A DNA stretch of 51,197 nucleotides. Origin: a virus (Duplodnaviria; Caudoviricetes). Positions 1-51,197 of this stretch are shown piece after piece (positions within the stretch are counted from its first letter, which is position 1; every line of letters begins with the position of its first letter). The stretch lies in the IMG/VR virus record IMGVR_UViG_3300005663_000062, positions 1 to 51,197 of that record. One strand, written 5' to 3'. A program made the position numbers and the translations under genes. Below the pieces are notes generated by a model. That model saw only the letters and a list, made by a program, of their open reading frames with translations. It had not been told where the DNA came from and did no database searches.

Positions 1-434
1 GTTGCAACAAAGTGCGTCCATTGATTTTCGTAAGAAGCCAAACTTGTATTATATAGTCTTCCAATAGAGGCACCTGCGCTGTCGTCATACACACGGAAAT
101 TAATCTTTTTCGGTGTACCGGTATACATATTCCATTCTTGGTTTGACCCAACTTGCCATTTACTTGCCCAAACAAAATATGTAGCAGTGTGCATATAAAC
201 CCAGCTACTAATGCTAAGCGGGGTAAGGGCAGGCGTGAAATCATCGTGGTCGGCAACTTCAATATAATCGCTATTCCCGTCTAAATCAACGCCAGGATAT
301 TTGTAAGTTGCCGTCGCTTGCAATACTCCAGGATGACTATTTAGACTATAGTCAAAGGCCGTTCCTTCCCACAACTTGAGATGTAAGACCTCAGAAGCGT
401 CGGAGACCTCCGGCTGTAAGTGTTTAGGTTTCAT
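1..434 (-). CDS. LamG/concanavalin-A-like virion protein, 5' part (continues across the circular junction into 51197..50945; about 228 aa in total)
   Basis: ATG at 434 overlaps the TAA of the upstream gene. Translation MKPKHLQPEV...LDGNSDYIEVADHDDF...ISSWVY...NQWTHFVA has LamG motifs; the 2 leftover nt (AC) join base 51197 (T) to give T-YDGGT in frame. Confidence 0.85.
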   Translation of the reverse strand, partial: MKPKHLQPEVSDASEVLHLKLWEGTAFDYSLNSHPGVLQATATYKYPGVDLDGNSDYIEVADHDDFTPALTPLSISSWVYMHTATYFVWASKWQVGSNQEWNMYTGTPKKINFRVYDDSAGASIGRLYNTSLASYENQWTHFVA

Positions 435-823
435 TAGATACCCCGCAAAGTTACAACCATATTAGTTACCGCTGTCCCTGACGCTGCTGATATACCCATT
501 ATAACATCTACTGTTCCAGTCACAGGCTCGTTTACACTGAATGGGTAAGTTACGGCCTCCGCCTTCTCGCCGGAATCAAAGATTGTATTATCTCCGTTAT
601 CTTTAATAACGACCTGACCGGTAACATTATTTGTCGTATCAGGGACTTTGAGAATAATCTTTTGCAGAATGCCATTTATCTTTACATTAAGCGTGCCGTC
701 TGCGGTATCGTCAGCGTCCCACAGACCATTAAGGACGATTTCCCATGCAGGAAACCTTTCCGCATCAGATAACCTTTGGTCAAACTTACTTGTTACTGTC
801 ATTGTTGGTGCTGCTGGTGCCAT
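434..823 (-). CDS. hypothetical virion (beta-rich) protein
   Basis: 129-aa ORF with GGAG RBS, between tail tubular A and the LamG gene; T/V/G-rich composition. Confidence 0.6.
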   Translation of the reverse strand: MAPAAPTMTVTSKFDQRLSDAERFPAWEIVLNGLWDADDTADGTLNVKINGILQKIILKVPDTTNNVTGQVVIKDNGDNTIFDSGEKAEAVTYPFSVNEPVTGTVDVIMGISAASGTAVTNMVVTLRGI

Positions 824-834
824 GATTTAATCTC

Positions 835-1689
835 CTAACTTGTATAGCCGTCGCCTCTGAAATTCGGATTGATTGTTCGTCCTTCGGTAGAGCCTCGTCC
901 GGCATCCACCCAGGATGTTGATACTTCTCTTACATATTTTTTCTGTTCGTCGAGACCTTCGGCTTTCGACATTGCTTTTTCTAATTTCTCTTCAAGCCTC
1001 TCCGTCTTGGCAACACTCTTTGTAATATTGTCCGAGAGTTCCACCGCCAGGGAGAGATAGAGGACTTTTGTAAAGTAAAACGGGAACAGACCCGTATTCG
1101 TTACTAATTTGATATAGTCTATATAGACTGTGATAGATTCCATATTGGTCAGAATGAAACCTTCCTCTTCTTCCCAGTCTGTAATCTCGATACCGCCTAC
1201 ATTCACACTCGTTACTCTCAAAGAATCTTTCGGTATCCTGTATCTGTACCTGAAGTTATTACTTATCCAAAACACCGTCCCCGTAGCGTCGTTAGTTGAA
1301 AAGGCAGTATCAGTCAGGTAGAATTGACTTGGCGAAATCACTACCACACGAAGATAGTCGCCATCAAAGTTGCTCGTATCGTCTATCTCGGCATCGTTTC
1401 CGGTTATAAGAGTATGAGCGGTATCCGTAGTAACCAGCGTCGTATCGGCTACAATACTCGAATAGTCTGAAAAGGCCGCTATCGAAGATGAGTCCCTATT
1501 GATTCCGATACCCGTCTTCCTTGCGAATTTCCATCCTTTTTCCGGGCCTGACGTTAGAAGTTGACCCAGTGTTTCATCGTAAACATTGTCGAGCTTACGC
1601 CGGTTCTCAACATCAGCGTTTATTTTAGCTAATCTGTTCTGTCCGAGTCTCGACAGGGCAAGATTATAGATTCCGAGTTTCGTTGCCAT
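835..1689 (-). CDS. tail tubular protein A / adaptor (T7 gp11-like) with an internal beta-rich insertion
   Basis: N-terminal IYNLALSRLG, W.FA.K, Y.Y.IP.D.LRV and FP.YF...L...LA.EL motifs typical of gp11-like proteins; located after the capsid module. Confidence 0.8.
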   Translation of the reverse strand: MATKLGIYNLALSRLGQNRLAKINADVENRRKLDNVYDETLGQLLTSGPEKGWKFARKTGIGINRDSSSIAAFSDYSSIVADTTLVTTDTAHTLITGNDAEIDDTSNFDGDYLRVVVISPSQFYLTDTAFSTNDATGTVFWISNNFRYRYRIPKDSLRVTSVNVGGIEITDWEEEEGFILTNMESITVYIDYIKLVTNTGLFPFYFTKVLYLSLAVELSDNITKSVAKTERLEEKLEKAMSKAEGLDEQKKYVREVSTSWVDAGRGSTEGRTINPNFRGDGYTS

Positions 1690-1690
1690 A

Positions 1691-3244
1691 TTAAACCTCT
1701 TGCTTATACATCTTAATTGTTGTTACAAGATTATGTTTTGCATCAATAAAATCGGGACACATTGTTAATACTCTGTGCAGGCATTCGACGGCTCGTCTAT
1801 ATTCACCATTTATTGTATAACAAGCCGCCAAATTCATTAAAATGTGTATATGGTTAGGACTGCATTTTCTCGCGTACTCGAAAGACTCTAATGAATTATC
1901 TAAATCTCTCTTTGTTAGAAATGCAACTCCACGATAATAGGCCAGCGGCATTCCAGCCCTGTCAAGATTGGCTAAGAATGGTAAATTATCTGTTACCGAT
2001 ATAACTCTGTCCCAATTTATATTTCTGGCACGATATATTTCCACGCTCTTCATAGATGTCTGAAGTTTTATAGTAAATCCAATTACGCACAATACAAGAA
2101 GCGCGATAGCACCGGCCGTATAAACTCTCTTAAACTTAATCAAAGCAGGTTTGTAATCTTTCATAGCAAGGGCAAAGAATATCATTAACAAAAACCACAG
2201 ATACGCCCTATGGCTCGGAAACGTAAAACAAGCGAAGGTTATATAACCAGCTATTCCAGCCCTTATTGCTCCACGACTGTAATATAGAGCTAAAATAAAG
2301 AGCAGTAAGTAGCTTGCAAATCCAAATATTCCTATTTCTGACCATTCCTGAAGAAAGTCGTTATGCGCCCATCCGATAAGTTTATTTTCACCATTACTGC
2401 CAATCTTATAATTTATATTTGCCCTCGTTTCCGGAGATGAATACTTTGCGTATAGCGGGAATATCAATTTCCAGTTTCCAGCACCAACTCCGGCAGGATA
2501 GTCCTTAATCATAATTGCAGTCTGCTTCCATATCTCTAATCTCTGCCCTAACGAACTGGTATTGTAGATGTCATTGCCTTTGCAAACTATAACCCCTAAT
2601 AGCAATAGGCCGCACAATGAAGGAATAAGATATTTCCTGTTAGATAAAGCAAATACTATCAATGCTGCGAATAACGCTAACCAGCTCGAACGCGCTCTGA
2701 GTGAGATTATCACAAACAAACTTAATCCAATAGCTACTAAAGAAGGAATCTTCCATTCTTTGTAGTAGTAGCTGCACAGTATCATCAAAAGCACAATGGA
2801 TGCAGCATTGAGATTCTTGCTATCCATTATCCCGACCCTTACTGCAATTGATTTAGACGAGAACTCATAAATACCATACAAGCCAAGGCATATAGTTGTC
2901 AGAATAATGACCTTGGCAATATTCAATTTCTTCAAGAGAGTTGCCAAACAGAGCATAATCAACATTGCATTGAACATTGAAAATGACCGGGAAATACTCT
3001 CGCCTTTATTAACAGCGAAACATATCGAATATGTCAGCCATAACCAGTAAGCTAAGTATGCGAGAAATACAGGATGCTTTAAGACGCCGAAATCTACTTT
3101 TACGAGAACTAAAAGCATTAGCGTCATTACGCCAAGCATTAACTGCCTTGCGGCCAAGTCACGACCATCTACATAACCATCAACAGAGACGGCGAGACAA
3201 AGCACTAATCCTGCAATAAAAACTATATTGGCACACCTAAGCAT
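1691..3244 (-). CDS. O-antigen ligase / O-oligosaccharyltransferase family membrane protein with C-terminal TPR
   Basis: About 10-12 hydrophobic segments; motifs N.NAA, RARSSWLA, QRLEIW...GVGAGNW and AHNDFLQEWSEIGIFG (Wzy_C/WaaL); C-terminal TPR (AYYRG...NLAACY...A.HNL). Likely start is ATG 3244 (MLRCAN); the ORF track extends to 3298. Confidence 0.85.
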   Translation of the reverse strand: MLRCANIVFIAGLVLCLAVSVDGYVDGRDLAARQLMLGVMTLMLLVLVKVDFGVLKHPVFLAYLAYWLWLTYSICFAVNKGESISRSFSMFNAMLIMLCLATLLKKLNIAKVIILTTICLGLYGIYEFSSKSIAVRVGIMDSKNLNAASIVLLMILCSYYYKEWKIPSLVAIGLSLFVIISLRARSSWLALFAALIVFALSNRKYLIPSLCGLLLLGVIVCKGNDIYNTSSLGQRLEIWKQTAIMIKDYPAGVGAGNWKLIFPLYAKYSSPETRANINYKIGSNGENKLIGWAHNDFLQEWSEIGIFGFASYLLLFILALYYSRGAIRAGIAGYITFACFTFPSHRAYLWFLLMIFFALAMKDYKPALIKFKRVYTAGAIALLVLCVIGFTIKLQTSMKSVEIYRARNINWDRVISVTDNLPFLANLDRAGMPLAYYRGVAFLTKRDLDNSLESFEYARKCSPNHIHILMNLAACYTINGEYRRAVECLHRVLTMCPDFIDAKHNLVTTIKMYKQEV

Positions 3245-3384
3245 CGAAGAATCCACCAAAATAAGGCTATCAGGAAACAAATAAGGCAAAGAGGCCAAAG
3301 AACTAATACTGCACCAAAGACAAATATAGTACGTATAACGTCTTTGGCCTCTAAACTATGCCTATTCTGTACAGGATAAGCCAT
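3223..3384 (-). CDS. small membrane protein (53 aa), not in the ORF track
   Basis: MAYPVQNRHSLEAKDVIRTIFVFGAVLVLWPLCLICFLIALFWWILRCLGVPI*; ATG 2 nt after the stop of 3387..4424; long hydrophobic stretch. Confidence 0.5.
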   Translation of the reverse strand: MAYPVQNRHSLEAKDVIRTIFVFGAVLVLWPLCLICFLIALFWWILRCLGVPI

Positions 3385-3386
3385 TT

Positions 3387-4424
3387 TTAATTCTTTTCCT
3401 GTTGGGTTAACGGCGGTTGTCGAGTACCGGAAACATCAACTGCTATACCGACATAATTCTCTATTAACATCATCGAACCTGGGTCGATACTTGTAGCAGT
3501 CGCATTAGTAGCGATTGTGTTATAAGTAATCAATCCAGTAGCCGCTGCGGTGAACTCAATAGCATGCTGTCCTGCTGTCTTATTCCGAATTATATTTCGA
3601 GATATTACAGCATCTTCATCAACGGTATCAGACCATATCGCTGAAATCGCAAATTCGCCCTGTATATCGTTACCGACAATCTTCATATTATTATTAGCTC
3701 CATTACCAGCCTCGATAAAGTGATTCGGGCCGGTAGTTGAAGTATGCCGATAGATACAGTTGTAAATTCTGAAATCATTTGCTCCTGCCGCGAGGTCGAT
3801 AGCGTCAAGAAACGCATCTGTTATAAAGGCTGGCTCAGGCCATTCACAGGCAATGATAGTGCAATTGTCACCTGCCGCTTCTACGCTGATTCCCATTGTT
3901 ATCTCTGTGCCTGTAACGAAACGCAAGTTGTATATGACAATATTTGCAGCGCCTACGACGAATTCGCCTGCCAATGCCTCATAGGTAAAAGTAGGCATGT
4001 CAGTACCCTTGCCAATGCCAATAACAGTAATGCCTGCGGTAGTTAAATCAACTGCGTCGGCGGCGCTCAATGTCTCGCCATGGTTTTGAGCAAGCATGAT
4101 ATAATCGCCTCGATTGGCTCCGCCATCGGCAAGACTTAGAACGTCAGCCTCTTTGAGAGTTATAACAGCCCTTGAAAAAGACTTGCCATCGCCGCTTACT
4201 GACCTTCCAGAATTCACATACCATATCTTTCCGAGTCCAAGTTGTCCGCCGACTTCGACCGCAGCCTGTATTTCCTGTGCCCATATCGTCGCCCTGTCCT
4301 TTTGGGGATGGCCGCCCCATTGATAACCGTTGTTAAACGTCTGCCTGTCAGCGGCGTTGTAAGTCAGAGCATGTACAGGTACGCACATAGCCAAAATGAC
4401 TATGATAAATAGTAATCGTTTCAT
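3387..4424 (-). CDS. right-handed beta-helix (pectin-lyase-like) protein with N-terminal Sec signal peptide
   Basis: MKRLLFIIVILAMCVPVHA signal; WYVNSG..SGDGKSF..A..TL..A, GDYIMLA..H.E and repeating I.NC/N.I beta-helix turns. Confidence 0.75.
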   Translation of the reverse strand: MKRLLFIIVILAMCVPVHALTYNAADRQTFNNGYQWGGHPQKDRATIWAQEIQAAVEVGGQLGLGKIWYVNSGRSVSGDGKSFSRAVITLKEADVLSLADGGANRGDYIMLAQNHGETLSAADAVDLTTAGITVIGIGKGTDMPTFTYEALAGEFVVGAANIVIYNLRFVTGTEITMGISVEAAGDNCTIIACEWPEPAFITDAFLDAIDLAAGANDFRIYNCIYRHTSTTGPNHFIEAGNGANNNMKIVGNDIQGEFAISAIWSDTVDEDAVISRNIIRNKTAGQHAIEFTAAATGLITYNTIATNATATSIDPGSMMLIENYVGIAVDVSGTRQPPLTQQEKN

Positions 4425-5059
4425 TGTTTTACTCCTTTCTTGAGTAGTTGTAGTTTGTTTACGATATTCAGTAATCCAATATATTTTTCATGGTTGCATT
4501 TCACCAGAGGGTCACACCAGATGTCGTACCCGGCCTTGCGAGCCTTATCGCAGAAGTAAATGTCCTCACCCATTTCAATACCACCGGGAACGAAAACATT
4601 CTTCCAGTAAGGCCATTCCAGAGCTTCAAAGACTTCGTACTTGATAAGTGTTACACCAAACCCACCGGATACTATCTTAAATGGGTTTCGAGGCAGGTCG
4701 TCAAGTTCAATGAACAATTCATCCCTCGATACCGACCATCGTATCTCACCTTTTTGTGTCATTGGATAAACACCCATAACGATGTCTTTATCTAACTCTT
4801 TCAGTTTCTCTAAAGTGTTCTTCTTCGGTAAAACGTCAGCGTCGAGAAATAAGATGTGGGTAGGCTTGGGTATCCTGTACTTTGCGTGCTGAATTGCCAT
4901 ATCACGCCCGACTTCAGGCTTGGAAGAAACTGGATGATATATTTCAACCATCTCCTTAGTGTATTCCCAAAACGATAGAGTCTCTTTTAAGCGTGAATCA
5001 ATTTTATAATCCTGGCCAAGCGGAACGCTGACAAGAATGGGCCTATCCAAATAAATCAT
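4421..5059 (-). CDS. glycosyltransferase (GT-A fold, family 2-like)
   Basis: THILFLDAD (DxD), GFGVTLIKYEVF, GEDIYFCDKARKAGYDIWCD...C.H. Confidence 0.85.
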   Translation of the reverse strand: MIYLDRPILVSVPLGQDYKIDSRLKETLSFWEYTKEMVEIYHPVSSKPEVGRDMAIQHAKYRIPKPTHILFLDADVLPKKNTLEKLKELDKDIVMGVYPMTQKGEIRWSVSRDELFIELDDLPRNPFKIVSGGFGVTLIKYEVFEALEWPYWKNVFVPGGIEMGEDIYFCDKARKAGYDIWCDPLVKCNHEKYIGLLNIVNKLQLLKKGVKQ

Positions 5060-5068
5060 ATTATCTCC

Positions 5069-5521
5069 CTAAATATTAGACGTTGAAACCTGAGTATCGT
5101 AAGACGACTGCGGGCCGTGGTCTAACCACGCATTCAGTGCGCCTGTCACAGTTCCGGTTGCGACGACTGCTACTGCTAAAAATCGCCTGTCGTCAACATT
5201 TACAGGCAAAGGCACACGTAACAGCCATTCACCGACAGCTATAGACGCTCCTATCGTTCTCGCACCTGAAGACAGAACAATAAGACTGGAGCTATCCTGA
5301 CCTCCGGCGGCGGTGTCAGCTAAAAGCCGAATATCAATAGTCGTACCCGTAATAGCTGTAGTCCCGACTCGTACATTCAGCCAGAGAGGTTCGCCTGCAC
5401 CCATTTCAAGGTCAGCCGCCTGCCAATCTATAGTCTTTGCGGTACCACCGATTGTAGTACCGTTCGTAGTAGTGATTGTCAGGTCGTCCATAAATTCGTA
5501 CATTATATCATAAAGAGCCAT
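5069..5521 (-). CDS. capsid cement/decoration protein (BPP-1 Bbp16-like)
   Basis: Immediately after the major capsid gene; MGAGEPLWLNVRV, RRFLAV and G.LNAWL motifs; 150 aa. Confidence 0.7.
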   Translation of the reverse strand: MALYDIMYEFMDDLTITTTNGTTIGGTAKTIDWQAADLEMGAGEPLWLNVRVGTTAITGTTIDIRLLADTAAGGQDSSSLIVLSSGARTIGASIAVGEWLLRVPLPVNVDDRRFLAVAVVATGTVTGALNAWLDHGPQSSYDTQVSTSNI

Positions 5522-5535
5522 AAATGGCCTCCTTT

Positions 5536-6564
5536 CTAAGTTGTGACAATTGTTTCTGTCGTGTCGATTGCATCCAGTCGTCTCACCGGCATATCGTGGA
5601 ACATTAACTGCGGCTGTCCGAAGGGATTGTTCGGACCCCAGAAGACGTTGACTTTGTCTTTGGCGAGAATCATTAACTGTACGAAAATGGTCTCATTAAC
5701 GTACATGTAAATCGTTCCCGGAGTCCTGTAATTGTAGCGGGTCTCGATAATCTTATCCTCGTCAAGCGTAGCTGCGTCCGTGGTTGAGTTGGTCGAGATA
5801 TTCGCCAGTCTCTTAACAGTTCTCGTATCCTCGATAGCCAGCCCGATGTCCCATGAAAATTCGGTGATATGTGCCCACAACTGCTTGTTGTTAGGCTCGA
5901 AGGACGGGGTATTGGAAGAAGAATCGGACAAGGTGTAGACCAGTCCCATGTCTTCTTTTTTGATACCGCCGCCTGTAGCGTTACGGGGATAGATTAAGTA
6001 AACGCCACCCGCTCGCCACTGGATGAACCAGATAGACGTTAGGGATGCGCCTGTACCTGCCGTAGCACCGTTGTTAGCCACATAAGCCGACCTTGACGTA
6101 CTAAGAGTGTTGTACCTCGCCAAGAGGCCGTCAAACTCTTCAGGAGGCTCCGCTGTCTTATTTCCGGCGACCATAGTATTAGCGAACTCCTGACCCATAG
6201 CCTCGATGTGAGGACGTTCCTGCTGCTGACGGAACTTGGCGGGATTCGGCTGGAGTCTCATAACATCGTCAGGGCATTGATACCTCGCCTTTTGCTGAGC
6301 GATTGTCTCTCTGACCTGATTCAGACGGCCTGCGGTGGCGTTCCAGCCCTCGCCTATCTTCACCCATGAGGGCTTAGGAAGTGCGGTACGCCTTGAGACT
6401 ACGTGTGAGGTAATATCATTAGCACGCTGAACGACAGCGTCCTGAATGAGATCGTTGGTTTCGTTCAATACTTCCGCTACGTCGATGATCTCCTGATTAT
6501 GAGTCATCCTCGCAGCGAGAAGCATGTTTTCTCTTTGGTTAATATCACTACTTGAAATAGCCAT
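5536..6564 (-). CDS. major capsid protein (HK97 fold, BPP-1 Bbp17-like)
   Basis: 342 aa; EVLNETN.LI.D, R..LP...W, HIEAMGQ, EEFDGL..RY, TSIWFIQW, IYP, F.W.IGL.I.D.R.V.R.ANI and PVRR.DAI..TE; strong AAAGGAG RBS. Confidence 0.92.
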   Translation of the reverse strand: MAISSSDINQRENMLLAARMTHNQEIIDVAEVLNETNDLIQDAVVQRANDITSHVVSRRTALPKPSWVKIGEGWNATAGRLNQVRETIAQQKARYQCPDDVMRLQPNPAKFRQQQERPHIEAMGQEFANTMVAGNKTAEPPEEFDGLLARYNTLSTSRSAYVANNGATAGTGASLTSIWFIQWRAGGVYLIYPRNATGGGIKKEDMGLVYTLSDSSSNTPSFEPNNKQLWAHITEFSWDIGLAIEDTRTVKRLANISTNSTTDAATLDEDKIIETRYNYRTPGTIYMYVNETIFVQLMILAKDKVNVFWGPNNPFGQPQLMFHDMPVRRLDAIDTTETIVTT

Positions 6565-6745
6565 GATTAGGCTCCTTTCGCATTAAAATTCAAATTGTCG
6601 TTTTTGCGTAGGAGCTATCCTGTCAAACGCAGGCTGCTACTTCACTTTTAGCCGTGATATGCTTTGGTCTTACCAGCAACTCAGGCCCCTTGGGGCTGTC
6701 CTGAGCTTTGTATTGATTCCTCTCTGTCCCTTGCGGGAGAGTAAC
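6565..6745 (-). promoter_or_regulatory. structured 5' leader of the major capsid gene (RBS-sequestering stem plus upstream hairpins)
   Basis: Inverted repeat 6565-6584/6605-6619 covers the RBS; competing stem 6608-6640; further hairpins CTCAGG..CCTGAG (6680-6705) and TCCC-GCAA-GGGA (6727-6738). Confidence 0.55.
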
Positions 6746-7397
6746 CATATTGTAAATGTTTGTCATATACCTTCCGGGCCAACTCCCTATTACATGCGGA
6801 GAGTTGCTCCCAGGTAAACGTCGTTAATTTCTTACACAAACAAGAGTTATTAGTTTCTCTTGAATTTCTTTCTTTTATATCGGGTAACGACTCAAATGGA
6901 TGGTCTATCCTTTCGAGGAATTCAGGCCATACATCCGACAAGTCCTCCAGCCTGTATCGCCATACACAAAACTCTTCCAGTAACTCATTCCATTTGAGCC
7001 AGTATTGCATACAGCCTAAAAGTCCTCTTCCATGACACTCGATGACATGATTCATAAAGCCCCATGCCTGATGGTCAAACATTGACGCTATCTGTTTCAG
7101 TGGATGCCGTACCTGATGAAAACAGTTATCAGGTTTTATAATAGCCAGATGATAACCGACAGAGCCATCGACATCAGTTTTTTCGTGACCTATTTTGTAT
7201 CCTAACTTCTCCAATACCCTCGTCATGTAAATAGTGCCTGACCTTGCACACGCCGCCACGTATATACCCTTACCAGTAACCTCGCAGCCTTTATATTCCC
7301 AGACCGGTTCGCCGCGTCTATTCTTTACATACGCACCATCTTCAGATATTTTTACCGGTGCGCCGCATCGAGTTATAACTGGTATTTCAATTCTCAT
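6681..7397 (-). CDS. sulfotransferase-family protein (P-loop fold)
   Basis: 5'-PSB-like motif ACARSGTIYM and 3'-PB-like motif HQVRHPLKQIASM, followed by YW..WN and YRLEDL. Confidence 0.75.
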   Translation of the reverse strand: MRIEIPVITRCGAPVKISEDGAYVKNRRGEPVWEYKGCEVTGKGIYVAACARSGTIYMTRVLEKLGYKIGHEKTDVDGSVGYHLAIIKPDNCFHQVRHPLKQIASMFDHQAWGFMNHVIECHGRGLLGCMQYWLKWNELLEEFCVWRYRLEDLSDVWPEFLERIDHPFESLPDIKERNSRETNNSCLCKKLTTFTWEQLSACNRELARKVYDKHLQYGYSPARDREESIQSSGQPQGA

Positions 7398-8146
7398 TAA
7401 TACACATGCCCCTGAGCCACAAAGAATGCCCTTGCCTTCTTGGATTCGTCATCGTCCCCGTTCCTGTACATACCGGGAGATTTAGGATATTGAGGTTTGT
7501 ATTCAGCTTCCGTTTTATCGCCTTTCTGGTCGCCTTTTACAAAAGTATCAGTTGCAATCCTTTTGGCAAAGCTGAGAAACTCTTTAACGAATACGGGATG
7601 ATTATGCAGTCCGCTGTCAACTAACACCTGCCTGAATTCTTTACTACAATCGTTAGTTACAAACCTGTCGGCCAACTCAAAGTTGACATCATAATCATTT
7701 TTCCATTCGTCCTGTAATGACTTTTTCGCAACCTCCAGAGATTGTATAGATTGCTGAGACAATTCATCAAGCCAATTTCGCATAACAGTTTCCACTGCTA
7801 TCTTCGGCGCGCCTGTATCAAATGCCCATTGTTTAATTTTATTAACCATTTCCTGGTCGATAGGCACATTATCAGGCACTGTTATCTCGTAACCTTCCGG
7901 GGTATCGACACCTCTGATTTTGGCGTAGAAAGCCGAAACCTCTTCTTCGGGAGCGCCTTCGCCGGGTATCTTGATTTTGCCTGATGCCGACTTCTGGAGT
8001 TCACTGTAATCTCTTATCGCATCGTTAGGGTCTTTCCATCCCTGCTGAGTTACCAGTTCGGCATTCTCATCAGAAAACCAAGGGGCTGCTACTGCCGCAC
8101 CCTCTACCGTAGTATCTGTCATTAAACTTGATTCTGGTTCTGGCAT
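7397..8146 (-). CDS. capsid assembly scaffolding protein
   Basis: Acidic 249 aa upstream of the capsid gene; Y.ELQK, IPGE.A..EE...FY.K, P..YE, L..EW..DYD.N and GL.NHP.FVK motifs. Confidence 0.8.
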   Translation of the reverse strand: MPEPESSLMTDTTVEGAAVAAPWFSDENAELVTQQGWKDPNDAIRDYSELQKSASGKIKIPGEGAPEEEVSAFYAKIRGVDTPEGYEITVPDNVPIDQEMVNKIKQWAFDTGAPKIAVETVMRNWLDELSQQSIQSLEVAKKSLQDEWKNDYDVNFELADRFVTNDCSKEFRQVLVDSGLHNHPVFVKEFLSFAKRIATDTFVKGDQKGDKTEAEYKPQYPKSPGMYRNGDDDESKKARAFFVAQGHVY

Positions 8147-8346
8147 AATTCTTCTTCCTTTTCGTAATAGTTCTTTAACCTATTTACCACAGACATTGCT
8201 TCGTTTCCTTTTTCAATTTGCTTCTTCACTAATTCAATATGTTCTTTATCAGAAGATAAGGCAAATATCCTGACCCAAACCTGTCCATTTCCGGTGGGGA
8301 TTAACATATTATCTACATAACTAAACGATATTTCTTCCTCGTCCAT
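8122..8346 (-). CDS. hypothetical protein
   Basis: ORF in the overlapping late-operon chain. Confidence 0.5.
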   Translation of the reverse strand: MDEEEISFSYVDNMLIPTGNGQVWVRIFALSSDKEHIELVKKQIEKGNEAMSVVNRLKNYYEKEEELCQNQNQV

Positions 8347-8578
8347 CTATTTTGTCCTCGTTAATTATAGTAATTATCTGATTTATCTTACTCTCAATCG
8401 CCTCCATTCTCCGCATGTACCCTTCAATCGGAGTACCGCCATCCCGTCCAGGCTCCCACTTGGGATATTCGGCGAGAGGCAAGATTACTCCTTCAGGGCA
8501 ATCCTCGTAGTTGTAATGTAAGATTCCACATTTCCTGCACTTCACTTTTCGTTTTATCTTTTCTTCAACTTCTGGCAT
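8321..8578 (-). CDS. hypothetical protein (CxxC)
   Basis: ORF abutting the upstream stop; CRKC motif. Confidence 0.5.
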   Translation of the reverse strand: MPEVEEKIKRKVKCRKCGILHYNYEDCPEGVILPLAEYPKWEPGRDGGTPIEGYMRRMEAIESKINQIITIINEDKIDGRGRNIV

Positions 8579-8770
8579 TTATATTCCTTTCAATCCTTTT
8601 GAACTTTTTAATCTGGCGATTAAGGCACTGAGCCTTGTTTCAAGAATCTCTATTCTTCCTTCGAGATTTCCAACATGCAACAATACTTCGCCTATTGTTG
8701 GGCCAACCGGATTCTTCGGAGTTACGGTTTTCTCCTCTTCTTTAGGCTTTGTAGTTTTCTTTTTAGCCAT
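8579..8770 (-). CDS. hypothetical basic/coiled-coil protein
   Basis: MAKKKTTK start, AAGGAAG RBS. Confidence 0.55.
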   Translation of the reverse strand: MAKKKTTKPKEEEKTVTPKNPVGPTIGEVLLHVGNLEGRIEILETRLSALIARLKSSKGLKGI

Positions 8771-9012
8771 CCTGTTTCTTCCTTTCGTGGTAAATTGAAT
8801 AGTCTGTCAATTATAGTTTCGTTTCGTCTTACGTCGCCATACTCGCCCAATTTATGTAGTATAGTCTTTGCAAAGTTTTCTACCGCCATCTCTTCGGGTG
8901 TATTTATTTCTTCAAAGAGCTTTGCTTCTATGAGAAGGTTCCTCAGGACTATCTTCCCTGACCCTGTACCGAAGCAGTTTCTGTAATATGTCTCTATCGG
9001 GTCAAAATTCAT
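8722..9012 (-). CDS. Bbp19-like head-associated protein
   Basis: YRNCFGTGSGKIVLRNL motif; downstream of the portal. Confidence 0.65.
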   Translation of the reverse strand: MNFDPIETYYRNCFGTGSGKIVLRNLLIEAKLFEEINTPEEMAVENFAKTILHKLGEYGDVRRNETIIDRLFNLPRKEETGWLKRKLQSLKKRRKP

Positions 9013-9242
9013 TCTGCCCCTTCGATGTTATTCATTCTAAACTCCTCAAGAGATTGCAAAACTTCAATAAACTGAGGAACATCACAAATATGTACATTGA
9101 TAGAGTCATTTTTTATTTCGCAACAACCATCCCATTTGATATAGGCAGTATAGTCCCAATCTTCTAACCTGACTTCAAGAGCAATTTCGCCATCATCAAA
9201 GTCGTTTGTTATAATCCAATTTAATTCTTTTGTTTCTGTCAC
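9009..9242 (-). CDS. hypothetical acidic protein
   Basis: GTG start overlapping the upstream TGA; stop overlaps the Bbp19-like ATG. Confidence 0.5.
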   Translation of the reverse strand: MTETKELNWIITNDFDDGEIALEVRLEDWDYTAYIKWDGCCEIKNDSINVHICDVPQFIEVLQSLEEFRMNNIEGAE

Positions 9243-9546
9243 TTCTTTTTGTTCTTCTTACGCTTAGCTTTGATTTTCTTTCTTTGTTTCGGGGTATGTC
9301 CGTGTAGTGCCATTAGTTACTCCTTTACGAAAGCAAGTGGTTTATCAATTAAACCACTCTCACACATTATGTTTAGTGTTGTACGTATCCAACGAAGATT
9401 ACTACCCTCTATAGTCTCGTCTTCCTCTGCCATTTCCAATATCTGTACAAGCACTTTGTTTATAAATATTGATTCTCTTTCTGTAGGCATTAGTTACTTC
9501 TTGCTCCAAAAAACTTACGTTGTTTATTTGTCAATTTCTTTGCCAT

Positions 9547-11292
9547 TTACACGCCTACCGCCTCTCCTATCGCCGCCAGAGGCGAGCCTTCGGCTGTTTC
9601 GCCTTGTAACTTCGGTACGCTGTCAGCCATCTGCTGAGCTTCCTGTAAAGCCTGCTGTCTTGCCAACTCCTCTGCCCGTTGCTCTCGTATCTCTTCGACT
9701 TGTGCCGTTGACCTCATACCCTCCTGTGGGAAATCACTCGCATCAAGTAGGGCTTCGCTGAGCCAGTCTTCATCCACTCGGTCAACTATGTTCGGAAACA
9801 GAACTGAAGCCTCTGCAATTTCTCGCAACCCGTTCTTTATTGGCTGTAATATAAAGAGTCTTCTTTGCGCCTGAGCGAGTGGGCCGGTGAAACGGACGCT
9901 GATTTTAGTCCTTTGATTGCCACGCTCCTTTTCCTCTTCGATTCTGTCAACTAATATCTGGGGCGGCTCAGGTAATCTTCCTGCCTTATTTTCAATATCA
10001 GCAACAATATCGAAGTTCTTACTAAGGCCATCTTCTGTGAGTCTATCGACCTGCGGCCCCATTAACTGCGCCTGCTCGGATTTTATCTCTATAATCTCGG
10101 TAGCCGTGGCCTCGCCCTGCCTTCCGATAAAGGCGTTGAAGAACTCCACCCTGTATCCACCGTTGATGAATCTCTCGTAATACTGCTCTCTGTCGAGACC
10201 TACGGGGAAATTACTTCCGGGGTTAATGACCTCTATCTTATCTCCGCCTCTTTCAAAGTAGTTGTTACCGTCAGCGTCCATTCTCACATGACCCCTCTGG
10301 GCTTCAGGGACGTTACGCGCGGGTCTTACCGCTAACTGTGAAGCCTGCAACAGGGTCTTACTGATAGTATTCAACTTTTCAATCGCTACCATGAAGTCCA
10401 TTGCCGGAGAGTAACCGTAGATTTCGTCGCTATTTTTCCTGAATCTCCACACAGCGTAAGGGAATACATCGTAGCCACTCTCTTTAACGATGAGGTCATT
10501 CATGCCGTCACCTACGCCAGCTAAAAGAATCTCCGAAGTCTGGTTGGGATCGTTAAAACCTCCGGTCGAACCTTTGGTCTGGACGTAAACCGACTTGAAC
10601 TTCTTATTAGTTGAAGTGATAGAACCGAACTGAGGTTCATCGTTGGGATAGACCGCATGGATGAATTCGTGTTTCTTCTCAGGATTGGAAATGGCGTTCT
10701 GAGTAATATCGTTAGTCAGTCTGTTCTCGTCGAACATCTGCACAGCCTGTCTTGCGGTTAGGAAGAACTTCCTGAAAAGGACATCGACGTTCTGAAACTT
10801 ATTCTCGGCAATAAAAACTTCTCTCAGGTGGATAGGTATGTGGACTGTCGTACCGCCTTTAATATCCTCCTCGACGTACATCGTAGCCGTTCCAATCGAA
10901 CCTGCATCGTTAAACCATTCATTCAATACAGAGTAGAAGTTCGACCTGTCGTAAGCGGCGTACATCGCCTCGTCGTATTCCTGTAAGAATATTCTCACCT
11001 CGTCAATATCGTTCAGGGTATGGTCGCTCATCTCAGACTTGAACCATCTGAGAGACTTCGATACCATGAAGCCCTGCATCCCATCCCGCCATATCCCCAA
11101 AGCACTCGCAGGGGTCGGGTCGAATATCGCCTTACCTCTCTTCTGACCCTTCTTATCGTTTCTCGAAGAGTCTCGTATCAGTTCCCTTCTGGGATTGGTA
11201 AACGAAGCCGCCTGCTGGATAAGAGGCTCGTAGTCCCGCTTGACCTCTTCAAGTTGTTTCTGTCTCAGTAAGATTTGTCCCTGACCGCTCAT
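9547..11292 (-). CDS. portal / head-to-tail connector protein (T7 gp8/Bbp21-like)
   Basis: 581 aa; IFDPT...A, WF, RSNFY, GTATMYVEED, ESGY..FPY.V.R......E.YGYSP and TATEI motifs. Confidence 0.93.
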   Translation of the reverse strand: MSGQGQILLRQKQLEEVKRDYEPLIQQAASFTNPRRELIRDSSRNDKKGQKRGKAIFDPTPASALGIWRDGMQGFMVSKSLRWFKSEMSDHTLNDIDEVRIFLQEYDEAMYAAYDRSNFYSVLNEWFNDAGSIGTATMYVEEDIKGGTTVHIPIHLREVFIAENKFQNVDVLFRKFFLTARQAVQMFDENRLTNDITQNAISNPEKKHEFIHAVYPNDEPQFGSITSTNKKFKSVYVQTKGSTGGFNDPNQTSEILLAGVGDGMNDLIVKESGYDVFPYAVWRFRKNSDEIYGYSPAMDFMVAIEKLNTISKTLLQASQLAVRPARNVPEAQRGHVRMDADGNNYFERGGDKIEVINPGSNFPVGLDREQYYERFINGGYRVEFFNAFIGRQGEATATEIIEIKSEQAQLMGPQVDRLTEDGLSKNFDIVADIENKAGRLPEPPQILVDRIEEEKERGNQRTKISVRFTGPLAQAQRRLFILQPIKNGLREIAEASVLFPNIVDRVDEDWLSEALLDASDFPQEGMRSTAQVEEIREQRAEELARQQALQEAQQMADSVPKLQGETAEGSPLAAIGEAVGV

Positions 11293-11480
11293 CTGTATAT
11301 TTCCTCAACTTTGTCTGTTTCGGGATTGCTTCCAGTAGTAGAAACGTACATTCCGCACCAACAACATTTATCGACCTCAAAATTCGACATCCGTTCTGGC
11401 GAAGATAGAATCGCTTTCCCAACACAAGTCAATTTAACGCCATTTTCAGTATATACTTTTTTGTGTCTCATGCCGAACAC
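11289..11480 (-). CDS. hypothetical protein
   Basis: Stop overlaps the portal ATG (ATGA). Confidence 0.45.
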   Translation of the reverse strand: MFGMRHKKVYTENGVKLTCVGKAILSSPERMSNFEVDKCCWCGMYVSTTGSNPETDKVEEIYR

Positions 11481-11622
11481 CTCTCGTTTCTCGTTCTCTT
11501 AAGATATTCTCTCTCGGAAAATTCACAACCACTCGTCTTATGAATAAATACTTTTACTAAATATTTATCTTCACAAACAGGTCTAATTTCAAATTTCCAG
11601 TCATCGGGAATTATATGAGCCA

Positions 11623-11835
11623 TTATGCGCTTCCTCCCAACAGCGTTCCTTTGTTTGAAGCGTCCTCAGAGGAGCCTAATCCACCGCTCGTTAAGATAGT
11701 ACCCGCACGCCCGAACTGTCTAATCTTCTGTCTTCGTCTGGCGCGTTCCTTTTCCACAGTCTCTACGTCCAGGGGGACGGGACTTGGCACAGGTGCCTGC
11801 TGAGTCAGTACCGCTCGTTTTGGTTTCCCACCCAT
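11623..11835 (-). CDS. small pre-portal virion protein (T7 gp7.3-like)
   Basis: MGG start, Pro-rich, basic helix, GRAGTILTS.GLG...KGTLLG ending typical of the gene preceding podoviral portals. Confidence 0.7.
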   Translation of the reverse strand: MGGKPKRAVLTQQAPVPSPVPLDVETVEKERARRRQKIRQFGRAGTILTSGGLGSSEDASNKGTLLGGSA

Positions 11836-12007
11836 GATTAAGCCTTTCCTTTCCAGTCAGTAATCGCGTCTCTTACAACATCATTAACTTCTATATCATC
11901 TGTGCAGATGTGTATTTCGTCAGCCGGAAACCCAATACGTCCACTCGCCACGACAAATCCATCGTCTGCTTCTGTAATAGTTATTTCGTGTCGTTTTAAT
12001 TGTTCCA

Positions 12008-12430
12008 TCAGGCTTTACCAAGTAAAAGAAATTCGAACGCGTCCGTATTTGAGGCAGCGTCTATCACCACACCTAAATTACCAGCCGGATTTATAGATAT
12101 AAGATTAGCGTCGCCACTTTGAATTACAACGTGGGCAGCGGCCTCGGCGAATGTAGTAGTTCCCGCCGTATCCAGTTGTAAGAAGATAGTGCCGGACAAC
12201 GCCTTGATATAGAGATAAGTCATCTTCGTTAATGCTATCTGCGGAGCGAGGTCGCTAAGTTGTAACGCCGTCGCTGTCGCCGTAGCAACTACAAGCCTGC
12301 TCGGTGTAAATTCCACAGGTACGGTTAGAGTCAAGTCGTCGGGGAGTCCCTCAGAGTCAACGCCGTAAGTTATCGCCTGTCCGAGTCCTGTTACTTCAAG
12401 TTTAATATTTAATGTAGCTACACCTGCCAT
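12008..12430 (-). CDS. hypothetical (probably virion) protein
   Basis: 140-aa A/T/L-rich ORF coupled by TAATG to the upstream gene. Confidence 0.55.
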   Translation of the reverse strand: MAGVATLNIKLEVTGLGQAITYGVDSEGLPDDLTLTVPVEFTPSRLVVATATATALQLSDLAPQIALTKMTYLYIKALSGTIFLQLDTAGTTTFAEAAAHVVIQSGDANLISINPAGNLGVVIDAASNTDAFEFLLLGKA

Positions 12431-12648
12431 TAGTCTTTCTCCTTAAATTCACCACACCAGTCATCTGGCCATACCGCGCTATGTTCTTTCGCCATTTCTG
12501 TCTCTGGATTTTTATCATTTGAATTGTGATGCGTAGGGGGGTAACGATGACAGAATCCATAGTCACAGGTGTCAGCGTTATGCACGCCTTCTTTTTCATA
12601 AGTCCACGATGAATACCACTGAAAATATTTACAATCTTTACATTTCAT
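12430..12648 (-). CDS. small Cys-rich phage protein (CxxC...CHRYPP...DWCGEF)
   Basis: Motif pattern common in phage small proteins; ATGA overlap with TerL. Confidence 0.65.
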   Translation of the reverse strand: MKCKDCKYFQWYSSWTYEKEGVHNADTCDYGFCHRYPPTHHNSNDKNPETEMAKEHSAVWPDDWCGEFKEKD

Positions 12649-14180
12649 ACCGTTATCGGATTCCAGTCTCCTGATTCTCCTTCATTTACAGCATCCATGA
12701 AATACGGCAAGTAAGTCTTCGATACCCCGATAGGCCTGCCGTCAATATACAAGTGCCAGCGGTATGCCCTCGCCAAATGCCTGACGGCATCGGCTACGTG
12801 GCACGTCCAGTCCTTGACCGGATCACGATGGTATGCGGGTTTATCGTCCGTACTCAACTGTTCATTCTTCTTCTTTCTATATTTCTTCAATGCCGTTACT
12901 AAATCACGGCATTTAAGCTTATTTATTCTTAATTTTGTAAATATGCCCCTTACTTCCTCAATACCGTCATTAAATCCATGCTTCTCGACACAGTGCATAT
13001 CGTAACCAAGCTCTGCAAAACTGTCTCTTACCGTCTTACCGCCCCGCTTGCGGTTACTTCCAGTGTCGGGGTCTAAGTCCCAACCCGCCCAGTGAGCCTG
13101 ACGGGGAGCATAATTGTAAGGCTTCGTATCCATCATCTTCGCATAACCCGATACGCCAATACCGTCGTTATCGTAATAAAAGTCTATTACGCGCACTGTA
13201 CTCTGGATAAACTGGACAAATAATATAGCCGTATAAATATCGCCGTAGTCACCGAAAGTATAGACGGGCATATGCTCATCATGTGGGTAATCGCCTATAT
13301 GCTTTTCGCCCTTCAGAGCCGCCATTCTATCACCGTAAAACGTGCCTTCGAGGTAAGTTGGGAACTCGCCCAGGACTCTAATCCTGAAAATGTTACTGTC
13401 CTCGCCGTGCTCGGCAGCCATATCTTCATAGTATGTTCGTCCGGCTACGGACTGGATAATATCCTTACCCTCTTTGTAGTTGGGCGTGTCCTTAACGCTT
13501 ACGTTTATTACATTCCATCTACTCTCCGGCTGGCATATCTTGTAAAAATAACCTGTCGGGTCTGTCGGGTTACCTATCGCTAAAAAATGACAATTACTGT
13601 TTATCATTAACCCCTGCGTCGCCGCATTCCAAATCGGACGAATAATACCACAGGCTTCGTCGAAAATTATCAACACCCATTTGTTATGGTATCCCTGCAT
13701 CTTCGTGGCCTGCTCGGTGGCGGTATCGGGAGAGGTAGCGAAACCGAGAGCAAAGTTTAGTTCCCACTGGCCTCTCTCTTCAGGCGGTAAACCTTTGAGG
13801 ATGGAAGGTGATGGCTTGCAGTCCCACGTTAAAGTAGTCATCTTGCCGCCTAAAGGTATCTTAGACCCTGAATACGCAGAGTGTATCTCTTTCCATAACT
13901 GGTTTTTTACTAAAGTGTCAGAGGGGGCGGTGGTAATCACGGTAGAAGGCTGAAAGCATGTCTTAAACCATACAGCTATTCTCGCCGCTCCATAAGTCTT
14001 GGAAACGCTGTGACAGGCGGGAACAGCGGTGTACATATTGTCACGTACACTATTCGCTATTTCTTCCATCTTGGGCCAGAAATCCTTTACGCCCAGACAA
14101 TTTTCTATAAAACCGCGAGGGTCGCGTTGATAACCCCGCATCTTCTCTGCTATTAACTTGTGAGAATTAGTTACTTTCAT
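12645..14180 (-). CDS. terL: terminase large subunit
   Basis: Walker A-like ACHSVSKT, ITTAP, Walker B IIFDEA, AIGNPT; C-terminal nuclease D...HVADAVRH. Likely start ATG 14180 (MKVTN); the ORF track starts at 14198. Confidence 0.93.
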   Translation of the reverse strand: MKVTNSHKLIAEKMRGYQRDPRGFIENCLGVKDFWPKMEEIANSVRDNMYTAVPACHSVSKTYGAARIAVWFKTCFQPSTVITTAPSDTLVKNQLWKEIHSAYSGSKIPLGGKMTTLTWDCKPSPSILKGLPPEERGQWELNFALGFATSPDTATEQATKMQGYHNKWVLIIFDEACGIIRPIWNAATQGLMINSNCHFLAIGNPTDPTGYFYKICQPESRWNVINVSVKDTPNYKEGKDIIQSVAGRTYYEDMAAEHGEDSNIFRIRVLGEFPTYLEGTFYGDRMAALKGEKHIGDYPHDEHMPVYTFGDYGDIYTAILFVQFIQSTVRVIDFYYDNDGIGVSGYAKMMDTKPYNYAPRQAHWAGWDLDPDTGSNRKRGGKTVRDSFAELGYDMHCVEKHGFNDGIEEVRGIFTKLRINKLKCRDLVTALKKYRKKKNEQLSTDDKPAYHRDPVKDWTCHVADAVRHLARAYRWHLYIDGRPIGVSKTYLPYFMDAVNEGESGDWNPITV

Positions 14181-14196
14181 AATTTTCTCAAGGCAC

Positions 14197-14237
14197 AAAA
14201 AAAGAACCGCATAGGTGTATAGCCCTATACGGCTCTT
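14197..14237 (-). terminator. intrinsic terminator immediately upstream of terL
   Basis: mRNA AAGAGCCGUAUAGG-8 nt-CCUAUGCGGUUCUU followed by a U-run; 14-bp stem with 2 G-U pairs. Confidence 0.8.
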
Positions 14238-14250
14238 AGTTTGTCTTTCG

Positions 14251-14297
14251 TCAACCAGCCCCTGCCGGTTCGGTTGAACCCATTATTCAGTTGTCAA
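14251..14297 (-). promoter_or_regulatory. boxA-like antitermination element plus hairpin
   Basis: TTGACAACTGAATA resembles rRNA-leader boxA variants (TTGAAAACTGAA); followed by a TCAACC...GGTTGA stem, then the terminator. Confidence 0.35.
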
Positions 14298-14585
14298 TTA
14301 AGCTTCTTTTAATACTTTTTGAATATCAAGTTCTTTGGGATAAATAAAATGTATTTTATCATTTCCCCATTGAATAACATATACAGAAGACTGCCTCGGC
14401 TCTAACATATCAGGACTACCATAAATATCATCGCTGATAGTATTGCACATACGAGACACTTCTTTATCCGTCAATGCTCTATCATAGATATAAGCAGGAA
14501 TTTCGGCAGCCTTCTCCTTTGCCATCAAAACCGATGGTGCTATCGGTGAAATCGCAATCAGTTTTAAGAAGTTTCTACGTTCCAT
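14298..14585 (-). CDS. twin-arginine (Tat) signal small protein carrying LamG-like and major-capsid-like fragments
   Basis: MERRNFLK Tat motif; YIYDRALTDKEV resembles the LamG C-terminus; SSVYVIQWGNDKIHFIYPKE aligns ungapped to the capsid segment TSIWFIQWRAGGVYLIYPRN. Confidence 0.75.
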   Translation of the reverse strand: MERRNFLKLIAISPIAPSVLMAKEKAAEIPAYIYDRALTDKEVSRMCNTISDDIYGSPDMLEPRQSSVYVIQWGNDKIHFIYPKELDIQKVLKEA

Positions 14586-14841
14586 AAATCGTTCCCTTAC
14601 TCACAAATTTGCACACATCACCATCCTTTGCGCCGTCGAAAGGCATACGCAATCCCCCAAATTTATCAGTGGCTCTACTGGCGTCAACTTCTTTGTCGTT
14701 TATATAAAAACTCCAAGGCGCCTCTCTTCTTTTCTTTAAGCCAGAAGGAGGCCAAGGTGCATAGTTACTCTCCTTCGCCATCAGTACACTCGGTACGATG
14801 GGGGAAAGACCCAACAGTTTAAGAAATACTCTGCGATTCAT
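14575..14841 (-). CDS. twin-arginine (Tat) signal small protein, paralog of 14298..14585
   Basis: MNRRVFLKLLGLSPIVPSVLMAKE, near-identical signal region; different C-terminus. Confidence 0.75.
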   Translation of the reverse strand: MNRRVFLKLLGLSPIVPSVLMAKESNYAPWPPSGLKKRREAPWSFYINDKEVDASRATDKFGGLRMPFDGAKDGDVCKFVSKGTIYGT

Positions 14842-15035
14842 AGCTTTGTCCTAAGTGGCGAGGGCGTGTTTGACCCTTCATCGACTACCAATGGTTCGTT
14901 TATTACTAAAACAGGCTTTACGAGATATTCTAATAACATTGAATTCTGTTTAATTATAAACATATTCTGCTCAAGGATTTCGTCAATAGTTTTTAATACA
15001 TCTTTGCTGACTTTAACTATTTCTATTCTGTTCAT
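14838..15035 (-). CDS. hypothetical protein
   Basis: GAGG RBS, ATGA overlap with the next gene. Confidence 0.55.
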   Translation of the reverse strand: MNRIEIVKVSKDVLKTIDEILEQNMFIIKQNSMLLEYLVKPVLVINEPLVVDEGSNTPSPLRTKL

Positions 15036-15123
15036 TCAAATCCTCATAATGTACCGCCCAAAACGTCCTGCTGTATCGCCAGTGTATGTATTTGTTTAAT
15101 AGCCAAATCATAGTCTTTTCCTT

Positions 15124-15777
15124 CTAACATTCCGCACTTATCATCATAGTATACGCAAAACAGTTCAATGACCTGCTCTTTGTTATGAATTCTTTTCCAA
15201 TCTTAGGAAATTTCACTACGTATCTTATTTCTTTAATCACAAAACCAGCCTTATTTAGCATATATTTAATAAGCCCTAACGAAATAAACGTATGATGCTT
15301 GCATTGGCCGTATCTTCTGTATATGAACTCTTGATAAGAATAACCAAATAATATCCTCAGACGATTTACCAAATTTAAATCATAAGGGACAGAACATAAT
15401 AACTGACCACCCTTAACTAACACTCTTTTGATTTCCTTCATTAAGAATATCGGATCGAAAACATGCTCGATAATATCACCGGCCCATACCACATTAAACG
15501 CACCGTCAGGATACGGAATACCGGTATCCAAGTCATGCACTTTGCAGTTGAGACCCTTCTGCTTCGCTAAACCAATGGCCACCGGAGAGAAGTCCAATCC
15601 TGTTAGTTCGTGGCCGTCATCCTGTAATCGCTTCATTATCTCGCCCGAACCACAACCAATATCCAGTATGCTACTCACAGATTCACCCAGGAAATTAAAG
15701 AGAGCTTCCTCGGCTTTCGATATTAAGCATCGCTTGCCGGTTCTGTATCCGTTGTTTTCACGTTCTACGGGTATCAT
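15124..15777 (-). CDS. class I SAM-dependent methyltransferase (Methyltransf_11/23 type, often in glycan loci)
   Basis: ILDIGCGSG, GLDFS, DLD..IPY.D..FNVV...DIIEHV.DP and RVL..GG.L..SVP. Confidence 0.88.
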   Translation of the reverse strand: MIPVERENNGYRTGKRCLISKAEEALFNFLGESVSSILDIGCGSGEIMKRLQDDGHELTGLDFSPVAIGLAKQKGLNCKVHDLDTGIPYPDGAFNVVWAGDIIEHVFDPIFLMKEIKRVLVKGGQLLCSVPYDLNLVNRLRILFGYSYQEFIYRRYGQCKHHTFISLGLIKYMLNKAGFVIKEIRYVVKFPKIGKEFITKSRSLNCFAYTMMISAEC

Positions 15778-16178
15778 TCAATTATCCCCACAAATTCACA
15801 TAGCACACCCGGAGCATTCGGGTCAAGGGAAAGAAAACCGCTTCTAAGTAACGCCTCTGCCTCCTGTTCGAGACCAAGTTCTTTTATCCTGACTTTAAGT
15901 TCATTACTTATCTCCACTTCCTGCTCATGGACAAACTCTTTGGCTCGTCTTCTATCAGCTTCCTCTTTAGTGATAAACTCAAGCCCCTCAATTCGTACAT
16001 TATCAGCACCTATTTCAATAGTAGATTCCACTACCACCGTACCGTTGCTATCCGGACTCCACGCATGCTTCGCCTCTAAATTCTCTATTCGCAACTCAGT
16101 TATCCACCATGAAAAGACAAGCAAACTTAACACAATCAAGAGTATGATAATACGTAATTCTCGTTTAGCCGGCTTCAT
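15774..16178 (-). CDS. membrane-anchored protein containing one beta-helix-like rung
   Basis: N-terminal TM IIILLIVLSLLVFSWW; TIEIGADNVRIEGLEFIT resembles EFVVGAANIVIYNLRFVT of 3387..4424. Confidence 0.6.
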   Translation of the reverse strand: MKPAKRELRIIILLIVLSLLVFSWWITELRIENLEAKHAWSPDSNGTVVVESTIEIGADNVRIEGLEFITKEEADRRRAKEFVHEQEVEISNELKVRIKELGLEQEAEALLRSGFLSLDPNAPGVLCEFVGIIE

Positions 16179-16495
16179 ATGTCAAGAGCTTTCGTGGGAG
16201 AGCTGCATTTACTGCACAAACCATAACGAGACCAATTACTTACGCGACCACATATATAGCAATTGTAAGACTCAATGATAGCATCAGGTGTGGCAAAGCT
16301 ATCTACAGCATCAAGAGGTGATGGGATTTCGACAGGATAAGTCAAAGGCGTACCATACATCACTTCCATCGCCAAAGTGGGGTTAGTCATAAATAAGGCC
16401 TCCACCTGCTCCTGTGCCGCAAATCGAGCATTGTTCGTTATAGGAAAGCCACAAGAATTTACAAACCGGACTAATTCATTATATATGTCAAACAT
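16175..16495 (-). CDS. hypothetical protein with C-terminal Zn-finger (CxxC...CxxC)
   Basis: CYIC...CSKC; ATGA overlap. Confidence 0.55.
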   Translation of the reverse strand: MFDIYNELVRFVNSCGFPITNNARFAAQEQVEALFMTNPTLAMEVMYGTPLTYPVEIPSPLDAVDSFATPDAIIESYNCYICGRVSNWSRYGLCSKCSSPTKALDI

Positions 16496-16685
16496 TACGG
16501 GTTATCCTGATAATAAAGTTATATACTATAAACCTGAAATTAAAATTCCATCCGTACCATCCACCCCTCTTGCCATCGTAACATCGCATTAATTCAAAAC
16601 CTAAACCTCCTACGTTACTGGGATGATATTCACCTAATAAAATGTGCCTGTTACCTATATTAAAATTTGTACTTAACATTGTCAA
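16488..16685 (-). CDS. hypothetical protein
   Basis: AAGGAAG RBS, AT-rich ORF. Confidence 0.4.
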   Translation of the reverse strand: MTMLSTNFNIGNRHILLGEYHPSNVGGLGFELMRCYDGKRGGWYGWNFNFRFIVYNFIIRITRNV

Positions 16686-16799
16686 GCACTTCCTTAAAGA
16701 ATGATATTTCAGTTATACAAAGACCCCCTTGGTACCTTATCGTCGCACCAGACCGAAGCCCCCTCCCCTACCCGGCCTTCTCTTAGGATGCGTCCTTTT

Positions 16800-17330
16800 T
16801 TATTCATGTGCTCGTATCTCGTAGTCCTGTTGATAGCCTGTGTCCGGCTCTGCGCTGAGTGTATCATCCGTTGATATGCCTACGCCTGTATATGGCCTGC
16901 CCGGACATACCTGCTCATAGTGCATGGCGTTGGCCATCCTTGTAGTGCGTGCCTGCTCATCGACTGTGCCGTCCGGGTTGGTAGTCAGACGGTTGATGCC
17001 AGCTACGATAGATGGATGTAGCTCGGGCTCATCGCCTATCCTCGGCGGTGCTGCTCCTGCTCTCTTGGCCTTAGCTCTACCACTCCAGGCACATGGGCCA
17101 CAGCATACGAGTATCGGCTCTATCTCATTACCACAACACCAACAATGTCCGGGCTTGACAAGCTGTGTGCGCTGTCTGTGCGCCTTGTCATTAGGGCCAA
17201 GCTTATCAGGCACGGTAACGCCTCCATTCTCATAGGTAACGCCTTCATTAAGTAACGCCTTTTGCTTGGCTTTGTAACGCCTTTGGCGCTCGGCGTTAGC
17301 CTCTTTCTGTTTATCCTTGTCTTTATACAT
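16800..17330 (-). CDS. hypothetical protein downstream of terS (basic N-terminal helix, Cys cluster)
   Basis: MYKDKDKQKEANAERQRRYK...GVT repeats; CWCC...CCGPC. Confidence 0.65.
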   Translation of the reverse strand: MYKDKDKQKEANAERQRRYKAKQKALLNEGVTYENGGVTVPDKLGPNDKAHRQRTQLVKPGHCWCCGNEIEPILVCCGPCAWSGRAKAKRAGAAPPRIGDEPELHPSIVAGINRLTTNPDGTVDEQARTTRMANAMHYEQVCPGRPYTGVGISTDDTLSAEPDTGYQQDYEIRAHE

Positions 17331-17332
17331 AT

Positions 17333-17755
17333 CTATCCTGTTTTGGCCTCCTGTGGGCTCTCAGTGACGTTTATACCAACGACTGCCATTATGTCCACAA
17401 GAGTCATTCCTGCACTTGTATCGGCGTTGTAGAAGCCTATATGCCTATTCAGTTGGTCGTTTGCTGTGAGAGCTGCTGTGTGATGATTGGATTCTTTGGC
17501 ATTCTTAAGCAATTCTTTCGTTTCTCTTACTTGAGATTCTATTGATAACTCCGTTTTAACGCTCTGTGCGTCCTGTAGAGCCTTTATTTCTGCCTTCACC
17601 AGTATATTATCGTATATCTTTGAACTCAAGCCACAGCGTGCGTAGGACGGCTTGTAACCTACTTCTATGAGTGTTTTAACTCTGTTATCGAAGCCATTCA
17701 ATGCAAAACAGTTAGCTATTGTCTTTGCTTTCTCTTTTGTTATTCTATTAGACAT
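17333..17755 (-). CDS. terS: terminase small subunit
   Basis: HTH-like N..KTLIEVGYKPSYA, VKAEIKALQ, A.TA.DQL.RHIG (Terminase_2 pattern); upstream of terL on the same strand. Confidence 0.75.
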   Translation of the reverse strand: MSNRITKEKAKTIANCFALNGFDNRVKTLIEVGYKPSYARCGLSSKIYDNILVKAEIKALQDAQSVKTELSIESQVRETKELLKNAKESNHHTAALTANDQLNRHIGFYNADTSAGMTLVDIMAVVGINVTESPQEAKTG

Positions 17756-17896
17756 TAAACCTCATTATGTGTGAATAAAGCCAGATAAAACTTACAAACA
17801 TACTTTGCAGATAAGCCACAAACAAAACCTATTGTCAACATAATATATTCCATTCTTACCTCTTATCTTATTCACGTTATTTCGTGTTTGTTTGTA

Positions 17897-17971
17897 GGGC
17901 AGGAGGAGTGATCAACCTGCCCAAGTGATAAAATATTCATCAATATTTCATAGTTTGTTTTCACCTCCTTA
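17897..17971 (-). other. perfect SD + 3-codon minigene (MKY*) + hairpin with anti-SD loop
   Basis: mRNA UAAGGAGGUGA-9 nt-AUG AAA UAU UGA UGA...GGGCAGG-UUGAUCACUCCU-CCUGCCC. Confidence 0.5.
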
Positions 17972-18360
17972 TCCTGGTATTTGGTTGTTATGTTTATGTT
18001 TCATGTATGGGCTTTGTTATTGCTTAAATAGCTTCTAATACTGCTCTTACGGTTGCTCTGTCAAATTCTTTCGTCGGTTCGTCGAGTAGTGAATAGTCTC
18101 CATTAGTCCAATATGGCTTGCCGTGCTTTATCTCATACTGCTTGCAATACGCTTTATGCACTACTTCAGATATTCTTTCAATCTCTTCTGTCTTCGCTTC
18201 CATTCTAACGCCTTATTCTCTCCATGTGGGATAACCACAGTAACATGACTGCTCTTGCCTTAGAATACCGCATTCAGGACATCGCCATCCACTTGCCATT
18301 ACTTTACCTGATACTTCGATTGTTTCCCACTTCCATTCTTTTTCAAGTATGCTATCCATT

Positions 18361-18594
18361 CTAACTAAAACTTTCCATCCATTCTGTTTCGTCAATTTCA
18401 GTGTAATTAGTTGCTGAGCTTTCGTCAAATCCTACGGCCAGGAAATTCTCATAGCCATTTACGCCTGTTTGCTCTGCAATGTGTGTCCAACCATAAAGCG
18501 TAGTCCTGCAGGCCGTTATGATGTGTAGCTTGTGGCCGGTAGTGTGTTTGTAGTATCTACCTATTTCAAACGTCAATTCTTTTGTCTTTTCCAT
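18361..18594 (-). CDS. hypothetical phage protein
   Basis: FEIGRYYKHTTG, KOW/SH3-like start; in a chain of short ORFs. Confidence 0.55.
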   Translation of the reverse strand: MEKTKELTFEIGRYYKHTTGHKLHIITACRTTLYGWTHIAEQTGVNGYENFLAVGFDESSATNYTEIDETEWMESFS

Positions 18595-18707
18595 TCTAAG
18601 CTCTTATCTTCTTGCCTTTCGTCCCTATCGTCTATTTCGTGGCATTGCATGTAGTGAGGGCAATCGTCCCAGCATGGTTCGCATTCTAAATTCATTTTAT
18701 TACTCCT

Positions 18708-18926
18708 TCAGGCTATTTGATAATTCTTGATAATCCTTTCAACATCCTGAGACCTGAATCCCATAAATGATAATACCATTCGATTCAGCTTTGTATCACA
18801 AGTCTTGCAAACGCCTTTATACTCGCTGTTTAAGCAACAAATAGACCATTGTTGGCTCGATGGCTTTCCACACTTAAAACAAGGTACTCTGCTGATTCCT
18901 ATGCCTGTGTATGGTTTTTTCCTCAT
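18708..18926 (-). CDS. hypothetical Zn-finger protein
   Basis: RKKPYT..GI.RVPC.KCG...QW.IC...C..CD; AAGGAG RBS. Confidence 0.65.
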   Translation of the reverse strand: MRKKPYTGIGISRVPCFKCGKPSSQQWSICCLNSEYKGVCKTCDTKLNRMVLSFMGFRSQDVERIIKNYQIA

Positions 18927-19330
18927 TCTATTACTCCTTACTAAGAGCGTAACATTGTATACTCAAAAAACCTAACATCTTGCGCCATATAAGCCAGCAT
19001 TCACCTCTTGCCTGGTTTCGCGCGTAATATGACAATTTACGAAAACCCTTCCAATGGTGTGTTAAACATAAATGATATGCCGATTTATTTGTATTAATCT
19101 TTATTATCAACTCGTTACTCCTTTTGTCCTGTCTGGGACTGTTATGCTCAACACTGGCTTTGGTAAAGACTTAACCAACAACAACTTCCGTCACATTTTC
19201 TATGTTGCGGTTCAAGGTAAAATACTACCCAGTTTCTCTTTCGTAGGTATCGCATCATTATTCTGTGATGAAAAGACTTTGCGTTTCTGAGCCATGTTTT
19301 TATTTTGTCCATTCTCATTCTCCTGTTATG

Positions 19331-19579
19331 CTATAATACCTCCATAACCTCTTCAGTTGCGTTTGTTTGCCCACAATATTTACATTTAGCGGCTATACCA
19401 TGATTTTCCCAGACATGGTCACAAACATCTAAAATACTAAGATTCATCTCCCAGATTACAATATTATCTTTTTCCTGGCATTGGTCAATCAAAAAAGTAG
19501 CAAGCACTGTATTTTGTAAATCTACTAATTTCAACCGTGAACCCCCTGATTGAGCATTATCCAAGATTACTCTTATCAT
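19331..19579 (-). CDS. hypothetical protein (C-terminal CxH...CxxC)
   Basis: AAAGGAG RBS. Confidence 0.55.
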   Translation of the reverse strand: MIRVILDNAQSGGSRLKLVDLQNTVLATFLIDQCQEKDNIVIWEMNLSILDVCDHVWENHGIAAKCKYCGQTNATEEVMEVL

Positions 19580-19615
19580 TTTTTGTCTCCTTTATGTGTG
19601 GTATCATTGACATAC

Positions 19616-19819
19616 TCATTCTAACTTTGTCCTGTCCGGGCCTGTTATTGACTGTAAGTGCTGCTTAGGCTTAAACTTAGCATCAATTTTCTCTTCTTCT
19701 CTCAATAGCCAGTCTATTTCTTTGAAAGTGCATTGCATATGAGGCCTCGGCTTGCCCTGCATCTTCTGATGCGTTTGTGTCCTCGGCACTTGTAAGCATG
19801 TTTTGTTTAATGTTTCCAT
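19616..19819 (-). CDS. hypothetical protein
   Basis: First sizeable ORF after the leftward leader. Confidence 0.4.
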   Translation of the reverse strand: METLNKTCLQVPRTQTHQKMQGKPRPHMQCTFKEIDWLLREEEKIDAKFKPKQHLQSITGPDRTKLE

Positions 19820-20065
19820 AACTTTTCACCCAGACTACAAACGGGATAAGACCGTTTTAATGACACGATACGAATAAACTTCTGCTCTTGCGTCAATACC
19901 TTAGCTAATTGTATATCCCTTTAGCAGCCTTATCCCCGGGTATGAATCTGTAGGATAATCGTCTGTGTGGCATTTGTTAGTATCGAGCAGCATAGACATA
20001 TTTTGACCTTACGTGTCTTTGGTCGAGCGGAGCTTTGTATATCGTCGCTCTGTTACAGTTATAAG

Positions 20066-20115
20066 AAAAAAGACAGGCCATCCGAGTTTCTGATATACAA
20101 AGCGGGTGACCTGTC
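20066..20115 (-). terminator. promoter-proximal intrinsic terminator/attenuator
   Basis: mRNA GACAGGUCACCCG...CGGAUGGCCUGUC followed by UUUUUU. Confidence 0.65.
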
Positions 20116-20223
20116 ATTATATCTTTTATCATATTACTCCATCATTCTGTAATATGTTCGTTTTCGACGCCGTGTGTCAATTCGACAGCCTGCTTATTCG
20201 ACGCAGTCACGACGATAAAACCT

Positions 20224-20253
20224 ATTATAAATCACAAACGCGCAATAAAGCAA
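20224..20253 (-). promoter_or_regulatory. leftward sigma70-like promoter
   Basis: TTGCTT-N18-TATAAT in the AT-rich divergent intergenic region. Confidence 0.55.
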
Positions 20254-20356
20254 ATGTATTCTAAAATAATCTCTTATTTTCTTATAAATATACTCCTTGA
20301 TATTGAGCCAATAACAGCGATATTGATACAAAATATTAACTTGACGAATAATTTTC

Positions 20357-20385
20357 TTTACAAGTGAGTAAATATTGACGATAAT
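20357..20385 (+). promoter_or_regulatory. rightward sigma70-like early promoter
   Basis: TTTACA-N17-GATAAT upstream of the plus-strand island. Confidence 0.55.
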
Positions 20386-20427
20386 ACTTTTATGTTAATC
20401 GACCAAATTAATCACTTATGAAGGGAA

Positions 20428-20646
20428 TTGAAAATGTACTACCACGTCAAAACCAATTACGACCAGTTAAAACCAAACGACAGATTTACTGTAAGATACG
20501 ATAACAAGCTTATGACTTGGCAGGAATACCTTGAAGCCAAAAGGCACGGACTTTGCAAGGTGCTTTCTGATATGTGGGCAGCAAATCAACACGATAGCAA
20601 AGTATCGTTTACCCTTAACTATCCTGTCTGGAAATGGCAGGCTTAA
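20428..20646 (+). CDS. hypothetical early protein
   Basis: GAAGGGA RBS; first gene of the plus-strand island (ATG at 20434 is also possible). Confidence 0.6.
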   Translation: MKMYYHVKTNYDQLKPNDRFTVRYDNKLMTWQEYLEAKRHGLCKVLSDMWAANQHDSKVSFTLNYPVWKWQA

Positions 20647-20731
20647 AATCCGCAGGGCGGGGATTTGCGAATCCTCTGCCTTATGTATTTTAATCGACCA
20701 AACATTAACTAAACAGAAACGAGGTGGAATT

Positions 20732-21205
20732 ATGAGTACGAGAAGTCAAATTGTAATTAAAGGTTGTTTTGATGATGAAATAGTATTTTATCGTCATTGT
20801 GACGGCTATCCAGAAGTATCTATGGCTCCATTACAGAAGCTAATGGACTGGATGCGCCGTGGAATCATCAGGGATAACGCCGAGCAGGCTGCTGGATGGC
20901 TTATTCTTATCGGAGCAATAGAATACGCTACAATTCCAGAATATGAGCTTGAGCCGAACGACAAGGCTTGGAAACGATATGGCTTGATTGAGACTATCAA
21001 AGACCCTACCGACTGGAAGTGCGGAGCCTATGAGCCAGCAACTTGTCGCCACGGAGATATTGAATTTCTTTATATCCTTGATTTGAAAGAGAAAACAATA
21101 TCTTGTTACACAACACATTTTGACGGCGTGGGGTTCCCAGACAAAGAAAAAGACAAGCTCCAGTTCGTCGATACTGCCGAAAATCCGTGGAAAGGCAAAA
21201 GCTAA
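20732..21205 (+). CDS. conserved phage early protein (MSTRS...YxHxDGYP family)
   Basis: GAGGTG RBS before ATG 20732; MSTRSQI...FYRHCDGYP...DIEFLYILD pattern. Confidence 0.7.
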   Translation: MSTRSQIVIKGCFDDEIVFYRHCDGYPEVSMAPLQKLMDWMRRGIIRDNAEQAAGWLILIGAIEYATIPEYELEPNDKAWKRYGLIETIKDPTDWKCGAYEPATCRHGDIEFLYILDLKEKTISCYTTHFDGVGFPDKEKDKLQFVDTAENPWKGKS

Positions 21206-21287
21206 ACACAAACCGCTTGCCATCGGCTCAATTCTCTGATTTGGTCGATTGGTTTACAAGCCGGTGGCAGGCTTTTTATATTGGAGA

Positions 21288-21461
21288 ATGATTATGAAAC
21301 TTTGTCCAAAATGCAAAAATGGAGTCTTGTTTTTCAGCACTAATCTTGAAGATTGGGTTTGCAAAACTTGCGGTTATGCCGAAAAGAAGGATAGCTCATT
21401 GAAGGAGAATAAAAGATGGATGCCAACCAGAAAAAATTGCTTGCAGAAACAGAAGGAATAA
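21288..21461 (+). CDS. small Zn-ribbon protein
   Basis: GGAG RBS; CPKC...W.CKTCGY. Confidence 0.55.
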   Translation: MIMKLCPKCKNGVLFFSTNLEDWVCKTCGYAEKKDSSLKENKRWMPTRKNCLQKQKE

Positions 21462-21619
21462 TTGACCAAATCAAAAAACAACACTGGCTCAATGTGCATT
21501 TTAGAGCGTTTGAATTAGCAAATAATGCTTGGAAAGAACATATAAGAGCAAATGCAAGAGTAGGAGCTAAAGAAGTTGATAGTCCAGCAGGTGCAGTCCT
21601 GGACGATAGACTAAACTAA
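21416..21619 (+). CDS. hypothetical protein
   Basis: AAGGAG RBS. Confidence 0.55.
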   Translation: MDANQKKLLAETEGIIDQIKKQHWLNVHFRAFELANNAWKEHIRANARVGAKEVDSPAGAVLDDRLN

Positions 21620-21657
21620 CCCGCCTGCTCCCGGCTATCGGGCTTATATGAAGGGAA

Positions 21658-21963
21658 GTGAGAATTATGAAAATCACAGTAGATGCAAAATATGTTAAGG
21701 GTGAAGTAGAGCTAAAGTTTCGTGAATACCCAAACGGAAGTAAAGCTATTCAGGCATTTTCTCTTGATGGAGAGCCTGAATTTACTGCTACCGTAGCGCT
21801 TGATATACTTCCAACGACCGACCATGTATTTTTGAAGGGCTGGTCAGAAAATGAAGGTATTCCAGAAGCTCTTGAAAAAGCTGGTATAGTTGAGCTTACC
21901 GGATGGACAATACCTACCGGATATTGCAAAGCACAAGATGCAAGATTATTGAAAGCTGATTAA
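21658..21963 (+). CDS. DUF4313-like protein
   Basis: Y.NG..AI....GEP..TATV......VFLK.WSENEG...AL..AGIV..TG...TGY pattern. Confidence 0.65.
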   Translation: MRIMKITVDAKYVKGEVELKFREYPNGSKAIQAFSLDGEPEFTATVALDILPTTDHVFLKGWSENEGIPEALEKAGIVELTGWTIPTGYCKAQDARLLKAD

Positions 21964-22185
21964 CTCCATGCCCCGTGAAATATACATACTAACGATAATT
22001 GTTTACTTTGAAAGGAAGCGTGAAAGATGAGCATTCTAATAGGCATACTTGATTTAATTTCATCATTAATGTTTCTGTATATTGCATATTGGTTATGTAA
22101 GAACAGCAGAAAATGGAAAATAGGTATTGATAAATGGATAGATAGTTTGGATTAACAGCCTACGGGCAGGAAGTGAGAGGATATT

Positions 22186-22434
22186 ATGGCACATACAAAA
22201 GGTGAGTGGCATGTGAATGATATTGACGAAGGCGTATCTATACGGTCAGGCGAACGTATTATATGCGAGATTGGCACAAATCCATCAAGGGAGGATTTAG
22301 CCAACGCCCTACGCATCGTCACTTGCGTAAGCAGCCACGACGGGCTTGTGGAAGCTCTGGGAGAACTATTAAACCAGCCTAATTGCCCTGGCTGTAAGAC
22401 TAATGCCAAGCAAGCTCTCGCAGCCGCCAAGTGA
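22186..22434 (+). CDS. phage protein of the HTPGPW...ANA.LI family
   Basis: HTKGEW...ANALRIVTCV.SHDGLVEAL; last gene of the island, converging on the minus-strand operon. Confidence 0.65.
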   Translation: MAHTKGEWHVNDIDEGVSIRSGERIICEIGTNPSREDLANALRIVTCVSSHDGLVEALGELLNQPNCPGCKTNAKQALAAAK

Positions 22435-22438
22435 GGGA

Positions 22439-23041
22439 TTACTTGCCATTGCTATCGCCTTTCAGGGCTTGCTCGTACTTTTCGTCTATACCATAGTGCT
22501 TTATTAAACTCTCTGCCGTCTTGAGATTGGCTCTCATTTCCATAAAACCTTCCTGTTGGTCAGAATATAACTGATGCAAATTTGAGGCATCCTGCTCTAA
22601 AACTTCTTTTAGTCTTTTTTTATCACTCTCCGCCGCATCCGCCCGCTTGGTGAGTTCAATAATTTGGCCACGCTGGTTGTCATTTCTGATTGCCAACTCG
22701 TCTCTGTCTTTCGCCTCTTCCGCCCACCGGTCGCGTTCGTATGTCATGTTTTCGAGCAGGTTGGTCTCGGCTTCGAGTTTGTTGCAGAGTTCATAAATAT
22801 CTTCCCCGGAAACATGACCTTCGATTCGCTTTTTTAGTTTCCATTTATCCCGCATCTTTTCCACAAACTCACTGACCTTTTCGGGAGTATGGTCTGGCTC
22901 TTGGCTCTCCGATAGCTCTTTACAAATAACCATGTGACCTCTGGCTTCTTCTCCCATAAACTTCGGAAATGTTTTGCCGCAATGCGGGCAGGTGTAGTGC
23001 AATCCCTTTGGGTCGTCTGGCTCTTGGCTATTCATTCTCAT
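22439..23041 (-). CDS. hypothetical protein (N-terminal C2H-type Zn finger, coiled coil)
   Basis: YTCPHCGKTF...H...C; SQEPD repeated on both sides of the finger. Confidence 0.6.
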   Translation of the reverse strand: MRMNSQEPDDPKGLHYTCPHCGKTFPKFMGEEARGHMVICKELSESQEPDHTPEKVSEFVEKMRDKWKLKKRIEGHVSGEDIYELCNKLEAETNLLENMTYERDRWAEEAKDRDELAIRNDNQRGQIIELTKRADAAESDKKRLKEVLEQDASNLHQLYSDQQEGFMEMRANLKTAESLIKHYGIDEKYEQALKGDSNGK

Positions 23042-23469
23042 TTCTCCTTTAACTGTTTCGTAAGCTCATTCCTTCGGTTATTCTTATTGACGCTGTGCAG
23101 CTTTATCGTGTTGGGCAGGGCTTCGCCGGCCATTTCCTTGCTTATGCCAGGCTTGGCCTGTGGCCTGTGGTCGAGACAATACCTGTATGGGTGGCCATCC
23201 CTGTCCTTGCCGATGATATAGGCTCCAGGGAGCTTGCAACCACTCTTAGAGCACTTGGGCATGCCTCCACGCTCTAACTGTACCCTGTGCCACGTCTGCA
23301 TTGTAAGTTTCCAGTTATATACCGGGTCGCCCTGCTTCTGGCCTTTCTTGGGCTTCTTTGTCCACGGCGGGTCGCTGTCCTCGTAGTGCATTAGGAAGTC
23401 TGCGCAGTTTACAGCCAGATTCCTTAGTCGGGCATAAGATTCGAGTTGGTCAAGTGTTGGGATTTTCAT
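23038..23469 (-). CDS. protein resembling the C-terminal domain of phage replication initiators
   Basis: PTLDQLESY...F..HY....W...V.NWK..MQTW pattern; no N-terminal HTH. Confidence 0.45.
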   Translation of the reverse strand: MKIPTLDQLESYARLRNLAVNCADFLMHYEDSDPPWTKKPKKGQKQGDPVYNWKLTMQTWHRVQLERGGMPKCSKSGCKLPGAYIIGKDRDGHPYRYCLDHRPQAKPGISKEMAGEALPNTIKLHSVNKNNRRNELTKQLKEK

Positions 23470-23688
23470 CGTTTAACATTCTCCATATTTCCCACACACC
23501 AACACTTATTATCATTTCTGCTTTTTCTTCTTTCCAATTAGTAGATGTAACAGTCCTTTTGTGATTTCTTTTTCCAAAAACATCGCCAAGTTCAAATGCT
23601 TCTCTTTGACTTGTTGGTACAAATTCTACAGTTTGGTCTGTTGTGTTTGCGTTTATTACCATGTTTATCCTTCCTTTCTTATCTGAGG

Positions 23689-23934
23689 CTATACCTTCTC
23701 GCATACGATTTCCGGTATCACAAACGTCCGCTCTACGCCTAAATCGTCCTTGAATACCAATTCATTGCCCATCTTCACAGCGTCCCGACAGTTCGTGCAA
23801 TTCTGCGCAGGATGGCCGAAGTGCCTGGCTTTGGGTGATTTGACGTACCTTTCGTGGTTTGTACCTACGGGACGCTCTGTGCGGGTAATAACGTAAACTT
23901 TGAATCTGTCGTTGTATTTCGGTATGTATTTCAT
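23689..23934 (-). CDS. hypothetical protein
   Basis: ORF in the early minus-strand operon. Confidence 0.5.
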   Translation of the reverse strand: MKYIPKYNDRFKVYVITRTERPVGTNHERYVKSPKARHFGHPAQNCTNCRDAVKMGNELVFKDDLGVERTFVIPEIVCEKV

Positions 23935-23940
23935 AATCTC

Positions 23941-24204
23941 TTAGACTCCTTCGTTCGGTATTCCAGCGGCTTCTAATGCCTGACCAAGTATGTACACGTC
24001 AGGGCTATCCCACAACTTTTCGGCTTCGTCATATTTTTGTTCTTCAAAGGCCGCCGATTCCTTCGTATCGTCTTCAATATGTTCTGGCCACTTTCCCACC
24101 CATCGTAAATACGTGTTGTCATTATCAACCATAAGCACCCAGCCTTTTAAGTCGCCGGATTTGAACGCCTTTGCTAATTCTTGGATATTATTGTACTTTG
24201 CCAT
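23941..24204 (-). CDS. hypothetical protein
   Basis: AAAGGAG RBS; acidic. Confidence 0.6.
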   Translation of the reverse strand: MAKYNNIQELAKAFKSGDLKGWVLMVDNDNTYLRWVGKWPEHIEDDTKESAAFEEQKYDEAEKLWDSPDVYILGQALEAAGIPNEGV

Positions 24205-24226
24205 TGTATTTCTCCTTTTTATGGGG

Positions 24227-24412
24227 TTAGGGCTTGCTTAATTTCTTTTCAAGCCGCTTTATCTCTTTGCACAAAAATAAGACTTTTCTCATGTAAGTAC
24301 GCATTTGGCAGACTTTGAGATTTTGAGCAAGACTATTCCTTTTTTTTCCGCAAAATTGTTTTATCTTGCGAGTAGCTTCGCCTTTTATTATTTCTACAGA
24401 ATATTTCTTCAT
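24227..24412 (-). CDS. hypothetical basic protein
   Basis: GAGGA RBS. Confidence 0.45.
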   Translation of the reverse strand: MKKYSVEIIKGEATRKIKQFCGKKRNSLAQNLKVCQMRTYMRKVLFLCKEIKRLEKKLSKP

Positions 24413-24556
24413 TTCCTCTTATCCTTTCTTTGATTGTGTCTATGAAGTCCTATATTGCGATTACCATCCAATATCATCGTCCTTGGCTGAGATACACACA
24501 CTTACCACAATAATGACAATTAGTAGGGCTATCAATAAAAGTACCTCTAACATTTT

Positions 24557-25255
24557 TTACTCCTTTTCCATACATATTACATCTTCCCAGTCGATTTTCG
24601 GTGAGCCTTTGGCCTCGGCCAGTCTGCATTTAACTGTCCTTTTTCTGCCCGGATTTTTTGGCCTGTGGTCAACGTTAGATTTCAGTAGTGGCCTATGCGG
24701 GCAATAACCGTAAAAGCCAAGTGCTATGTTGCAATTCAAACACAAACAACGATATTTATCTTTTGGAAACCCCTGTTTTTTGATGTCTTGATATATCTTT
24801 CGGCCTTTACCGCATCTCGCTCTATGCTCAGCACCATCGCCGTTTATGTGGTCAATAGTCAAGAACTCAATATGCTTCTCTCCGCAACATTCACACTTAC
24901 TACCATAAGCAGACATCACTTCTTTTTTTAAGGCTTTATCCTTCTCTTTAAGTCTTTTGATAATATCTATCTTGTTTCGTTTGTAATAACTTAAAGCTTG
25001 CCCTCTGATTTTGTCAGCATTTTTCCGATAATGCAAAGCATCTTTATCTTTCTTCGTCCTCAATACACCATCTCCGCCATTGGCTAAAGATAAAACTTTG
25101 CGCCGCCCATGCCCCGCACAAAAGGTGCTGCAAAAATAATGGCCTGTCTTTGTGGTCTTTTTTCGGTTACTGGCATAATCTATTACGAGTACGCCACAAT
25201 GACCACATTTGAACTTTATTCTTTTGGCTTTTGTGTGCATATTACCATTTCCCAA
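24557..25255 (-). CDS. HNH endonuclease (homing-type), C-terminus fused to a copy of the methyltransferase tail
   Basis: YGSKCECCGE....FLTIDHING.G...LCLNCN; N-terminal C..CG...YFCS..C; ends RLAEAKGSPKIDWEDVIC. Confidence 0.85.
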   Translation of the reverse strand: MGNGNMHTKAKRIKFKCGHCGVLVIDYASNRKKTTKTGHYFCSTFCAGHGRRKVLSLANGGDGVLRTKKDKDALHYRKNADKIRGQALSYYKRNKIDIIKRLKEKDKALKKEVMSAYGSKCECCGEKHIEFLTIDHINGDGAEHRARCGKGRKIYQDIKKQGFPKDKYRCLCLNCNIALGFYGYCPHRPLLKSNVDHRPKNPGRKRTVKCRLAEAKGSPKIDWEDVICMEKE

Positions 25256-26370
25256 TTTATCGGTGGACTACCCTTGCTTTCAGCCAATCTTCTAAAAAAA
25301 CTGGCCCGTTTTGTTATTTTTACTATATCTCCACCAAATAAGGAATGCTTTTTTTCTATTTTTATTAACATTGCTTTATGTTTACAGACAGTCTTAAATC
25401 CTATGCTATGACATAACTTTTCCCAATCACCCTCAAAATCTACAATCTTTTTATTCCTTACGAAATTCTTAACAACCCAGATAGCATGACCTCCCGGCTT
25501 TAGTATCTTGTGGCACTGCTCAAGTATCTCTTTAGCGGCTTGCCAGAAGGTGGGGCCTTTAACTTCACCTAACTGGCCTTCTGTTTCACCGTAATGTTTT
25601 GACTTGCCCCCCGTTAAGTCTTTTCCAGATTGCCAATTAGATTCATTTCTTTGTACGCCCGATGCTATTACTGCGCTTCCTTCATACGGCGGGCTCGACA
25701 CCACTAAGTCCACGTCCCCGGCCTTGAGATTGCCGAGATTGCCTTTGGTCTGGCCATAACTTTGCTTGCGAGGCTTACTATCGTGTATCTGTTGGCGCTT
25801 TGCTGGCGTATCTCCAACAGCGCCAATATTTACATTATTCTCTATAAATGGTGGACTTGAGATGACCATATCCACCTTACCGGGCTTCATTGCGCCGAGT
25901 TGGCCGGGGGTCTGGCCGTAATCGTCCTTTTGAGTTTTGCTGAGTTTTTCAAATTCTATTTGTGCAGGTGGTTGCCTTACCGAGAACGGCGGACTCGAAA
26001 TAATAAGCTCTACTGATTCTTCCACTACTTCGCACAGTTTCCGGGAATCGCCCTGAATAATCACAGGATAAGGACAGCCGAACTCTTCAAAGCCCCTGCG
26101 GTGAAGCTCGAAGTTCTGCTTGGCTAATTCCACGAATTTCTGCTCAAGCTCTACGCATATCACCTGATAGCCGTCATAAGCCCCCAGAATGCCCGTAGAG
26201 CCGATTCCTCCGAACGGGTCAACTATTACACCGCCCCACCCCTCGTCCTTACAGTGGTCGAGGATACGCTTTAAGAGGCCATAACTCATCTTCGCCGGAT
26301 GCTGAAAACTTTCCGGTGCGATGTGGTCTTTCCAGCTATCGTTGTAGCAGTTTATCCAACTATTTTCCAT
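25216..26370 (-). CDS. DNA amino-methyltransferase (N4-C/N6-A) with triplicated motif IV
   Basis: HPAKM, motif I DPFGGIGST, QGDSR, SPPF/SPPF/SPPY, ILKPGG. Confidence 0.88.
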   Translation of the reverse strand: MENSWINCYNDSWKDHIAPESFQHPAKMSYGLLKRILDHCKDEGWGGVIVDPFGGIGSTGILGAYDGYQVICVELEQKFVELAKQNFELHRRGFEEFGCPYPVIIQGDSRKLCEVVEESVELIISSPPFSVRQPPAQIEFEKLSKTQKDDYGQTPGQLGAMKPGKVDMVISSPPFIENNVNIGAVGDTPAKRQQIHDSKPRKQSYGQTKGNLGNLKAGDVDLVVSSPPYEGSAVIASGVQRNESNWQSGKDLTGGKSKHYGETEGQLGEVKGPTFWQAAKEILEQCHKILKPGGHAIWVVKNFVRNKKIVDFEGDWEKLCHSIGFKTVCKHKAMLIKIEKKHSLFGGDIVKITKRASFFRRLAESKGSPPINWEMVICTQKPKE

Positions 26371-26484
26371 ATTTCTCTCTAAAGCAGTTTATCGTATTTA
26401 TACTATTGCAACTCCAGCATTTAGAATGCCGTTTTTTACTCACAAAAGAGCAGCCGCAGTCATAACAAAATTGAGGATAGAATA

Positions 26485-26703
26485 TCATTTCTCCTTACGC
26501 CAATACTTGTTTGCACATTTTTGGTAACGAAATAACTTATCAGCTATCACCCAGTACAGCATGTCCTTCTCAGGCCACCACCCGCAGCCACAGGCACACG
26601 CTACGTCTTCGATAGGCTTGCACTGCTCTTGCTCCCGTTTGGCAGCCTTAGCGAGCTTGCGGGCACGTTCACGGTCTTGGATGGAGGTGTGTTTCTTCGC
26701 CAT
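26485..26703 (-). CDS. hypothetical protein (CACGCG)
   Basis: TAATG coupling to the YopX gene. Confidence 0.55.
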   Translation of the reverse strand: MAKKHTSIQDRERARKLAKAAKREQEQCKPIEDVACACGCGWWPEKDMLYWVIADKLFRYQKCANKYWRKEK

Positions 26704-27095
26704 TAGGATTCCTCATGTATGTGGCCGGTGACTTCAAGACTATACCATTCATACCAGATATTATCTGTGCTATCATCTGGCATATCTTCGACTTTTGTAT
26801 CTAAACGTCTTTGTGAAAAACAGCCTCCGTAGTAAACAACTTCAAAATCAACAGGATGGTCAAGGTGTTTGTGCGTATATCTTACTTTATCCCCCTCGTA
26901 AATCTCCACGCCGTTCTTGTCTTTGAGGCCGGTGTATTGTTCGAGGATAACATTGTATCCGTGTTCTTCTTTGCAGTCCTCGATGTCCTGAAGAAATTCC
27001 AATAGCGTCCTATCTTCTTGCATACTGTGCTTTTGTCCGGGCAATGTTTTGTTTTTGCCGTCCGTAAACCACGCTCTAACTTTTATCTCTCTCAT
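26703..27095 (-). CDS. YopX family protein
   Basis: MREIKVRAW...QYTGLKDKNGVEIYEGD...EVTGHIHE. Confidence 0.88.
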   Translation of the reverse strand: MREIKVRAWFTDGKNKTLPGQKHSMQEDRTLLEFLQDIEDCKEEHGYNVILEQYTGLKDKNGVEIYEGDKVRYTHKHLDHPVDFEVVYYGGCFSQRRLDTKVEDMPDDSTDNIWYEWYSLEVTGHIHEES

Positions 27096-27508
27096 TTCTT
27101 TGCCCTCAATTCGTTATACATAGATTTATACATGAGTCCGATACCGATTATCTTGCCGTGATAAGACTGGTTTTTGTCTAAAAATACCAATTTGTCATAT
27201 ACATCCTGCCCATATTTTTCTATTACAAATTCTTTGTAAACAGCTTCTTTGCCCTGATGAAAGCCGTTACAGTCCTTACATTGAGCATGAATATTCCGCT
27301 CATCAAAATAAACGCCACTTAAACCACCCCGGCCTTTGGGAATACAATGGCCTGCATCGCAATTCTTGTTATAGATAATTATTCTTGGACAGGTACAGCA
27401 CTTCACGTATCCAAAAGGCGTTTCTGGATATTGATTTTGATATTCTATCGCGTCCCTGAGCCGGATATACTTACTGCACCACTTCCATGCGGTTTTCTTA
27501 GCTGTCAT
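27092..27508 (-). CDS. ninG: NinG/Rap-like recombination endonuclease
   Basis: SKYIRLRD...CCTC...DAGH...FDERNIHAQCKDCN. Confidence 0.85.
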   Translation of the reverse strand: MTAKKTAWKWCSKYIRLRDAIEYQNQYPETPFGYVKCCTCPRIIIYNKNCDAGHCIPKGRGGLSGVYFDERNIHAQCKDCNGFHQGKEAVYKEFVIEKYGQDVYDKLVFLDKNQSYHGKIIGIGLMYKSMYNELRAKK

Positions 27509-27729
27509 TTCGTCTCCTTCAAGATTCCCATAGCATTACGGATTCGGAGCAGCCCGATAGACATATTGTAAACTACCTGTTCAGGGTTAGCGTCCATGCC
27601 TTTTTTGGGTACGGTCGCTTGAACAACATCTTTTGGACATTCCATTATTTCTACAAGCATATCCCGTAACCGCTTATTCTCATCCTTCAAGTCGGCTATC
27701 TCTTGCACTAAGTCATCTGTCTTGGACAT
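27505..27729 (-). CDS. hypothetical protein
   Basis: AAAGGAG RBS. Confidence 0.55.
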   Translation of the reverse strand: MSKTDDLVQEIADLKDENKRLRDMLVEIMECPKDVVQATVPKKGMDANPEQVVYNMSIGLLRIRNAMGILKETK

Positions 27730-27741
27730 GGTTTACTCCTT

Positions 27742-28023
27742 TTAAGTCCATTGATGTTCTCTGTATGCACCGCCATCAGGTTCATCTATATCGGCTTTGG
27801 TCAATACCTCGGTGCAGTCCTCGCAGTAGCCTACAATCAATTCTTCTGATTTTACTTTGCACCGCTTGCATTCTTGTATGCACACCTGCCTGGCTTTGGC
27901 CTCTACGCATATCAGTTGGCTAATAATAGGGCCGTTGTCCTGTAGGGTTATAGTTTCGCACTGGCATTTGCCCTTTTTGTTATTGCAACATTTGAACTGT
28001 CTGCATTTGATTATTTTTGTCAT
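27742..28023 (-). CDS. Cys-rich hypothetical protein
   Basis: AGGAG RBS before MTKIIKC; multiple Cys. Confidence 0.5.
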   Translation of the reverse strand: MTKIIKCRQFKCCNNKKGKCQCETITLQDNGPIISQLICVEAKARQVCIQECKRCKVKSEELIVGYCEDCTEVLTKADIDEPDGGAYREHQWT

Positions 28024-28033
28024 TGGTTTACTC

Positions 28034-28363
28034 CTACGTACTGTCAAGATGCCTGTAAATTGACTGATAGCCGTTAAGTTGTGCCATCAACGCCGTAAGG
28101 TTGCTTATACAGGCTTTATATCCACTCTCGGCCAGTTCAAGCCTCTCTCTGTCGGGGGCGCAAACTTTCTTGGCTATCTTCTCGATAAGCGTAGCGGGGA
28201 ATTTGCCTTCGTCCTTCAGGGTTACAATCGCTATGCCAAGTCGCATATCGTAGTTGGATATGGCTTTAGCCCTTTCTGCGCCCTTGCCCTCTATCTGCTT
28301 GCGGAATTTGCCTATCTCTATAACGATAGACTCTATCCTATCAGCTACTTGTTTAACTTCCAT
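28034..28363 (-). CDS. helical recombination-mediator-like protein (UvsY-like, tentative)
   Basis: AE..YK..I..L......LNGYQSI pattern; next to the SSB-like gene. Confidence 0.45.
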   Translation of the reverse strand: MEVKQVADRIESIVIEIGKFRKQIEGKGAERAKAISNYDMRLGIAIVTLKDEGKFPATLIEKIAKKVCAPDRERLELAESGYKACISNLTALMAQLNGYQSIYRHLDST

Positions 28364-28390
28364 AGTCTGTACCTTTCGTCAAAAAACTGC

Positions 28391-28897
28391 TCAAAACCCA
28401 AGTTCGTCCTCGCCCGGCATCTTCTTTTTAGTGCCTTCGATAAACCACGTTGCCATAATATCAGAAAGTTCGAGCAACTTGCCGACAATATCAAAGCCAA
28501 CACCTTCCTTTGTTATCCATGCAGCTACGACCTCGCCAGCTACCTTGCCTGCTGTCTGGCGGCATATCATCTCGTCTTTGCCTGTTGGTTGTACTATCGT
28601 CCTCGCTGTGGCGTTTGACTGTTGAGCGGCCTGTCCGTCACCCTGAGAGGCGCTTTGATACGCCTGACGATACTCAGGATTGACCTTCTTAAACTTTACG
28701 CCGTGTTCGGTATTCTTTATCTCAAAAGTGATTTCTTCGCCCACGTTCATAGGGTAAGGCTGAGACTTCGAGCCTATCTCGCCGGTTATCTGGCCTTCGC
28801 CCGCTACGTCAATCGTCATCATTGACGTATTGATGTAACCGTTTTGGCTCTGGTAGCCACCGTTAGGCTGTATGCTTTTAATTATTCCTGTTTTCAT
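28391..28897 (-). CDS. single-stranded DNA-binding-like protein
   Basis: OB-like N-terminus, Q/A-rich linker, I.RQ.A.K.A motif, acidic aromatic tail EDELGF. Confidence 0.55.
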   Translation of the reverse strand: MKTGIIKSIQPNGGYQSQNGYINTSMMTIDVAGEGQITGEIGSKSQPYPMNVGEEITFEIKNTEHGVKFKKVNPEYRQAYQSASQGDGQAAQQSNATARTIVQPTGKDEMICRQTAGKVAGEVVAAWITKEGVGFDIVGKLLELSDIMATWFIEGTKKKMPGEDELGF

Positions 28898-28898
28898 G

Positions 28899-29228
28899 TC
28901 ATTGTCCTTTCTCTTCAATTAATTCTTTCGGGTATCCACACAGGATTTCCGAATATTCATCTTTCTTAGCTCTCAATCGCCATATCGCTTCTTTGCCTTC
29001 GTCCCTGCCACTAACGAGTAACGCTTCCGGGTGTTCTGTACGGTAGTATATATTCTCCTGCCAGCAAGTTTCGTCAACGACAGTTACCGTCTGGACGTAC
29101 CATTTACCTCTCTGCTTAACCTTACCGATATACATTATCGTAGCCCGGACACAGTCAGCGTGGGGAGTGAGCTTAGTGTACTCCGTATCCTTATAGAGAG
29201 GCATTTCGTAAACGTCTCGCAGATTCAT
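28899..29228 (-). CDS. hypothetical protein (possible OB fold)
   Basis: AGGAG RBS; VQTVTVVDET. Confidence 0.5.
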   Translation of the reverse strand: MNLRDVYEMPLYKDTEYTKLTPHADCVRATIMYIGKVKQRGKWYVQTVTVVDETCWQENIYYRTEHPEALLVSGRDEGKEAIWRLRAKKDEYSEILCGYPKELIEEKGQ

Positions 29229-29302
29229 GCTCTGTCTCCTGTATTGCTTTCATTATCAGTCTGCGCATCTTACGCACGTCTTTTCTCGGATAGCAGTCGC
29301 CT

Positions 29303-29620
29303 TCAGACTCTGCCATCGCCTGGATTGCTTGCGGGGGAGTTTTCATTATCTTCCTCTTTTTTCATAAGCTCTTTTGCTACAAGTGCCAACGGATTATCTG
29401 AGTCAATGTCGTAAGATAATTTCCCGCCCCATTTATTATAAAGTTGGTACACCTCAAATTCTGCAATAAATACACCCTGATAAACAACAACAATCCCTTC
29501 ATAGGCAAGGTGGACGCCATCAGCAAATGGAGCCTTATCACCAATTTTGTAGTGTGCCATACAACACTCTCCAGATTTTATCTGTATATATTTTTCACCA
29601 AATTCATCATAAAGTCCCAT
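29303..29620 (-). CDS. hypothetical protein
   Basis: MGLYD start; AGGAG RBS. Confidence 0.6.
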   Translation of the reverse strand: MGLYDEFGEKYIQIKSGECCMAHYKIGDKAPFADGVHLAYEGIVVVYQGVFIAEFEVYQLYNKWGGKLSYDIDSDNPLALVAKELMKKEEDNENSPASNPGDGRV

Positions 29621-29624
29621 TTTC

Positions 29625-29834
29625 TCATTCTCCTATACATTCTGGACATTTCAGTTTATTGATACAGCACTTCGGCACAGGGTCGCTTCTGTACCTCTTG
29701 CCACAGGCTACGCACAGCATGCGCCACGGCTTCGATAGTACGCCTCTTGACCGGAGTAGCAGCAGGTCGGATTCCCGCATATCACGCTCTAAGGCGTGGC
29801 GTAAGCCTATCATGCCGGGGAAGTCTTGTTTCAT
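29625..29834 (-). CDS. hypothetical Zn-finger protein
   Basis: CVAC...CPEC. Confidence 0.5.
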   Translation of the reverse strand: MKQDFPGMIGLRHALERDMRESDLLLLRSRGVLSKPWRMLCVACGKRYRSDPVPKCCINKLKCPECIGE

Positions 29835-30256
29835 GGCTTCTCCTTGATGAGTTCGAGTTGAAGATAGCGAACGGCTAAACTGTTCAGTGGATATTTCAAT
29901 CCTCGTTTGCTTCTTTTCTTGATATAGTAACCCCCGTCATGGAATACGACGGTAGTCGTACCGTACATTCTTCTGAGCGTAGAGTTTTTACTTGGCGGTC
30001 TGCCGTTCAATGTCCTGTCCCCTATTTTTCTTGTCGATTGCAGGGTATCCCCCGCGAACACCTTATCGCCGTTCTTGTCGTCACAAACGTAGGGCAGGAT
30101 AGATAACTCCGTTATTTTGCAATTACATAAAAGTGGCGTAAATTCATTGTTACCATGCCAAGCCTCAAATGGATATTTTTGATAGAGAGGCTTTGCACCG
30201 TCGAATTTCATATACCCAACCGTCTTGCCGTCTTTCTTAAGTTTGAACAGGTTCAT
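29831..30256 (-). CDS. YopX-like protein (divergent)
   Basis: YVCDDKNGDKVFAGD and V.FHDGGY. Confidence 0.55.
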   Translation of the reverse strand: MNLFKLKKDGKTVGYMKFDGAKPLYQKYPFEAWHGNNEFTPLLCNCKITELSILPYVCDDKNGDKVFAGDTLQSTRKIGDRTLNGRPPSKNSTLRRMYGTTTVVFHDGGYYIKKRSKRGLKYPLNSLAVRYLQLELIKEKP

Positions 30257-30672
30257 TCCTTCTTTCCTTTGAGTAGTTCCGGGTTTTGATGGGCGTTGCC
30301 GATGATTTCAAAATCTATATAGTCATAAGTCGCAAGGGGGTATGAAGTCCGTCCATCGTCCCATTCAAAATAGACTCTCAGTTTTTTATCATCCCACTTG
30401 ACAATCCCTATATGTCCATTGTCGTCTTTGACCTTATCGCTAAAATAGCATTCTGTGTGCTTCTTATCCTTGAGGCCGACTTGCTGGCCTACTGTGCTTG
30501 GCTGGACTTCGATGAAATCTGTCTTGAGAAATAATATGTTTTTAGCGTTAATATCATCAGGTGAGGTAACAAACGGCACTATATAATGTTTATCTACAAC
30601 TTTAACATACCACCCATACACGAACTTCTTGCCGTCTATGGGGATGGCGCGGTAGGGTCTTGGATTGGTCAT
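30253..30672 (-). CDS. YopX family protein
   Basis: YRA.....FVYG...EV.P.TVGQ..GLKDK...EIIGNAHQNPELL. Confidence 0.82.
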   Translation of the reverse strand: MTNPRPYRAIPIDGKKFVYGWYVKVVDKHYIVPFVTSPDDINAKNILFLKTDFIEVQPSTVGQQVGLKDKKHTECYFSDKVKDDNGHIGIVKWDDKKLRVYFEWDDGRTSYPLATYDYIDFEIIGNAHQNPELLKGKKE

Positions 30673-30832
30673 ATTTTATCCCATCTTTCTTCTTTTAACT
30701 TTTCTATAAGTACTGATAATTCGTTTTGCCAAATCACAGTAGGAAAAACTATTTCTGCTTTTGGGAAATCTCCACGCCATATTTTTAACGCCTGCAAGAT
30801 TAACCTCTTTTCTATGTTTGTTAATTCTGGGT

Positions 30833-31261
30833 TCATAATTTCACCTCTATCATTCTAACGCCCCAATTTAACGCTTCCTGATGCGTCGGGAAGAACACGT
30901 CAAGCCTTCGCCCCTTAATAGCGCCGCCCCTGTCCAATACCTCGGCATATCCATATCCCTTAATATCAATCCATGTTCCAAAAGGTATCGACTTAGGGGC
31001 GGCAATGAATTTGTCTCCATGAGCTATCATGTGGCCACTTGCTGTTACGTAATCACTGTATCGGCCACAGCAGAGTTTACACGGGCAGTAGGCCGTAACT
31101 CTCCATATCTGTGAAGTCTGCTCCTGTGGGGTGTCAGGGGCTTGTGTGGGGGTATGGCGGCACTCCGTTGCCTTGCCTCCTGCCCATACCGTTACTATTA
31201 GAATAGTTATTGCAAATAGTATATAACCAGAAATCATCGCTATTTTGTCTACCTTACTCAT
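30833..31261 (-). CDS. 3D-domain (MltA-like Asp-Asp-Asp) protein with N-terminal TM anchor
   Basis: VTAYCPCKLCCG...TASG...IPFGT.I.I.GYG...V.DRGGAIKG.RLDVFF..H.EALNWG; likely start MSKVDK. Confidence 0.88.
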   Translation of the reverse strand: MSKVDKIAMISGYILFAITILIVTVWAGGKATECRHTPTQAPDTPQEQTSQIWRVTAYCPCKLCCGRYSDYVTASGHMIAHGDKFIAAPKSIPFGTWIDIKGYGYAEVLDRGGAIKGRRLDVFFPTHQEALNWGVRMIEVKL

Positions 31262-31542
31262 GTTATCTCTTTCGCCTCCTTTAGGGCTTGTCTTAAGCCG
31301 CAAGTGCATTTAATCTTATCTGTTGGTAATATTGCGTGATAGTAAGGGCAGTCCCTTAGGTGGTTACCGTATTTCTTAAGTGCTTGCAGTAGCTTGTCGT
31401 ATTTGTTTTTCTCTTTCAGCAAGCCGAGAGTTAGTAAGTCAATATCCTTCATTTGTTTTTCTTCTCCAAGAAATTGACCTACGCTTATTGCTTCGTACAC
31501 AGCGCCTTCAGCTTGCTGTTTAAGTTCTTCTATTCTATCCAT
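31258..31542 (-). CDS. hypothetical protein
   Basis: AGGAG RBS; YG.H...C...CTCGL motif. Confidence 0.6.
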   Translation of the reverse strand: MDRIEELKQQAEGAVYEAISVGQFLGEEKQMKDIDLLTLGLLKEKNKYDKLLQALKKYGNHLRDCPYYHAILPTDKIKCTCGLRQALKEAKEIT

Positions 31543-31636
31543 AATTCTTTACTCCTAAAATAAAGGGCGGTCAGGGTCGTCCGAGCTTTGCATAGAATTA
31601 ACTTCCTTGTATTTATCCTGCCGCCCTTTCATGCCT

Positions 31637-31972
31637 TTACTCAATCAATGCTTTTAATTCTGCTTCTGCTTTGTCGCATCTCGTTCTGAAATTATCATAC
31701 CAGCCTTTTTCTTCTGTTCTTAGACTGGATATTTTACGGTAAGCCGCTAAGAGTATTGCTATTTTCTCATTCGGCGGTTTATCAACACAGTCGGGACAGA
31801 AATTGCCATCACCTGAGCCGCTAAAATGGACAGCGTGGCTATACTCTATCATCTCACCTTTTTTCTTACAGTCATAGCATGCACACTTGCCACAACCGAG
31901 GCATATATAAGTCAAGCCTCCATTATCGCATGTATCACAAAAATCTACCTGTTTCGTAATGGCTTTCTTCAT
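31637..31972 (-). CDS. Cys-rich hypothetical protein
   Basis: AAAGGAG RBS; four CxxC. Confidence 0.65.
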   Translation of the reverse strand: MKKAITKQVDFCDTCDNGGLTYICLGCGKCACYDCKKKGEMIEYSHAVHFSGSGDGNFCPDCVDKPPNEKIAILLAAYRKISSLRTEEKGWYDNFRTRCDKAEAELKALIE

Positions 31973-32124
31973 TTCTATTCTCCTTTACTGTGTTTATTTC
32001 GTCTATATCTTGTTATCGCTTTAGTTCTAAATAATAGGGACGGGCTTTTAGTGGAGGAAAGGAGAAAGGATTTGACCCGTCCCTTGAGTTGCTTGATTAA
32101 CTTTTTACAGAGCGTTATAAGTGC

Positions 32125-32520
32125 TTACTGGGACTCTGCCGAATTGATGGCGGCTTTGATTTGCTCGTATATTATATTTATCTTCGTACCTTGTTTGTTT
32201 ATGCCCATTGGTATTGTTACATTGCTTAATAGTATTCTGGCATTCTTGCACGCATCTAATAACTCAGGTGCGGCGGCTATGAGATTAGCGTGGACTTCGT
32301 CTTCTTCTGCGTTGCAATCATCTTCTCCGTACCAGATAACCATAGCTATAGTAACGAAAGCGCCATCATCGCCTTTGTATCCAACGAAAATACAATCTTC
32401 ATCTTCACATTTTCTCGTTATCCATTTTTTTTCACTCATATCATCCTCACTTTCTTTGATTCTCTCTTCCAGCCCCTTAACCTCTACAAGGCTGTGCCTG
32501 CCGAATGTGGCTATGTTCAT
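32125..32520 (-). CDS. phage protein with ANLIAAAPELL motif
   Basis: Widespread phage early-protein motif; an internal start MSEKKW with GAGG RBS is also plausible. Confidence 0.65.
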   Translation of the reverse strand: MNIATFGRHSLVEVKGLEERIKESEDDMSEKKWITRKCEDEDCIFVGYKGDDGAFVTIAMVIWYGEDDCNAEEDEVHANLIAAAPELLDACKNARILLSNVTIPMGINKQGTKINIIYEQIKAAINSAESQ

Positions 32521-32524
32521 GGTT

Positions 32525-33022
32525 CTATCCCTTGTCCTGTTTGGCTTTGAGTATGACTTGGCCGAGTTTGCGATGGATTTCTTCGGCTACTCCAATCTTA
32601 AACCAGTCAGCTTTGCCTCGTGTTCCAAGCCAAACGTATCCTTGCCTCATGCAATCCATTACTATATCGTTGCCACATGCTCCATCGGAGCTATTCCATT
32701 GCTCCAGTGGCTTTATGGCTTTGAGGTCGTCGCCGAGATTGCCTAATAATGTATGACCAGAAAACGGTTTATTTACAACTACACCAGAGCCTTGTTTAGC
32801 TCCAAATAGCTCAATATCTCCTTTGCGTTTTGCATACAGAAACATTGTACCATCCGAATTCACCCCGTAGTCTAAGTGCCTCAGTTCCGGCTTCGGCTTC
32901 TTCTCCTCTGCTACCAGCTTCGCCAGTCTGTCAACTTCATTATTGGCTTCGGCAAGGGCTAAGTCCCTGTCTTTCTTTGCCTGTTCTAACTGTGTTTCGA
33001 GTTGTTGCTTGCTCATGTTCAT
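32525..33022 (-). CDS. hypothetical protein (N-terminal coiled coil)
   Basis: AGGAG RBS before MNMSK. Confidence 0.6.
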   Translation of the reverse strand: MNMSKQQLETQLEQAKKDRDLALAEANNEVDRLAKLVAEEKKPKPELRHLDYGVNSDGTMFLYAKRKGDIELFGAKQGSGVVVNKPFSGHTLLGNLGDDLKAIKPLEQWNSSDGACGNDIVMDCMRQGYVWLGTRGKADWFKIGVAEEIHRKLGQVILKAKQDKG

Positions 33023-33058
33023 TCTCCTAAATATCAAGTTCCATAAGCCCGCCCAATG

Positions 33059-33286
33059 TTACTTGGACGGTAGTGCGGAGCTTAATCTTTTAATACAATG
33101 ACCCCGCCAAACCAATTCACAAGTTTGAGGCATATCTCTATCTCTTGGAGCATAATCACAGAAACATCTATGCCATAATGCAGGTCCACCATCTTTGTCA
33201 TATAAAAAATATTGGCATATCTCCGCTTTTACATAATCCCCTTCTGTATTCGCCTTTCTTATCTGGGCAGTATCTATTGTTTTCAT
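33059..33286 (-). CDS. hypothetical protein, first gene of the minus-strand early operon
   Basis: AAAGGAG RBS. Confidence 0.55.
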   Translation of the reverse strand: MKTIDTAQIRKANTEGDYVKAEICQYFLYDKDGGPALWHRCFCDYAPRDRDMPQTCELVWRGHCIKRLSSALPSK

Positions 33287-33433
33287 TTCATTCTCCTTTC
33301 AAGAGATAAAATACCGAGGACGGAGGGTGAAGAGCACTGCCGAATTGGTCAGAACAACTCCGCCTCGGTACAAAACTACGTTGATTGTTTTCGTGCTCTT
33401 CATTTTCACGTTCTCTATTAATTTGTCACTATT

Positions 33434-33463
33434 ACTATCGGATATTAGAACCGAAAACTTCAA
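33434..33463 (-). promoter_or_regulatory. putative leftward early promoter
   Basis: TTGAAG-N18-GATAGT in an AT-rich gap; its -10 context (CGATAGT) parallels CGATAAT at 20379-20385. Confidence 0.35.
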
Positions 33464-33534
33464 TAATTACCAGAAAATTCTTGCGAGAAATATGCACTTT
33501 TTTACAAGTATTGAATTGTCAATTACTTACAAGC

Positions 33535-33572
33535 GAAAATAATAGAGACAGTGACGTCGTGCCACTGCCTCT
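33535..33572 (-). terminator. terminator ending the late/lipoprotein transcript
   Basis: AGAGGCAGUGGC-5 nt-GUCACUGUCUCU then AUUAUUUU. Confidence 0.6.
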
Positions 33573-33603
33573 ACCGGAGGGTGAATGAGCTTTTGTTATT
33601 TTA

Positions 33604-33987
33604 CTAAAATGCGAGTTGCATATATTCTATAATATTAGGCGCGTATTTCTCTATGGCTTTTTGAGATACCGAACCTAACAGCCTTACCTTTAATCCCAAG
33701 AATAAACCCAACTCATAATCTGACTGTTCCGGCAACTCTGCCAACCTGTCAAGTTCGATTATGGCATCAGTAACTTCATTCGGAAGCTCGTTTATTCTAC
33801 TGCCGAGAGCGCCTTTGATAAATCCAGACTGGATAGGCCAGACGGACAGACAGTTTGTAGATACTTCCCGTATCGTCTCAGCATTCTTAACGTTCTCAAT
33901 AGATAAGTCGATAGCAGATTTCCTTATAGTAGCACAGCCGCTACTCAGTAGAAACGCCACCAATAAGATTGTCATTGTTTTCTTCAT
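33604..33987 (-). CDS. lipoprotein
   Basis: MKKTMTILLVAFLLSSG-C lipobox. Confidence 0.7.
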   Translation of the reverse strand: MKKTMTILLVAFLLSSGCATIRKSAIDLSIENVKNAETIREVSTNCLSVWPIQSGFIKGALGSRINELPNEVTDAIIELDRLAELPEQSDYELGLFLGLKVRLLGSVSQKAIEKYAPNIIEYMQLAF

Positions 33988-34156
33988 TCTTTTCTCCATT
34001 ATCAATATTCCATTGACGGTTAATTGCGTAAACGGCGATTATTAAAACACAACCACATACTGCAAGCTCGATATAAGTTTCTGGCCTATAAGCTACTAAT
34101 GCTGTTATCGCAGTAATCGCTATGCCTTTTTTTCTGGATTCAACTGTCTTTTCCAT
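33941..34156 (-). CDS. small two-TM membrane protein (holin-like)
   Basis: ESRKKGIAITAITALV...VLIIAVYAI; AAGGAG RBS. Confidence 0.55.
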   Translation of the reverse strand: MEKTVESRKKGIAITAITALVAYRPETYIELAVCGCVLIIAVYAINRQWNIDNGEKNEENNDNLIGGVSTE

Positions 34157-34281
34157 GTTTTCTCCTTATTCTTTCGTCCAGCCAATGATAGCGTTCGTTG
34201 AGTTTGGCGTATTTCGTCATACTCATATCAGTGCCGTCGCTCATAGCTTCTGTTAGTGTCTCGGCGATTCGGTGGCGCTCG

Positions 34282-34521
34282 TCAATCATCTGTTGCAGAG
34301 TCATTCGTTTCATTAGTCAAGACTTGCTCGATTAATTTATATCGCTTTTCGTCTTCTGCGCAAAGAAAGCAATGGTCGTGGAAATATTCGTGGTCATGCT
34401 GATGTTTTGGGTGATGCTTCTCGATAAATTCTCTCAGCCTCTTGTTCTCGGCTTGGAGGTCTTTATATTTCTGTTTAAGCTCCATTGCTGCCAATATTCC
34501 TGTTGCCATATCATTTGTCAT
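34282..34521 (-). CDS. hypothetical protein (His-rich, CxxC)
   Basis: HHPKHQHDHEYFHDHCFLC. Confidence 0.55.
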   Translation of the reverse strand: MTNDMATGILAAMELKQKYKDLQAENKRLREFIEKHHPKHQHDHEYFHDHCFLCAEDEKRYKLIEQVLTNETNDSATDD

Positions 34522-34703
34522 TTTCTTTCCTCATAATCTTTCAATTGTTTTTGTGCCCACAACGCTCTTGTAACGTATAGTCTGTACTCAGCTTGCTTTG
34601 CAGGTGAAATCTTGATGTCGGGGACGGGATTGATGCGGATGCGATTGTCGGTACAGCCTGTGAGAAATACGATACAGATTAGTAGTAACCATTTCATATT
34701 CAT
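34518..34703 (-). CDS. small lipoprotein
   Basis: GGAGGA RBS; MNMKWLLLICIVFLTG-C lipobox. Confidence 0.7.
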   Translation of the reverse strand: MNMKWLLLICIVFLTGCTDNRIRINPVPDIKISPAKQAEYRLYVTRALWAQKQLKDYEERK

Positions 34704-34721
34704 ATCCTCCAATTTCACAGC

Positions 34722-34750
34722 ATTATACCATGAACAGGAAAGTATGTCAA
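34722..34750 (-). promoter_or_regulatory. consensus sigma70 promoter (extended -10)
   Basis: TTGACA-N17-TATAAT with TG at -15/-14. Confidence 0.8.
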
Positions 34751-34751
34751 A

Positions 34752-34973
34752 CTATTTCTTGACCGCATCCCAAATCATATCAATTTTTTCACCCATATTA
34801 CCGACCTTTTCCTCGAATTTTATGCGATGGTCAGAGTTCAATTTAATTTCAGGCTGCATTTTAGTATTATCCTCCACCTGATGGCCTAATGAGGCATAGC
34901 CATAGATTATGCTTGCAAGAAGAGTTATAATTGCTATGGCCATTGCGCCGTACGTCTTGATGCTGTTTGTCAT
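34752..34973 (-). CDS. single-TM small protein (holin/XhlA-like position)
   Basis: N-terminal TM then coiled tail ..EKIDMIW; follows the tail genes. Confidence 0.55.
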   Translation of the reverse strand: MTNSIKTYGAMAIAIITLLASIIYGYASLGHQVEDNTKMQPEIKLNSDHRIKFEEKVGNMGEKIDMIWDAVKK

Positions 34974-34984
34974 GCTGTTTTCCT

Positions 34985-35851
34985 TTATTTAGCTGCTGCC
35001 GTTCTTGTTCCTATCGTATCGGATTCGATATGTAAACCTACTTCTGTCAGGAATGGATCGCCCGTAGGCTCTGTGCCTGTTGAGGCTATCCTTCTTACCC
35101 TGCCTTTAACTATCGCTCCCTGAACAAAACTTCCCGATGTATCGTTATCTATATGGAGTGTGAATCCGGTAAGGTCTGTTGTTGATGCGGGTATAGTCAA
35201 TTCTCCATCAATCGTAGTCGTAGCTGGATACACATCTCCAAAACCAGCTTCAGGGGGAACGTCTGCGATTGTATATTCTATTTCAAACTTAATAGTCCTG
35301 TCATCTACATTACTTCCATTTAATGCACCATGAATGTGAAACTCAATCAAAGCAGCATTCTTATAAGAATGAGCGAGTTCAGTAGAGAACTCCTGAAAGT
35401 CATTCAAGTCATAAGCGTAGGCGTTAAGATTGCCAACGAAGCTATCCCACGAAGGTGCGTTTGCCGCCGGTACTCTCGCACTGGATAGAGGAACGACTAA
35501 ATCATTAAACACAGTTGCAGCACCATTCATTACATAAGTGCCGTCAGCTTCAAAATGAGAATAATCTACTGCTCCACCGAACCATGCTTCTCCTTGCACT
35601 TCCAAATTCTTTTCAATAAGTAAATGGCCGCCGGAATCACTTACATGGTTAGCCGAAATCGTTGTCGTACTAATTATGTTTAAAGCAGTTGTCGTTACGC
35701 CCGGTGCGGCAGGTGCTATAGTACCCGGAAAACCTATTATATGTAATCGGTCAACAGAAGAAAGAATACCATCCGGCACAGGGGCAACGACAAGAAACAT
35801 CAAGCTCATGCCAAGCATTGACCGCCTTTTTGTCTCAGTATCTATTGCCAT
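34985..35851 (-). CDS. tail fibre/virion protein
   Basis: MAIDT..KR.S start, YSHFEADG....G.ATV..DL, C-terminal beta-sandwich (H.YK....FHIH, HIESDTIG). Confidence 0.65.
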   Translation of the reverse strand: MAIDTETKRRSMLGMSLMFLVVAPVPDGILSSVDRLHIIGFPGTIAPAAPGVTTTALNIISTTTISANHVSDSGGHLLIEKNLEVQGEAWFGGAVDYSHFEADGTYVMNGAATVFNDLVVPLSSARVPAANAPSWDSFVGNLNAYAYDLNDFQEFSTELAHSYKNAALIEFHIHGALNGSNVDDRTIKFEIEYTIADVPPEAGFGDVYPATTTIDGELTIPASTTDLTGFTLHIDNDTSGSFVQGAIVKGRVRRIASTGTEPTGDPFLTEVGLHIESDTIGTRTAAAK

Positions 35852-36948
35852 TATCCACTCACAAACTCTTCTTTTGTCGTTGTTCCGGCAGCATCACTTA
35901 TAGTTGCCTTTGCCAAGTCTGTACTACCATCATCTTTCTTTAGAGTAATCAATGTAGCTGTGGTTTCAGTTTTATTTCTAAACGCTTCGTATAGCCAGTT
36001 AAGAGCAACGGGCAGGCTTGCTGTTACTGAAGGAGCGCCTGTAGCTAAATCGCTCATCACTATCTTATTAAGAGCATCTGACTTTACAGCATCCGTAGTA
36101 ATAGAGTCAGTAGCAAAATGCTCGGCACTAAAAGCATTGTCCGCTATCTTTGCGGCGGTGATAGCATCAGCACCCAGCGTTACACCAGCTGTTACTGAAG
36201 CAACCGAACCATCTACATTTCCAGTAACAGTACCAGCATTCGTTACTCCAGCTATTGTATCGCCTACAACTACGTAATCCGCACTAACTATTGTCCTTGC
36301 GTTAAACTCTGCAACTGTCGGAATATCAGCTATATCCGCACTTATGGTTGCACCAACGGCAGCACCTAAGACGCTCGCAAGGGCAGCACTATCAGTTCCC
36401 ACCATTACATCTGAAGCAACTAAAAGAGGAGTAGCAACATCAAACAACTTCTTGAACGCAGCGGCAAGCTGACCCGCCGTTTCTGTAAGAGCCGAACCGT
36501 GAATAAATGTAAGGTCAGATTCAACAGCCCCATTAGCTATGTTGATAGAAGACAAAATAGTATCATTATCAGCAGATTGAGCCACAGAAGCTGTATCTAA
36601 ATCAAAGGCATGTTGAGCAGAAGCATTCCCATAAGTCTCAATAACCAAAGACTTATCAAGAAACGCCTTTGTTGCTTGGTCAACAAGATAGACAACTACT
36701 CTCGCTGCCTGCATATCTTCAAGGGCAAGAGTTATAGAATAAGCTCTCCCTTCGTCTGTAACGAGAGTAGATAAATCAGCGTTACCAGCGGCATTAGTTA
36801 CCTGTTCTTCAGCAGCCTCGTCTCGCATCATAAAGACATCGCCAGCGGCAGGAGTCCAGTCAGTTCTGAAATCAACACCGTCAACTTCGTAAAGTTCAAA
36901 ATCTACCGTTGCTGCTACTCCGTATTTTCTTAGATGGACACCTTGCAT
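35851..36948 (-). CDS. virion/tail-fibre protein with AITAAKIA-type repeats
   Basis: A/T/D/V-rich; DAITAAKIADNAFSAEHFATDSITTDAV 10-aa periodicity. Confidence 0.65.
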   Translation of the reverse strand: MQGVHLRKYGVAATVDFELYEVDGVDFRTDWTPAAGDVFMMRDEAAEEQVTNAAGNADLSTLVTDEGRAYSITLALEDMQAARVVVYLVDQATKAFLDKSLVIETYGNASAQHAFDLDTASVAQSADNDTILSSINIANGAVESDLTFIHGSALTETAGQLAAAFKKLFDVATPLLVASDVMVGTDSAALASVLGAAVGATISADIADIPTVAEFNARTIVSADYVVVGDTIAGVTNAGTVTGNVDGSVASVTAGVTLGADAITAAKIADNAFSAEHFATDSITTDAVKSDALNKIVMSDLATGAPSVTASLPVALNWLYEAFRNKTETTATLITLKKDDGSTDLAKATISDAAGTTTKEEFVSG

Positions 36949-37785
36949 TTAGCATCCCTCCCTTCTTCTTCTTAATATTGGTATTCCTGTTGGCGGTGCT
37001 GCGGCCTCAAACCCACCTAACAGCATCCTGTTCGGGTCTTTGAACATTATGAGCGGCTCTCGGAAGAGTGAAACAATTTCAGATTGGGTGAGAACCCGGT
37101 TGTACGCAGAAAATATCTCAAGACCAGCATTTAAAAAGAGGTCATTTCCATTTCTTCGACCAATAGAAAGACCAGTAACACTATCGGTAAAAGGAGTATC
37201 TGTTCCTGATTGCAATACACCGTTTAGATATGCTTTTCCTGTTGAGCCGGATACCCCGGCATAAGTGTATACAAAGTTATAAAGTACACCCGCTGATAAT
37301 GCCGTAGAACTTGCACGACTATCACCCCAGGTAGCACCTCCGGTAAAAACCCCCGCCTTTATCTCCCCATCATTTACTAAACTCAACGTAGTTCTACTTA
37401 CGGCAGCTGTTATAGTATTTGCAAATATTTGTTGTTGGGCAGCAACCGTATCAGCTATAAACCAGAACGAAAGTGAGAAATCGTTACCAGCAGCAATTTC
37501 AGGAATGGCAGAAGCAAAAGAGATATATTCATTAGTTCCGGGTAAATCTACTGCGCTTCCAAGTTGTCCAACCCGCCACGAAGGAGCAGTACCCTGAAGA
37601 GTTCCCGTCTTGCCGTTGCCGCTCAAATCAGTAATGATATTGCCTGCGGAAGCATTCATCAGCCAGAAGCAGATGAGACCTTGAGTTGACCAGTGGCGAC
37701 GGTCTATGCCGTACCGTTGGGTGTATTCAAACGGAAACTTCTCGTTTGGATTGTATATTCGAGTATTTGGTACTATTATGCTCAT
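36949..37785 (-). CDS. LamG/concanavalin-A-like virion protein
   Basis: GLICFWLMN...DLSGNG..GTL, FSLSFWF, YLNGV, YNRVLT.SEI. Confidence 0.85.
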   Translation of the reverse strand: MSIIVPNTRIYNPNEKFPFEYTQRYGIDRRHWSTQGLICFWLMNASAGNIITDLSGNGKTGTLQGTAPSWRVGQLGSAVDLPGTNEYISFASAIPEIAAGNDFSLSFWFIADTVAAQQQIFANTITAAVSRTTLSLVNDGEIKAGVFTGGATWGDSRASSTALSAGVLYNFVYTYAGVSGSTGKAYLNGVLQSGTDTPFTDSVTGLSIGRRNGNDLFLNAGLEIFSAYNRVLTQSEIVSLFREPLIMFKDPNRMLLGGFEAAAPPTGIPILRRRREGC

Positions 37786-38255
37786 TATGGTAAATTCAGA
37801 ATATACGTTCTATACGCGAGTATATTTACAGTAGCGCCTAATGTCTGCCCTGTCGTATTGCGGAAACCGAGTTTCCACCTGCCCGGTGGTATCGGTATCA
37901 TAGATTTCACGGCAGTCTTGACCTCTGCTGCAGTATCCACTCTCAATCCCATAATAGCAATGACTTTGTCCTGAGTCGGTATGTCCGTATCTGCACTTAC
38001 ACCATCTTCGTTAGTATCGAAGTCCGTACCGCCGTCAACGCTTTCAAACATATAAATCGTGATAGATGGATTTGTCTGCGCAGATAAGTCAAGAGACGAG
38101 AGGGTTACTTCCAGATCCATGTGAGTTGCAAGATTCGTCTCGTTATTGACTTCTGCCGAGACCTTAATTACATTATTTGCGAGAGCATTAAGTTCTGTAG
38201 TGAGCAGGTTCGTTAACGCTACCGTTGGGGCTTTCCATTTGAAATCAGATGCCAT
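37785..38255 (-). CDS. virion structural protein (beta-sandwich)
   Basis: ELNALAN, S.DGGT.F, IPIPPG.WK....N.TGQ.L; typical partner upstream of LamG tail genes. Confidence 0.6.
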   Translation of the reverse strand: MASDFKWKAPTVALTNLLTTELNALANNVIKVSAEVNNETNLATHMDLEVTLSSLDLSAQTNPSITIYMFESVDGGTDFDTNEDGVSADTDIPTQDKVIAIMGLRVDTAAEVKTAVKSMIPIPPGRWKLGFRNTTGQTLGATVNILAYRTYILNLP

Positions 38256-38266
38256 TATTTATCTCC

Positions 38267-38629
38267 TTACGGAACATCGGCTTCAAAGCCTATCCATTCT
38301 AAAGTTATCTTTTTTTCGTCCACTATTTCAGTTAAAAGGTCACCATACCTTGTCTCTATCGTAGCTTTTCGCTGAGCATCGTCTAACTGTACCGAACTAA
38401 ACTGCACTGTCCTGACAGCCTCAAACAGAGTACCGGCTTTCAATGCCGTGTCTTCCGGCACTGAGATGTTAGGTAAGACCGAAGCTATATTTGCAGAACC
38501 TCCTAACTCCAATACAAGAGCGTCTTTCCATTCAATGCTTGCTTTATTTGTGCCAGCAGGTATTGGAATATGGAAAGCCACGTTTATAGTTTTTCGTTTT
38601 TCCTGTTGTTTTAATATGTGGTAGTTCAT
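38267..38629 (-). CDS. hypothetical virion-associated protein
   Basis: NYHIL...V.FHIPIP.G.N.A...W pattern within the tail cluster. Confidence 0.55.
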   Translation of the reverse strand: MNYHILKQQEKRKTINVAFHIPIPAGTNKASIEWKDALVLELGGSANIASVLPNISVPEDTALKAGTLFEAVRTVQFSSVQLDDAQRKATIETRYGDLLTEIVDEKKITLEWIGFEADVP

Positions 38630-38633
38630 TATT

Positions 38634-38885
38634 TTACTCCGTAATTCCGCCTATCAAAAGGCGCGTTCCTGTTATAGTTCCTGTTACATCAAGCTCTGAT
38701 GTAGGGCTTGAGTTGTTTATTCCTAACCTTTTAGTTAAATCTCTCCATACTAATTCTGATTCTTTCGTAGGGAACCAAGCCAGTAAGTCGTTGTCCCAAT
38801 ACAATAAAACACCGTCAGTACCAATTACTTCAGTATCACCTCTGAAAACTTTTACCCCAACCGGACTATATCTGTCTCTATACAT
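38634..38885 (-). CDS. small tail-fibre-like protein
   Basis: RLGINNSSPTSELDVTG repeat unit; TAATG-coupled start MYRDRY. Confidence 0.55.
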   Translation of the reverse strand: MYRDRYSPVGVKVFRGDTEVIGTDGVLLYWDNDLLAWFPTKESELVWRDLTKRLGINNSSPTSELDVTGTITGTRLLIGGITE

Positions 38886-39475
38886 TACCAAACTCCATAC
38901 CACACTGCCACGTTTCCCGCTTCGGTTCCAGTTGAGCCGTCAGCATCGGTTATTTCTACTTTCCAAAAACGATATCCGGCGTCATCGAGCCATACACTTG
39001 CCACTGACTCGAATTTGCCTACGTCGGTCGCTTCTACTTCTTTAGGCCAGTTCTCGTCTGTGACTACGAGCGTATTGGCCCAGAACTTATTCGTAGCGGC
39101 CACCGGAGCGCTGTCATTGAAGCCAGGGACGGTAGGATACGTTATAACGGCCTGAGTACCCAATATGGCCGTTCCCACGGCTGCGAGGCGTGCTGGCCCC
39201 TTTATTCGCCATGCTAAGATACGATAACCAAAAGTCTTATTAGCCGCACTGCCACCGGTGAACATGAACTCGATACCATTAGCTTTCATCTGGCCGGTCG
39301 TATCCTCTTCGGTACCTTCCGGTCGGTGCAGGTCTATGACACCTATGCCCGTAGTGCCAAGTATTGCCGGGCGGTTCGGATAGTCGCCTTTCGTAGCCAG
39401 GTCGAGCAGTGCAGCGTCTTCGTTAGCCTCATTTCTGGCTATTCTTAAATTTTGGGATAAGGTTGTAAGGAACAT
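38885..39475 (-). CDS. hypothetical virion protein
   Basis: 196 aa, coupled to the large internal virion gene. Confidence 0.6.
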   Translation of the reverse strand: MFLTTLSQNLRIARNEANEDAALLDLATKGDYPNRPAILGTTGIGVIDLHRPEGTEEDTTGQMKANGIEFMFTGGSAANKTFGYRILAWRIKGPARLAAVGTAILGTQAVITYPTVPGFNDSAPVAATNKFWANTLVVTDENWPKEVEATDVGKFESVASVWLDDAGYRFWKVEITDADGSTGTEAGNVAVWYGVW

Positions 39476-42400
39476 TACAATCTACTCTCCGTAGTTGACA
39501 TTATTATTTCAAACATAGAAAATCTGGTTCTTCTTATTTCAGCACTTCCAGTCTCCTTCGCTATATCCGCCAACTTGTTTGCTTGAGTTGCAAATCTGTT
39601 CAGTGTAGTTAACTGCTGCTCTTCTTCTCTGGTCAGTCTTTTCTTTTTAGACTTCTTTTGCAATTCGTTTCTTTTCTCGTATAAAGCAAAGACTCTCTCA
39701 GAAAACTTTCTTGGACTCTCCACGTCACCGAATGTAACTTCACGGATAATCTTAATCTTACTATCAGCTAATAATGGTCTTAAGAACTCCTGTACCGGCG
39801 CTAAGAACGGCTTGCCGGCAACGCGGACGCCAAAGTTATAAGAAGTCCTTATAGCTCTCTCTATATCGTTTTGCAACTTTACCATTAACTGCTCATTGAA
39901 AGCCTTGTCCTCACTGGTAATTTCTTCTACAAATTCGTCGAGTAATCCTGAATCAATTATTACCTGCGAGATTGCTACGGCGGCATCTACTCCTGTTTCA
40001 AGGACATCTATCGCGGGAAGGTCGAAAGTATTTCTATTCCAGTTATATCCTTCACCCGTAATTCTATCAGCTATCAACTCTCCTATTCTAACAGCAAATT
40101 TACCACCTTTAGTCAGTCTGAGTATATTCTTGCCCGTATCTTTAATGATAGCTTCCGGCAGCTTTTCTCTTTCTTTCTTATCGTCGAACTTGAATATCCC
40201 TAACGCCGCAAGTGCCGCTGTTGCACCTCTTGATATTGCCCATTGCAAGCCCTTTTTCCATACTGCTACCGAAAACGCTGAAGTTATAACAGAGCCAAAA
40301 TCCTTGGTAAGTTCTTTTTTATCAGCTAATGTCTTGTTGCTTTTGGCGTAAGCATCTGTAGCCCTGATAACGATATTCTCCTGCGCCTCAAGAGCAGTTC
40401 TGAATATGGTAAGTTGTCTTTCTATGAACGCTGGATTCGATAAAGATACAGACCTGTCCAGCATATCAAACACAGGTTGAGTCCTGCGTACCACGTATTC
40501 TAATCGTCTCGCTGCTGCATATCTAAACGCTTTAGAGTCCGGGTCAGTCATCGCTGGAAGGTCTGCCACCGTTACACCTTCCCATTCAAACGGATTGACA
40601 TTCTTGCCGTTACGGGGAATTGATAGTAATTCAGGAATTACACCTTGTTTGTAAACATTTCCTATCGCAAACTTATCGCCTGTAATTAGTTTTTTCAGAG
40701 CAATATTAGACAACTTCTTTGCCTTACCGAAGATTAATGTATCAAATGCCTCGAAAGATGCGCTCGTACCAACTTCTACGCCTATCCTTCTACCTTTCCA
40801 CCTGAGAGCCATTAAAGCAGAATCCTCTTCGATACGGGCGAGAGTTTCTTTTCCAACAGGTAGCATTGGCCGTGCAAATGAATCTATCTCGGAGTAAGCC
40901 GCAGGATACGACATTGCCTGAGTGCCTATCGTACTCATCCTAAAGCCGAGAGCGGAAGTTGTTACACCTCTCTGTATCATGCCGCCAAAGACCTCCAGTG
41001 TACTCCTGCTGGTCGTTACGCCCTGTACCCTGCGTAGTATAGTTATTATATTTTGAAGCTCCTTACCCCTGCCTGCCGCATTCATGGCATTCTGGAATTG
41101 AGCATTACTCACAAGTATTCTTGCATTTCTCAGTGGTATCGCCATTTCCAGTGAAGCGTCAGATTCTAAGCCACTCAAGAAGTCGTCAGACCATTTTTCC
41201 AGTCTAAGCGGCTTTGTCCCGCCTGTCCTTGGCAAGTATTGGCCTTGTAATTCAGGAGGTACGGATATGTCTTTACCACCTTCGACTATTCTGGGCAATA
41301 CCCTTGGACGTGATGTATAGGTTGGCTCTCTGGCAATAGGAAACCCATTCAGCCTTTGTGTTGTTTCATTAATTGCTTTTGCTCTTTCGAGATTCAGTTT
41401 GTTAGTCCAGTCAGCGATACCTTTTAATACCGGGTCTTCTCTTACAATCTTCAATGCTTCGCTTAGTTCTGCAAGCCTGTCAACCTTATCGTTTCCTTGG
41501 GCATCTAAAGGATAAAATATGTTTTCACCTGCTACCTGCCATCCTTCGGCAGTTAGTATAGCTCTCAGGTTGTCGGGACTTCGTGAATGTAATTCCAGCT
41601 TGATAAGGAAGTCTTTCTCGACTTTTATCTTTTTACCGGCGAGAGTTATCGTTACTTTCTCTTTAATCTGGTCGGTATCTTTGAATCCAATCCTCTCGAA
41701 TTCTTCAGCAGACTCGTTTATCCAGCCACGTAATCTATCAGCGGCCTTTCTATGTCCTTCGTGAAGGTCGGTGTCGAGAATCTGTTTCGTCACAGGACTA
41801 TTAGGATTCGTTGCTAACTGTACCAAAGTATCCAAATGAGCATCGTCAAGGAACAATACACCCTTACCGAATTCGGCAGTCTTTTGGAGTTTTCCTTTCT
41901 GGACATCAATAGGTTTGCCAGCCTCTATCTTGCCAGCCTTGCGCCTCGCCGCACTGGTAGTTGCTATTTCGTTTTCAGTGACAGTTTTTATTGCACCCTC
42001 AAGCGGCTTGAATCCTTCTTTGGTTAGGAGTTGCCCTTTGAGTTTGGCGTTGTTTGCCAACTGCTGCAGCGACTGAGTAACCAGTTTAATATCATCGGTA
42101 TCAATCTCATCGACATTCTTCTGGGTAAGAACATTCAACTGTCTGACTCTTTCGTTGGGAAGTCTTAGAGCCGCTTCTGTATCGGCATCTAAAGTTTCAA
42201 GACCGCCTGCCAATTCAGAGGACAGTCTCTGAGTTACCTGCTGTAAGGATTTCAAGTCTGCGCCTAATAGTTGTTCTCGTCCACGGCGAGCCTTGACATC
42301 TAATTCGCCGAATGTTTTTACCCCTTCAATGGGTTGCTTAGAGATTTTCTTCGTACTTATCTCGTCGATAATATCTATCATCTTCTCTCGCTGTGGAGAT

Positions 42401-44364
42401 GGTATCTTGCCTAATCTGACTTTACCAAGTCGGTTATCAGATTCCAGTTTCTTGATAGTAGAACGCAAATCACCTACTGCAAGTTTACGGTCGAACTTCT
42501 CAACTCCGGCCTCGACCTCATCCATAAGTTTCCTGACACCCTTAATAGTCTTGACGGCATTGGCACGCTTAATAAAGCCAGCCCTCAACTCTCTGGGAAT
42601 AGCAGTAATCATAGAGATGGCATCATTGCGTAGGAACTCTTTGAATTCAGTCGCTTGGCGTATCTTGGCTATCTTAGCTTTTGCACCCTCGATAGTCTTT
42701 TCAAGCCTTACGCCCGCACGTTCTTTCATCTTGGCAAGAGCCTCTTCCTTTTTCGCAATCTCTACTGCGGTCGCCTTGGCGAGAGCAACCTTCTTATCTG
42801 CTTGTTGCTGTTTCAGTTGCGTCTTTAGCGTAGCTATCTTCTTTTCGGACGACTGGATTGACCTTCTTACTTTCGGGTCAACTATTATCTTGGTCGCAGG
42901 AGTTTCCGGCCCGCCTTTGAATGTTATACCAAATGGCCCCGCCTCTTCAGGTGATACTATCTTGGCAGGTATCACAGCAGCGACTTTCGGAGCTTTAGTT
43001 GTTAATGCTTTAGCGGCAGCGAGAGCGGCGGCTTCTTTCTTGACTACTGCTTTAACCACTTTCTTGACAGGTTCTATTTCAGCAGCACCAATACGGAAAC
43101 CAGCAGGAGTAATTCTTCTGGCAGGTGCGATAGGTGGTTTAATCTCTAACGCAAGCAATTCGTTTGCTTCGGCTACCTTTAATATCTCCACCCATTCCTG
43201 TTGACTTACCTGTGGAATTTCTTTGTGAAGTTTTGCGGCTCGTAATTGTCTGGGGACACCCTTTACTAACGCTATTGCCTTCGATAAAACAGCAGCAGTC
43301 AACGCAGCTATCCCTGTAGTTACTACAACAGATTTTATTCTATCCTCAAGCGTCTCTCCAACTTCAGGAGCTTTCAATATCTCTAATAAGCCTGCCCTTG
43401 CACCTACGCCTATAGCAGCCTTGGCTGTTTTAGATAACCCGGAAAAGACTCTCAATTTGGAAGGGTCGGGCAATAGAACAAACTTTATTAACTCAGCAGA
43501 AACGCCACCTGATTCAAGTGCTATTCGTGTCATTATCTTAGGGTCTTCAGTAGCTATCATCTCTCTCATTCTTGCTACTGTGCGGATATAGATAGACTCA
43601 GAACCTTTAGGTAAATCAAGTAATGCCTCGGCAGGACTCAATCCTTTACGAGACACAAACTCTGGAAGGTTTCCCGCAAGAGTATTAAAGAAGTCGGTTC
43701 CTAAGAGTATTGTTAAAGGTCTGTCGCCAACAAACTTTATAACTTCCGGTAATAGTTCCTTTATCTTTATCTCGTCCTCAACTGCTCTTAGCATTCCTTC
43801 GTCGAAGTCGAGAGGATTACTTCCTATCGTACTCCTGATTGTCTTTAGGTCTTCGATTGAAGTAGCCTTAATAATATCAGTCATCTCAGGTTTTATTGTT
43901 ATCGCCCTGGCTGGCTCGTCAGGGTCAGTAATCTCCATATCTATAGGTACTAATGCTTCAAGAGGGTCTTTGCTTTTCGGTCTCTCTATGCCTAAAAAGT
44001 CTTTCGTTGCCGTAACTTGCTGCCTGCCTTCCAATCTTATCTGTTCGGAAAGAGTTGGTACTTTAACACCGCCGACAATTCCCATCTGGTCTAATACGTG
44101 TCTCGGTAGTTTCTGTCCTGCGGAACGCCACCAACTATCCAATCTTCTCTGCTGCTCGAATACGTCGGGAGGTATGAGGTCATTTACTCCAATAGAGTTC
44201 TGTAATTCCTTATTAGCTTGCTCAACCCTATCAGAAGTCCATGCCGCCCTGTTAAGTTTGTCCTGAACGCCGATTGGTTTTATCCAAGACAGGCTGGGCG
44301 GAGGTGCGAGCGTAAGCGTTGACTCGCCCAAAAATGTATTCAATTGTGCTTCGGTTGTCGTCAT
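39475..44364 (-). CDS. large internal virion / DNA ejection protein (T7 gp16 position)
   Basis: 1629 aa, helical, VVRRTQP motif near the C-terminus; last of the internal-protein series. Confidence 0.7.
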   Translation of the reverse strand: MTTTEAQLNTFLGESTLTLAPPPSLSWIKPIGVQDKLNRAAWTSDRVEQANKELQNSIGVNDLIPPDVFEQQRRLDSWWRSAGQKLPRHVLDQMGIVGGVKVPTLSEQIRLEGRQQVTATKDFLGIERPKSKDPLEALVPIDMEITDPDEPARAITIKPEMTDIIKATSIEDLKTIRSTIGSNPLDFDEGMLRAVEDEIKIKELLPEVIKFVGDRPLTILLGTDFFNTLAGNLPEFVSRKGLSPAEALLDLPKGSESIYIRTVARMREMIATEDPKIMTRIALESGGVSAELIKFVLLPDPSKLRVFSGLSKTAKAAIGVGARAGLLEILKAPEVGETLEDRIKSVVVTTGIAALTAAVLSKAIALVKGVPRQLRAAKLHKEIPQVSQQEWVEILKVAEANELLALEIKPPIAPARRITPAGFRIGAAEIEPVKKVVKAVVKKEAAALAAAKALTTKAPKVAAVIPAKIVSPEEAGPFGITFKGGPETPATKIIVDPKVRRSIQSSEKKIATLKTQLKQQQADKKVALAKATAVEIAKKEEALAKMKERAGVRLEKTIEGAKAKIAKIRQATEFKEFLRNDAISMITAIPRELRAGFIKRANAVKTIKGVRKLMDEVEAGVEKFDRKLAVGDLRSTIKKLESDNRLGKVRLGKIPSPQREKMIDIIDEISTKKISKQPIEGVKTFGELDVKARRGREQLLGADLKSLQQVTQRLSSELAGGLETLDADTEAALRLPNERVRQLNVLTQKNVDEIDTDDIKLVTQSLQQLANNAKLKGQLLTKEGFKPLEGAIKTVTENEIATTSAARRKAGKIEAGKPIDVQKGKLQKTAEFGKGVLFLDDAHLDTLVQLATNPNSPVTKQILDTDLHEGHRKAADRLRGWINESAEEFERIGFKDTDQIKEKVTITLAGKKIKVEKDFLIKLELHSRSPDNLRAILTAEGWQVAGENIFYPLDAQGNDKVDRLAELSEALKIVREDPVLKGIADWTNKLNLERAKAINETTQRLNGFPIAREPTYTSRPRVLPRIVEGGKDISVPPELQGQYLPRTGGTKPLRLEKWSDDFLSGLESDASLEMAIPLRNARILVSNAQFQNAMNAAGRGKELQNIITILRRVQGVTTSRSTLEVFGGMIQRGVTTSALGFRMSTIGTQAMSYPAAYSEIDSFARPMLPVGKETLARIEEDSALMALRWKGRRIGVEVGTSASFEAFDTLIFGKAKKLSNIALKKLITGDKFAIGNVYKQGVIPELLSIPRNGKNVNPFEWEGVTVADLPAMTDPDSKAFRYAAARRLEYVVRRTQPVFDMLDRSVSLSNPAFIERQLTIFRTALEAQENIVIRATDAYAKSNKTLADKKELTKDFGSVITSAFSVAVWKKGLQWAISRGATAALAALGIFKFDDKKEREKLPEAIIKDTGKNILRLTKGGKFAVRIGELIADRITGEGYNWNRNTFDLPAIDVLETGVDAAVAISQVIIDSGLLDEFVEEITSEDKAFNEQLMVKLQNDIERAIRTSYNFGVRVAGKPFLAPVQEFLRPLLADSKIKIIREVTFGDVESPRKFSERVFALYEKRNELQKKSKKKRLTREEEQQLTTLNRFATQANKLADIAKETGSAEIRRTRFSMFEIIMSTTESRL

Positions 44365-46010
44365 CTTATGATTGAGTCCAGCATCCTCTTTATAACTTCA
44401 ATGCCTATATTCTTTTTCTTGCCAGTACCCTTCTTTATTGTTTCACCTTCTTTGGTGAATATCCCTAGTTCTATGGCTTCATCCATAATCCTTTGAGCTT
44501 CTGCCGTTTTGCCTTGTTCTCTCAGGGAAGTCATTAATTTAGTGATACTTTCTTGTTGCTCTTTGAGAGTCTTAGCTAATCTTAACGACCTCGCACTTGC
44601 GGCGTTAAGTTGTTGTACTTCAGATAAAGTATATCTTCTTATCAAATTATCTACTTGAGCATCCAATTCTTTTTTGTCGAATTCGCCCTCTCTGAATGCA
44701 TCGTTAAGTTCTATAACTGCTGTATTGGCAAAGTCCTTTAATATTTCTGCCGCAACGTCATCGCCGAAGAAGTTAGGTTGCTTCTCTATGGCATCCCTAA
44801 GTTGCTTTTCTCTTTCGCCTAATATCTCATTCTGTCTCACCAACTCTACTCTCTTTGCAGTTTCTCCGGCTGCGAATATATCATTTATGAATCCCTTTCC
44901 ATCTGTCCCATTTACTCCCTCAATCTTTGATATGACTTGATATACTTCCAATCCCCTATCTACCGTCATCGAGCCTGTCTTAACAGCATTTATGACTCTC
45001 AATGCCTTTATTCTGGTAGAATCAGATGTGACAATATCTTCGCCGTCAGGTTCTTTAATTGCTGAATTCCAGGTTGTGTAAAATGTCTTTATCTTATCAA
45101 CTGCCTTTATCGCATCTTCATTGGATATGGTCGGGTCAGATAGTATGAGTCTTGCAAATTGCTCTATATCAGCCTCGGAACCTAACTGGACTATCTGTGA
45201 ATAACTTGTCTCTACAGCGGCATTGGCCGCATTAACAGAATTTACATCCCTCTGGTTTACCCTTGCCCTCTCAATAGTATTTATATTAGATAGTCTTGCC
45301 TGTTTCTCTGTAGGAGTAAACGCCTCAGTTGAATTGGTCAGATTCTTAGCATCTTCATATCTTCCAACATTTACAAGAGAATCTATAAGTATTCTATCTC
45401 TCGCTCTCGCCATTTCTCCCGGAGACCAATATGGTGCCATGCCCTCCTCTATAATGCTCAGTGTTGGGTCTTTGAGTATCTCCTCTAATGGAACTCCGGC
45501 ACCAGCTAATACCTGAAACTTATTAGAATATTGCCTCATTGTATCGGCCTGACCAAACTCAACTTCCTTTCTCCATACTATTCCCTCAATCTGGCGTAAC
45601 GTTGTTTGCTTGTTAGTTTTAGAAAAATTGTCAAACAACTGCCCTGCATTCGGACTCATTTTGCTTATAGATAATCCTACTTGAGTATCTAAGTCTGCTT
45701 CGGTCTGCTTTCGGAACTCAGGAAATTGCTCTATACTTGTAAACGTCGTCCTTCTCGCCTCATCTATTCTGTCGGCAACAAATTTATCGTAATCACCATT
45801 AGCACTCGCAAGAGAGGCGTCGTCACGTATTTTCTGCTTATCCAGTTCTACCTTTAGTAGAGCTTGCCCTATATCACTCACGCCCCTGCCAATGGCCTGC
45901 AAGCCCTGTCCTATCGCTCCTGCGCCTATATCGGCAGCACCAACAGGAAGCGGTGCTTTGCCTACCGGCTGTGGTGTAATTTTCGCACGAAATTTTGGAA
46001 TCGGTGGCAT
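44361..46010 (-). CDS. internal virion protein (T7 gp15 position)
   Basis: MP.IP start, GAIGQGLQAIG.GV..IG, helical. Confidence 0.7.
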   Translation of the reverse strand: MPPIPKFRAKITPQPVGKAPLPVGAADIGAGAIGQGLQAIGRGVSDIGQALLKVELDKQKIRDDASLASANGDYDKFVADRIDEARRTTFTSIEQFPEFRKQTEADLDTQVGLSISKMSPNAGQLFDNFSKTNKQTTLRQIEGIVWRKEVEFGQADTMRQYSNKFQVLAGAGVPLEEILKDPTLSIIEEGMAPYWSPGEMARARDRILIDSLVNVGRYEDAKNLTNSTEAFTPTEKQARLSNINTIERARVNQRDVNSVNAANAAVETSYSQIVQLGSEADIEQFARLILSDPTISNEDAIKAVDKIKTFYTTWNSAIKEPDGEDIVTSDSTRIKALRVINAVKTGSMTVDRGLEVYQVISKIEGVNGTDGKGFINDIFAAGETAKRVELVRQNEILGEREKQLRDAIEKQPNFFGDDVAAEILKDFANTAVIELNDAFREGEFDKKELDAQVDNLIRRYTLSEVQQLNAASARSLRLAKTLKEQQESITKLMTSLREQGKTAEAQRIMDEAIELGIFTKEGETIKKGTGKKKNIGIEVIKRMLDSIIR

Positions 46011-46011
46011 C

Positions 46012-46518
46012 TTATGTTTCCTTTAACTGTTGTCCTGCAAGTCCGGCAGCGCCTATGCCTGAAGCAGCTATTCCACCTGCCGTCAATAAACTGCCTCGCC
46101 TGATATTCCTGCCTCTCGCCCTTGCCGACTTTCCTGCAAATCTCGCCGCAAAAGCCTGAGACTCAGCGAATTCACCGCGCAGAAAGCCTTGCTTCAATAT
46201 CGCTAATCTATCTGCTTCAAGTTCCTGCGCGGTTTCTTCGAGTAATAACGCGGGTGTTCCGGTAGCAAGAACGCCGCCCCTTGCTATCGCCACTCTCTGT
46301 GTGCCTTTGAACGCCTTGGCTTCTCTACCGAACTTTCTTGCCTCATCCTGGGCGGCGGCGCGAACCTCTTCGGCCTCTTTAATCTTCTGAGCGGCGTTGA
46401 AGTTTAGTATGTCCTGCTCGGACTTCGATTGAGCTTCGGCGGCGCGGCCTTGCTGGACTGCACCAACGGTTCCTGCTACAGCGCCTACGATAAGGGCTAT
46501 TTCAACTCCAGTGGCCAT
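46012..46518 (-). CDS. internal virion protein B (T7 gp14-like)
   Basis: GAVQQGRAA, G.QRVA.A.GGV...GTP; Gly/Ala-rich ends; likely start MATGVE. Confidence 0.75.
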   Translation of the reverse strand: MATGVEIALIVGAVAGTVGAVQQGRAAEAQSKSEQDILNFNAAQKIKEAEEVRAAAQDEARKFGREAKAFKGTQRVAIARGGVLATGTPALLLEETAQELEADRLAILKQGFLRGEFAESQAFAARFAGKSARARGRNIRRGSLLTAGGIAASGIGAAGLAGQQLKET

Positions 46519-46549
46519 ATACAATCTTTGTGCTTCACATAGTATTAAA

Positions 46550-47005
46550 TCAAACATTATATATCTTTCCGTACATAATCGCATCTACGCCATCACTTGT
46601 ATAAGCTTTAGCCAATCCTTCTACTTTGAAACCGAGATGAGCAAATAACGTATGGCACTCAGGAAAGTCCACTCTACCATACGACTGTAAGCGACGAATC
46701 TTGTGGTCTTTAATCAATTTCTTCAATCCTTTACGGATACACTTGTAACTCTCTTTTACATGATTATCTATAAATGGCGTAATCATCAACCATACATCGC
46801 CTACGCCCTCCCACATAATATCAATACCCGCTACACATTCAGGCTGGCCATCTATCCAGCCAGTTACGCACATACCGGATTCTTCACGCTCTTTGGCTGC
46901 TTTGTATGTTTCTTCATTAGTATCAAATCGCAAATTACGCTCTTTTAATCCATGAGTCATAACCCACAGCATATCTTCAGCTTTCATTGGTCTTACATCT
47001 ATCAT
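46550..47005 (-). CDS. internal virion protein A / GNAT-fold protein (T7 gp13-like)
   Basis: G...W.GVG.VW, IRRLQ, LGFKVEG...Y..DG.D..MY. Confidence 0.8.
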   Translation of the reverse strand: MIDVRPMKAEDMLWVMTHGLKERNLRFDTNEETYKAAKEREESGMCVTGWIDGQPECVAGIDIMWEGVGDVWLMITPFIDNHVKESYKCIRKGLKKLIKDHKIRRLQSYGRVDFPECHTLFAHLGFKVEGLAKAYTSDGVDAIMYGKIYNV

Positions 47006-47265
47006 GTCAGTAGTGTACTTCCCCTTGCCTTTTTCTTTTCTTCATTATCTTTTAATGCCCCTCTGCCAAAAAGCGTTCCGACAGGTCTGCGTATTCGGCC
47101 TTGCTCTTCGAGAGGTTTACTTAATAACGACCCTCTACTTGGCTCTATTTTACCTCTCGCAACATCTATAGCTTTCTGCGGAGTTGTTATGTTACTTGGA
47201 AGTACATTCGTCTTCCTTGGTATAGCAGTTATATTCCTAAAAGCATTATTTACTAATCCACCCAT
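47002..47265 (-). CDS. small virion protein, paralog-like of 11623..11835
   Basis: MGG start; KKKARGSTLLT end. Confidence 0.55.
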   Translation of the reverse strand: MGGLVNNAFRNITAIPRKTNVLPSNITTPQKAIDVARGKIEPSRGSLLSKPLEEQGRIRRPVGTLFGRGALKDNEEKKKARGSTLLT

Positions 47266-47266
47266 A

Positions 47267-50200
47267 TTAATCTGGCTCCACTTGAACGTCTAAGGACAAC
47301 GCTAATACTGTCATTGGTACAGGGTCGGTCTGTCTTACAATGACAGTGCCGCTCTTGTCATACTCGCCTTCAAAGTCCATTTCTATATCGTCGGTAGTCA
47401 ATGGGAATTCGGCGGAACTCTCACCCGCCTTACGGTAAACTATCGGATTAAGGTTATCTGTAGAACTGCCCCATTCGCCACGCATCGTCTTAAAGAGACT
47501 CAAGACCCCTTCAAGTATATGATAGGTAGCCGAACGGCCTTGATTCTCTATATTCAGTTTCATTGGCTTTAGTGTAGAAGTGTATCCGAGTCCTATCTGT
47601 ACCGTAGAGGCTGTAGTCGTTACTCCATTTAGTTTCAAAGTTATATCGCCACTGCCATCTACTACCGCTTCATCGAATACCACACCATCGGCATAAACCT
47701 GAACAGTCTCGGCTATGAGATGGTCTAATCCTGTCGTTATCGAGGAAGTTGCTGTAGAGTCGTAAGTAAAGCCCGAATCGACAAAGAAAGCGTCATCCTC
47801 GTCTGCACCCCAATTCCTCGGTTTGAACCTTTCCACGTATCTAACTGTACCGCTATTTATAGTTCTTTTGACTGTTACCCAGACCTCATCTTCGCTTCTC
47901 TCACCACCGTATATCACCGCTACGGACTCGAAAGACGAATCGGCATCACCGTCAACAGTAACAAGACGACTCCATGCGAATACCTTTTGCTCGCGTTCGT
48001 AAGACATTATCGCCATCTGGCCGTCGTTTCTCACACACCACAGAATCGGATCGGGAGTTCTCTGGTATGCCATATCCACTACGCCGTCAGTCTTAGCCTC
48101 GCCCATGATATGCTCTGCGAATACTGTCAGGTCGTCGGCTTTGTAAGAATCGGAATTGAAATCAAACAGTAGTTCCCGTATCTTCTTACCGCCTCGCTCT
48201 GCAAAGAGTACAGCCTGATTTATCATTATCGCCGCTACATCCTCAGAGCCTTTAGTAGTCTGGAGTCTCGCGCGAACGTTCGTAGGTGTAAGAGCTTCAT
48301 CTACCTTAGATGCACCGAGTAAGTGCGCACCGCCTACCGTTCCTATGACAAGTGCTTCTCTGGGTATAACCCACCGTATCCGGTTCTGTTGGCCTGTGCC
48401 TACTAATGTGAAGATGATGGAAGAGTTGTCGTCAGTACCACCTGAATAGTCCGTAAAATCGCCGGAAGCACTGCCCCATGTAGTTAAAGGCCCAGACACA
48501 CTACCTACGAAAGTCAGTCTTTCCTCTGCGCTTATCGTAACGTCGATAGGCCATCCTCTGAAGTTACTGAAACTTCCTTCTGAGAAGCGATGAGTTTTAT
48601 CTGTTGAGCCGAGAGTCTTGAGTACTATTGCGGTTGCACTTTGCGGAGTAGCTACTTGTATTATTTCAACTATTCCTACATGAGAGGTGTCCCTCACAGA
48701 TATTTGAATACTTGCATCTCCAGTACCATCGCCGTTAGTCACTCTCGCTCGATAAGTTGCATCTGCAAACTCTTCCGTACCTGAAGTTACAATGTTCTTA
48801 TTTGCCAAACTTGTTACAGTAACTATTGTTTCTTTGGTTGTGAAGGAGTCGTAACTTCTCTCTAAAACGATAGTTGAAGGGCCACCTGTTCCCCATGTCC
48901 CATTAGTTGTAAAATCCCAGGTAATTCCTTTTGGAACTGCAAGTGCAGTAGTAGCAGCATCAACTGTTGTGGAATCAATCGTTTCTCCTATACTTGGCGT
49001 ACCCGTAGCATGAACAAGTTTGAATAATGCTCCGGTTTGTGATTTAGATGTAGCAGAATTACCGCTTGGCCTATGTCCTGCCGTTGTCCCTAATACGAAT
49101 GGCGAATGACCAACTGCTGTTAAGGTAACTTGACCAACTAAAGCAGAAGACGTTATTGTCTTTGCGGTATCATCGTTTTCATCACGAAATGGCCCCGTTG
49201 TAATATCTGATTCCTCCAGAAACCATGCAGAATCATCAAATCTTGATAATCTTCTCTGTTCATAAGAGGGATGAGTAATGAATAAAACATCTGCTGATGT
49301 CTCAAATTTTAACGTAGGTATATCAGCAGTAAGATAAGGAGTGGTTATGCTATAAGCAGTAGTAGAATCAACTCCTTTCAATGCCGCTATTTCCGCAGGC
49401 GTCAGTTCTTTATTAAAAATCGCTATATTATCTACATCGCCAACCCATTTATCTGCAAATGCCACTCCTACTGCACCTATTAAAACATCAGCACCTAAAT
49501 TTTCCATTGCAGTGTAGTTTGCTATAGTTGCGATACTGGTAGGTATTAAAGACCAATCTACGTAAAATTTTATATCGTCCTGACGAAACTCTGATGCAGC
49601 GCCTGTACCACCCGCCCCATTATATGTAACGACTATAAAATGCCAACCATCTGATATAGAAGTCCCCGAAAAGACAGTGTAGCTCCCGCCGGTACTCTCA
49701 TCGAAAAGAGTCATCCTCAGTGTGTCATCATTGAATATTTGCAATTTCCATTCAGAATTTATCCCTTGGTCATCTTTTGCTATAATAGTCTGCCTTCCAC
49801 CATCAGTTTCGTACCGCACCCATATAGCAATAGTAAATGGAGAATCATTCGTGCCATCTCCAAAAGAAAAGTCATCATGGTCTGTAACCGTAATATATGC
49901 TGCATCACCTAAATCAAGGGCCGTATTCGCATTACCAGCAGCATCAGTAGTAGTTAATGTATCTGTATTTGCCGAAGCGGCACCGTTATGAGTTGCCCCG
50001 TCAGCATCAACTACAACTGTATCACTGAGATTATCATCACATTTCCAATGAGCGACAATAAACGAGGATAATGCACTCAAATCTTCTGTACCAAAAGGCT
50101 TGAAAACAGGCGATGGACTTGCCCCTCCTGTAAAGAACTGCAATCTCTGATTCTCAAATAATAAGATATAGGTATCGTCAACTGAATGCTCGAATCCTAC

Positions 50201-50404
50201 GACTCTGCCCTTTGCCGAATTTGACTTCTGGGTGGCAACGTATTCGAGGCCGGGACGTCTTTCCACTGCTCCATAAATTGTTGCGATAAAATTTTCGAGA
50301 GTTCTGCATCCAAACGCATATTTTTCCTGCTCTATCCTACTATCCATCTTGCTTGACAATTCACCGGCATTGAAGGATACGATGTTTTTTGAGATTTTTG
50401 CCAT
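47267..50404 (-). CDS. tail tubular protein B / nozzle (T7 gp12-like) with inserted LamG domain
   Basis: SFNAGELS, GAVERRPG, SADVLFITHPSY, GWP, LVIGT.G, DLT..AEH, AWSR, YVER, GL.HL....V....DG and P.PMTVL. Likely start MAKISK at 50404. Confidence 0.9.
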   Translation of the reverse strand: MAKISKNIVSFNAGELSSKMDSRIEQEKYAFGCRTLENFIATIYGAVERRPGLEYVATQKSNSAKGRVVGFEHSVDDTYILLFENQRLQFFTGGASPSPVFKPFGTEDLSALSSFIVAHWKCDDNLSDTVVVDADGATHNGAASANTDTLTTTDAAGNANTALDLGDAAYITVTDHDDFSFGDGTNDSPFTIAIWVRYETDGGRQTIIAKDDQGINSEWKLQIFNDDTLRMTLFDESTGGSYTVFSGTSISDGWHFIVVTYNGAGGTGAASEFRQDDIKFYVDWSLIPTSIATIANYTAMENLGADVLIGAVGVAFADKWVGDVDNIAIFNKELTPAEIAALKGVDSTTAYSITTPYLTADIPTLKFETSADVLFITHPSYEQRRLSRFDDSAWFLEESDITTGPFRDENDDTAKTITSSALVGQVTLTAVGHSPFVLGTTAGHRPSGNSATSKSQTGALFKLVHATGTPSIGETIDSTTVDAATTALAVPKGITWDFTTNGTWGTGGPSTIVLERSYDSFTTKETIVTVTSLANKNIVTSGTEEFADATYRARVTNGDGTGDASIQISVRDTSHVGIVEIIQVATPQSATAIVLKTLGSTDKTHRFSEGSFSNFRGWPIDVTISAEERLTFVGSVSGPLTTWGSASGDFTDYSGGTDDNSSIIFTLVGTGQQNRIRWVIPREALVIGTVGGAHLLGASKVDEALTPTNVRARLQTTKGSEDVAAIMINQAVLFAERGGKKIRELLFDFNSDSYKADDLTVFAEHIMGEAKTDGVVDMAYQRTPDPILWCVRNDGQMAIMSYEREQKVFAWSRLVTVDGDADSSFESVAVIYGGERSEDEVWVTVKRTINSGTVRYVERFKPRNWGADEDDAFFVDSGFTYDSTATSSITTGLDHLIAETVQVYADGVVFDEAVVDGSGDITLKLNGVTTTASTVQIGLGYTSTLKPMKLNIENQGRSATYHILEGVLSLFKTMRGEWGSSTDNLNPIVYRKAGESSAEFPLTTDDIEMDFEGEYDKSGTVIVRQTDPVPMTVLALSLDVQVEPD

Positions 50405-50559
50405 TTTTAGGTTGAACTCCCACAAAGAAGAGGTATAGTATGTTTAGCTAATGGGAACGCAGTAATTCCCTGAATATTAAAGGCAGTTAGTAGGCGTTGA
50501 ACACTTAACTGTGTTCTCATTAGCTCGCTGAAAGCTGCCTTAATTTTATGGAGTTTGTT

Positions 50560-50925
50560 ATGCCTAAAGGTGTTTACGTAAGAATGAAACATCAGTCCGC
50601 AGAAACTCGCAGAAAAAGAGGATTGAAAGTTAGTGGCGAAAACAATGGAAATTGGAAAGGTGGCCGATACAGCGCTCGTGGATACATTCGCGTTCTTTGC
50701 CCAATCCATCCATTTTCTAAGGCTGATGGATATATCTACGAGCATCATCTTGTAATGGAAGAACAACTTGGTCGCTATCTTACGCCAAAAGAAGTTGTTC
50801 ACCACATCAATAATATACATGATGATAATCGTCCTGAAAATCTCAAATTGTTTTCTACAACTGCTAACCATACAAAACACCATCACACATTAGGTACATT
50901 TGATATGTTAAAAAAGCATTTATGA
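50560..50925 (+). CDS. HNH homing endonuclease (HNH_3 with NUMOD3-like N-terminus), antisense to the late operon
   Basis: GENNGNWKGG, GYI, YEH.LVME..LGRYL...EVVHHIN....DNRPENL. Confidence 0.88.
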   Translation: MPKGVYVRMKHQSAETRRKRGLKVSGENNGNWKGGRYSARGYIRVLCPIHPFSKADGYIYEHHLVMEEQLGRYLTPKEVVHHINNIHDDNRPENLKLFSTTANHTKHHHTLGTFDMLKKHL

Positions 50926-50944
50926 CTTTATTTACTTTAGGCAT

Positions 50945-51197
50945 TTACACTCCATACCGCCACCTCGTTTGTTCGTAGAAGTCTTTAACTTGAGCAGCAG
51001 TCCTCGCTGTAGTATAGATACGGACATCATCTATCTGGCCGTTGGCATATTTTGTGTCGTATCTACCTATGTAAACTGGTGCGGTGAGGTTTTCTACTGC
51101 TACAAACAAACCAGGATTGCTTTCGCTATCAGCATCATCAACTCGCAAACCATTCAGATATATTTTAATTCCAGAACTTAAAGTACCTCCATCATAA
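50945..51197 (-). CDS. LamG virion protein, 3' part (continuation of 434..1)
   Basis: YDGGTLSSGIKIYLNG...VYIGR...GQIDDVRIY...YG. Confidence 0.85.
   Translation of the reverse strand, partial: YDGGTLSSGIKIYLNGLRVDDADSESNPGLFVAVENLTAPVYIGRYDTKYANGQIDDVRIYTTARTAAQVKDFYEQTRWRYGV

What the first reader, a model, noticed from the sequence alone, without database searches (positions are those of the whole stretch)
14298..14585. Tat-signal mini-protein that is a patchwork of major-capsid and LamG fragments: candidate virion-mimic decoy
Seen: after a canonical twin-arginine signal (MERRNFLK...LMA), the 95-aa ORF reads YIYDRALTDKEV, matching the LamG C-terminal motif in this phage's tail genes (YNRVLTQSEI, IFNKELTPAEI). 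It ends SSVYVIQWGNDKIHFIYPKE, which aligns without gaps to the capsid segment TSIWFIQWRAGGVYLIYPRN (5980-6039; 7/20 identical, most others conservative). The intervening NTISDDIYG..MLEPR loosely echoes capsid NTMVAG...GLLARY, as if conserved capsid motifs were condensed. Known: some bacterial defences sense virion proteins (CapRel senses capsid; Avs senses portal/terminase). Inference: this gene lies upstream of the terminator gating the late genes, so it could be made before real capsid. It could act as a decoy that titrates sensors or drags them to the Tat translocon/membrane, or that poisons assembly of competing related phages. I know of no described system of this kind.
Basis: partly seen in the sequence, partly recalled or inferred. 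Interest (0 to 1): 0.88.

Follow-up and report, generated by a model that had tools for sequence, protein, structure and literature searches.

The report
Export-tagged phage mini-protein copying virion motifs
A 95-residue phage gene joins a bacterial export-type (twin-arginine) leader to short copies of conserved pieces of virion proteins, certainly of the capsid, and it belongs to a small, shuffled, selected gene family that I found described in no paper and whose purpose is untested.

Summary
The ORF at 14298-14585 (- strand) is real. It has a ribosome-binding site and overlaps a tandem paralog (14575-14841) that shares its leader. The leader carries RRxFLK plus 14 uncharged residues and is under purifying selection (pN<pS in 45 of 45 pairs). 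No Tat-signal HMM reaches threshold, and export is untested.

The capsid-like hairpin (residues 66-85) is far beyond chance. Pfam GP7 gives E=0.0021. My own capsid HMM gives 19.0 bits, with 0 of 300 shuffles above 2.3 bits. It recurs in homologs.

The LamG echo is supported only through homolog P0007. The middle segment looks portal-like, not capsid-like, and on the query alone it is not significant.

About 14 non-redundant relatives in metagenomes reshuffle the same modules behind the same leader. They usually sit just upstream of terL, even where terL is of another type. Cargo modules are selected (pN/pS 0.17-0.77).

The decoy function remains pure inference. AlphaFold gives no confident fold.

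Earlier notes of this scan report the same theme (a Tat leader plus virion fragments) in at least nine other genomes. I found no paper describing it.

The parts
14298..14585 (-). 95-aa mini-protein gene (the finding), stop included
   Evidence: The start has an AAGGGA-type ribosome-binding site 7 nt upstream and overlaps the 3' end of the paralog by 11 nt (read). The exact protein is on record in public collections.
14520..14585 (-). Leader, residues 1-22: RRNFLK motif plus 14 uncharged residues ending LMA
   Evidence: Shares E 8e-11 with the paralog. pN<pS in 45 of 45 pairs among 10 genes. No Tat HMM hit.
14451..14504 (-). LamG-C-terminus-like module, residues 28-45 (suggestive only)
   Evidence: Homologous to P0007 residues 25-47, which hit Laminin_G_3 profile positions 129-151 of 151 at E 0.021. 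The query alone is not significant.
14400..14447 (-). Portal-like module, residues 47-62 (suggestive only)
   Evidence: The homologous stretch of P0007 matches window portal residues 283-312 and Pfam Head-tail_con positions 259-284. The query alone is not significant.
14331..14390 (-). Copy of the capsid beta-hairpin, residues 66-85
   Evidence: The AF2 model of the mini-protein has strands 69-73 and 77-81.
14575..14841 (-). Tandem paralog, 88 aa: same leader, different cargo
   Evidence: Its C-terminal module is shared with L004 and L005b at pN/pS 0.17-0.19.
14202..14237 (-). Intrinsic-terminator-like hairpin between the mini-protein gene and terL
   Evidence: 14 pairs, 6 G-C, T run
12645..14198 (-). 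Large terminase gene directly downstream (start more likely the ATG at 14180)
   Evidence: PHROG hits. 55% identical to the terL of L007.
5980..6039 (-). The original hairpin inside the major capsid gene (5536-6564), capsid residues 176-195
   Evidence: Capsid hits Pfam GP7 at E 1.2e-69 and epsilon15 gp7 (3J40) at E 1.8e-37. AF2 model strands 175-181 and 188-192 come right after the long helix 108-133.
10357..10446 (-). Portal segment (residues 283-312 of the portal gene 9547-11292) matched by family member P0007
49379..49441 (-). C-terminal strand of the LamG domain of tail protein 47267-50425 (residues 329-349), matched by P0007

Best explanation
The ORF encodes an accessory mini-protein of a small, horizontally shuffled phage gene family.

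Shown:
- A nearly invariant twin-arginine-type leader, conserved at the protein level.
- A short cargo (about 50-115 residues across members) assembled from 15-30-residue modules that are exchanged between members.
- In this protein, one module is a selected copy of the conserved beta-hairpin that follows the spine helix of the epsilon15-type (HK97-fold) capsid protein.
- Relatives carry further capsid pieces (N-arm), portal pieces and a LamG-domain C-terminus.
- The gene sits in a variable island at the end of the operon ahead of terL.

Inferred:
- It is made before or with the first late proteins.
- The leader takes it to the host Tat translocase or membrane. The cargo is small enough to be accepted unfolded.
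- The cargo acts as a linear mimic of not-yet-assembled core virion proteins in a conflict role. The most likely role is occupying or mislocalising host sensors that recognise capsid, portal or tail proteins. Alternatively it interferes with the assembly of co-infecting relatives.

The mimicry mechanism is a hypothesis and has not been demonstrated.
For: Family and leader. An exhaustive phmmer search of 1.84 billion representatives gave 9 proteins at E<=0.001: the query itself, 7 relatives and one unrelated repeat protein. Metagenome and genome scans added loci L004-L009, and the closest relative L010 carries a member too. Leader pN<pS in 45 of 45 pairs, with dS often saturated.

Capsid copy. 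My capsid HMM gave 14.0-21.7 bits for 6 of 18 family entries, with 0 of 300 shuffles reaching these scores (highest shuffle 5.3 bits). Pfam GP7 hit P0001 (E 0.0021), P0003 (1.9e-4) and P0008 (0.03).

Other virion pieces:
- P0007 matches Laminin_G_3 (E 0.021) and the portal family (E 0.033). Against the window's own proteins, 4 and 7 of 1000 shuffles reach its scores.
- The L007 member matches its own capsid twice: hairpin 9/19 identical, E 0.002, and N-arm 11/29 identical, E 8e-4.
- A second-leader ORF in L008 matches portal residues 161-217 (1 of 1000 shuffles).
- The module shared by L004 and L005b matches the most conserved portal window (conservation rank 3 of 564).

All Pfam hits of members below E 0.05 are to families present in this phage. 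Pfam holds 24,736 models.

Selection on cargo: pN/pS 0.17-0.77 in 10 informative pairs.

Position. Members lie within about 1.1 kb upstream of terL in the window, L004, L005, L008 and L010, although four of these have a non-homologous GpA-type terL. A terminator follows the gene.

Variability. L010 has an 89% identical capsid but unrelated cargo. This is typical of conflict genes.

Precedents read in papers:
- Tat tolerates unstructured hydrophilic segments of 100-120 residues (PMC6708511, passages).
- A short capsid peptide (Gol) activates the Lit protease (PMC8829019, passages).
- DSAD1 competes with the tail tube protein for the DSR2 sensor (PMC11087589, abstract and passages).
Against: No Tat-signal HMM reaches threshold: Pfam gives only P0007 at E 0.26, and NCBIfam gives none of 10 members. 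The leader is short.

The same review says a short hydrophobic stretch stops Tat export of unfolded cargo, and the hairpin is hydrophobic.

Known sensors are cytoplasmic, and to my recollection mostly read folded proteins. An exported peptide would not meet them unless binding comes before export.

11 of 15 distinct members have no Pfam hit to any virion family, and the L010 cargo matches nothing significantly.

In L009 the last 20 residues are simply a duplicated 3' end of the neighbouring sugar-synthase gene. So cargo can be built by recombination accident from non-virion genes.

The copied hairpin is a core strand pair, not an obvious surface (inferred from element order).

The query's hairpin is no closer to its own capsid (7/20 identical) than to the median of 129 related capsids.

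The AF2 model has low confidence (pLDDT 53.5).

There are no expression data.
Confidence: 0.45

Rival explanations
1. The leader is the working part, and the cargo is largely filler assembled by illegitimate recombination as the cassette moves. The leader might occupy or jam the Tat translocase, bind a signal-peptide chaperone, or act as a small membrane peptide. Virion-gene pieces would appear only because they are the recognisable part of what gets captured.
For: The leader is far better conserved than the cargo. The leader is an 82%-identical 73-nt island between unalignable flanks in L010 versus the window. The L009 cargo ends in a copy of the neighbouring NeuB-like gene's 3' end, and a 43-nt direct repeat (36/43 identical) flanks a roughly 400-bp insert. 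11 of 15 members have no virion-family hit. The cargo has no confident fold.
Against: Cargo modules are under purifying selection (pN/pS 0.17-0.19 over 52 codons; 0.29 for the hairpin). They are kept across members whose leaders differ strongly (P0001 versus P0003). The copies are old: 4-10 of 20 residues identical to 129 capsids, with no near-identical source. Neutral filler would have decayed over that time. 3 of 5 mapped pieces lie in the top 10% most conserved windows of their proteins.
Confidence: 0.25
2. The virion-like pieces are docking tags. By strand or arm mimicry they attach the mini-protein to procapsid, portal or fibre subunits. It would then be either an assembly regulator or a packaged, ejected protein whose hydrophobic leader acts on the next host's membrane. 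A variant is a Tat 'hitchhiker' escort for a virion protein.
For: The L007 member copies two elements of its own capsid, including the N-arm. The gene sits next to the packaging and head genes.
Against: The gene lies upstream of a strong terminator-like hairpin rather than inside the late operon. The family is absent from 4 of 5 related phage records. Cargo is unrelated in the closest relative, which has an 89% identical capsid. The hairpin is not closer to the phage's own capsid than to others.
Confidence: 0.12
3. It is a secreted signalling pro-peptide of the arbitrium (AimP) kind: the leader exports it, and a short processed piece is sensed by phages in neighbouring cells.
For: Small size, an export-type leader, tandem paralogs and hypervariable mature parts. 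AimP is a secreted phage peptide (PMC11323111, passage).
Against: No receptor-like gene is adjacent. The neighbours are a SAM methyltransferase and small unknown ORFs, and the only TPR protein is an O-antigen-ligase fusion about 11 kb away. This reading does not explain the virion-motif copies. From recall, AimP uses a Sec-type signal.
Confidence: 0.05
4. It is chance resemblance or decaying debris of duplicated structural genes, with no function.
For: Each single match is short (about 20 residues) and below Pfam's curated cutoffs. hhalign probability is only 6.4%.
Against: 0 of 300 and 0 of 1000 shuffles reach the capsid scores. The same hairpin occurs in 5 distinct members. The ORFs are intact, have ribosome-binding sites and are coupled. 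pN<pS holds in leader and cargo. The pieces come from at least three different proteins and sit in scrambled order.
Confidence: 0.03

Closest known systems
Twin-arginine (Tat) signal peptides and small or unfolded Tat cargo (Pfam PF10518, TIGR01409)
   Same: An RRxFLK motif right at the N-terminus, a moderately hydrophobic stretch of 14 residues containing Ser, Pro and Gly, an Ala at the likely cleavage site and a Lys just after it (read). The cargo length is within the 100-120 residues that Tat tolerates unfolded (PMC6708511, passages).
   Different: No Tat HMM reaches threshold. The leader is very short, and its hydrophobic part is almost invariant across phages, which ordinary signal peptides are not. 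The cargo is not a folded cofactor enzyme. Export is untested.
Major capsid protein of epsilon15 type (Pfam GP7 PF20911; PDB 3J40)
   Same: Residues 66-85 align without gaps to the conserved hairpin of this family (profile positions 153-173). The hairpin is present in the phage's own capsid and in epsilon15 gp7.
   Different: Only about 21 of 313 profile positions are present, so it is a copied motif and not a capsid protein. It shares 7/20 residues with its own capsid and at most 10/20 with any of 129 relatives.
Gol peptide of T4 gp23 and the Lit protease
   Same: A short linear stretch of a major capsid protein is by itself biologically active towards a host defence protein (PMC8829019, passages).
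   Different: Gol is part of the real capsid protein and triggers defence. Here a separate gene carries the stretch behind an export-type leader, and no partner is known.
DSAD1 and other phage proteins that compete with a virion protein for a host sensor
   Same: The idea is the same: a phage protein occupies the site at which a sensor reads a structural protein (PMC11087589, abstract and passages).
   Different: From the passages read, DSAD1 carries no described export leader or similarity to the tube protein. Whether this mini-protein binds any sensor is untested.
Phage morons and small accessory proteins with signal sequences (superinfection-exclusion proteins, arbitrium AimP)
   Same: Small, optional, hypervariable genes inserted between conserved modules. 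The L009 copy shows a cassette-type insertion with a junction duplication.
   Different: None of those known to me, or found in searches or in the review PMC11323111 (find mode: no 'twin-arginine', 'Tat' or 'capsid'), is built from copies of virion-protein motifs.

Membership tests
Tat signal peptide | Twin-arginine consensus (S/T)-R-R-x-F-L-K near the N-terminus | tested here: met
   The query has E-R-R-N-F-L-K at residues 2-8. The paralog and 12 further members have N/K-R-R-x-F-L-K. The consensus itself is recalled, and the review PMC6708511 was consulted.
Tat signal peptide | Uncharged h-region followed by a small-residue cleavage site | tested here: inconclusive
   Residues L9-A22 are uncharged and end L-M-A, followed by K-E. 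No signal-peptide predictor was available.
Tat signal peptide | Score above the curated cutoff of PF10518 or TIGR01409 | tested here: not met
   The query has no hit at E<=1 (Pfam) or E<=10 (NCBIfam). Only P0007 hits, at E 0.26 and 11.8 bits against a cutoff of 22.7.
Tat signal peptide | Tat-dependent export | not testable with these tools
   Needs reporter fusions in wild-type and tat-mutant cells.
Major capsid protein GP7 (PF20911) | Full HK97-type fold and a score above 27 bits | tested here: not met
   17.4 bits over profile positions 153-173 only. The AF2 model has no confident fold.
Laminin_G_3 (PF13385) | Jelly-roll domain match above 27.6 bits | tested here: not met
   The query has no hit. 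Homolog P0007 scores 15.4 bits on the last 23 profile positions only.
Portal protein Head-tail_con (PF12236) | Portal domain match above 27 bits | tested here: not met
   The query has no hit. P0007 scores 13.1 bits on profile positions 259-284.
Phage anti-defence decoy or competitor (DSAD1-like in principle) | Binds a host sensor at the site used by the virion protein | not testable with these tools
   No host and no sensor are known for this marine-sediment phage.
Arbitrium-type signalling peptide | Adjacent receptor gene (TPR-type AimR) | tested here: not met
   The neighbours are a SAM methyltransferase and unknown small ORFs. The only TPR protein is 1691-3298, fused to Wzy_C.

The most novel reading that the evidence does not exclude
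Phages carry export-tagged 'strings of motifs' copied from their core virion proteome (capsid hairpin and N-arm, portal motifs, fibre LamG strand). These mini-proteins are made ahead of the late genes. They bind host pattern-recognition sensors, or rival phages' assembly intermediates, through the copied linear motifs. They then remove their targets from the cytoplasm by handing the complex to the Tat translocase. This would be a protein-level decoy-and-expel counter-defence of a kind not described.
Probability: 0.15. Interest if true: 0.95.

Novelty: categorically new. Interest (0 to 1): 0.76.

Why it matters
If the architecture is functional, it is a way for a virus to use short linear copies of its own most conserved structural motifs as tools. 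It would tie the bacterial Tat export pathway to phage-host or phage-phage conflict, and I found no paper that makes this link (searches; review PMC11323111 in find mode).

It would give a direct handle on an open question: which parts of capsid, portal and tail proteins bacterial sensors actually read. The copied modules would mark them.

Even under the dullest reading (an active leader with recombination-built filler), the family is a clean example of how new mosaic genes are assembled in phage genomes.

The theme recurs in earlier notes of this scan on at least nine other genomes with other capsid types (unchecked AI notes). It is therefore probably general and not a curiosity of one phage.

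Tried and rejected
- Phage GenBank collection. Megablast of 12000-17000 gave no match. tblastn of the ORF gave only two chance hits at E 2.
- Word-based protein search. Only the protein itself was found. A search among longer proteins with residues 26-95 scored none of 13 candidates at E<=10. No fused or source protein was found, which is weak evidence.
- IMG/VR scans for the leader. 29 pattern matches were found and none confirmed. A broader degenerate DNA pattern found only the contig of L010.
- terL relative L003 (39% identity) has no member.
- Complex prediction of capsid with residues 25-95: 'no answer'. This is not evidence either way.
- AF2 of the mini-protein: pLDDT 53.5 and pTM 0.19. 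I therefore ran no fold search.
- ESM Atlas. The nearest clusters score 0.80-0.88, under the 0.9 mark. Among them are two viral hypothetical clusters, a periplasmic Fe-hydrogenase small subunit and a TAT_signal cluster. These are leads only.
- Sequencing runs. No RNA holder is listed. The three DNA runs are from one marine-sediment study and may be the source sample.
- Rejected: the match of the paralog's cargo to the protease/scaffold-like protein 7397-8146 (42 of 1000 shuffles reach it).
- Rejected: the L009 hairpin-like stretch as a capsid match (59 of 1000; -3.3 bits).
- Rejected: matches of the L010 cargo (best E 0.02 to the 72-aa ORF 12430-12648).
- P0004 (298-aa repeat protein) was dropped from all family analyses as unrelated in architecture.
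- Supplementary files of papers were not opened. Small-protein catalogues such as PMC11364881 (search listing only) may list this family in tables I did not see.

Full report
WHAT IS THERE

The window is a complete 51,197-bp virus record, and nearly all its genes are on the - strand. The ORF 14298-14585 (-) encodes 95 residues. It has an AAGGGA-type ribosome-binding site 7 nt before its ATG. Its start overlaps by 11 nt the end of an 88-residue ORF (14575-14841). That ORF in turn is coupled by an ATGA overlap to a 65-residue ORF (read).

The two small proteins share their first 24 residues (blastp E 8e-11; own-genome search E 2.9e-6), and the rest differs. A terminator-like hairpin (14-bp stem plus a T run) lies at 14237-14202 (-). 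The large terminase gene follows directly. The portal gene is 9547-11292 and the epsilon15-type capsid gene is 5536-6564 (Pfam GP7 E 1.2e-69 and Head-tail_con E 2.7e-96; PDB 3J40 E 1.8e-37 and 8CK0 E 1.3e-42).

CHECK OF THE OBSERVATION

The hairpin match (residues 66-85 against capsid residues 176-195) is 7/19 identical. It is well beyond chance:
- Pfam GP7 E 0.0021 and PHROG 212 E 0.012.
- 0 of 1000 shuffles reach the Smith-Waterman score.
- An HMM that I built from 50 capsids gives 19.0 bits, while 300 shuffles reach at most 2.3 bits.
- hhalign of the family alignment against a 47-capsid alignment picks the same columns (E 0.0058, probability only 6.4%).

In the AF2 model of the capsid (pLDDT 75.3) the segment is a beta-hairpin (strands 175-181 and 188-192) directly after the long helix 108-133. 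In the HK97 fold this would be the start of the A-domain sheet; I infer this from the order of elements and have not checked it in 3D.

The LamG resemblance is not significant on this protein (no Pfam hit). The claimed capsid echo of the middle segment is not supported.

RELATIVES

The word-based search found only the protein itself. The exhaustive phmmer search of 1.84 billion representatives found 9 proteins at E<=0.001: the query, 7 relatives, and one repeat protein that I set aside. Pattern scans added five metagenome loci, plus one 52-kb phage-like contig binned in a Thermodesulfovibrionales MAG. The closest relative of the whole phage, L010 (capsid 89% identical), also has a member. Counting near-duplicates once, this is about 14 proteins.

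All carry the same leader, and behind it the modules are reshuffled:
- The hairpin module recurs in P0003, P0008/L007, L004 and L005b.
- The segment around DIYGSPDML recurs in P0002, P0005 and P0006.
- The LTDKE-containing segment recurs in P0007 and P0009.
- The paralog's C-terminal module recurs in L004 and L005b.

Pfam scans of 15 distinct members gave hits below E 0.05 for 4:
- GP7 for P0001, P0003 (E 1.9e-4) and P0008 (E 0.03).
- For P0007, Laminin_G_3 (E 0.021, the last 23 profile positions) and the portal family (E 0.033).

All are below curated cutoffs. All are families present in this phage, out of 24,736 models. The other 11 members have no such hit.

Against the window's proteome, the best-ranked pairs are capsid, portal and LamG tail proteins. 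My portal HMM gives P0007 10.0 bits (0 of 300 shuffles). It gives the module shared by L004 and L005b 4.3 bits (0 and 1 of 300) at the portal's most conserved window.

The member in L007 matches its own capsid twice, at the hairpin and at the N-arm, in swapped order.

The query's segment 28-62 is homologous to the LamG-like plus portal-like stretch of P0007 (residues 1-59 against 3-61). I therefore read it as LamG-like plus portal-like, by transitivity only.

SELECTION AND AGE

The leader has pN<pS in 45 of 45 gene pairs, and synonymous sites are often saturated. Cargo modules give pN/pS 0.17-0.77 in 10 informative pairs, including:
- 0.17-0.19 over 52 codons for the paralog's module.
- 0.29 for the hairpin (16 codons).

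The query's hairpin shares 4-10 of 20 residues with 129 related capsids, 7 with its own. It is therefore an old, maintained copy and not a recent duplicate. Three of five mapped pieces lie in the top 10% most conserved windows of their proteins, and two do not.

GENOMIC BEHAVIOUR

Members sit within about 1.1 kb upstream of terL in the window, L004, L005, L008 and L010, although in those four loci terL is a non-homologous GpA type. In L007 the member sits just before the portal gene. In L009 it sits among sugar-synthesis genes downstream of the head genes.

In L010 against the window, the 73-nt leader is an 82%-identical island between unalignable flanks. In L009, a 43-nt direct repeat (36/43 identical) flanks a roughly 400-bp insert, and the member's last 20 residues are a copy of the neighbouring NeuB-like gene's end. 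This is a cassette insertion that builds cargo by recombination.

The family is optional. It is present in 1 of 5 related records searched whole.

WHAT THE LEADER IS

By reading, it fits a Tat signal: RRxFLK, 14 uncharged residues containing Ser and Pro, and Ala then Lys at the likely cleavage site. By HMM it does not qualify. Atlas neighbours include Tat-signal clusters, but below the reliable score.

The near-invariance of its hydrophobic part is unusual for a signal peptide. It suggests a specific partner. Export is not shown.

MECHANISM

Shown: a leader plus mosaic cargo, a selected capsid-hairpin copy, and a position ahead of terL.

Inferred: early-to-middle expression, targeting to the Tat machinery, and action of the unfolded cargo as a linear mimic of virion proteins. 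For the cargo, AF2 gives pLDDT 53.5 with the hairpin predicted, and its size is within Tat's tolerance for unfolded cargo (PMC6708511).

I rank the readings as follows:
- Mimicry in a conflict role (sensor decoy, or interference with rivals): 0.45, of which the specific decoy-and-expel idea is about 0.15.
- Active leader with filler cargo: 0.25.
- Docking tag or assembly role: 0.12.
- Signalling peptide: 0.05.
- Debris or chance: 0.03.

The strongest counter-evidence to mimicry is the following:
- The L009 capture of a non-virion piece.
- The 11 of 15 members without recognisable virion pieces.
- The core location of the hairpin rather than a surface location.
- The topological problem that known sensors are cytoplasmic.

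COMPARISON AND NOVELTY

The protein is not a member of the capsid, LamG or portal families, because only motif-length matches exist. It meets the Tat-signal definition at motif level only.

Functionally, the nearest precedents are:
- The Gol peptide with Lit.
- DSAD1, which competes with the tail tube protein for DSR2.
- Small secreted phage proteins.
None of them combines an export leader with copied virion motifs.

My literature searches and a review of phage small proteins (PMC11323111, find mode) gave no description. I did not see supplementary tables.

Earlier notes of this scan report the same theme in at least nine other genomes, with other capsid types. They are unchecked AI notes and raised only my belief that the theme is general. 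My own reading was formed before I saw them.

Noticed in passing
L009:7785-8227: A 43-nt direct repeat (36/43 identical) covers the end of a NeuB-like gene plus the ATGA junction to the next gene. It flanks a roughly 400-bp insert holding a 66-aa ORF and the leader-bearing ORF. This looks like a cassette insertion that duplicated the junction.
   Followed up: partly
L010:2395-4038 versus window 12645-14198: The closest relative (capsid 89% identical, flanking genes syntenic) has a non-homologous GpA-type large terminase in place of the window's terL. The leader-bearing ORF is kept just upstream.
   Followed up: partly
L008:3027-3320: A second leader type (three arginines, a different hydrophobic part) is fused to a stretch resembling portal residues 161-217 of the window (1 of 1000 shuffles reach the score). 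It lies downstream of terL in the same contig as a regular family member.
   Followed up: partly
family members P0002/P0005/L006, L004/L005b, P0006, L010: Four different cargo C-termini end in tyrosine (…TEY, …TIY, …QIY, …HRY). This is more than composition would suggest. The window's 95-aa protein does not end this way.
   Followed up: no
window 14838-15035 (-): A 65-aa ORF is coupled by ATGA to the 88-aa paralog. It has a weak, non-significant resemblance (E 0.5-1.4) to the cargo module of P0002/P0005/L006.
   Followed up: no
window 14180-14198 (-): The listed TTG start of terL at 14198 lies 4 nt after the terminator's T run. An ATG at 14180 with a purine-rich stretch before it looks like the more likely start. 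Either way there is no room for a promoter between terminator and terL, so terL needs read-through.
   Followed up: no
window 1691-3298 (-): An O-antigen-ligase (Wzy_C) domain is fused to TPR repeats inside the head/tail gene block.
   Followed up: no
window 47267-50425 (-): The tail protein's LamG region also scores just under the cutoff for Pfam Toxin_R_bind_N (23.5 versus 23.8 bits). This is probably shared jelly-roll fold only.
   Followed up: no
window 34985-35851 (-): A 288-aa protein in the tail region begins with a KRR motif followed by a hydrophobic, proline-containing stretch, a loose likeness to the leaders.
   Followed up: no

What the first reader, a model, noticed from the sequence alone, without database searches (positions are those of the whole stretch)
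25557..26010. DNA methyltransferase with three tandem copies of catalytic motif IV, each with a different loop
Seen: VELIISSPPF-[var1]-YGQTPGQLG, VDMVISSPPF-[var2]-YGQTKGNLG and VDLVVSSPPY-[var3]-YGETEGQLG. There is only one motif I upstream and one downstream core. Known: amino-MTases have a single (D/N/S)PP(Y/F) strand, and the following loop contacts the target. Inference: only one unit can occupy the fold at a time, so the enzyme could be multispecific through alternative strand insertion, or could switch specificity by recombination/copy-number change between repeats, as an anti-restriction diversification device.
Basis: partly seen in the sequence, partly recalled or inferred. Interest (0 to 1): 0.72.

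Follow-up and report, generated by a model that had tools for sequence, protein, structure and literature searches.

The report
Phage methyltransferase with shuffled catalytic-loop cassettes
A phage DNA methyltransferase carries three tandem copies of its catalytic strand-and-loop, and it belongs to a large, mostly viral family holding one to eleven such copies whose loops are swapped like cassettes, which suggests one enzyme core that can serve several target-reading modules.

Summary
ORF 25216-26370 (-) encodes a 384-aa SAM methyltransferase with one motif I, one C-terminal core, and three tandem units: hydrophobic strand, SPP[F/Y], 21-30 aa variable loop, YGxTxG(Q/N)LG.

It is a family trait. 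1248 clusters at 50% identity match at E<=1e-30, and the best 150 hold 1-11 units. The family is mostly viral and has no curated model. The core is a circularly permuted PF01555 enzyme (motif I before IV).

New here:
- The loops fall into discrete families under purifying selection.
- The same loop sits at different positions in different proteins.
- Proteins with 97-100% identical cores carry different loops and unit numbers, with breakpoints at the SSPP and YG flanks.
- 97% of 714 units keep SPP[YFWH]. First, middle and last units are each occasionally degenerate.

Best reading (about 0.45): a multispecific, probably N4-cytosine, enzyme whose cassettes take turns in the single beta-4/active-site slot.

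AlphaFold2 does not settle it. The window protein's array is unplaced. In a two-unit homolog only the first strand is placed.

Rapid switching within one genome is not supported, because the units share no DNA repeats. Three look-ups of this scan's earlier notes (by words, by this protein's sequence, by this genome) returned no note on this architecture.

The parts
25216..26370 (-). Methyltransferase gene, 384 codons plus stop (protein P0001)
   Evidence: ORF list and translation. Pfam PF01555 N6_N4_Mtase, E 1.8e-17, 64.5 bits against a cut-off of 26.7.
26116..26364 (-). N-terminal half of the core (residues 3-85): the HPAK region and SAM-binding motif I. It matches the C-terminal part of the PF01555 profile, which shows the circular permutation.
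   Evidence: Residues 3-85 align to profile positions 142-221 of 221. Residues 9-94 align to 2zie chain residues 201-284. AF2 pLDDT is 75-96.
26194..26220 (-). Motif I, DPFGGIGST (residues 51-59), the only copy in the protein
   Evidence: Translation. D51, F53 and G55 are invariant in alignment A1.
25894..26025 (-). Unit 1 (residues 116-159): strand VELII, SSPPF (SPPF at 25984-25995), 21-aa loop SVRQPPAQIEFEKLSKTQKDD, then YGQTPGQLG
   Evidence: The loop family is shared with P0004 and P0008 at 90-95% identity, while the cores are 72-76% identical. The only 5 differences from the sister sequence P0002 lie in this loop, at residues 132-138.
25732..25893 (-). Unit 2 (residues 160-213): linker AMKPGK, strand VDMVI, SSPPF (25846-25857), 29-aa loop IENNVNIGAVGDTPAKRQQIHDSKPRKQS, then YGQTKGNLG
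   Evidence: The same loop family is unit 1 in P0038, P0043, P0048 and L023, and unit 2 in P0012, P0118 and L005. Against L005, pS is 0.76 and pN 0.15.
25567..25731 (-). Unit 3 (residues 214-268): linker NLKAGD, strand VDLVV, SSPPY (25684-25695), 30-aa loop EGSAVIASGVQRNESNWQSGKDLTGGKSKH, then YGETEGQLG
   Evidence: The loop is shared with P0020 at 93% identity, with cores 68% identical.
25219..25566 (-). C-terminal half of the core (residues 269-384): helix after motif IV, strands beta-5 to beta-7, and the conserved RKSFFRRL...GSP.I..E tail
   Evidence: AF2 pLDDT is 65-94 with the expected helix and strands. Residues 258-326 align to 2zie chain residues 54-129.
24557..25255 (-). HNH endonuclease gene (232 aa) overlapping the methyltransferase stop by 40 bases. 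It is a neighbour, not part of the enzyme.
   Evidence: ORF. PHROG 2255 HNH endonuclease, E 4.6e-08. No Pfam hit at E<=0.001.
24557..24625 (-). Second copy of the methyltransferase 3' end (RLAEAKGSPKIDWEDVICMEKE), now read as the end of the HNH ORF
   Evidence: Translations. DNA alignment with the true 3' end, 76% mean column identity. It matches the C-termini of homologs P0005, P0007 and P0013. This arrangement is unique among the 117 loci then held plus the window.

Best explanation
SHOWN:
- The gene encodes a phage SAM-dependent amino-methyltransferase. Its core descends from the PF01555 (class beta, N4/N6) family but is circularly permuted, so motif I comes first.
- Between the two halves of the core lies an array of three modules.
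- Each module is a copy of strand beta-4 with catalytic motif IV (S-P-P-aromatic), followed by a 21-30 aa loop specific to that module, followed by YGxTxG(Q/N)LG.
- In the canonical enzyme this last stretch follows motif IV after only 3-4 residues.
- Across the family, arrays hold 1-11 modules.
- The loops belong to discrete, selectively maintained families.
- Loops are exchanged between genes and between positions by recombination at the conserved flanks.

INFERRED (most likely mechanism):
- Every module is a working catalytic-plus-recognition cassette.
- The single core offers one slot next to the one SAM site, so the cassettes occupy it one at a time. This could happen by exchange within a molecule or by each molecule folding into one of n frames.
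- The unused cassettes loop out on their long hydrophilic loops.
- One gene would then yield n enzyme forms that differ in the loop beside the flipped base. That makes a multispecific DNA methyltransferase protecting the phage genome from several restriction systems.
- It would probably be N4-cytosine specific, because the motif is almost always SPP[YFW].
- Cassette shuffling would be the way the specificity set evolves.
For: Core and permutation:
- PF01555 at 64.5 bits against a cut-off of 26.7, with residues 3-85 matching the END of the profile.
- 2zie aligns in three pieces in permuted order. There, motif IV ends at chain residue 50 and the Y..TPGQLG stretch starts at 54.
- The class I methyltransferase fold is confirmed on the model of the two-unit homolog P0100: Trm14 Z 19.5, rmsd 2.2, 174 aligned.

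Family trait:
- 3008 representative proteins at E<=1e-3 and 1248 at E<=1e-30.
- Best 150 by unit number: 1 unit 1, 2 units 13, 3 units 34, 4 units 37, 5 units 34, 6 units 13, 7 units 6, 8 units 9, and one each with 9, 10 and 11. 667 of 669 motifs are SPP[YFWH].
- 50 of 54 IMG/VR genes hold 2 or more units. 38 of 42 complete metagenome genes hold 2 or more.

Every unit is under selection:
- 694 of 714 units detected by a strand profile keep SPP[YFWH].
- The SSPP codons differ synonymously between units.
- Within-gene flank pairs show 0.94 synonymous differences per site at identical residues. Conservation is therefore protein-level selection, not gene conversion.

No unit position is indispensable:
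- Of 12 point-degenerate units, 2 are first, 6 middle and 4 last. All 12 proteins keep at least 2 intact units.
- The two degenerate first units (both SSLPF) sit in cores only 58% identical.

Loops are functional cassettes:
- 397 loops form 80 multi-member families at 45% identity or more. Shuffled loops form none.
- Same-family loops have near-saturated synonymous change (pS 0.46-1.2, mostly 0.6-0.95; pooled 0.77) against pN 0.11-0.39. Pooled pN/pS is 0.35.
- Of same-family pairs, 370 sit at different ordinal positions and 262 at the same one.
- Core pairs 97-100% identical carry different loops and unit numbers, with breakpoints exactly at SSPP and at YG.
- No family occurs twice in one protein: 0 observed against 4.3 expected, and 1.3% of shuffles reach 0.
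- The aromatic residue of motif IV travels with its loop: 195 of 203 agree with the family majority, against a null of 141 +/- 3.4.

Strands and looping-out:
- Strands of one protein resemble each other more than strands of other proteins: 0.463 against 0.358, with the permutation maximum at 0.371. This fits a shared slot.
- Loops are rich in G, S, T, K and R and poor in V, I, L and F, which suits looping out.

Base type:
- SPPY marks most bacterial N4-cytosine enzymes (PMC8885841, passages).
Against: - No structure prediction shows a middle or last unit in the slot.
- AF2 gave pLDDT below 50 for residues 116-273 of the window's protein.
- For the two-unit homolog P0100, AF2 confidently placed only the FIRST strand and SPPY (block 121-130, pLDDT 91) together with the LAST YG stretch. 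The inner unit was left disordered.
- Exchanging a central beta-strand is costly, and I know of no natural enzyme shown to do it.
- No methylation data exist for any member. Multispecificity, DNA as the substrate, and N4-cytosine are all inferred.
- The aromatic-loop association could be mere physical linkage, since the aromatic codon abuts the loop.
- The within-protein strand similarity could partly reflect amino-acid composition bias.
- The 12 degenerate units come from single metagenome sequences, and some may be errors or dead genes.
- The loop families and the pN/pS pairs were selected by similarity, which inflates within-family identity.
Confidence: 0.45

Rival explanations
1. Static outer frame. 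Only the first strand with its SPPx and the last YGxTxGQLG build the active site. Everything between them, the inner units and all the loops, is one long flexible insertion beside the catalytic pocket. It acts as a composite DNA-binding or target-reading appendage. Cassette shuffling then tunes a single specificity or affinity.
For: - AF2 of the two-unit homolog P0100 places exactly this frame. The first strand (E122-127) and SPPY128 have pLDDT about 91, residues 133-215 are below 50, and confidence returns at the last YG and the following helix.
- By sequence, 2zie aligns to the stretch before unit 1's motif and to the stretch from unit 3's YG onward.
- Loops are hydrophilic and slightly basic.
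Against: - It does not explain why inner and last units keep S-P-P-aromatic in 694 of 714 cases, with the same Y/F/W spectrum as a catalytic motif, despite saturated synonymous change.
- It does not explain why their strands stay fully hydrophobic.
- First units with a broken motif (SSLPF) persist in two proteins whose cores are only 58% identical.
- Arrays of 9-11 units would mean insertions of more than 450 residues beside the active site.
- AF2 gave no confident place to the conserved inner blocks.
Confidence: 0.25
2. Strand exchange between subunits. The extra strands fill the beta-4 slot of a partner molecule. This gives domain-swapped dimers or chains on DNA, with the unit number setting the valency.
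For: - Solved class beta enzymes, including the closest one (TTHA0409, 2zie), are homodimers (PMC7544214, passage and figure legend).
- Several equivalent strands per chain would allow swapping.
- AF2 leaves the slot of the window's protein unfilled.
Against: - Each chain has only one slot, so extra strands beyond one cannot all be used.
- Nothing here tests oligomer state.
- It does not explain why the loops are discrete, conserved, never duplicated within a protein, and shuffled.
Confidence: 0.1
3. The family does not act on DNA. It is an RNA or protein amino-methyltransferase, and the cassettes read different RNA or protein substrates.
For: - The nearest solved folds in the same motif order are tRNA guanine-N2 enzymes: Trm14 Z 19.5, TrmN Z 19.4, aTrm11 Z 18.9.
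- Weak Pfam hits below cut-off to PF01170 (21.8 bits against 22.3) and PF03602.
- Weak NCBIfam hits to PrmC/HemK, far below cut-off.
Against: - The only family model passed is the DNA methylase PF01555.
- The best sequence matches among solved chains are DNA methylases: 2zie at 2.8e-09 and CcrM at 2e-4.
- The structural matches stand only 1-2 Z units above generic class I methyltransferases. The order of motifs biases them.
- The gene sits among phage DNA-metabolism genes (NinG, YopX, HNH) in a family that is 76-93% viral.
Confidence: 0.1
4. Fast genetic switch within one genome. Recombination between the repeats deletes or duplicates units during growth of a single phage lineage, as in phase variation.
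For: - Unit number varies between close relatives. P0003 has 4 units and P0005 has 3, with 98% identical cores.
- Public contigs of the source samples break up inside the array.
Against: - The units share at most 13 bases at 92%, and 21-28 of 45 bases in the most conserved block.
- The only tandem DNA repeat is 9 bases x 2.
- No loop family occurs twice within a protein, so recent duplications are not seen.
- The one 99%-identical sister sequence has the same three units.
Confidence: 0.03

Closest known systems
Class beta N4/N6 DNA amino-methyltransferases (Pfam PF01555), e.g. TTHA0409 of Thermus thermophilus (PDB 2zie), CcrM (6pbd), M.PvuII (1boo)
   Same: - Sequence family membership: PF01555 is passed.
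- 2zie matches at 2.8e-09, CcrM at 2e-4 and PvuII at 0.018.
- It has the HPAK...DPFGGxGT SAM half, an S-P-P-aromatic motif IV on a hydrophobic strand, and the Y..T.GQLG stretch followed by the helix and strand beta-5.
   Different: - The order is permuted, with motif I before motif IV.
- Motif IV with its strand and the YG stretch is present 3 times here (1-11 in the family) instead of once.
- The 3-4 residue connection between motif IV and the YG stretch in 2zie is replaced by 21-30 aa loops.
- There is no large separate target recognition domain.
Multispecific cytosine-C5 methyltransferases of Bacillus phages (SPR, phi3T, rho11s, H2). The phage names are recalled. The references Trautner 1996 and Walter 1992 were seen only in the reference list of PMC7544214; the papers themselves were not read (PMC450048 is not held).
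   Same: - The logic is the same: one catalytic core in a phage enzyme, several short target-reading modules in tandem, and modules that can be exchanged.
- The presumed use is also the same: self-protection against several restriction systems.
- The cassette behaviour is shown here.
   Different: - The chemistry and fold region differ: C5 against exocyclic amino.
- There, as I recall, the modules lie in the variable region and share one catalytic motif. Here each module brings its own copy of the catalytic strand and motif IV, so modules must compete for one structural slot.
- Multispecificity is proven there and only inferred here.
Engineered alternate-frame-folding proteins (GFP and calcium-switch constructs). 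PMC12344692: abstract and section list seen.
   Same: A duplicated copy of a structural segment competes with the original for one place in the fold, and the loser is left disordered. This is the arrangement proposed here for the strands.
   Different: Those are laboratory constructs with one duplicated segment. This would be a natural family with up to 11 competing segments, each with a different functional loop. Exchange is not demonstrated here.
tRNA guanine-N2 methyltransferases Trm14 / TrmN / Trm11 (PF01170)
   Same: They are the nearest solved structures in the same motif order, I then IV: Z 19.5 / 19.4 / 18.9, rmsd 2.0-2.5, 171-174 residues aligned. They also use an xPPY-type motif on beta-4 (recalled).
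   Different: - PF01170 scores 21.8 bits, below its 22.3-bit cut-off.
- There is no THUMP or other RNA-binding domain.
- They have a single motif IV.
- The match stands only slightly above generic class I methyltransferases.
Specificity-subunit domain shuffling in Type I restriction-modification systems (recalled, not searched)
   Same: Specificity evolves by recombination that swaps recognition modules between conserved flanks.
   Different: There the modules are whole folded domains of a separate subunit, two per protein, and both are used at once. Here they are short loops inside the catalytic domain, flanked by copies of the catalytic motif.

Membership tests
Pfam PF01555 N6_N4_Mtase (DNA methylase) | Whole-protein score at or above Pfam's gathering cut-off | tested here: met
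   64.5 bits against a cut-off of 26.7, E 1.8e-17, in 2 stretches.
Exocyclic amino-methyltransferases (N6-A / N4-C) | Motif I (FxGxG-type SAM loop) and motif IV (D/N/S)-P-P-(Y/F/W), as defined in PMC7544214 | tested here: met
   DPFGGIGST at residues 51-59. SPPF at 126, SPPF at 172, SPPY at 226.
Class beta amino-methyltransferases | [quoted passage not shown] | tested here: not met
   Motif I (residue 51) precedes all motif IV copies (126-229). Residues 3-85 match the end of the PF01555 profile, and 2zie aligns in permuted order. It is related by descent but is not a class beta arrangement.
Class gamma amino-methyltransferases | [quoted passage not shown] | tested here: inconclusive
   The order I then IV is met. 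PF02384 scores only 14.8 bits against a cut-off of 20.4. There is no sizeable C-terminal TRD, only a roughly 35-aa stretch between the last strands.
N4-cytosine-specific methyltransferases | Serine as first residue of motif IV (SPPY/F), said to be shared by most bacterial N4C enzymes (PMC8885841); 4mC product | tested here: inconclusive
   The motif form is met: all 3 units here and 667 of 669 motifs in 150 representatives. The product cannot be tested with these tools, and the motif form is not fully diagnostic.
Multispecific methyltransferases | One polypeptide methylates several unrelated target sequences | not testable with these tools
   No methylome or enzyme data exist for any member.
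Multispecific methyltransferases | Tandem, exchangeable recognition modules on one catalytic core | tested here: met
   There are 80 multi-member loop families. The same family is found at different positions. Cores 97-100% identical carry different loops. Loops are under purifying selection.
Alternate frame folding / strand competition | Two or more copies of one structural segment for a single place in the fold | tested here: met
   Three strand-plus-motif copies, one motif I, one core.
Alternate frame folding / strand competition | Each copy actually occupies the place in some molecules | not testable with these tools
   AF2 was undecided for the window's protein and chose the first copy in a two-unit homolog. 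The complex-prediction job was never accepted because the queue was full.
Diversity-generating retroelement target | A template repeat near-identical to the variable region, and a reverse transcriptase | tested here: not met
   There is no second copy of the array DNA in the window. The best other match is 23 nt at 91% (E 0.018). No reverse-transcriptase family appeared among 41 window proteins scanned against PHROGs. Only that library and those ORFs were looked at.
Phase-variable genes switching by repeat recombination | Long identical or near-identical DNA repeats, or simple-sequence tracts, in the gene | tested here: not met
   The longest unit-to-unit DNA match is 13 nt at 92%. The only tandem repeat is 9 nt x 2.

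The most novel reading that the evidence does not exclude
This is a natural alternate-frame-folding enzyme family. One polypeptide has a single SAM-binding core and 2-11 interchangeable catalytic-strand-plus-loop cassettes. It folds, stochastically or guided by DNA, into as many isoforms as it has cassettes. Each isoform methylates a different target, which gives phages a compact, combinatorially evolvable multispecific N4-cytosine methyltransferase. The cassette repertoire is reshuffled between co-infecting phages at the conserved SSPP/YG flanks. HNH homing endonuclease genes that insert at or beside these flanks may help this reshuffling.
Probability: 0.35. Interest if true: 0.92.

Novelty: new variant of a known kind. 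Interest (0 to 1): 0.8.

Why it matters
Amino-methyltransferases are textbook single-site enzymes with one motif I and one motif IV. Here a very large family carries up to eleven conserved copies of the catalytic strand and motif on one core, with the intervening loops behaving as shuffled, selected cassettes. The family has at least 1248 clusters at 50% identity, is mostly viral, and has no curated model.

If the cassettes take turns in the active site, three things follow:
- It would be the first natural case of alternate-frame folding used for function.
- It would be a second, independent invention of multispecific phage methyltransferases.
- It would be a natural scaffold in which a 20-45 aa loop sets target specificity, which is useful for engineering methyltransferases and for reading phage-host arms races from metagenomes.

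If instead the static reading is right, the family still shows an unusual hypervariable, modular insertion at the catalytic loop whose conserved pseudo-catalytic blocks need explaining.

Either way it is directly testable by expression and methylome sequencing.

Tried and rejected
**Structure and complex prediction**
- Complex prediction. The planned job was split core halves plus SAM, with unit 2 as partner, to ask whether a middle unit can complement the core. No result exists.
- AF2 of the window's protein with 48 three-unit homologs left residues 116-273 below pLDDT 50, so it cannot say which unit is used.
- Foldseek against the PDB with that model gave only generic class I methyltransferases at E about 1e-5 and TM 0.3-0.4.
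- Foldseek with the better P0100 model gave the same kind of list.

**Read-level check**
- Only Logan contigs of four runs were available. They cannot show rare variants.
- No contig cleanly joins one unit to another.
- The listed joints skip each variable loop (25559>25676, 25759>25865, 25890>25985), 'between: not known', at 85% likeness with sides of 24-62 bases.
- By the tool's own warning they probably come from co-occurring relatives. They are not used as evidence.

**Searches that found nothing**
- Phage GenBank collection, tblastn: no match.
- Exact 27-base scans of viral and metagenome contigs for near-identical relatives: 0 hits.
- All-against-all megablast of the loci: no near-identical DNA pair with different arrays. 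The only mosaic pair was L128/L130, with 93-94% core segments and 1203 against 819 unaligned bases between them. The recent exchanges are therefore documented at protein level only.
- Rfam on the window, L055 and L039: nothing.
- An intein was considered for the 170-220 aa insertions before SSPPY in some homologs. It was rejected because they lack intein ends. They turned out to be a nested HNH gene read in another frame.
- Literature. Searches for SPPY with tandem/methyltransferase, for motif IV with N4-cytosine/phage/repeats, and for SPPY/SPPF/repeated found no description of tandem motif IV arrays. One search failed on a term that was too short. REBASE and subscription journals could not be searched, so 'not in print' is not established.
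- Three look-ups of this scan's earlier notes (by words, by this protein's sequence, by this genome) returned no note on this architecture.

**Other**
- Campylobacter locus L075, first taken as a possible single-unit permuted relative, is an ordinary class beta enzyme.
Full report
**1. What is there**

The window is a podovirus-like phage genome piece with nearly all long ORFs on the minus strand. It carries portal/adaptor, major head, tail tubular and internal virion proteins. Public runs that hold it are labelled marine sediment metagenome.

The ORF at 25216-26370 (-) encodes 384 aa.
- SPPF at residue 126, SPPF at 172, SPPY at 226.
- Each motif is preceded by a hydrophobic strand: VELII, VDMVI, VDLVV.
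- Each is followed, after 21, 29 and 30 variable residues, by YGQTPGQLG, YGQTKGNLG and YGETEGQLG.

There is one motif I (DPFGGIGST, residues 51-59) and one C-terminal core. A six-frame scan of the whole window finds such units nowhere else.

**2. What kind of enzyme**

Pfam PF01555 (DNA methylase N4/N6) is passed at 64.5 bits against a cut-off of 26.7. However, residues 3-85 match the last third of the profile.

Against solved chains the best match is TTHA0409 (2zie, E 2.8e-09). It aligns in three pieces in permuted order:
- Query 106-129 aligns to chain 26-50 (strand and SPPY).
- Query 258-326 aligns to chain 54-129 (Y..TPGQLG, helix, beta-5).
- Query 9-94 aligns to chain 201-284 (HPA...DPF.G.G).

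So the core is a circular permutant of a class beta enzyme, with motif I first. In 2zie motif IV and the YG stretch are 3-4 residues apart.

No NCBIfam model reaches its cut-off.

A structural search used the better model, of the two-unit homolog P0100. It gives tRNA guanine-N2 enzymes with the same motif order on top: Trm14 Z 19.5, TrmN Z 19.4, aTrm11 Z 18.9. These stand only slightly above generic class I methyltransferases at Z 15-17.5.

**3. It is a family trait**

- A word-indexed search found 2063 relatives at E<=1e-3.
- An exhaustive search of 1.84 billion representatives found 3008 at E<=1e-3, 2153 at E<=1e-10 and 1248 at E<=1e-30.
- Among the 121 proteins P0001-P0121 (the window's protein, its 99%-identical cluster mate P0002 and 119 homologs) the motif count is: 1 in 1, 2 in 17, 3 in 67, 4 in 20, 5 in 7, 6 in 7, 7 in 2.
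- Among the best 150 representatives it is: 1 in 1, 2 in 13, 3 in 34, 4 in 37, 5 in 34, 6 in 13, 7 in 6, 8 in 9, and one each with 9, 10 and 11. This ranking favours long arrays. 667 of 669 motifs are SPP[YFWH].
- Of 54 IMG/VR genes, 50 hold two or more units.
- Of 42 complete genes from a metagenome scan, 38 do.
- Among one genome for each of 185,579 species, about seven metagenome-assembled contigs gave matches beyond the motif I part. Five of these cover most of the query and two cover only its C-terminal part (L062 residues 214-381, L065 residues 319-381). I did not count their units. The other hits cover only the motif I part.
- The nearest ESM Atlas clusters are 76-93% viral.
- Spacing between successive motifs has a median of 58 aa over 282 spacings.

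**4. All units are conserved, and none is indispensable**

A profile of the strand block finds 714 units in 303 distinct proteins, and 694 keep SPP[YFWH].

This is protein-level selection:
- The S-S-P-P codons of the three units in the window differ synonymously, and the strand blocks share only 21-28 of 45 bases.
- DNA repeat finders see nothing longer than 13 bases between units.
- In 74 within-gene flank pairs, synonymous differences at identical residues reach 0.94 per site.

Twelve units carry a point change in the motif. Two are first units, six are middle and four are last, and every one of those proteins keeps at least two intact units. The two broken first units (both SSLPF) lie in proteins whose cores are 58% identical.

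Caution: alignment A1 was built from sequences chosen for having three motifs. Its 'invariant' SPP columns are invariant by construction and are not counted as evidence.

**5. The loops are cassettes**

I cut the 397 variable loops out of 120 proteins and clustered them at 45% identity or more.
- 80 multi-member families hold 275 loops, and 122 loops are singletons.
- After shuffling each loop, no pair reaches 45%. The real data have 651 of 78,606 pairs at or above that level.
- Same-family pairs in different proteins sit at different ordinal positions in 370 cases and at the same position in 262.

The window's own loops behave the same way:
- Loop 2 is unit 1 in P0038, P0043, P0048 and L023, and unit 2 in P0012, P0118 and L005.
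- Loop 1 is shared with P0004 and P0008 at 90-95% identity, with cores 72-76% identical.
- Loop 3 is shared with P0020 at 93%, with cores 68% identical.

Conversely, proteins with nearly identical cores carry different arrays:
- P0003 and P0005: cores 98% identical, four against three units.
- P0028 and P0039: 97%, three against two units.
- P0095 and P0113: 100%, and only the last loop differs.

The pairwise alignments show identity stopping right after SSPP and resuming at the next YG stretch.

Where DNA is available (the window plus 54 viral loci), same-family loops show near-saturated synonymous change against much lower non-synonymous change. pS is 0.46-1.2, mostly 0.6-0.95, pooled 0.77. 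pN is 0.11-0.39. Pooled pN/pS is 0.35. The pairs were chosen by amino-acid similarity. Even so, similarity that survives synonymous saturation means constraint.

Three further patterns:
- No loop family occurs twice in one protein: 0 observed, 4.3 +/- 2.0 expected, and 1.3% of 5000 shuffles give 0.
- The aromatic residue of motif IV goes with the loop that follows it. 195 of 203 units agree with their family's majority, against 141 +/- 3.4 under permutation within position class. Adjacency alone could produce this.
- Non-first strands of one protein are more alike (0.463) than strands of different proteins (0.358; permutation maximum 0.371). That fits adaptation to one shared slot but could partly be composition bias.

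**6. Structure predictions do not decide**

- For the window's protein, with 48 three-unit homologs as the alignment, the two core halves are confident. Residues 116-273, the whole array, are below pLDDT 50.
- For the two-unit homolog P0100, with 22 two-unit sequences, the first strand and SPPY are placed with pLDDT about 91. The last YG stretch and the following helix are also placed. Residues 133-215 (loop 1, YG 1, strand 2, SPPF 2, loop 2) are below 50.
- That is the 'outer frame'. It is the main support for the static rival.
- The job that would have asked whether a middle unit can complement a split core was never accepted by the queue.

**7. Mechanism**

Shown:
- A permuted PF01555 core.
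- A tandem array of strand / motif IV / loop / YG modules.
- Selection on every module and every loop family.
- Cassette exchange at the conserved flanks.

Inferred: each module is a working catalytic-plus-recognition cassette, and the cassettes use the single slot beside the single SAM site one at a time. The others loop out on their long hydrophilic loops. The loops are enriched in G, S, T, K and R and depleted in V, I, L and F.

This accounts for five observations:
- Catalytic-type conservation of inner units.
- Tolerance of a broken unit at any position.
- The long loops, where the canonical enzyme has 3-4 residues.
- Non-redundant loop sets within a protein.
- AF2's indecision.

The product would be a multispecific methyltransferase. 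It is probably N4-cytosine, because SPPY is the form of most bacterial N4C enzymes (PMC8885841, passages).

I put this at about 0.45. The static outer-frame reading is at 0.25, subunit strand exchange at 0.1, a non-DNA substrate at 0.1 (this question is largely independent of the architecture), and fast within-genome switching at 0.03.

**8. Comparison with what is known**

- The nearest functional analogy is the multispecific C5 methyltransferases of Bacillus phages. They have tandem exchangeable target-recognizing modules on one core. I saw them only as references 86-87 in PMC7544214; the rest is recalled. The difference is that here each module duplicates the catalytic strand and motif.
- The nearest structural analogy is engineered alternate frame folding (PMC12344692, abstract).
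- Three full-text searches found no description of tandem motif IV arrays. REBASE and subscription journals were out of reach.
- Three look-ups of this scan's earlier notes (by words, by this protein's sequence, by this genome) returned no note on this architecture.

**9. Verdict**

- Observation: confirmed.
- Interpretation: partly supported. Evolutionary diversification by cassette and copy-number change is supported. Alternative insertion and multispecificity are plausible and are the best fit, but are unproven. Fast recombinational switching is not supported.
- Novelty: a new variant of a known kind.
- Interest: 0.8.

Noticed in passing
window 24557-25255 (-), with 24557-24625: An HNH endonuclease gene (PHROG 2255, E 4.6e-08) overlaps the methyltransferase stop by 40 bases. 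It ends in a second copy of the methyltransferase C-terminus (RLAEAKGSPKIDWEDVICMEKE), which equals the C-termini of homologs P0005, P0007 and P0013. It looks as if a mobile HNH cassette entered the 3' end of the gene and brought a substitute 3' end, leaving the old end fused to the HNH ORF. This arrangement is unique among the 117 loci then held plus the window. Contigs of relatives in the same runs appear to join 24625 to about 25481. That is a weak hint, since the stretch 'between' is not known.
   Followed up: partly
L055 4317-4952 (+) inside L055 3911-5614; also P0054, P0056, P0062, P0093, P0111, L039: Several homologs carry a 170-220 aa hydrophilic insertion in the strand just before SSPPY. 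In L055 it is a nested 211-aa ORF in another frame, with HTH_23 (E 2e-10) and a weak HNH_3 match (E 0.0012). The methyltransferase frame stays open across it. The conserved 'SLPHEHN.KEVV' peptide in the methyltransferase frame is the HNH 'NPCHMSITKKKWW' region read out of frame. So homing-endonuclease genes target the conserved SSPP-coding flanks, and the array tolerates them. Rfam finds nothing and the RNA fold z-score is -1.35.
   Followed up: partly
window about 25957-25977 (residues 132-138, loop 1): The only other member of the protein's 90% cluster (P0002, on a contig of 51,324 bases) differs at five residues: R132G, Q133H, P134A, A136V, I138K. All five lie within seven residues of loop 1, and there are no differences elsewhere in 384 aa. 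This is a local patch of change in a cassette. Its DNA could not be fetched.
   Followed up: partly
window 25723-26272: In all three runs that hold the gene, the public contigs are long on both sides but break into pieces of 138-276 bases across the array. Extra contigs of relatives match the conserved flanks but not the loops. This is consistent with several array variants in the same samples, but contigs cannot prove it.
   Followed up: no
window 15124-15777 (-): A second, unrelated SAM methyltransferase gene (217 aa) matches Methyltransf_11 at E 1.1e-18 and Methyltransf_23 at E 5.4e-18. These are small-molecule or RNA-type families, with no DNA methylase motifs.
   Followed up: no
L035 (4001-4819), L031 (4001-5131): Single-unit permuted relatives exist. 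L035 has one SSPPY followed by a long loop of roughly 30 aa. L031 has FPPF instead of SPPx and an insertion of about 140 aa before its only YG stretch. These are candidates for the ancestral one-cassette state.
   Followed up: no
P0140 (832 aa), P0127 (724 aa): These are the longest arrays seen, with 11 and 9 units. In P0127 all nine strands read TSPP and most read V[DA]AIVTSPP (two differ: IGGIITSPP and VDGIVTSPP), while the loops are unrelated. This is a striking case of flanks kept alike within one protein.
   Followed up: partly
window 26703-27095 and 30253-30672 (-); 27092-27508 (-): There are two YopX-type genes (PHROG 98; Pfam YopX at E 8.3e-15 for the first of them) and a NinG/Rap-like gene next to the methyltransferase. 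Together they mark an early DNA-metabolism module.
   Followed up: no
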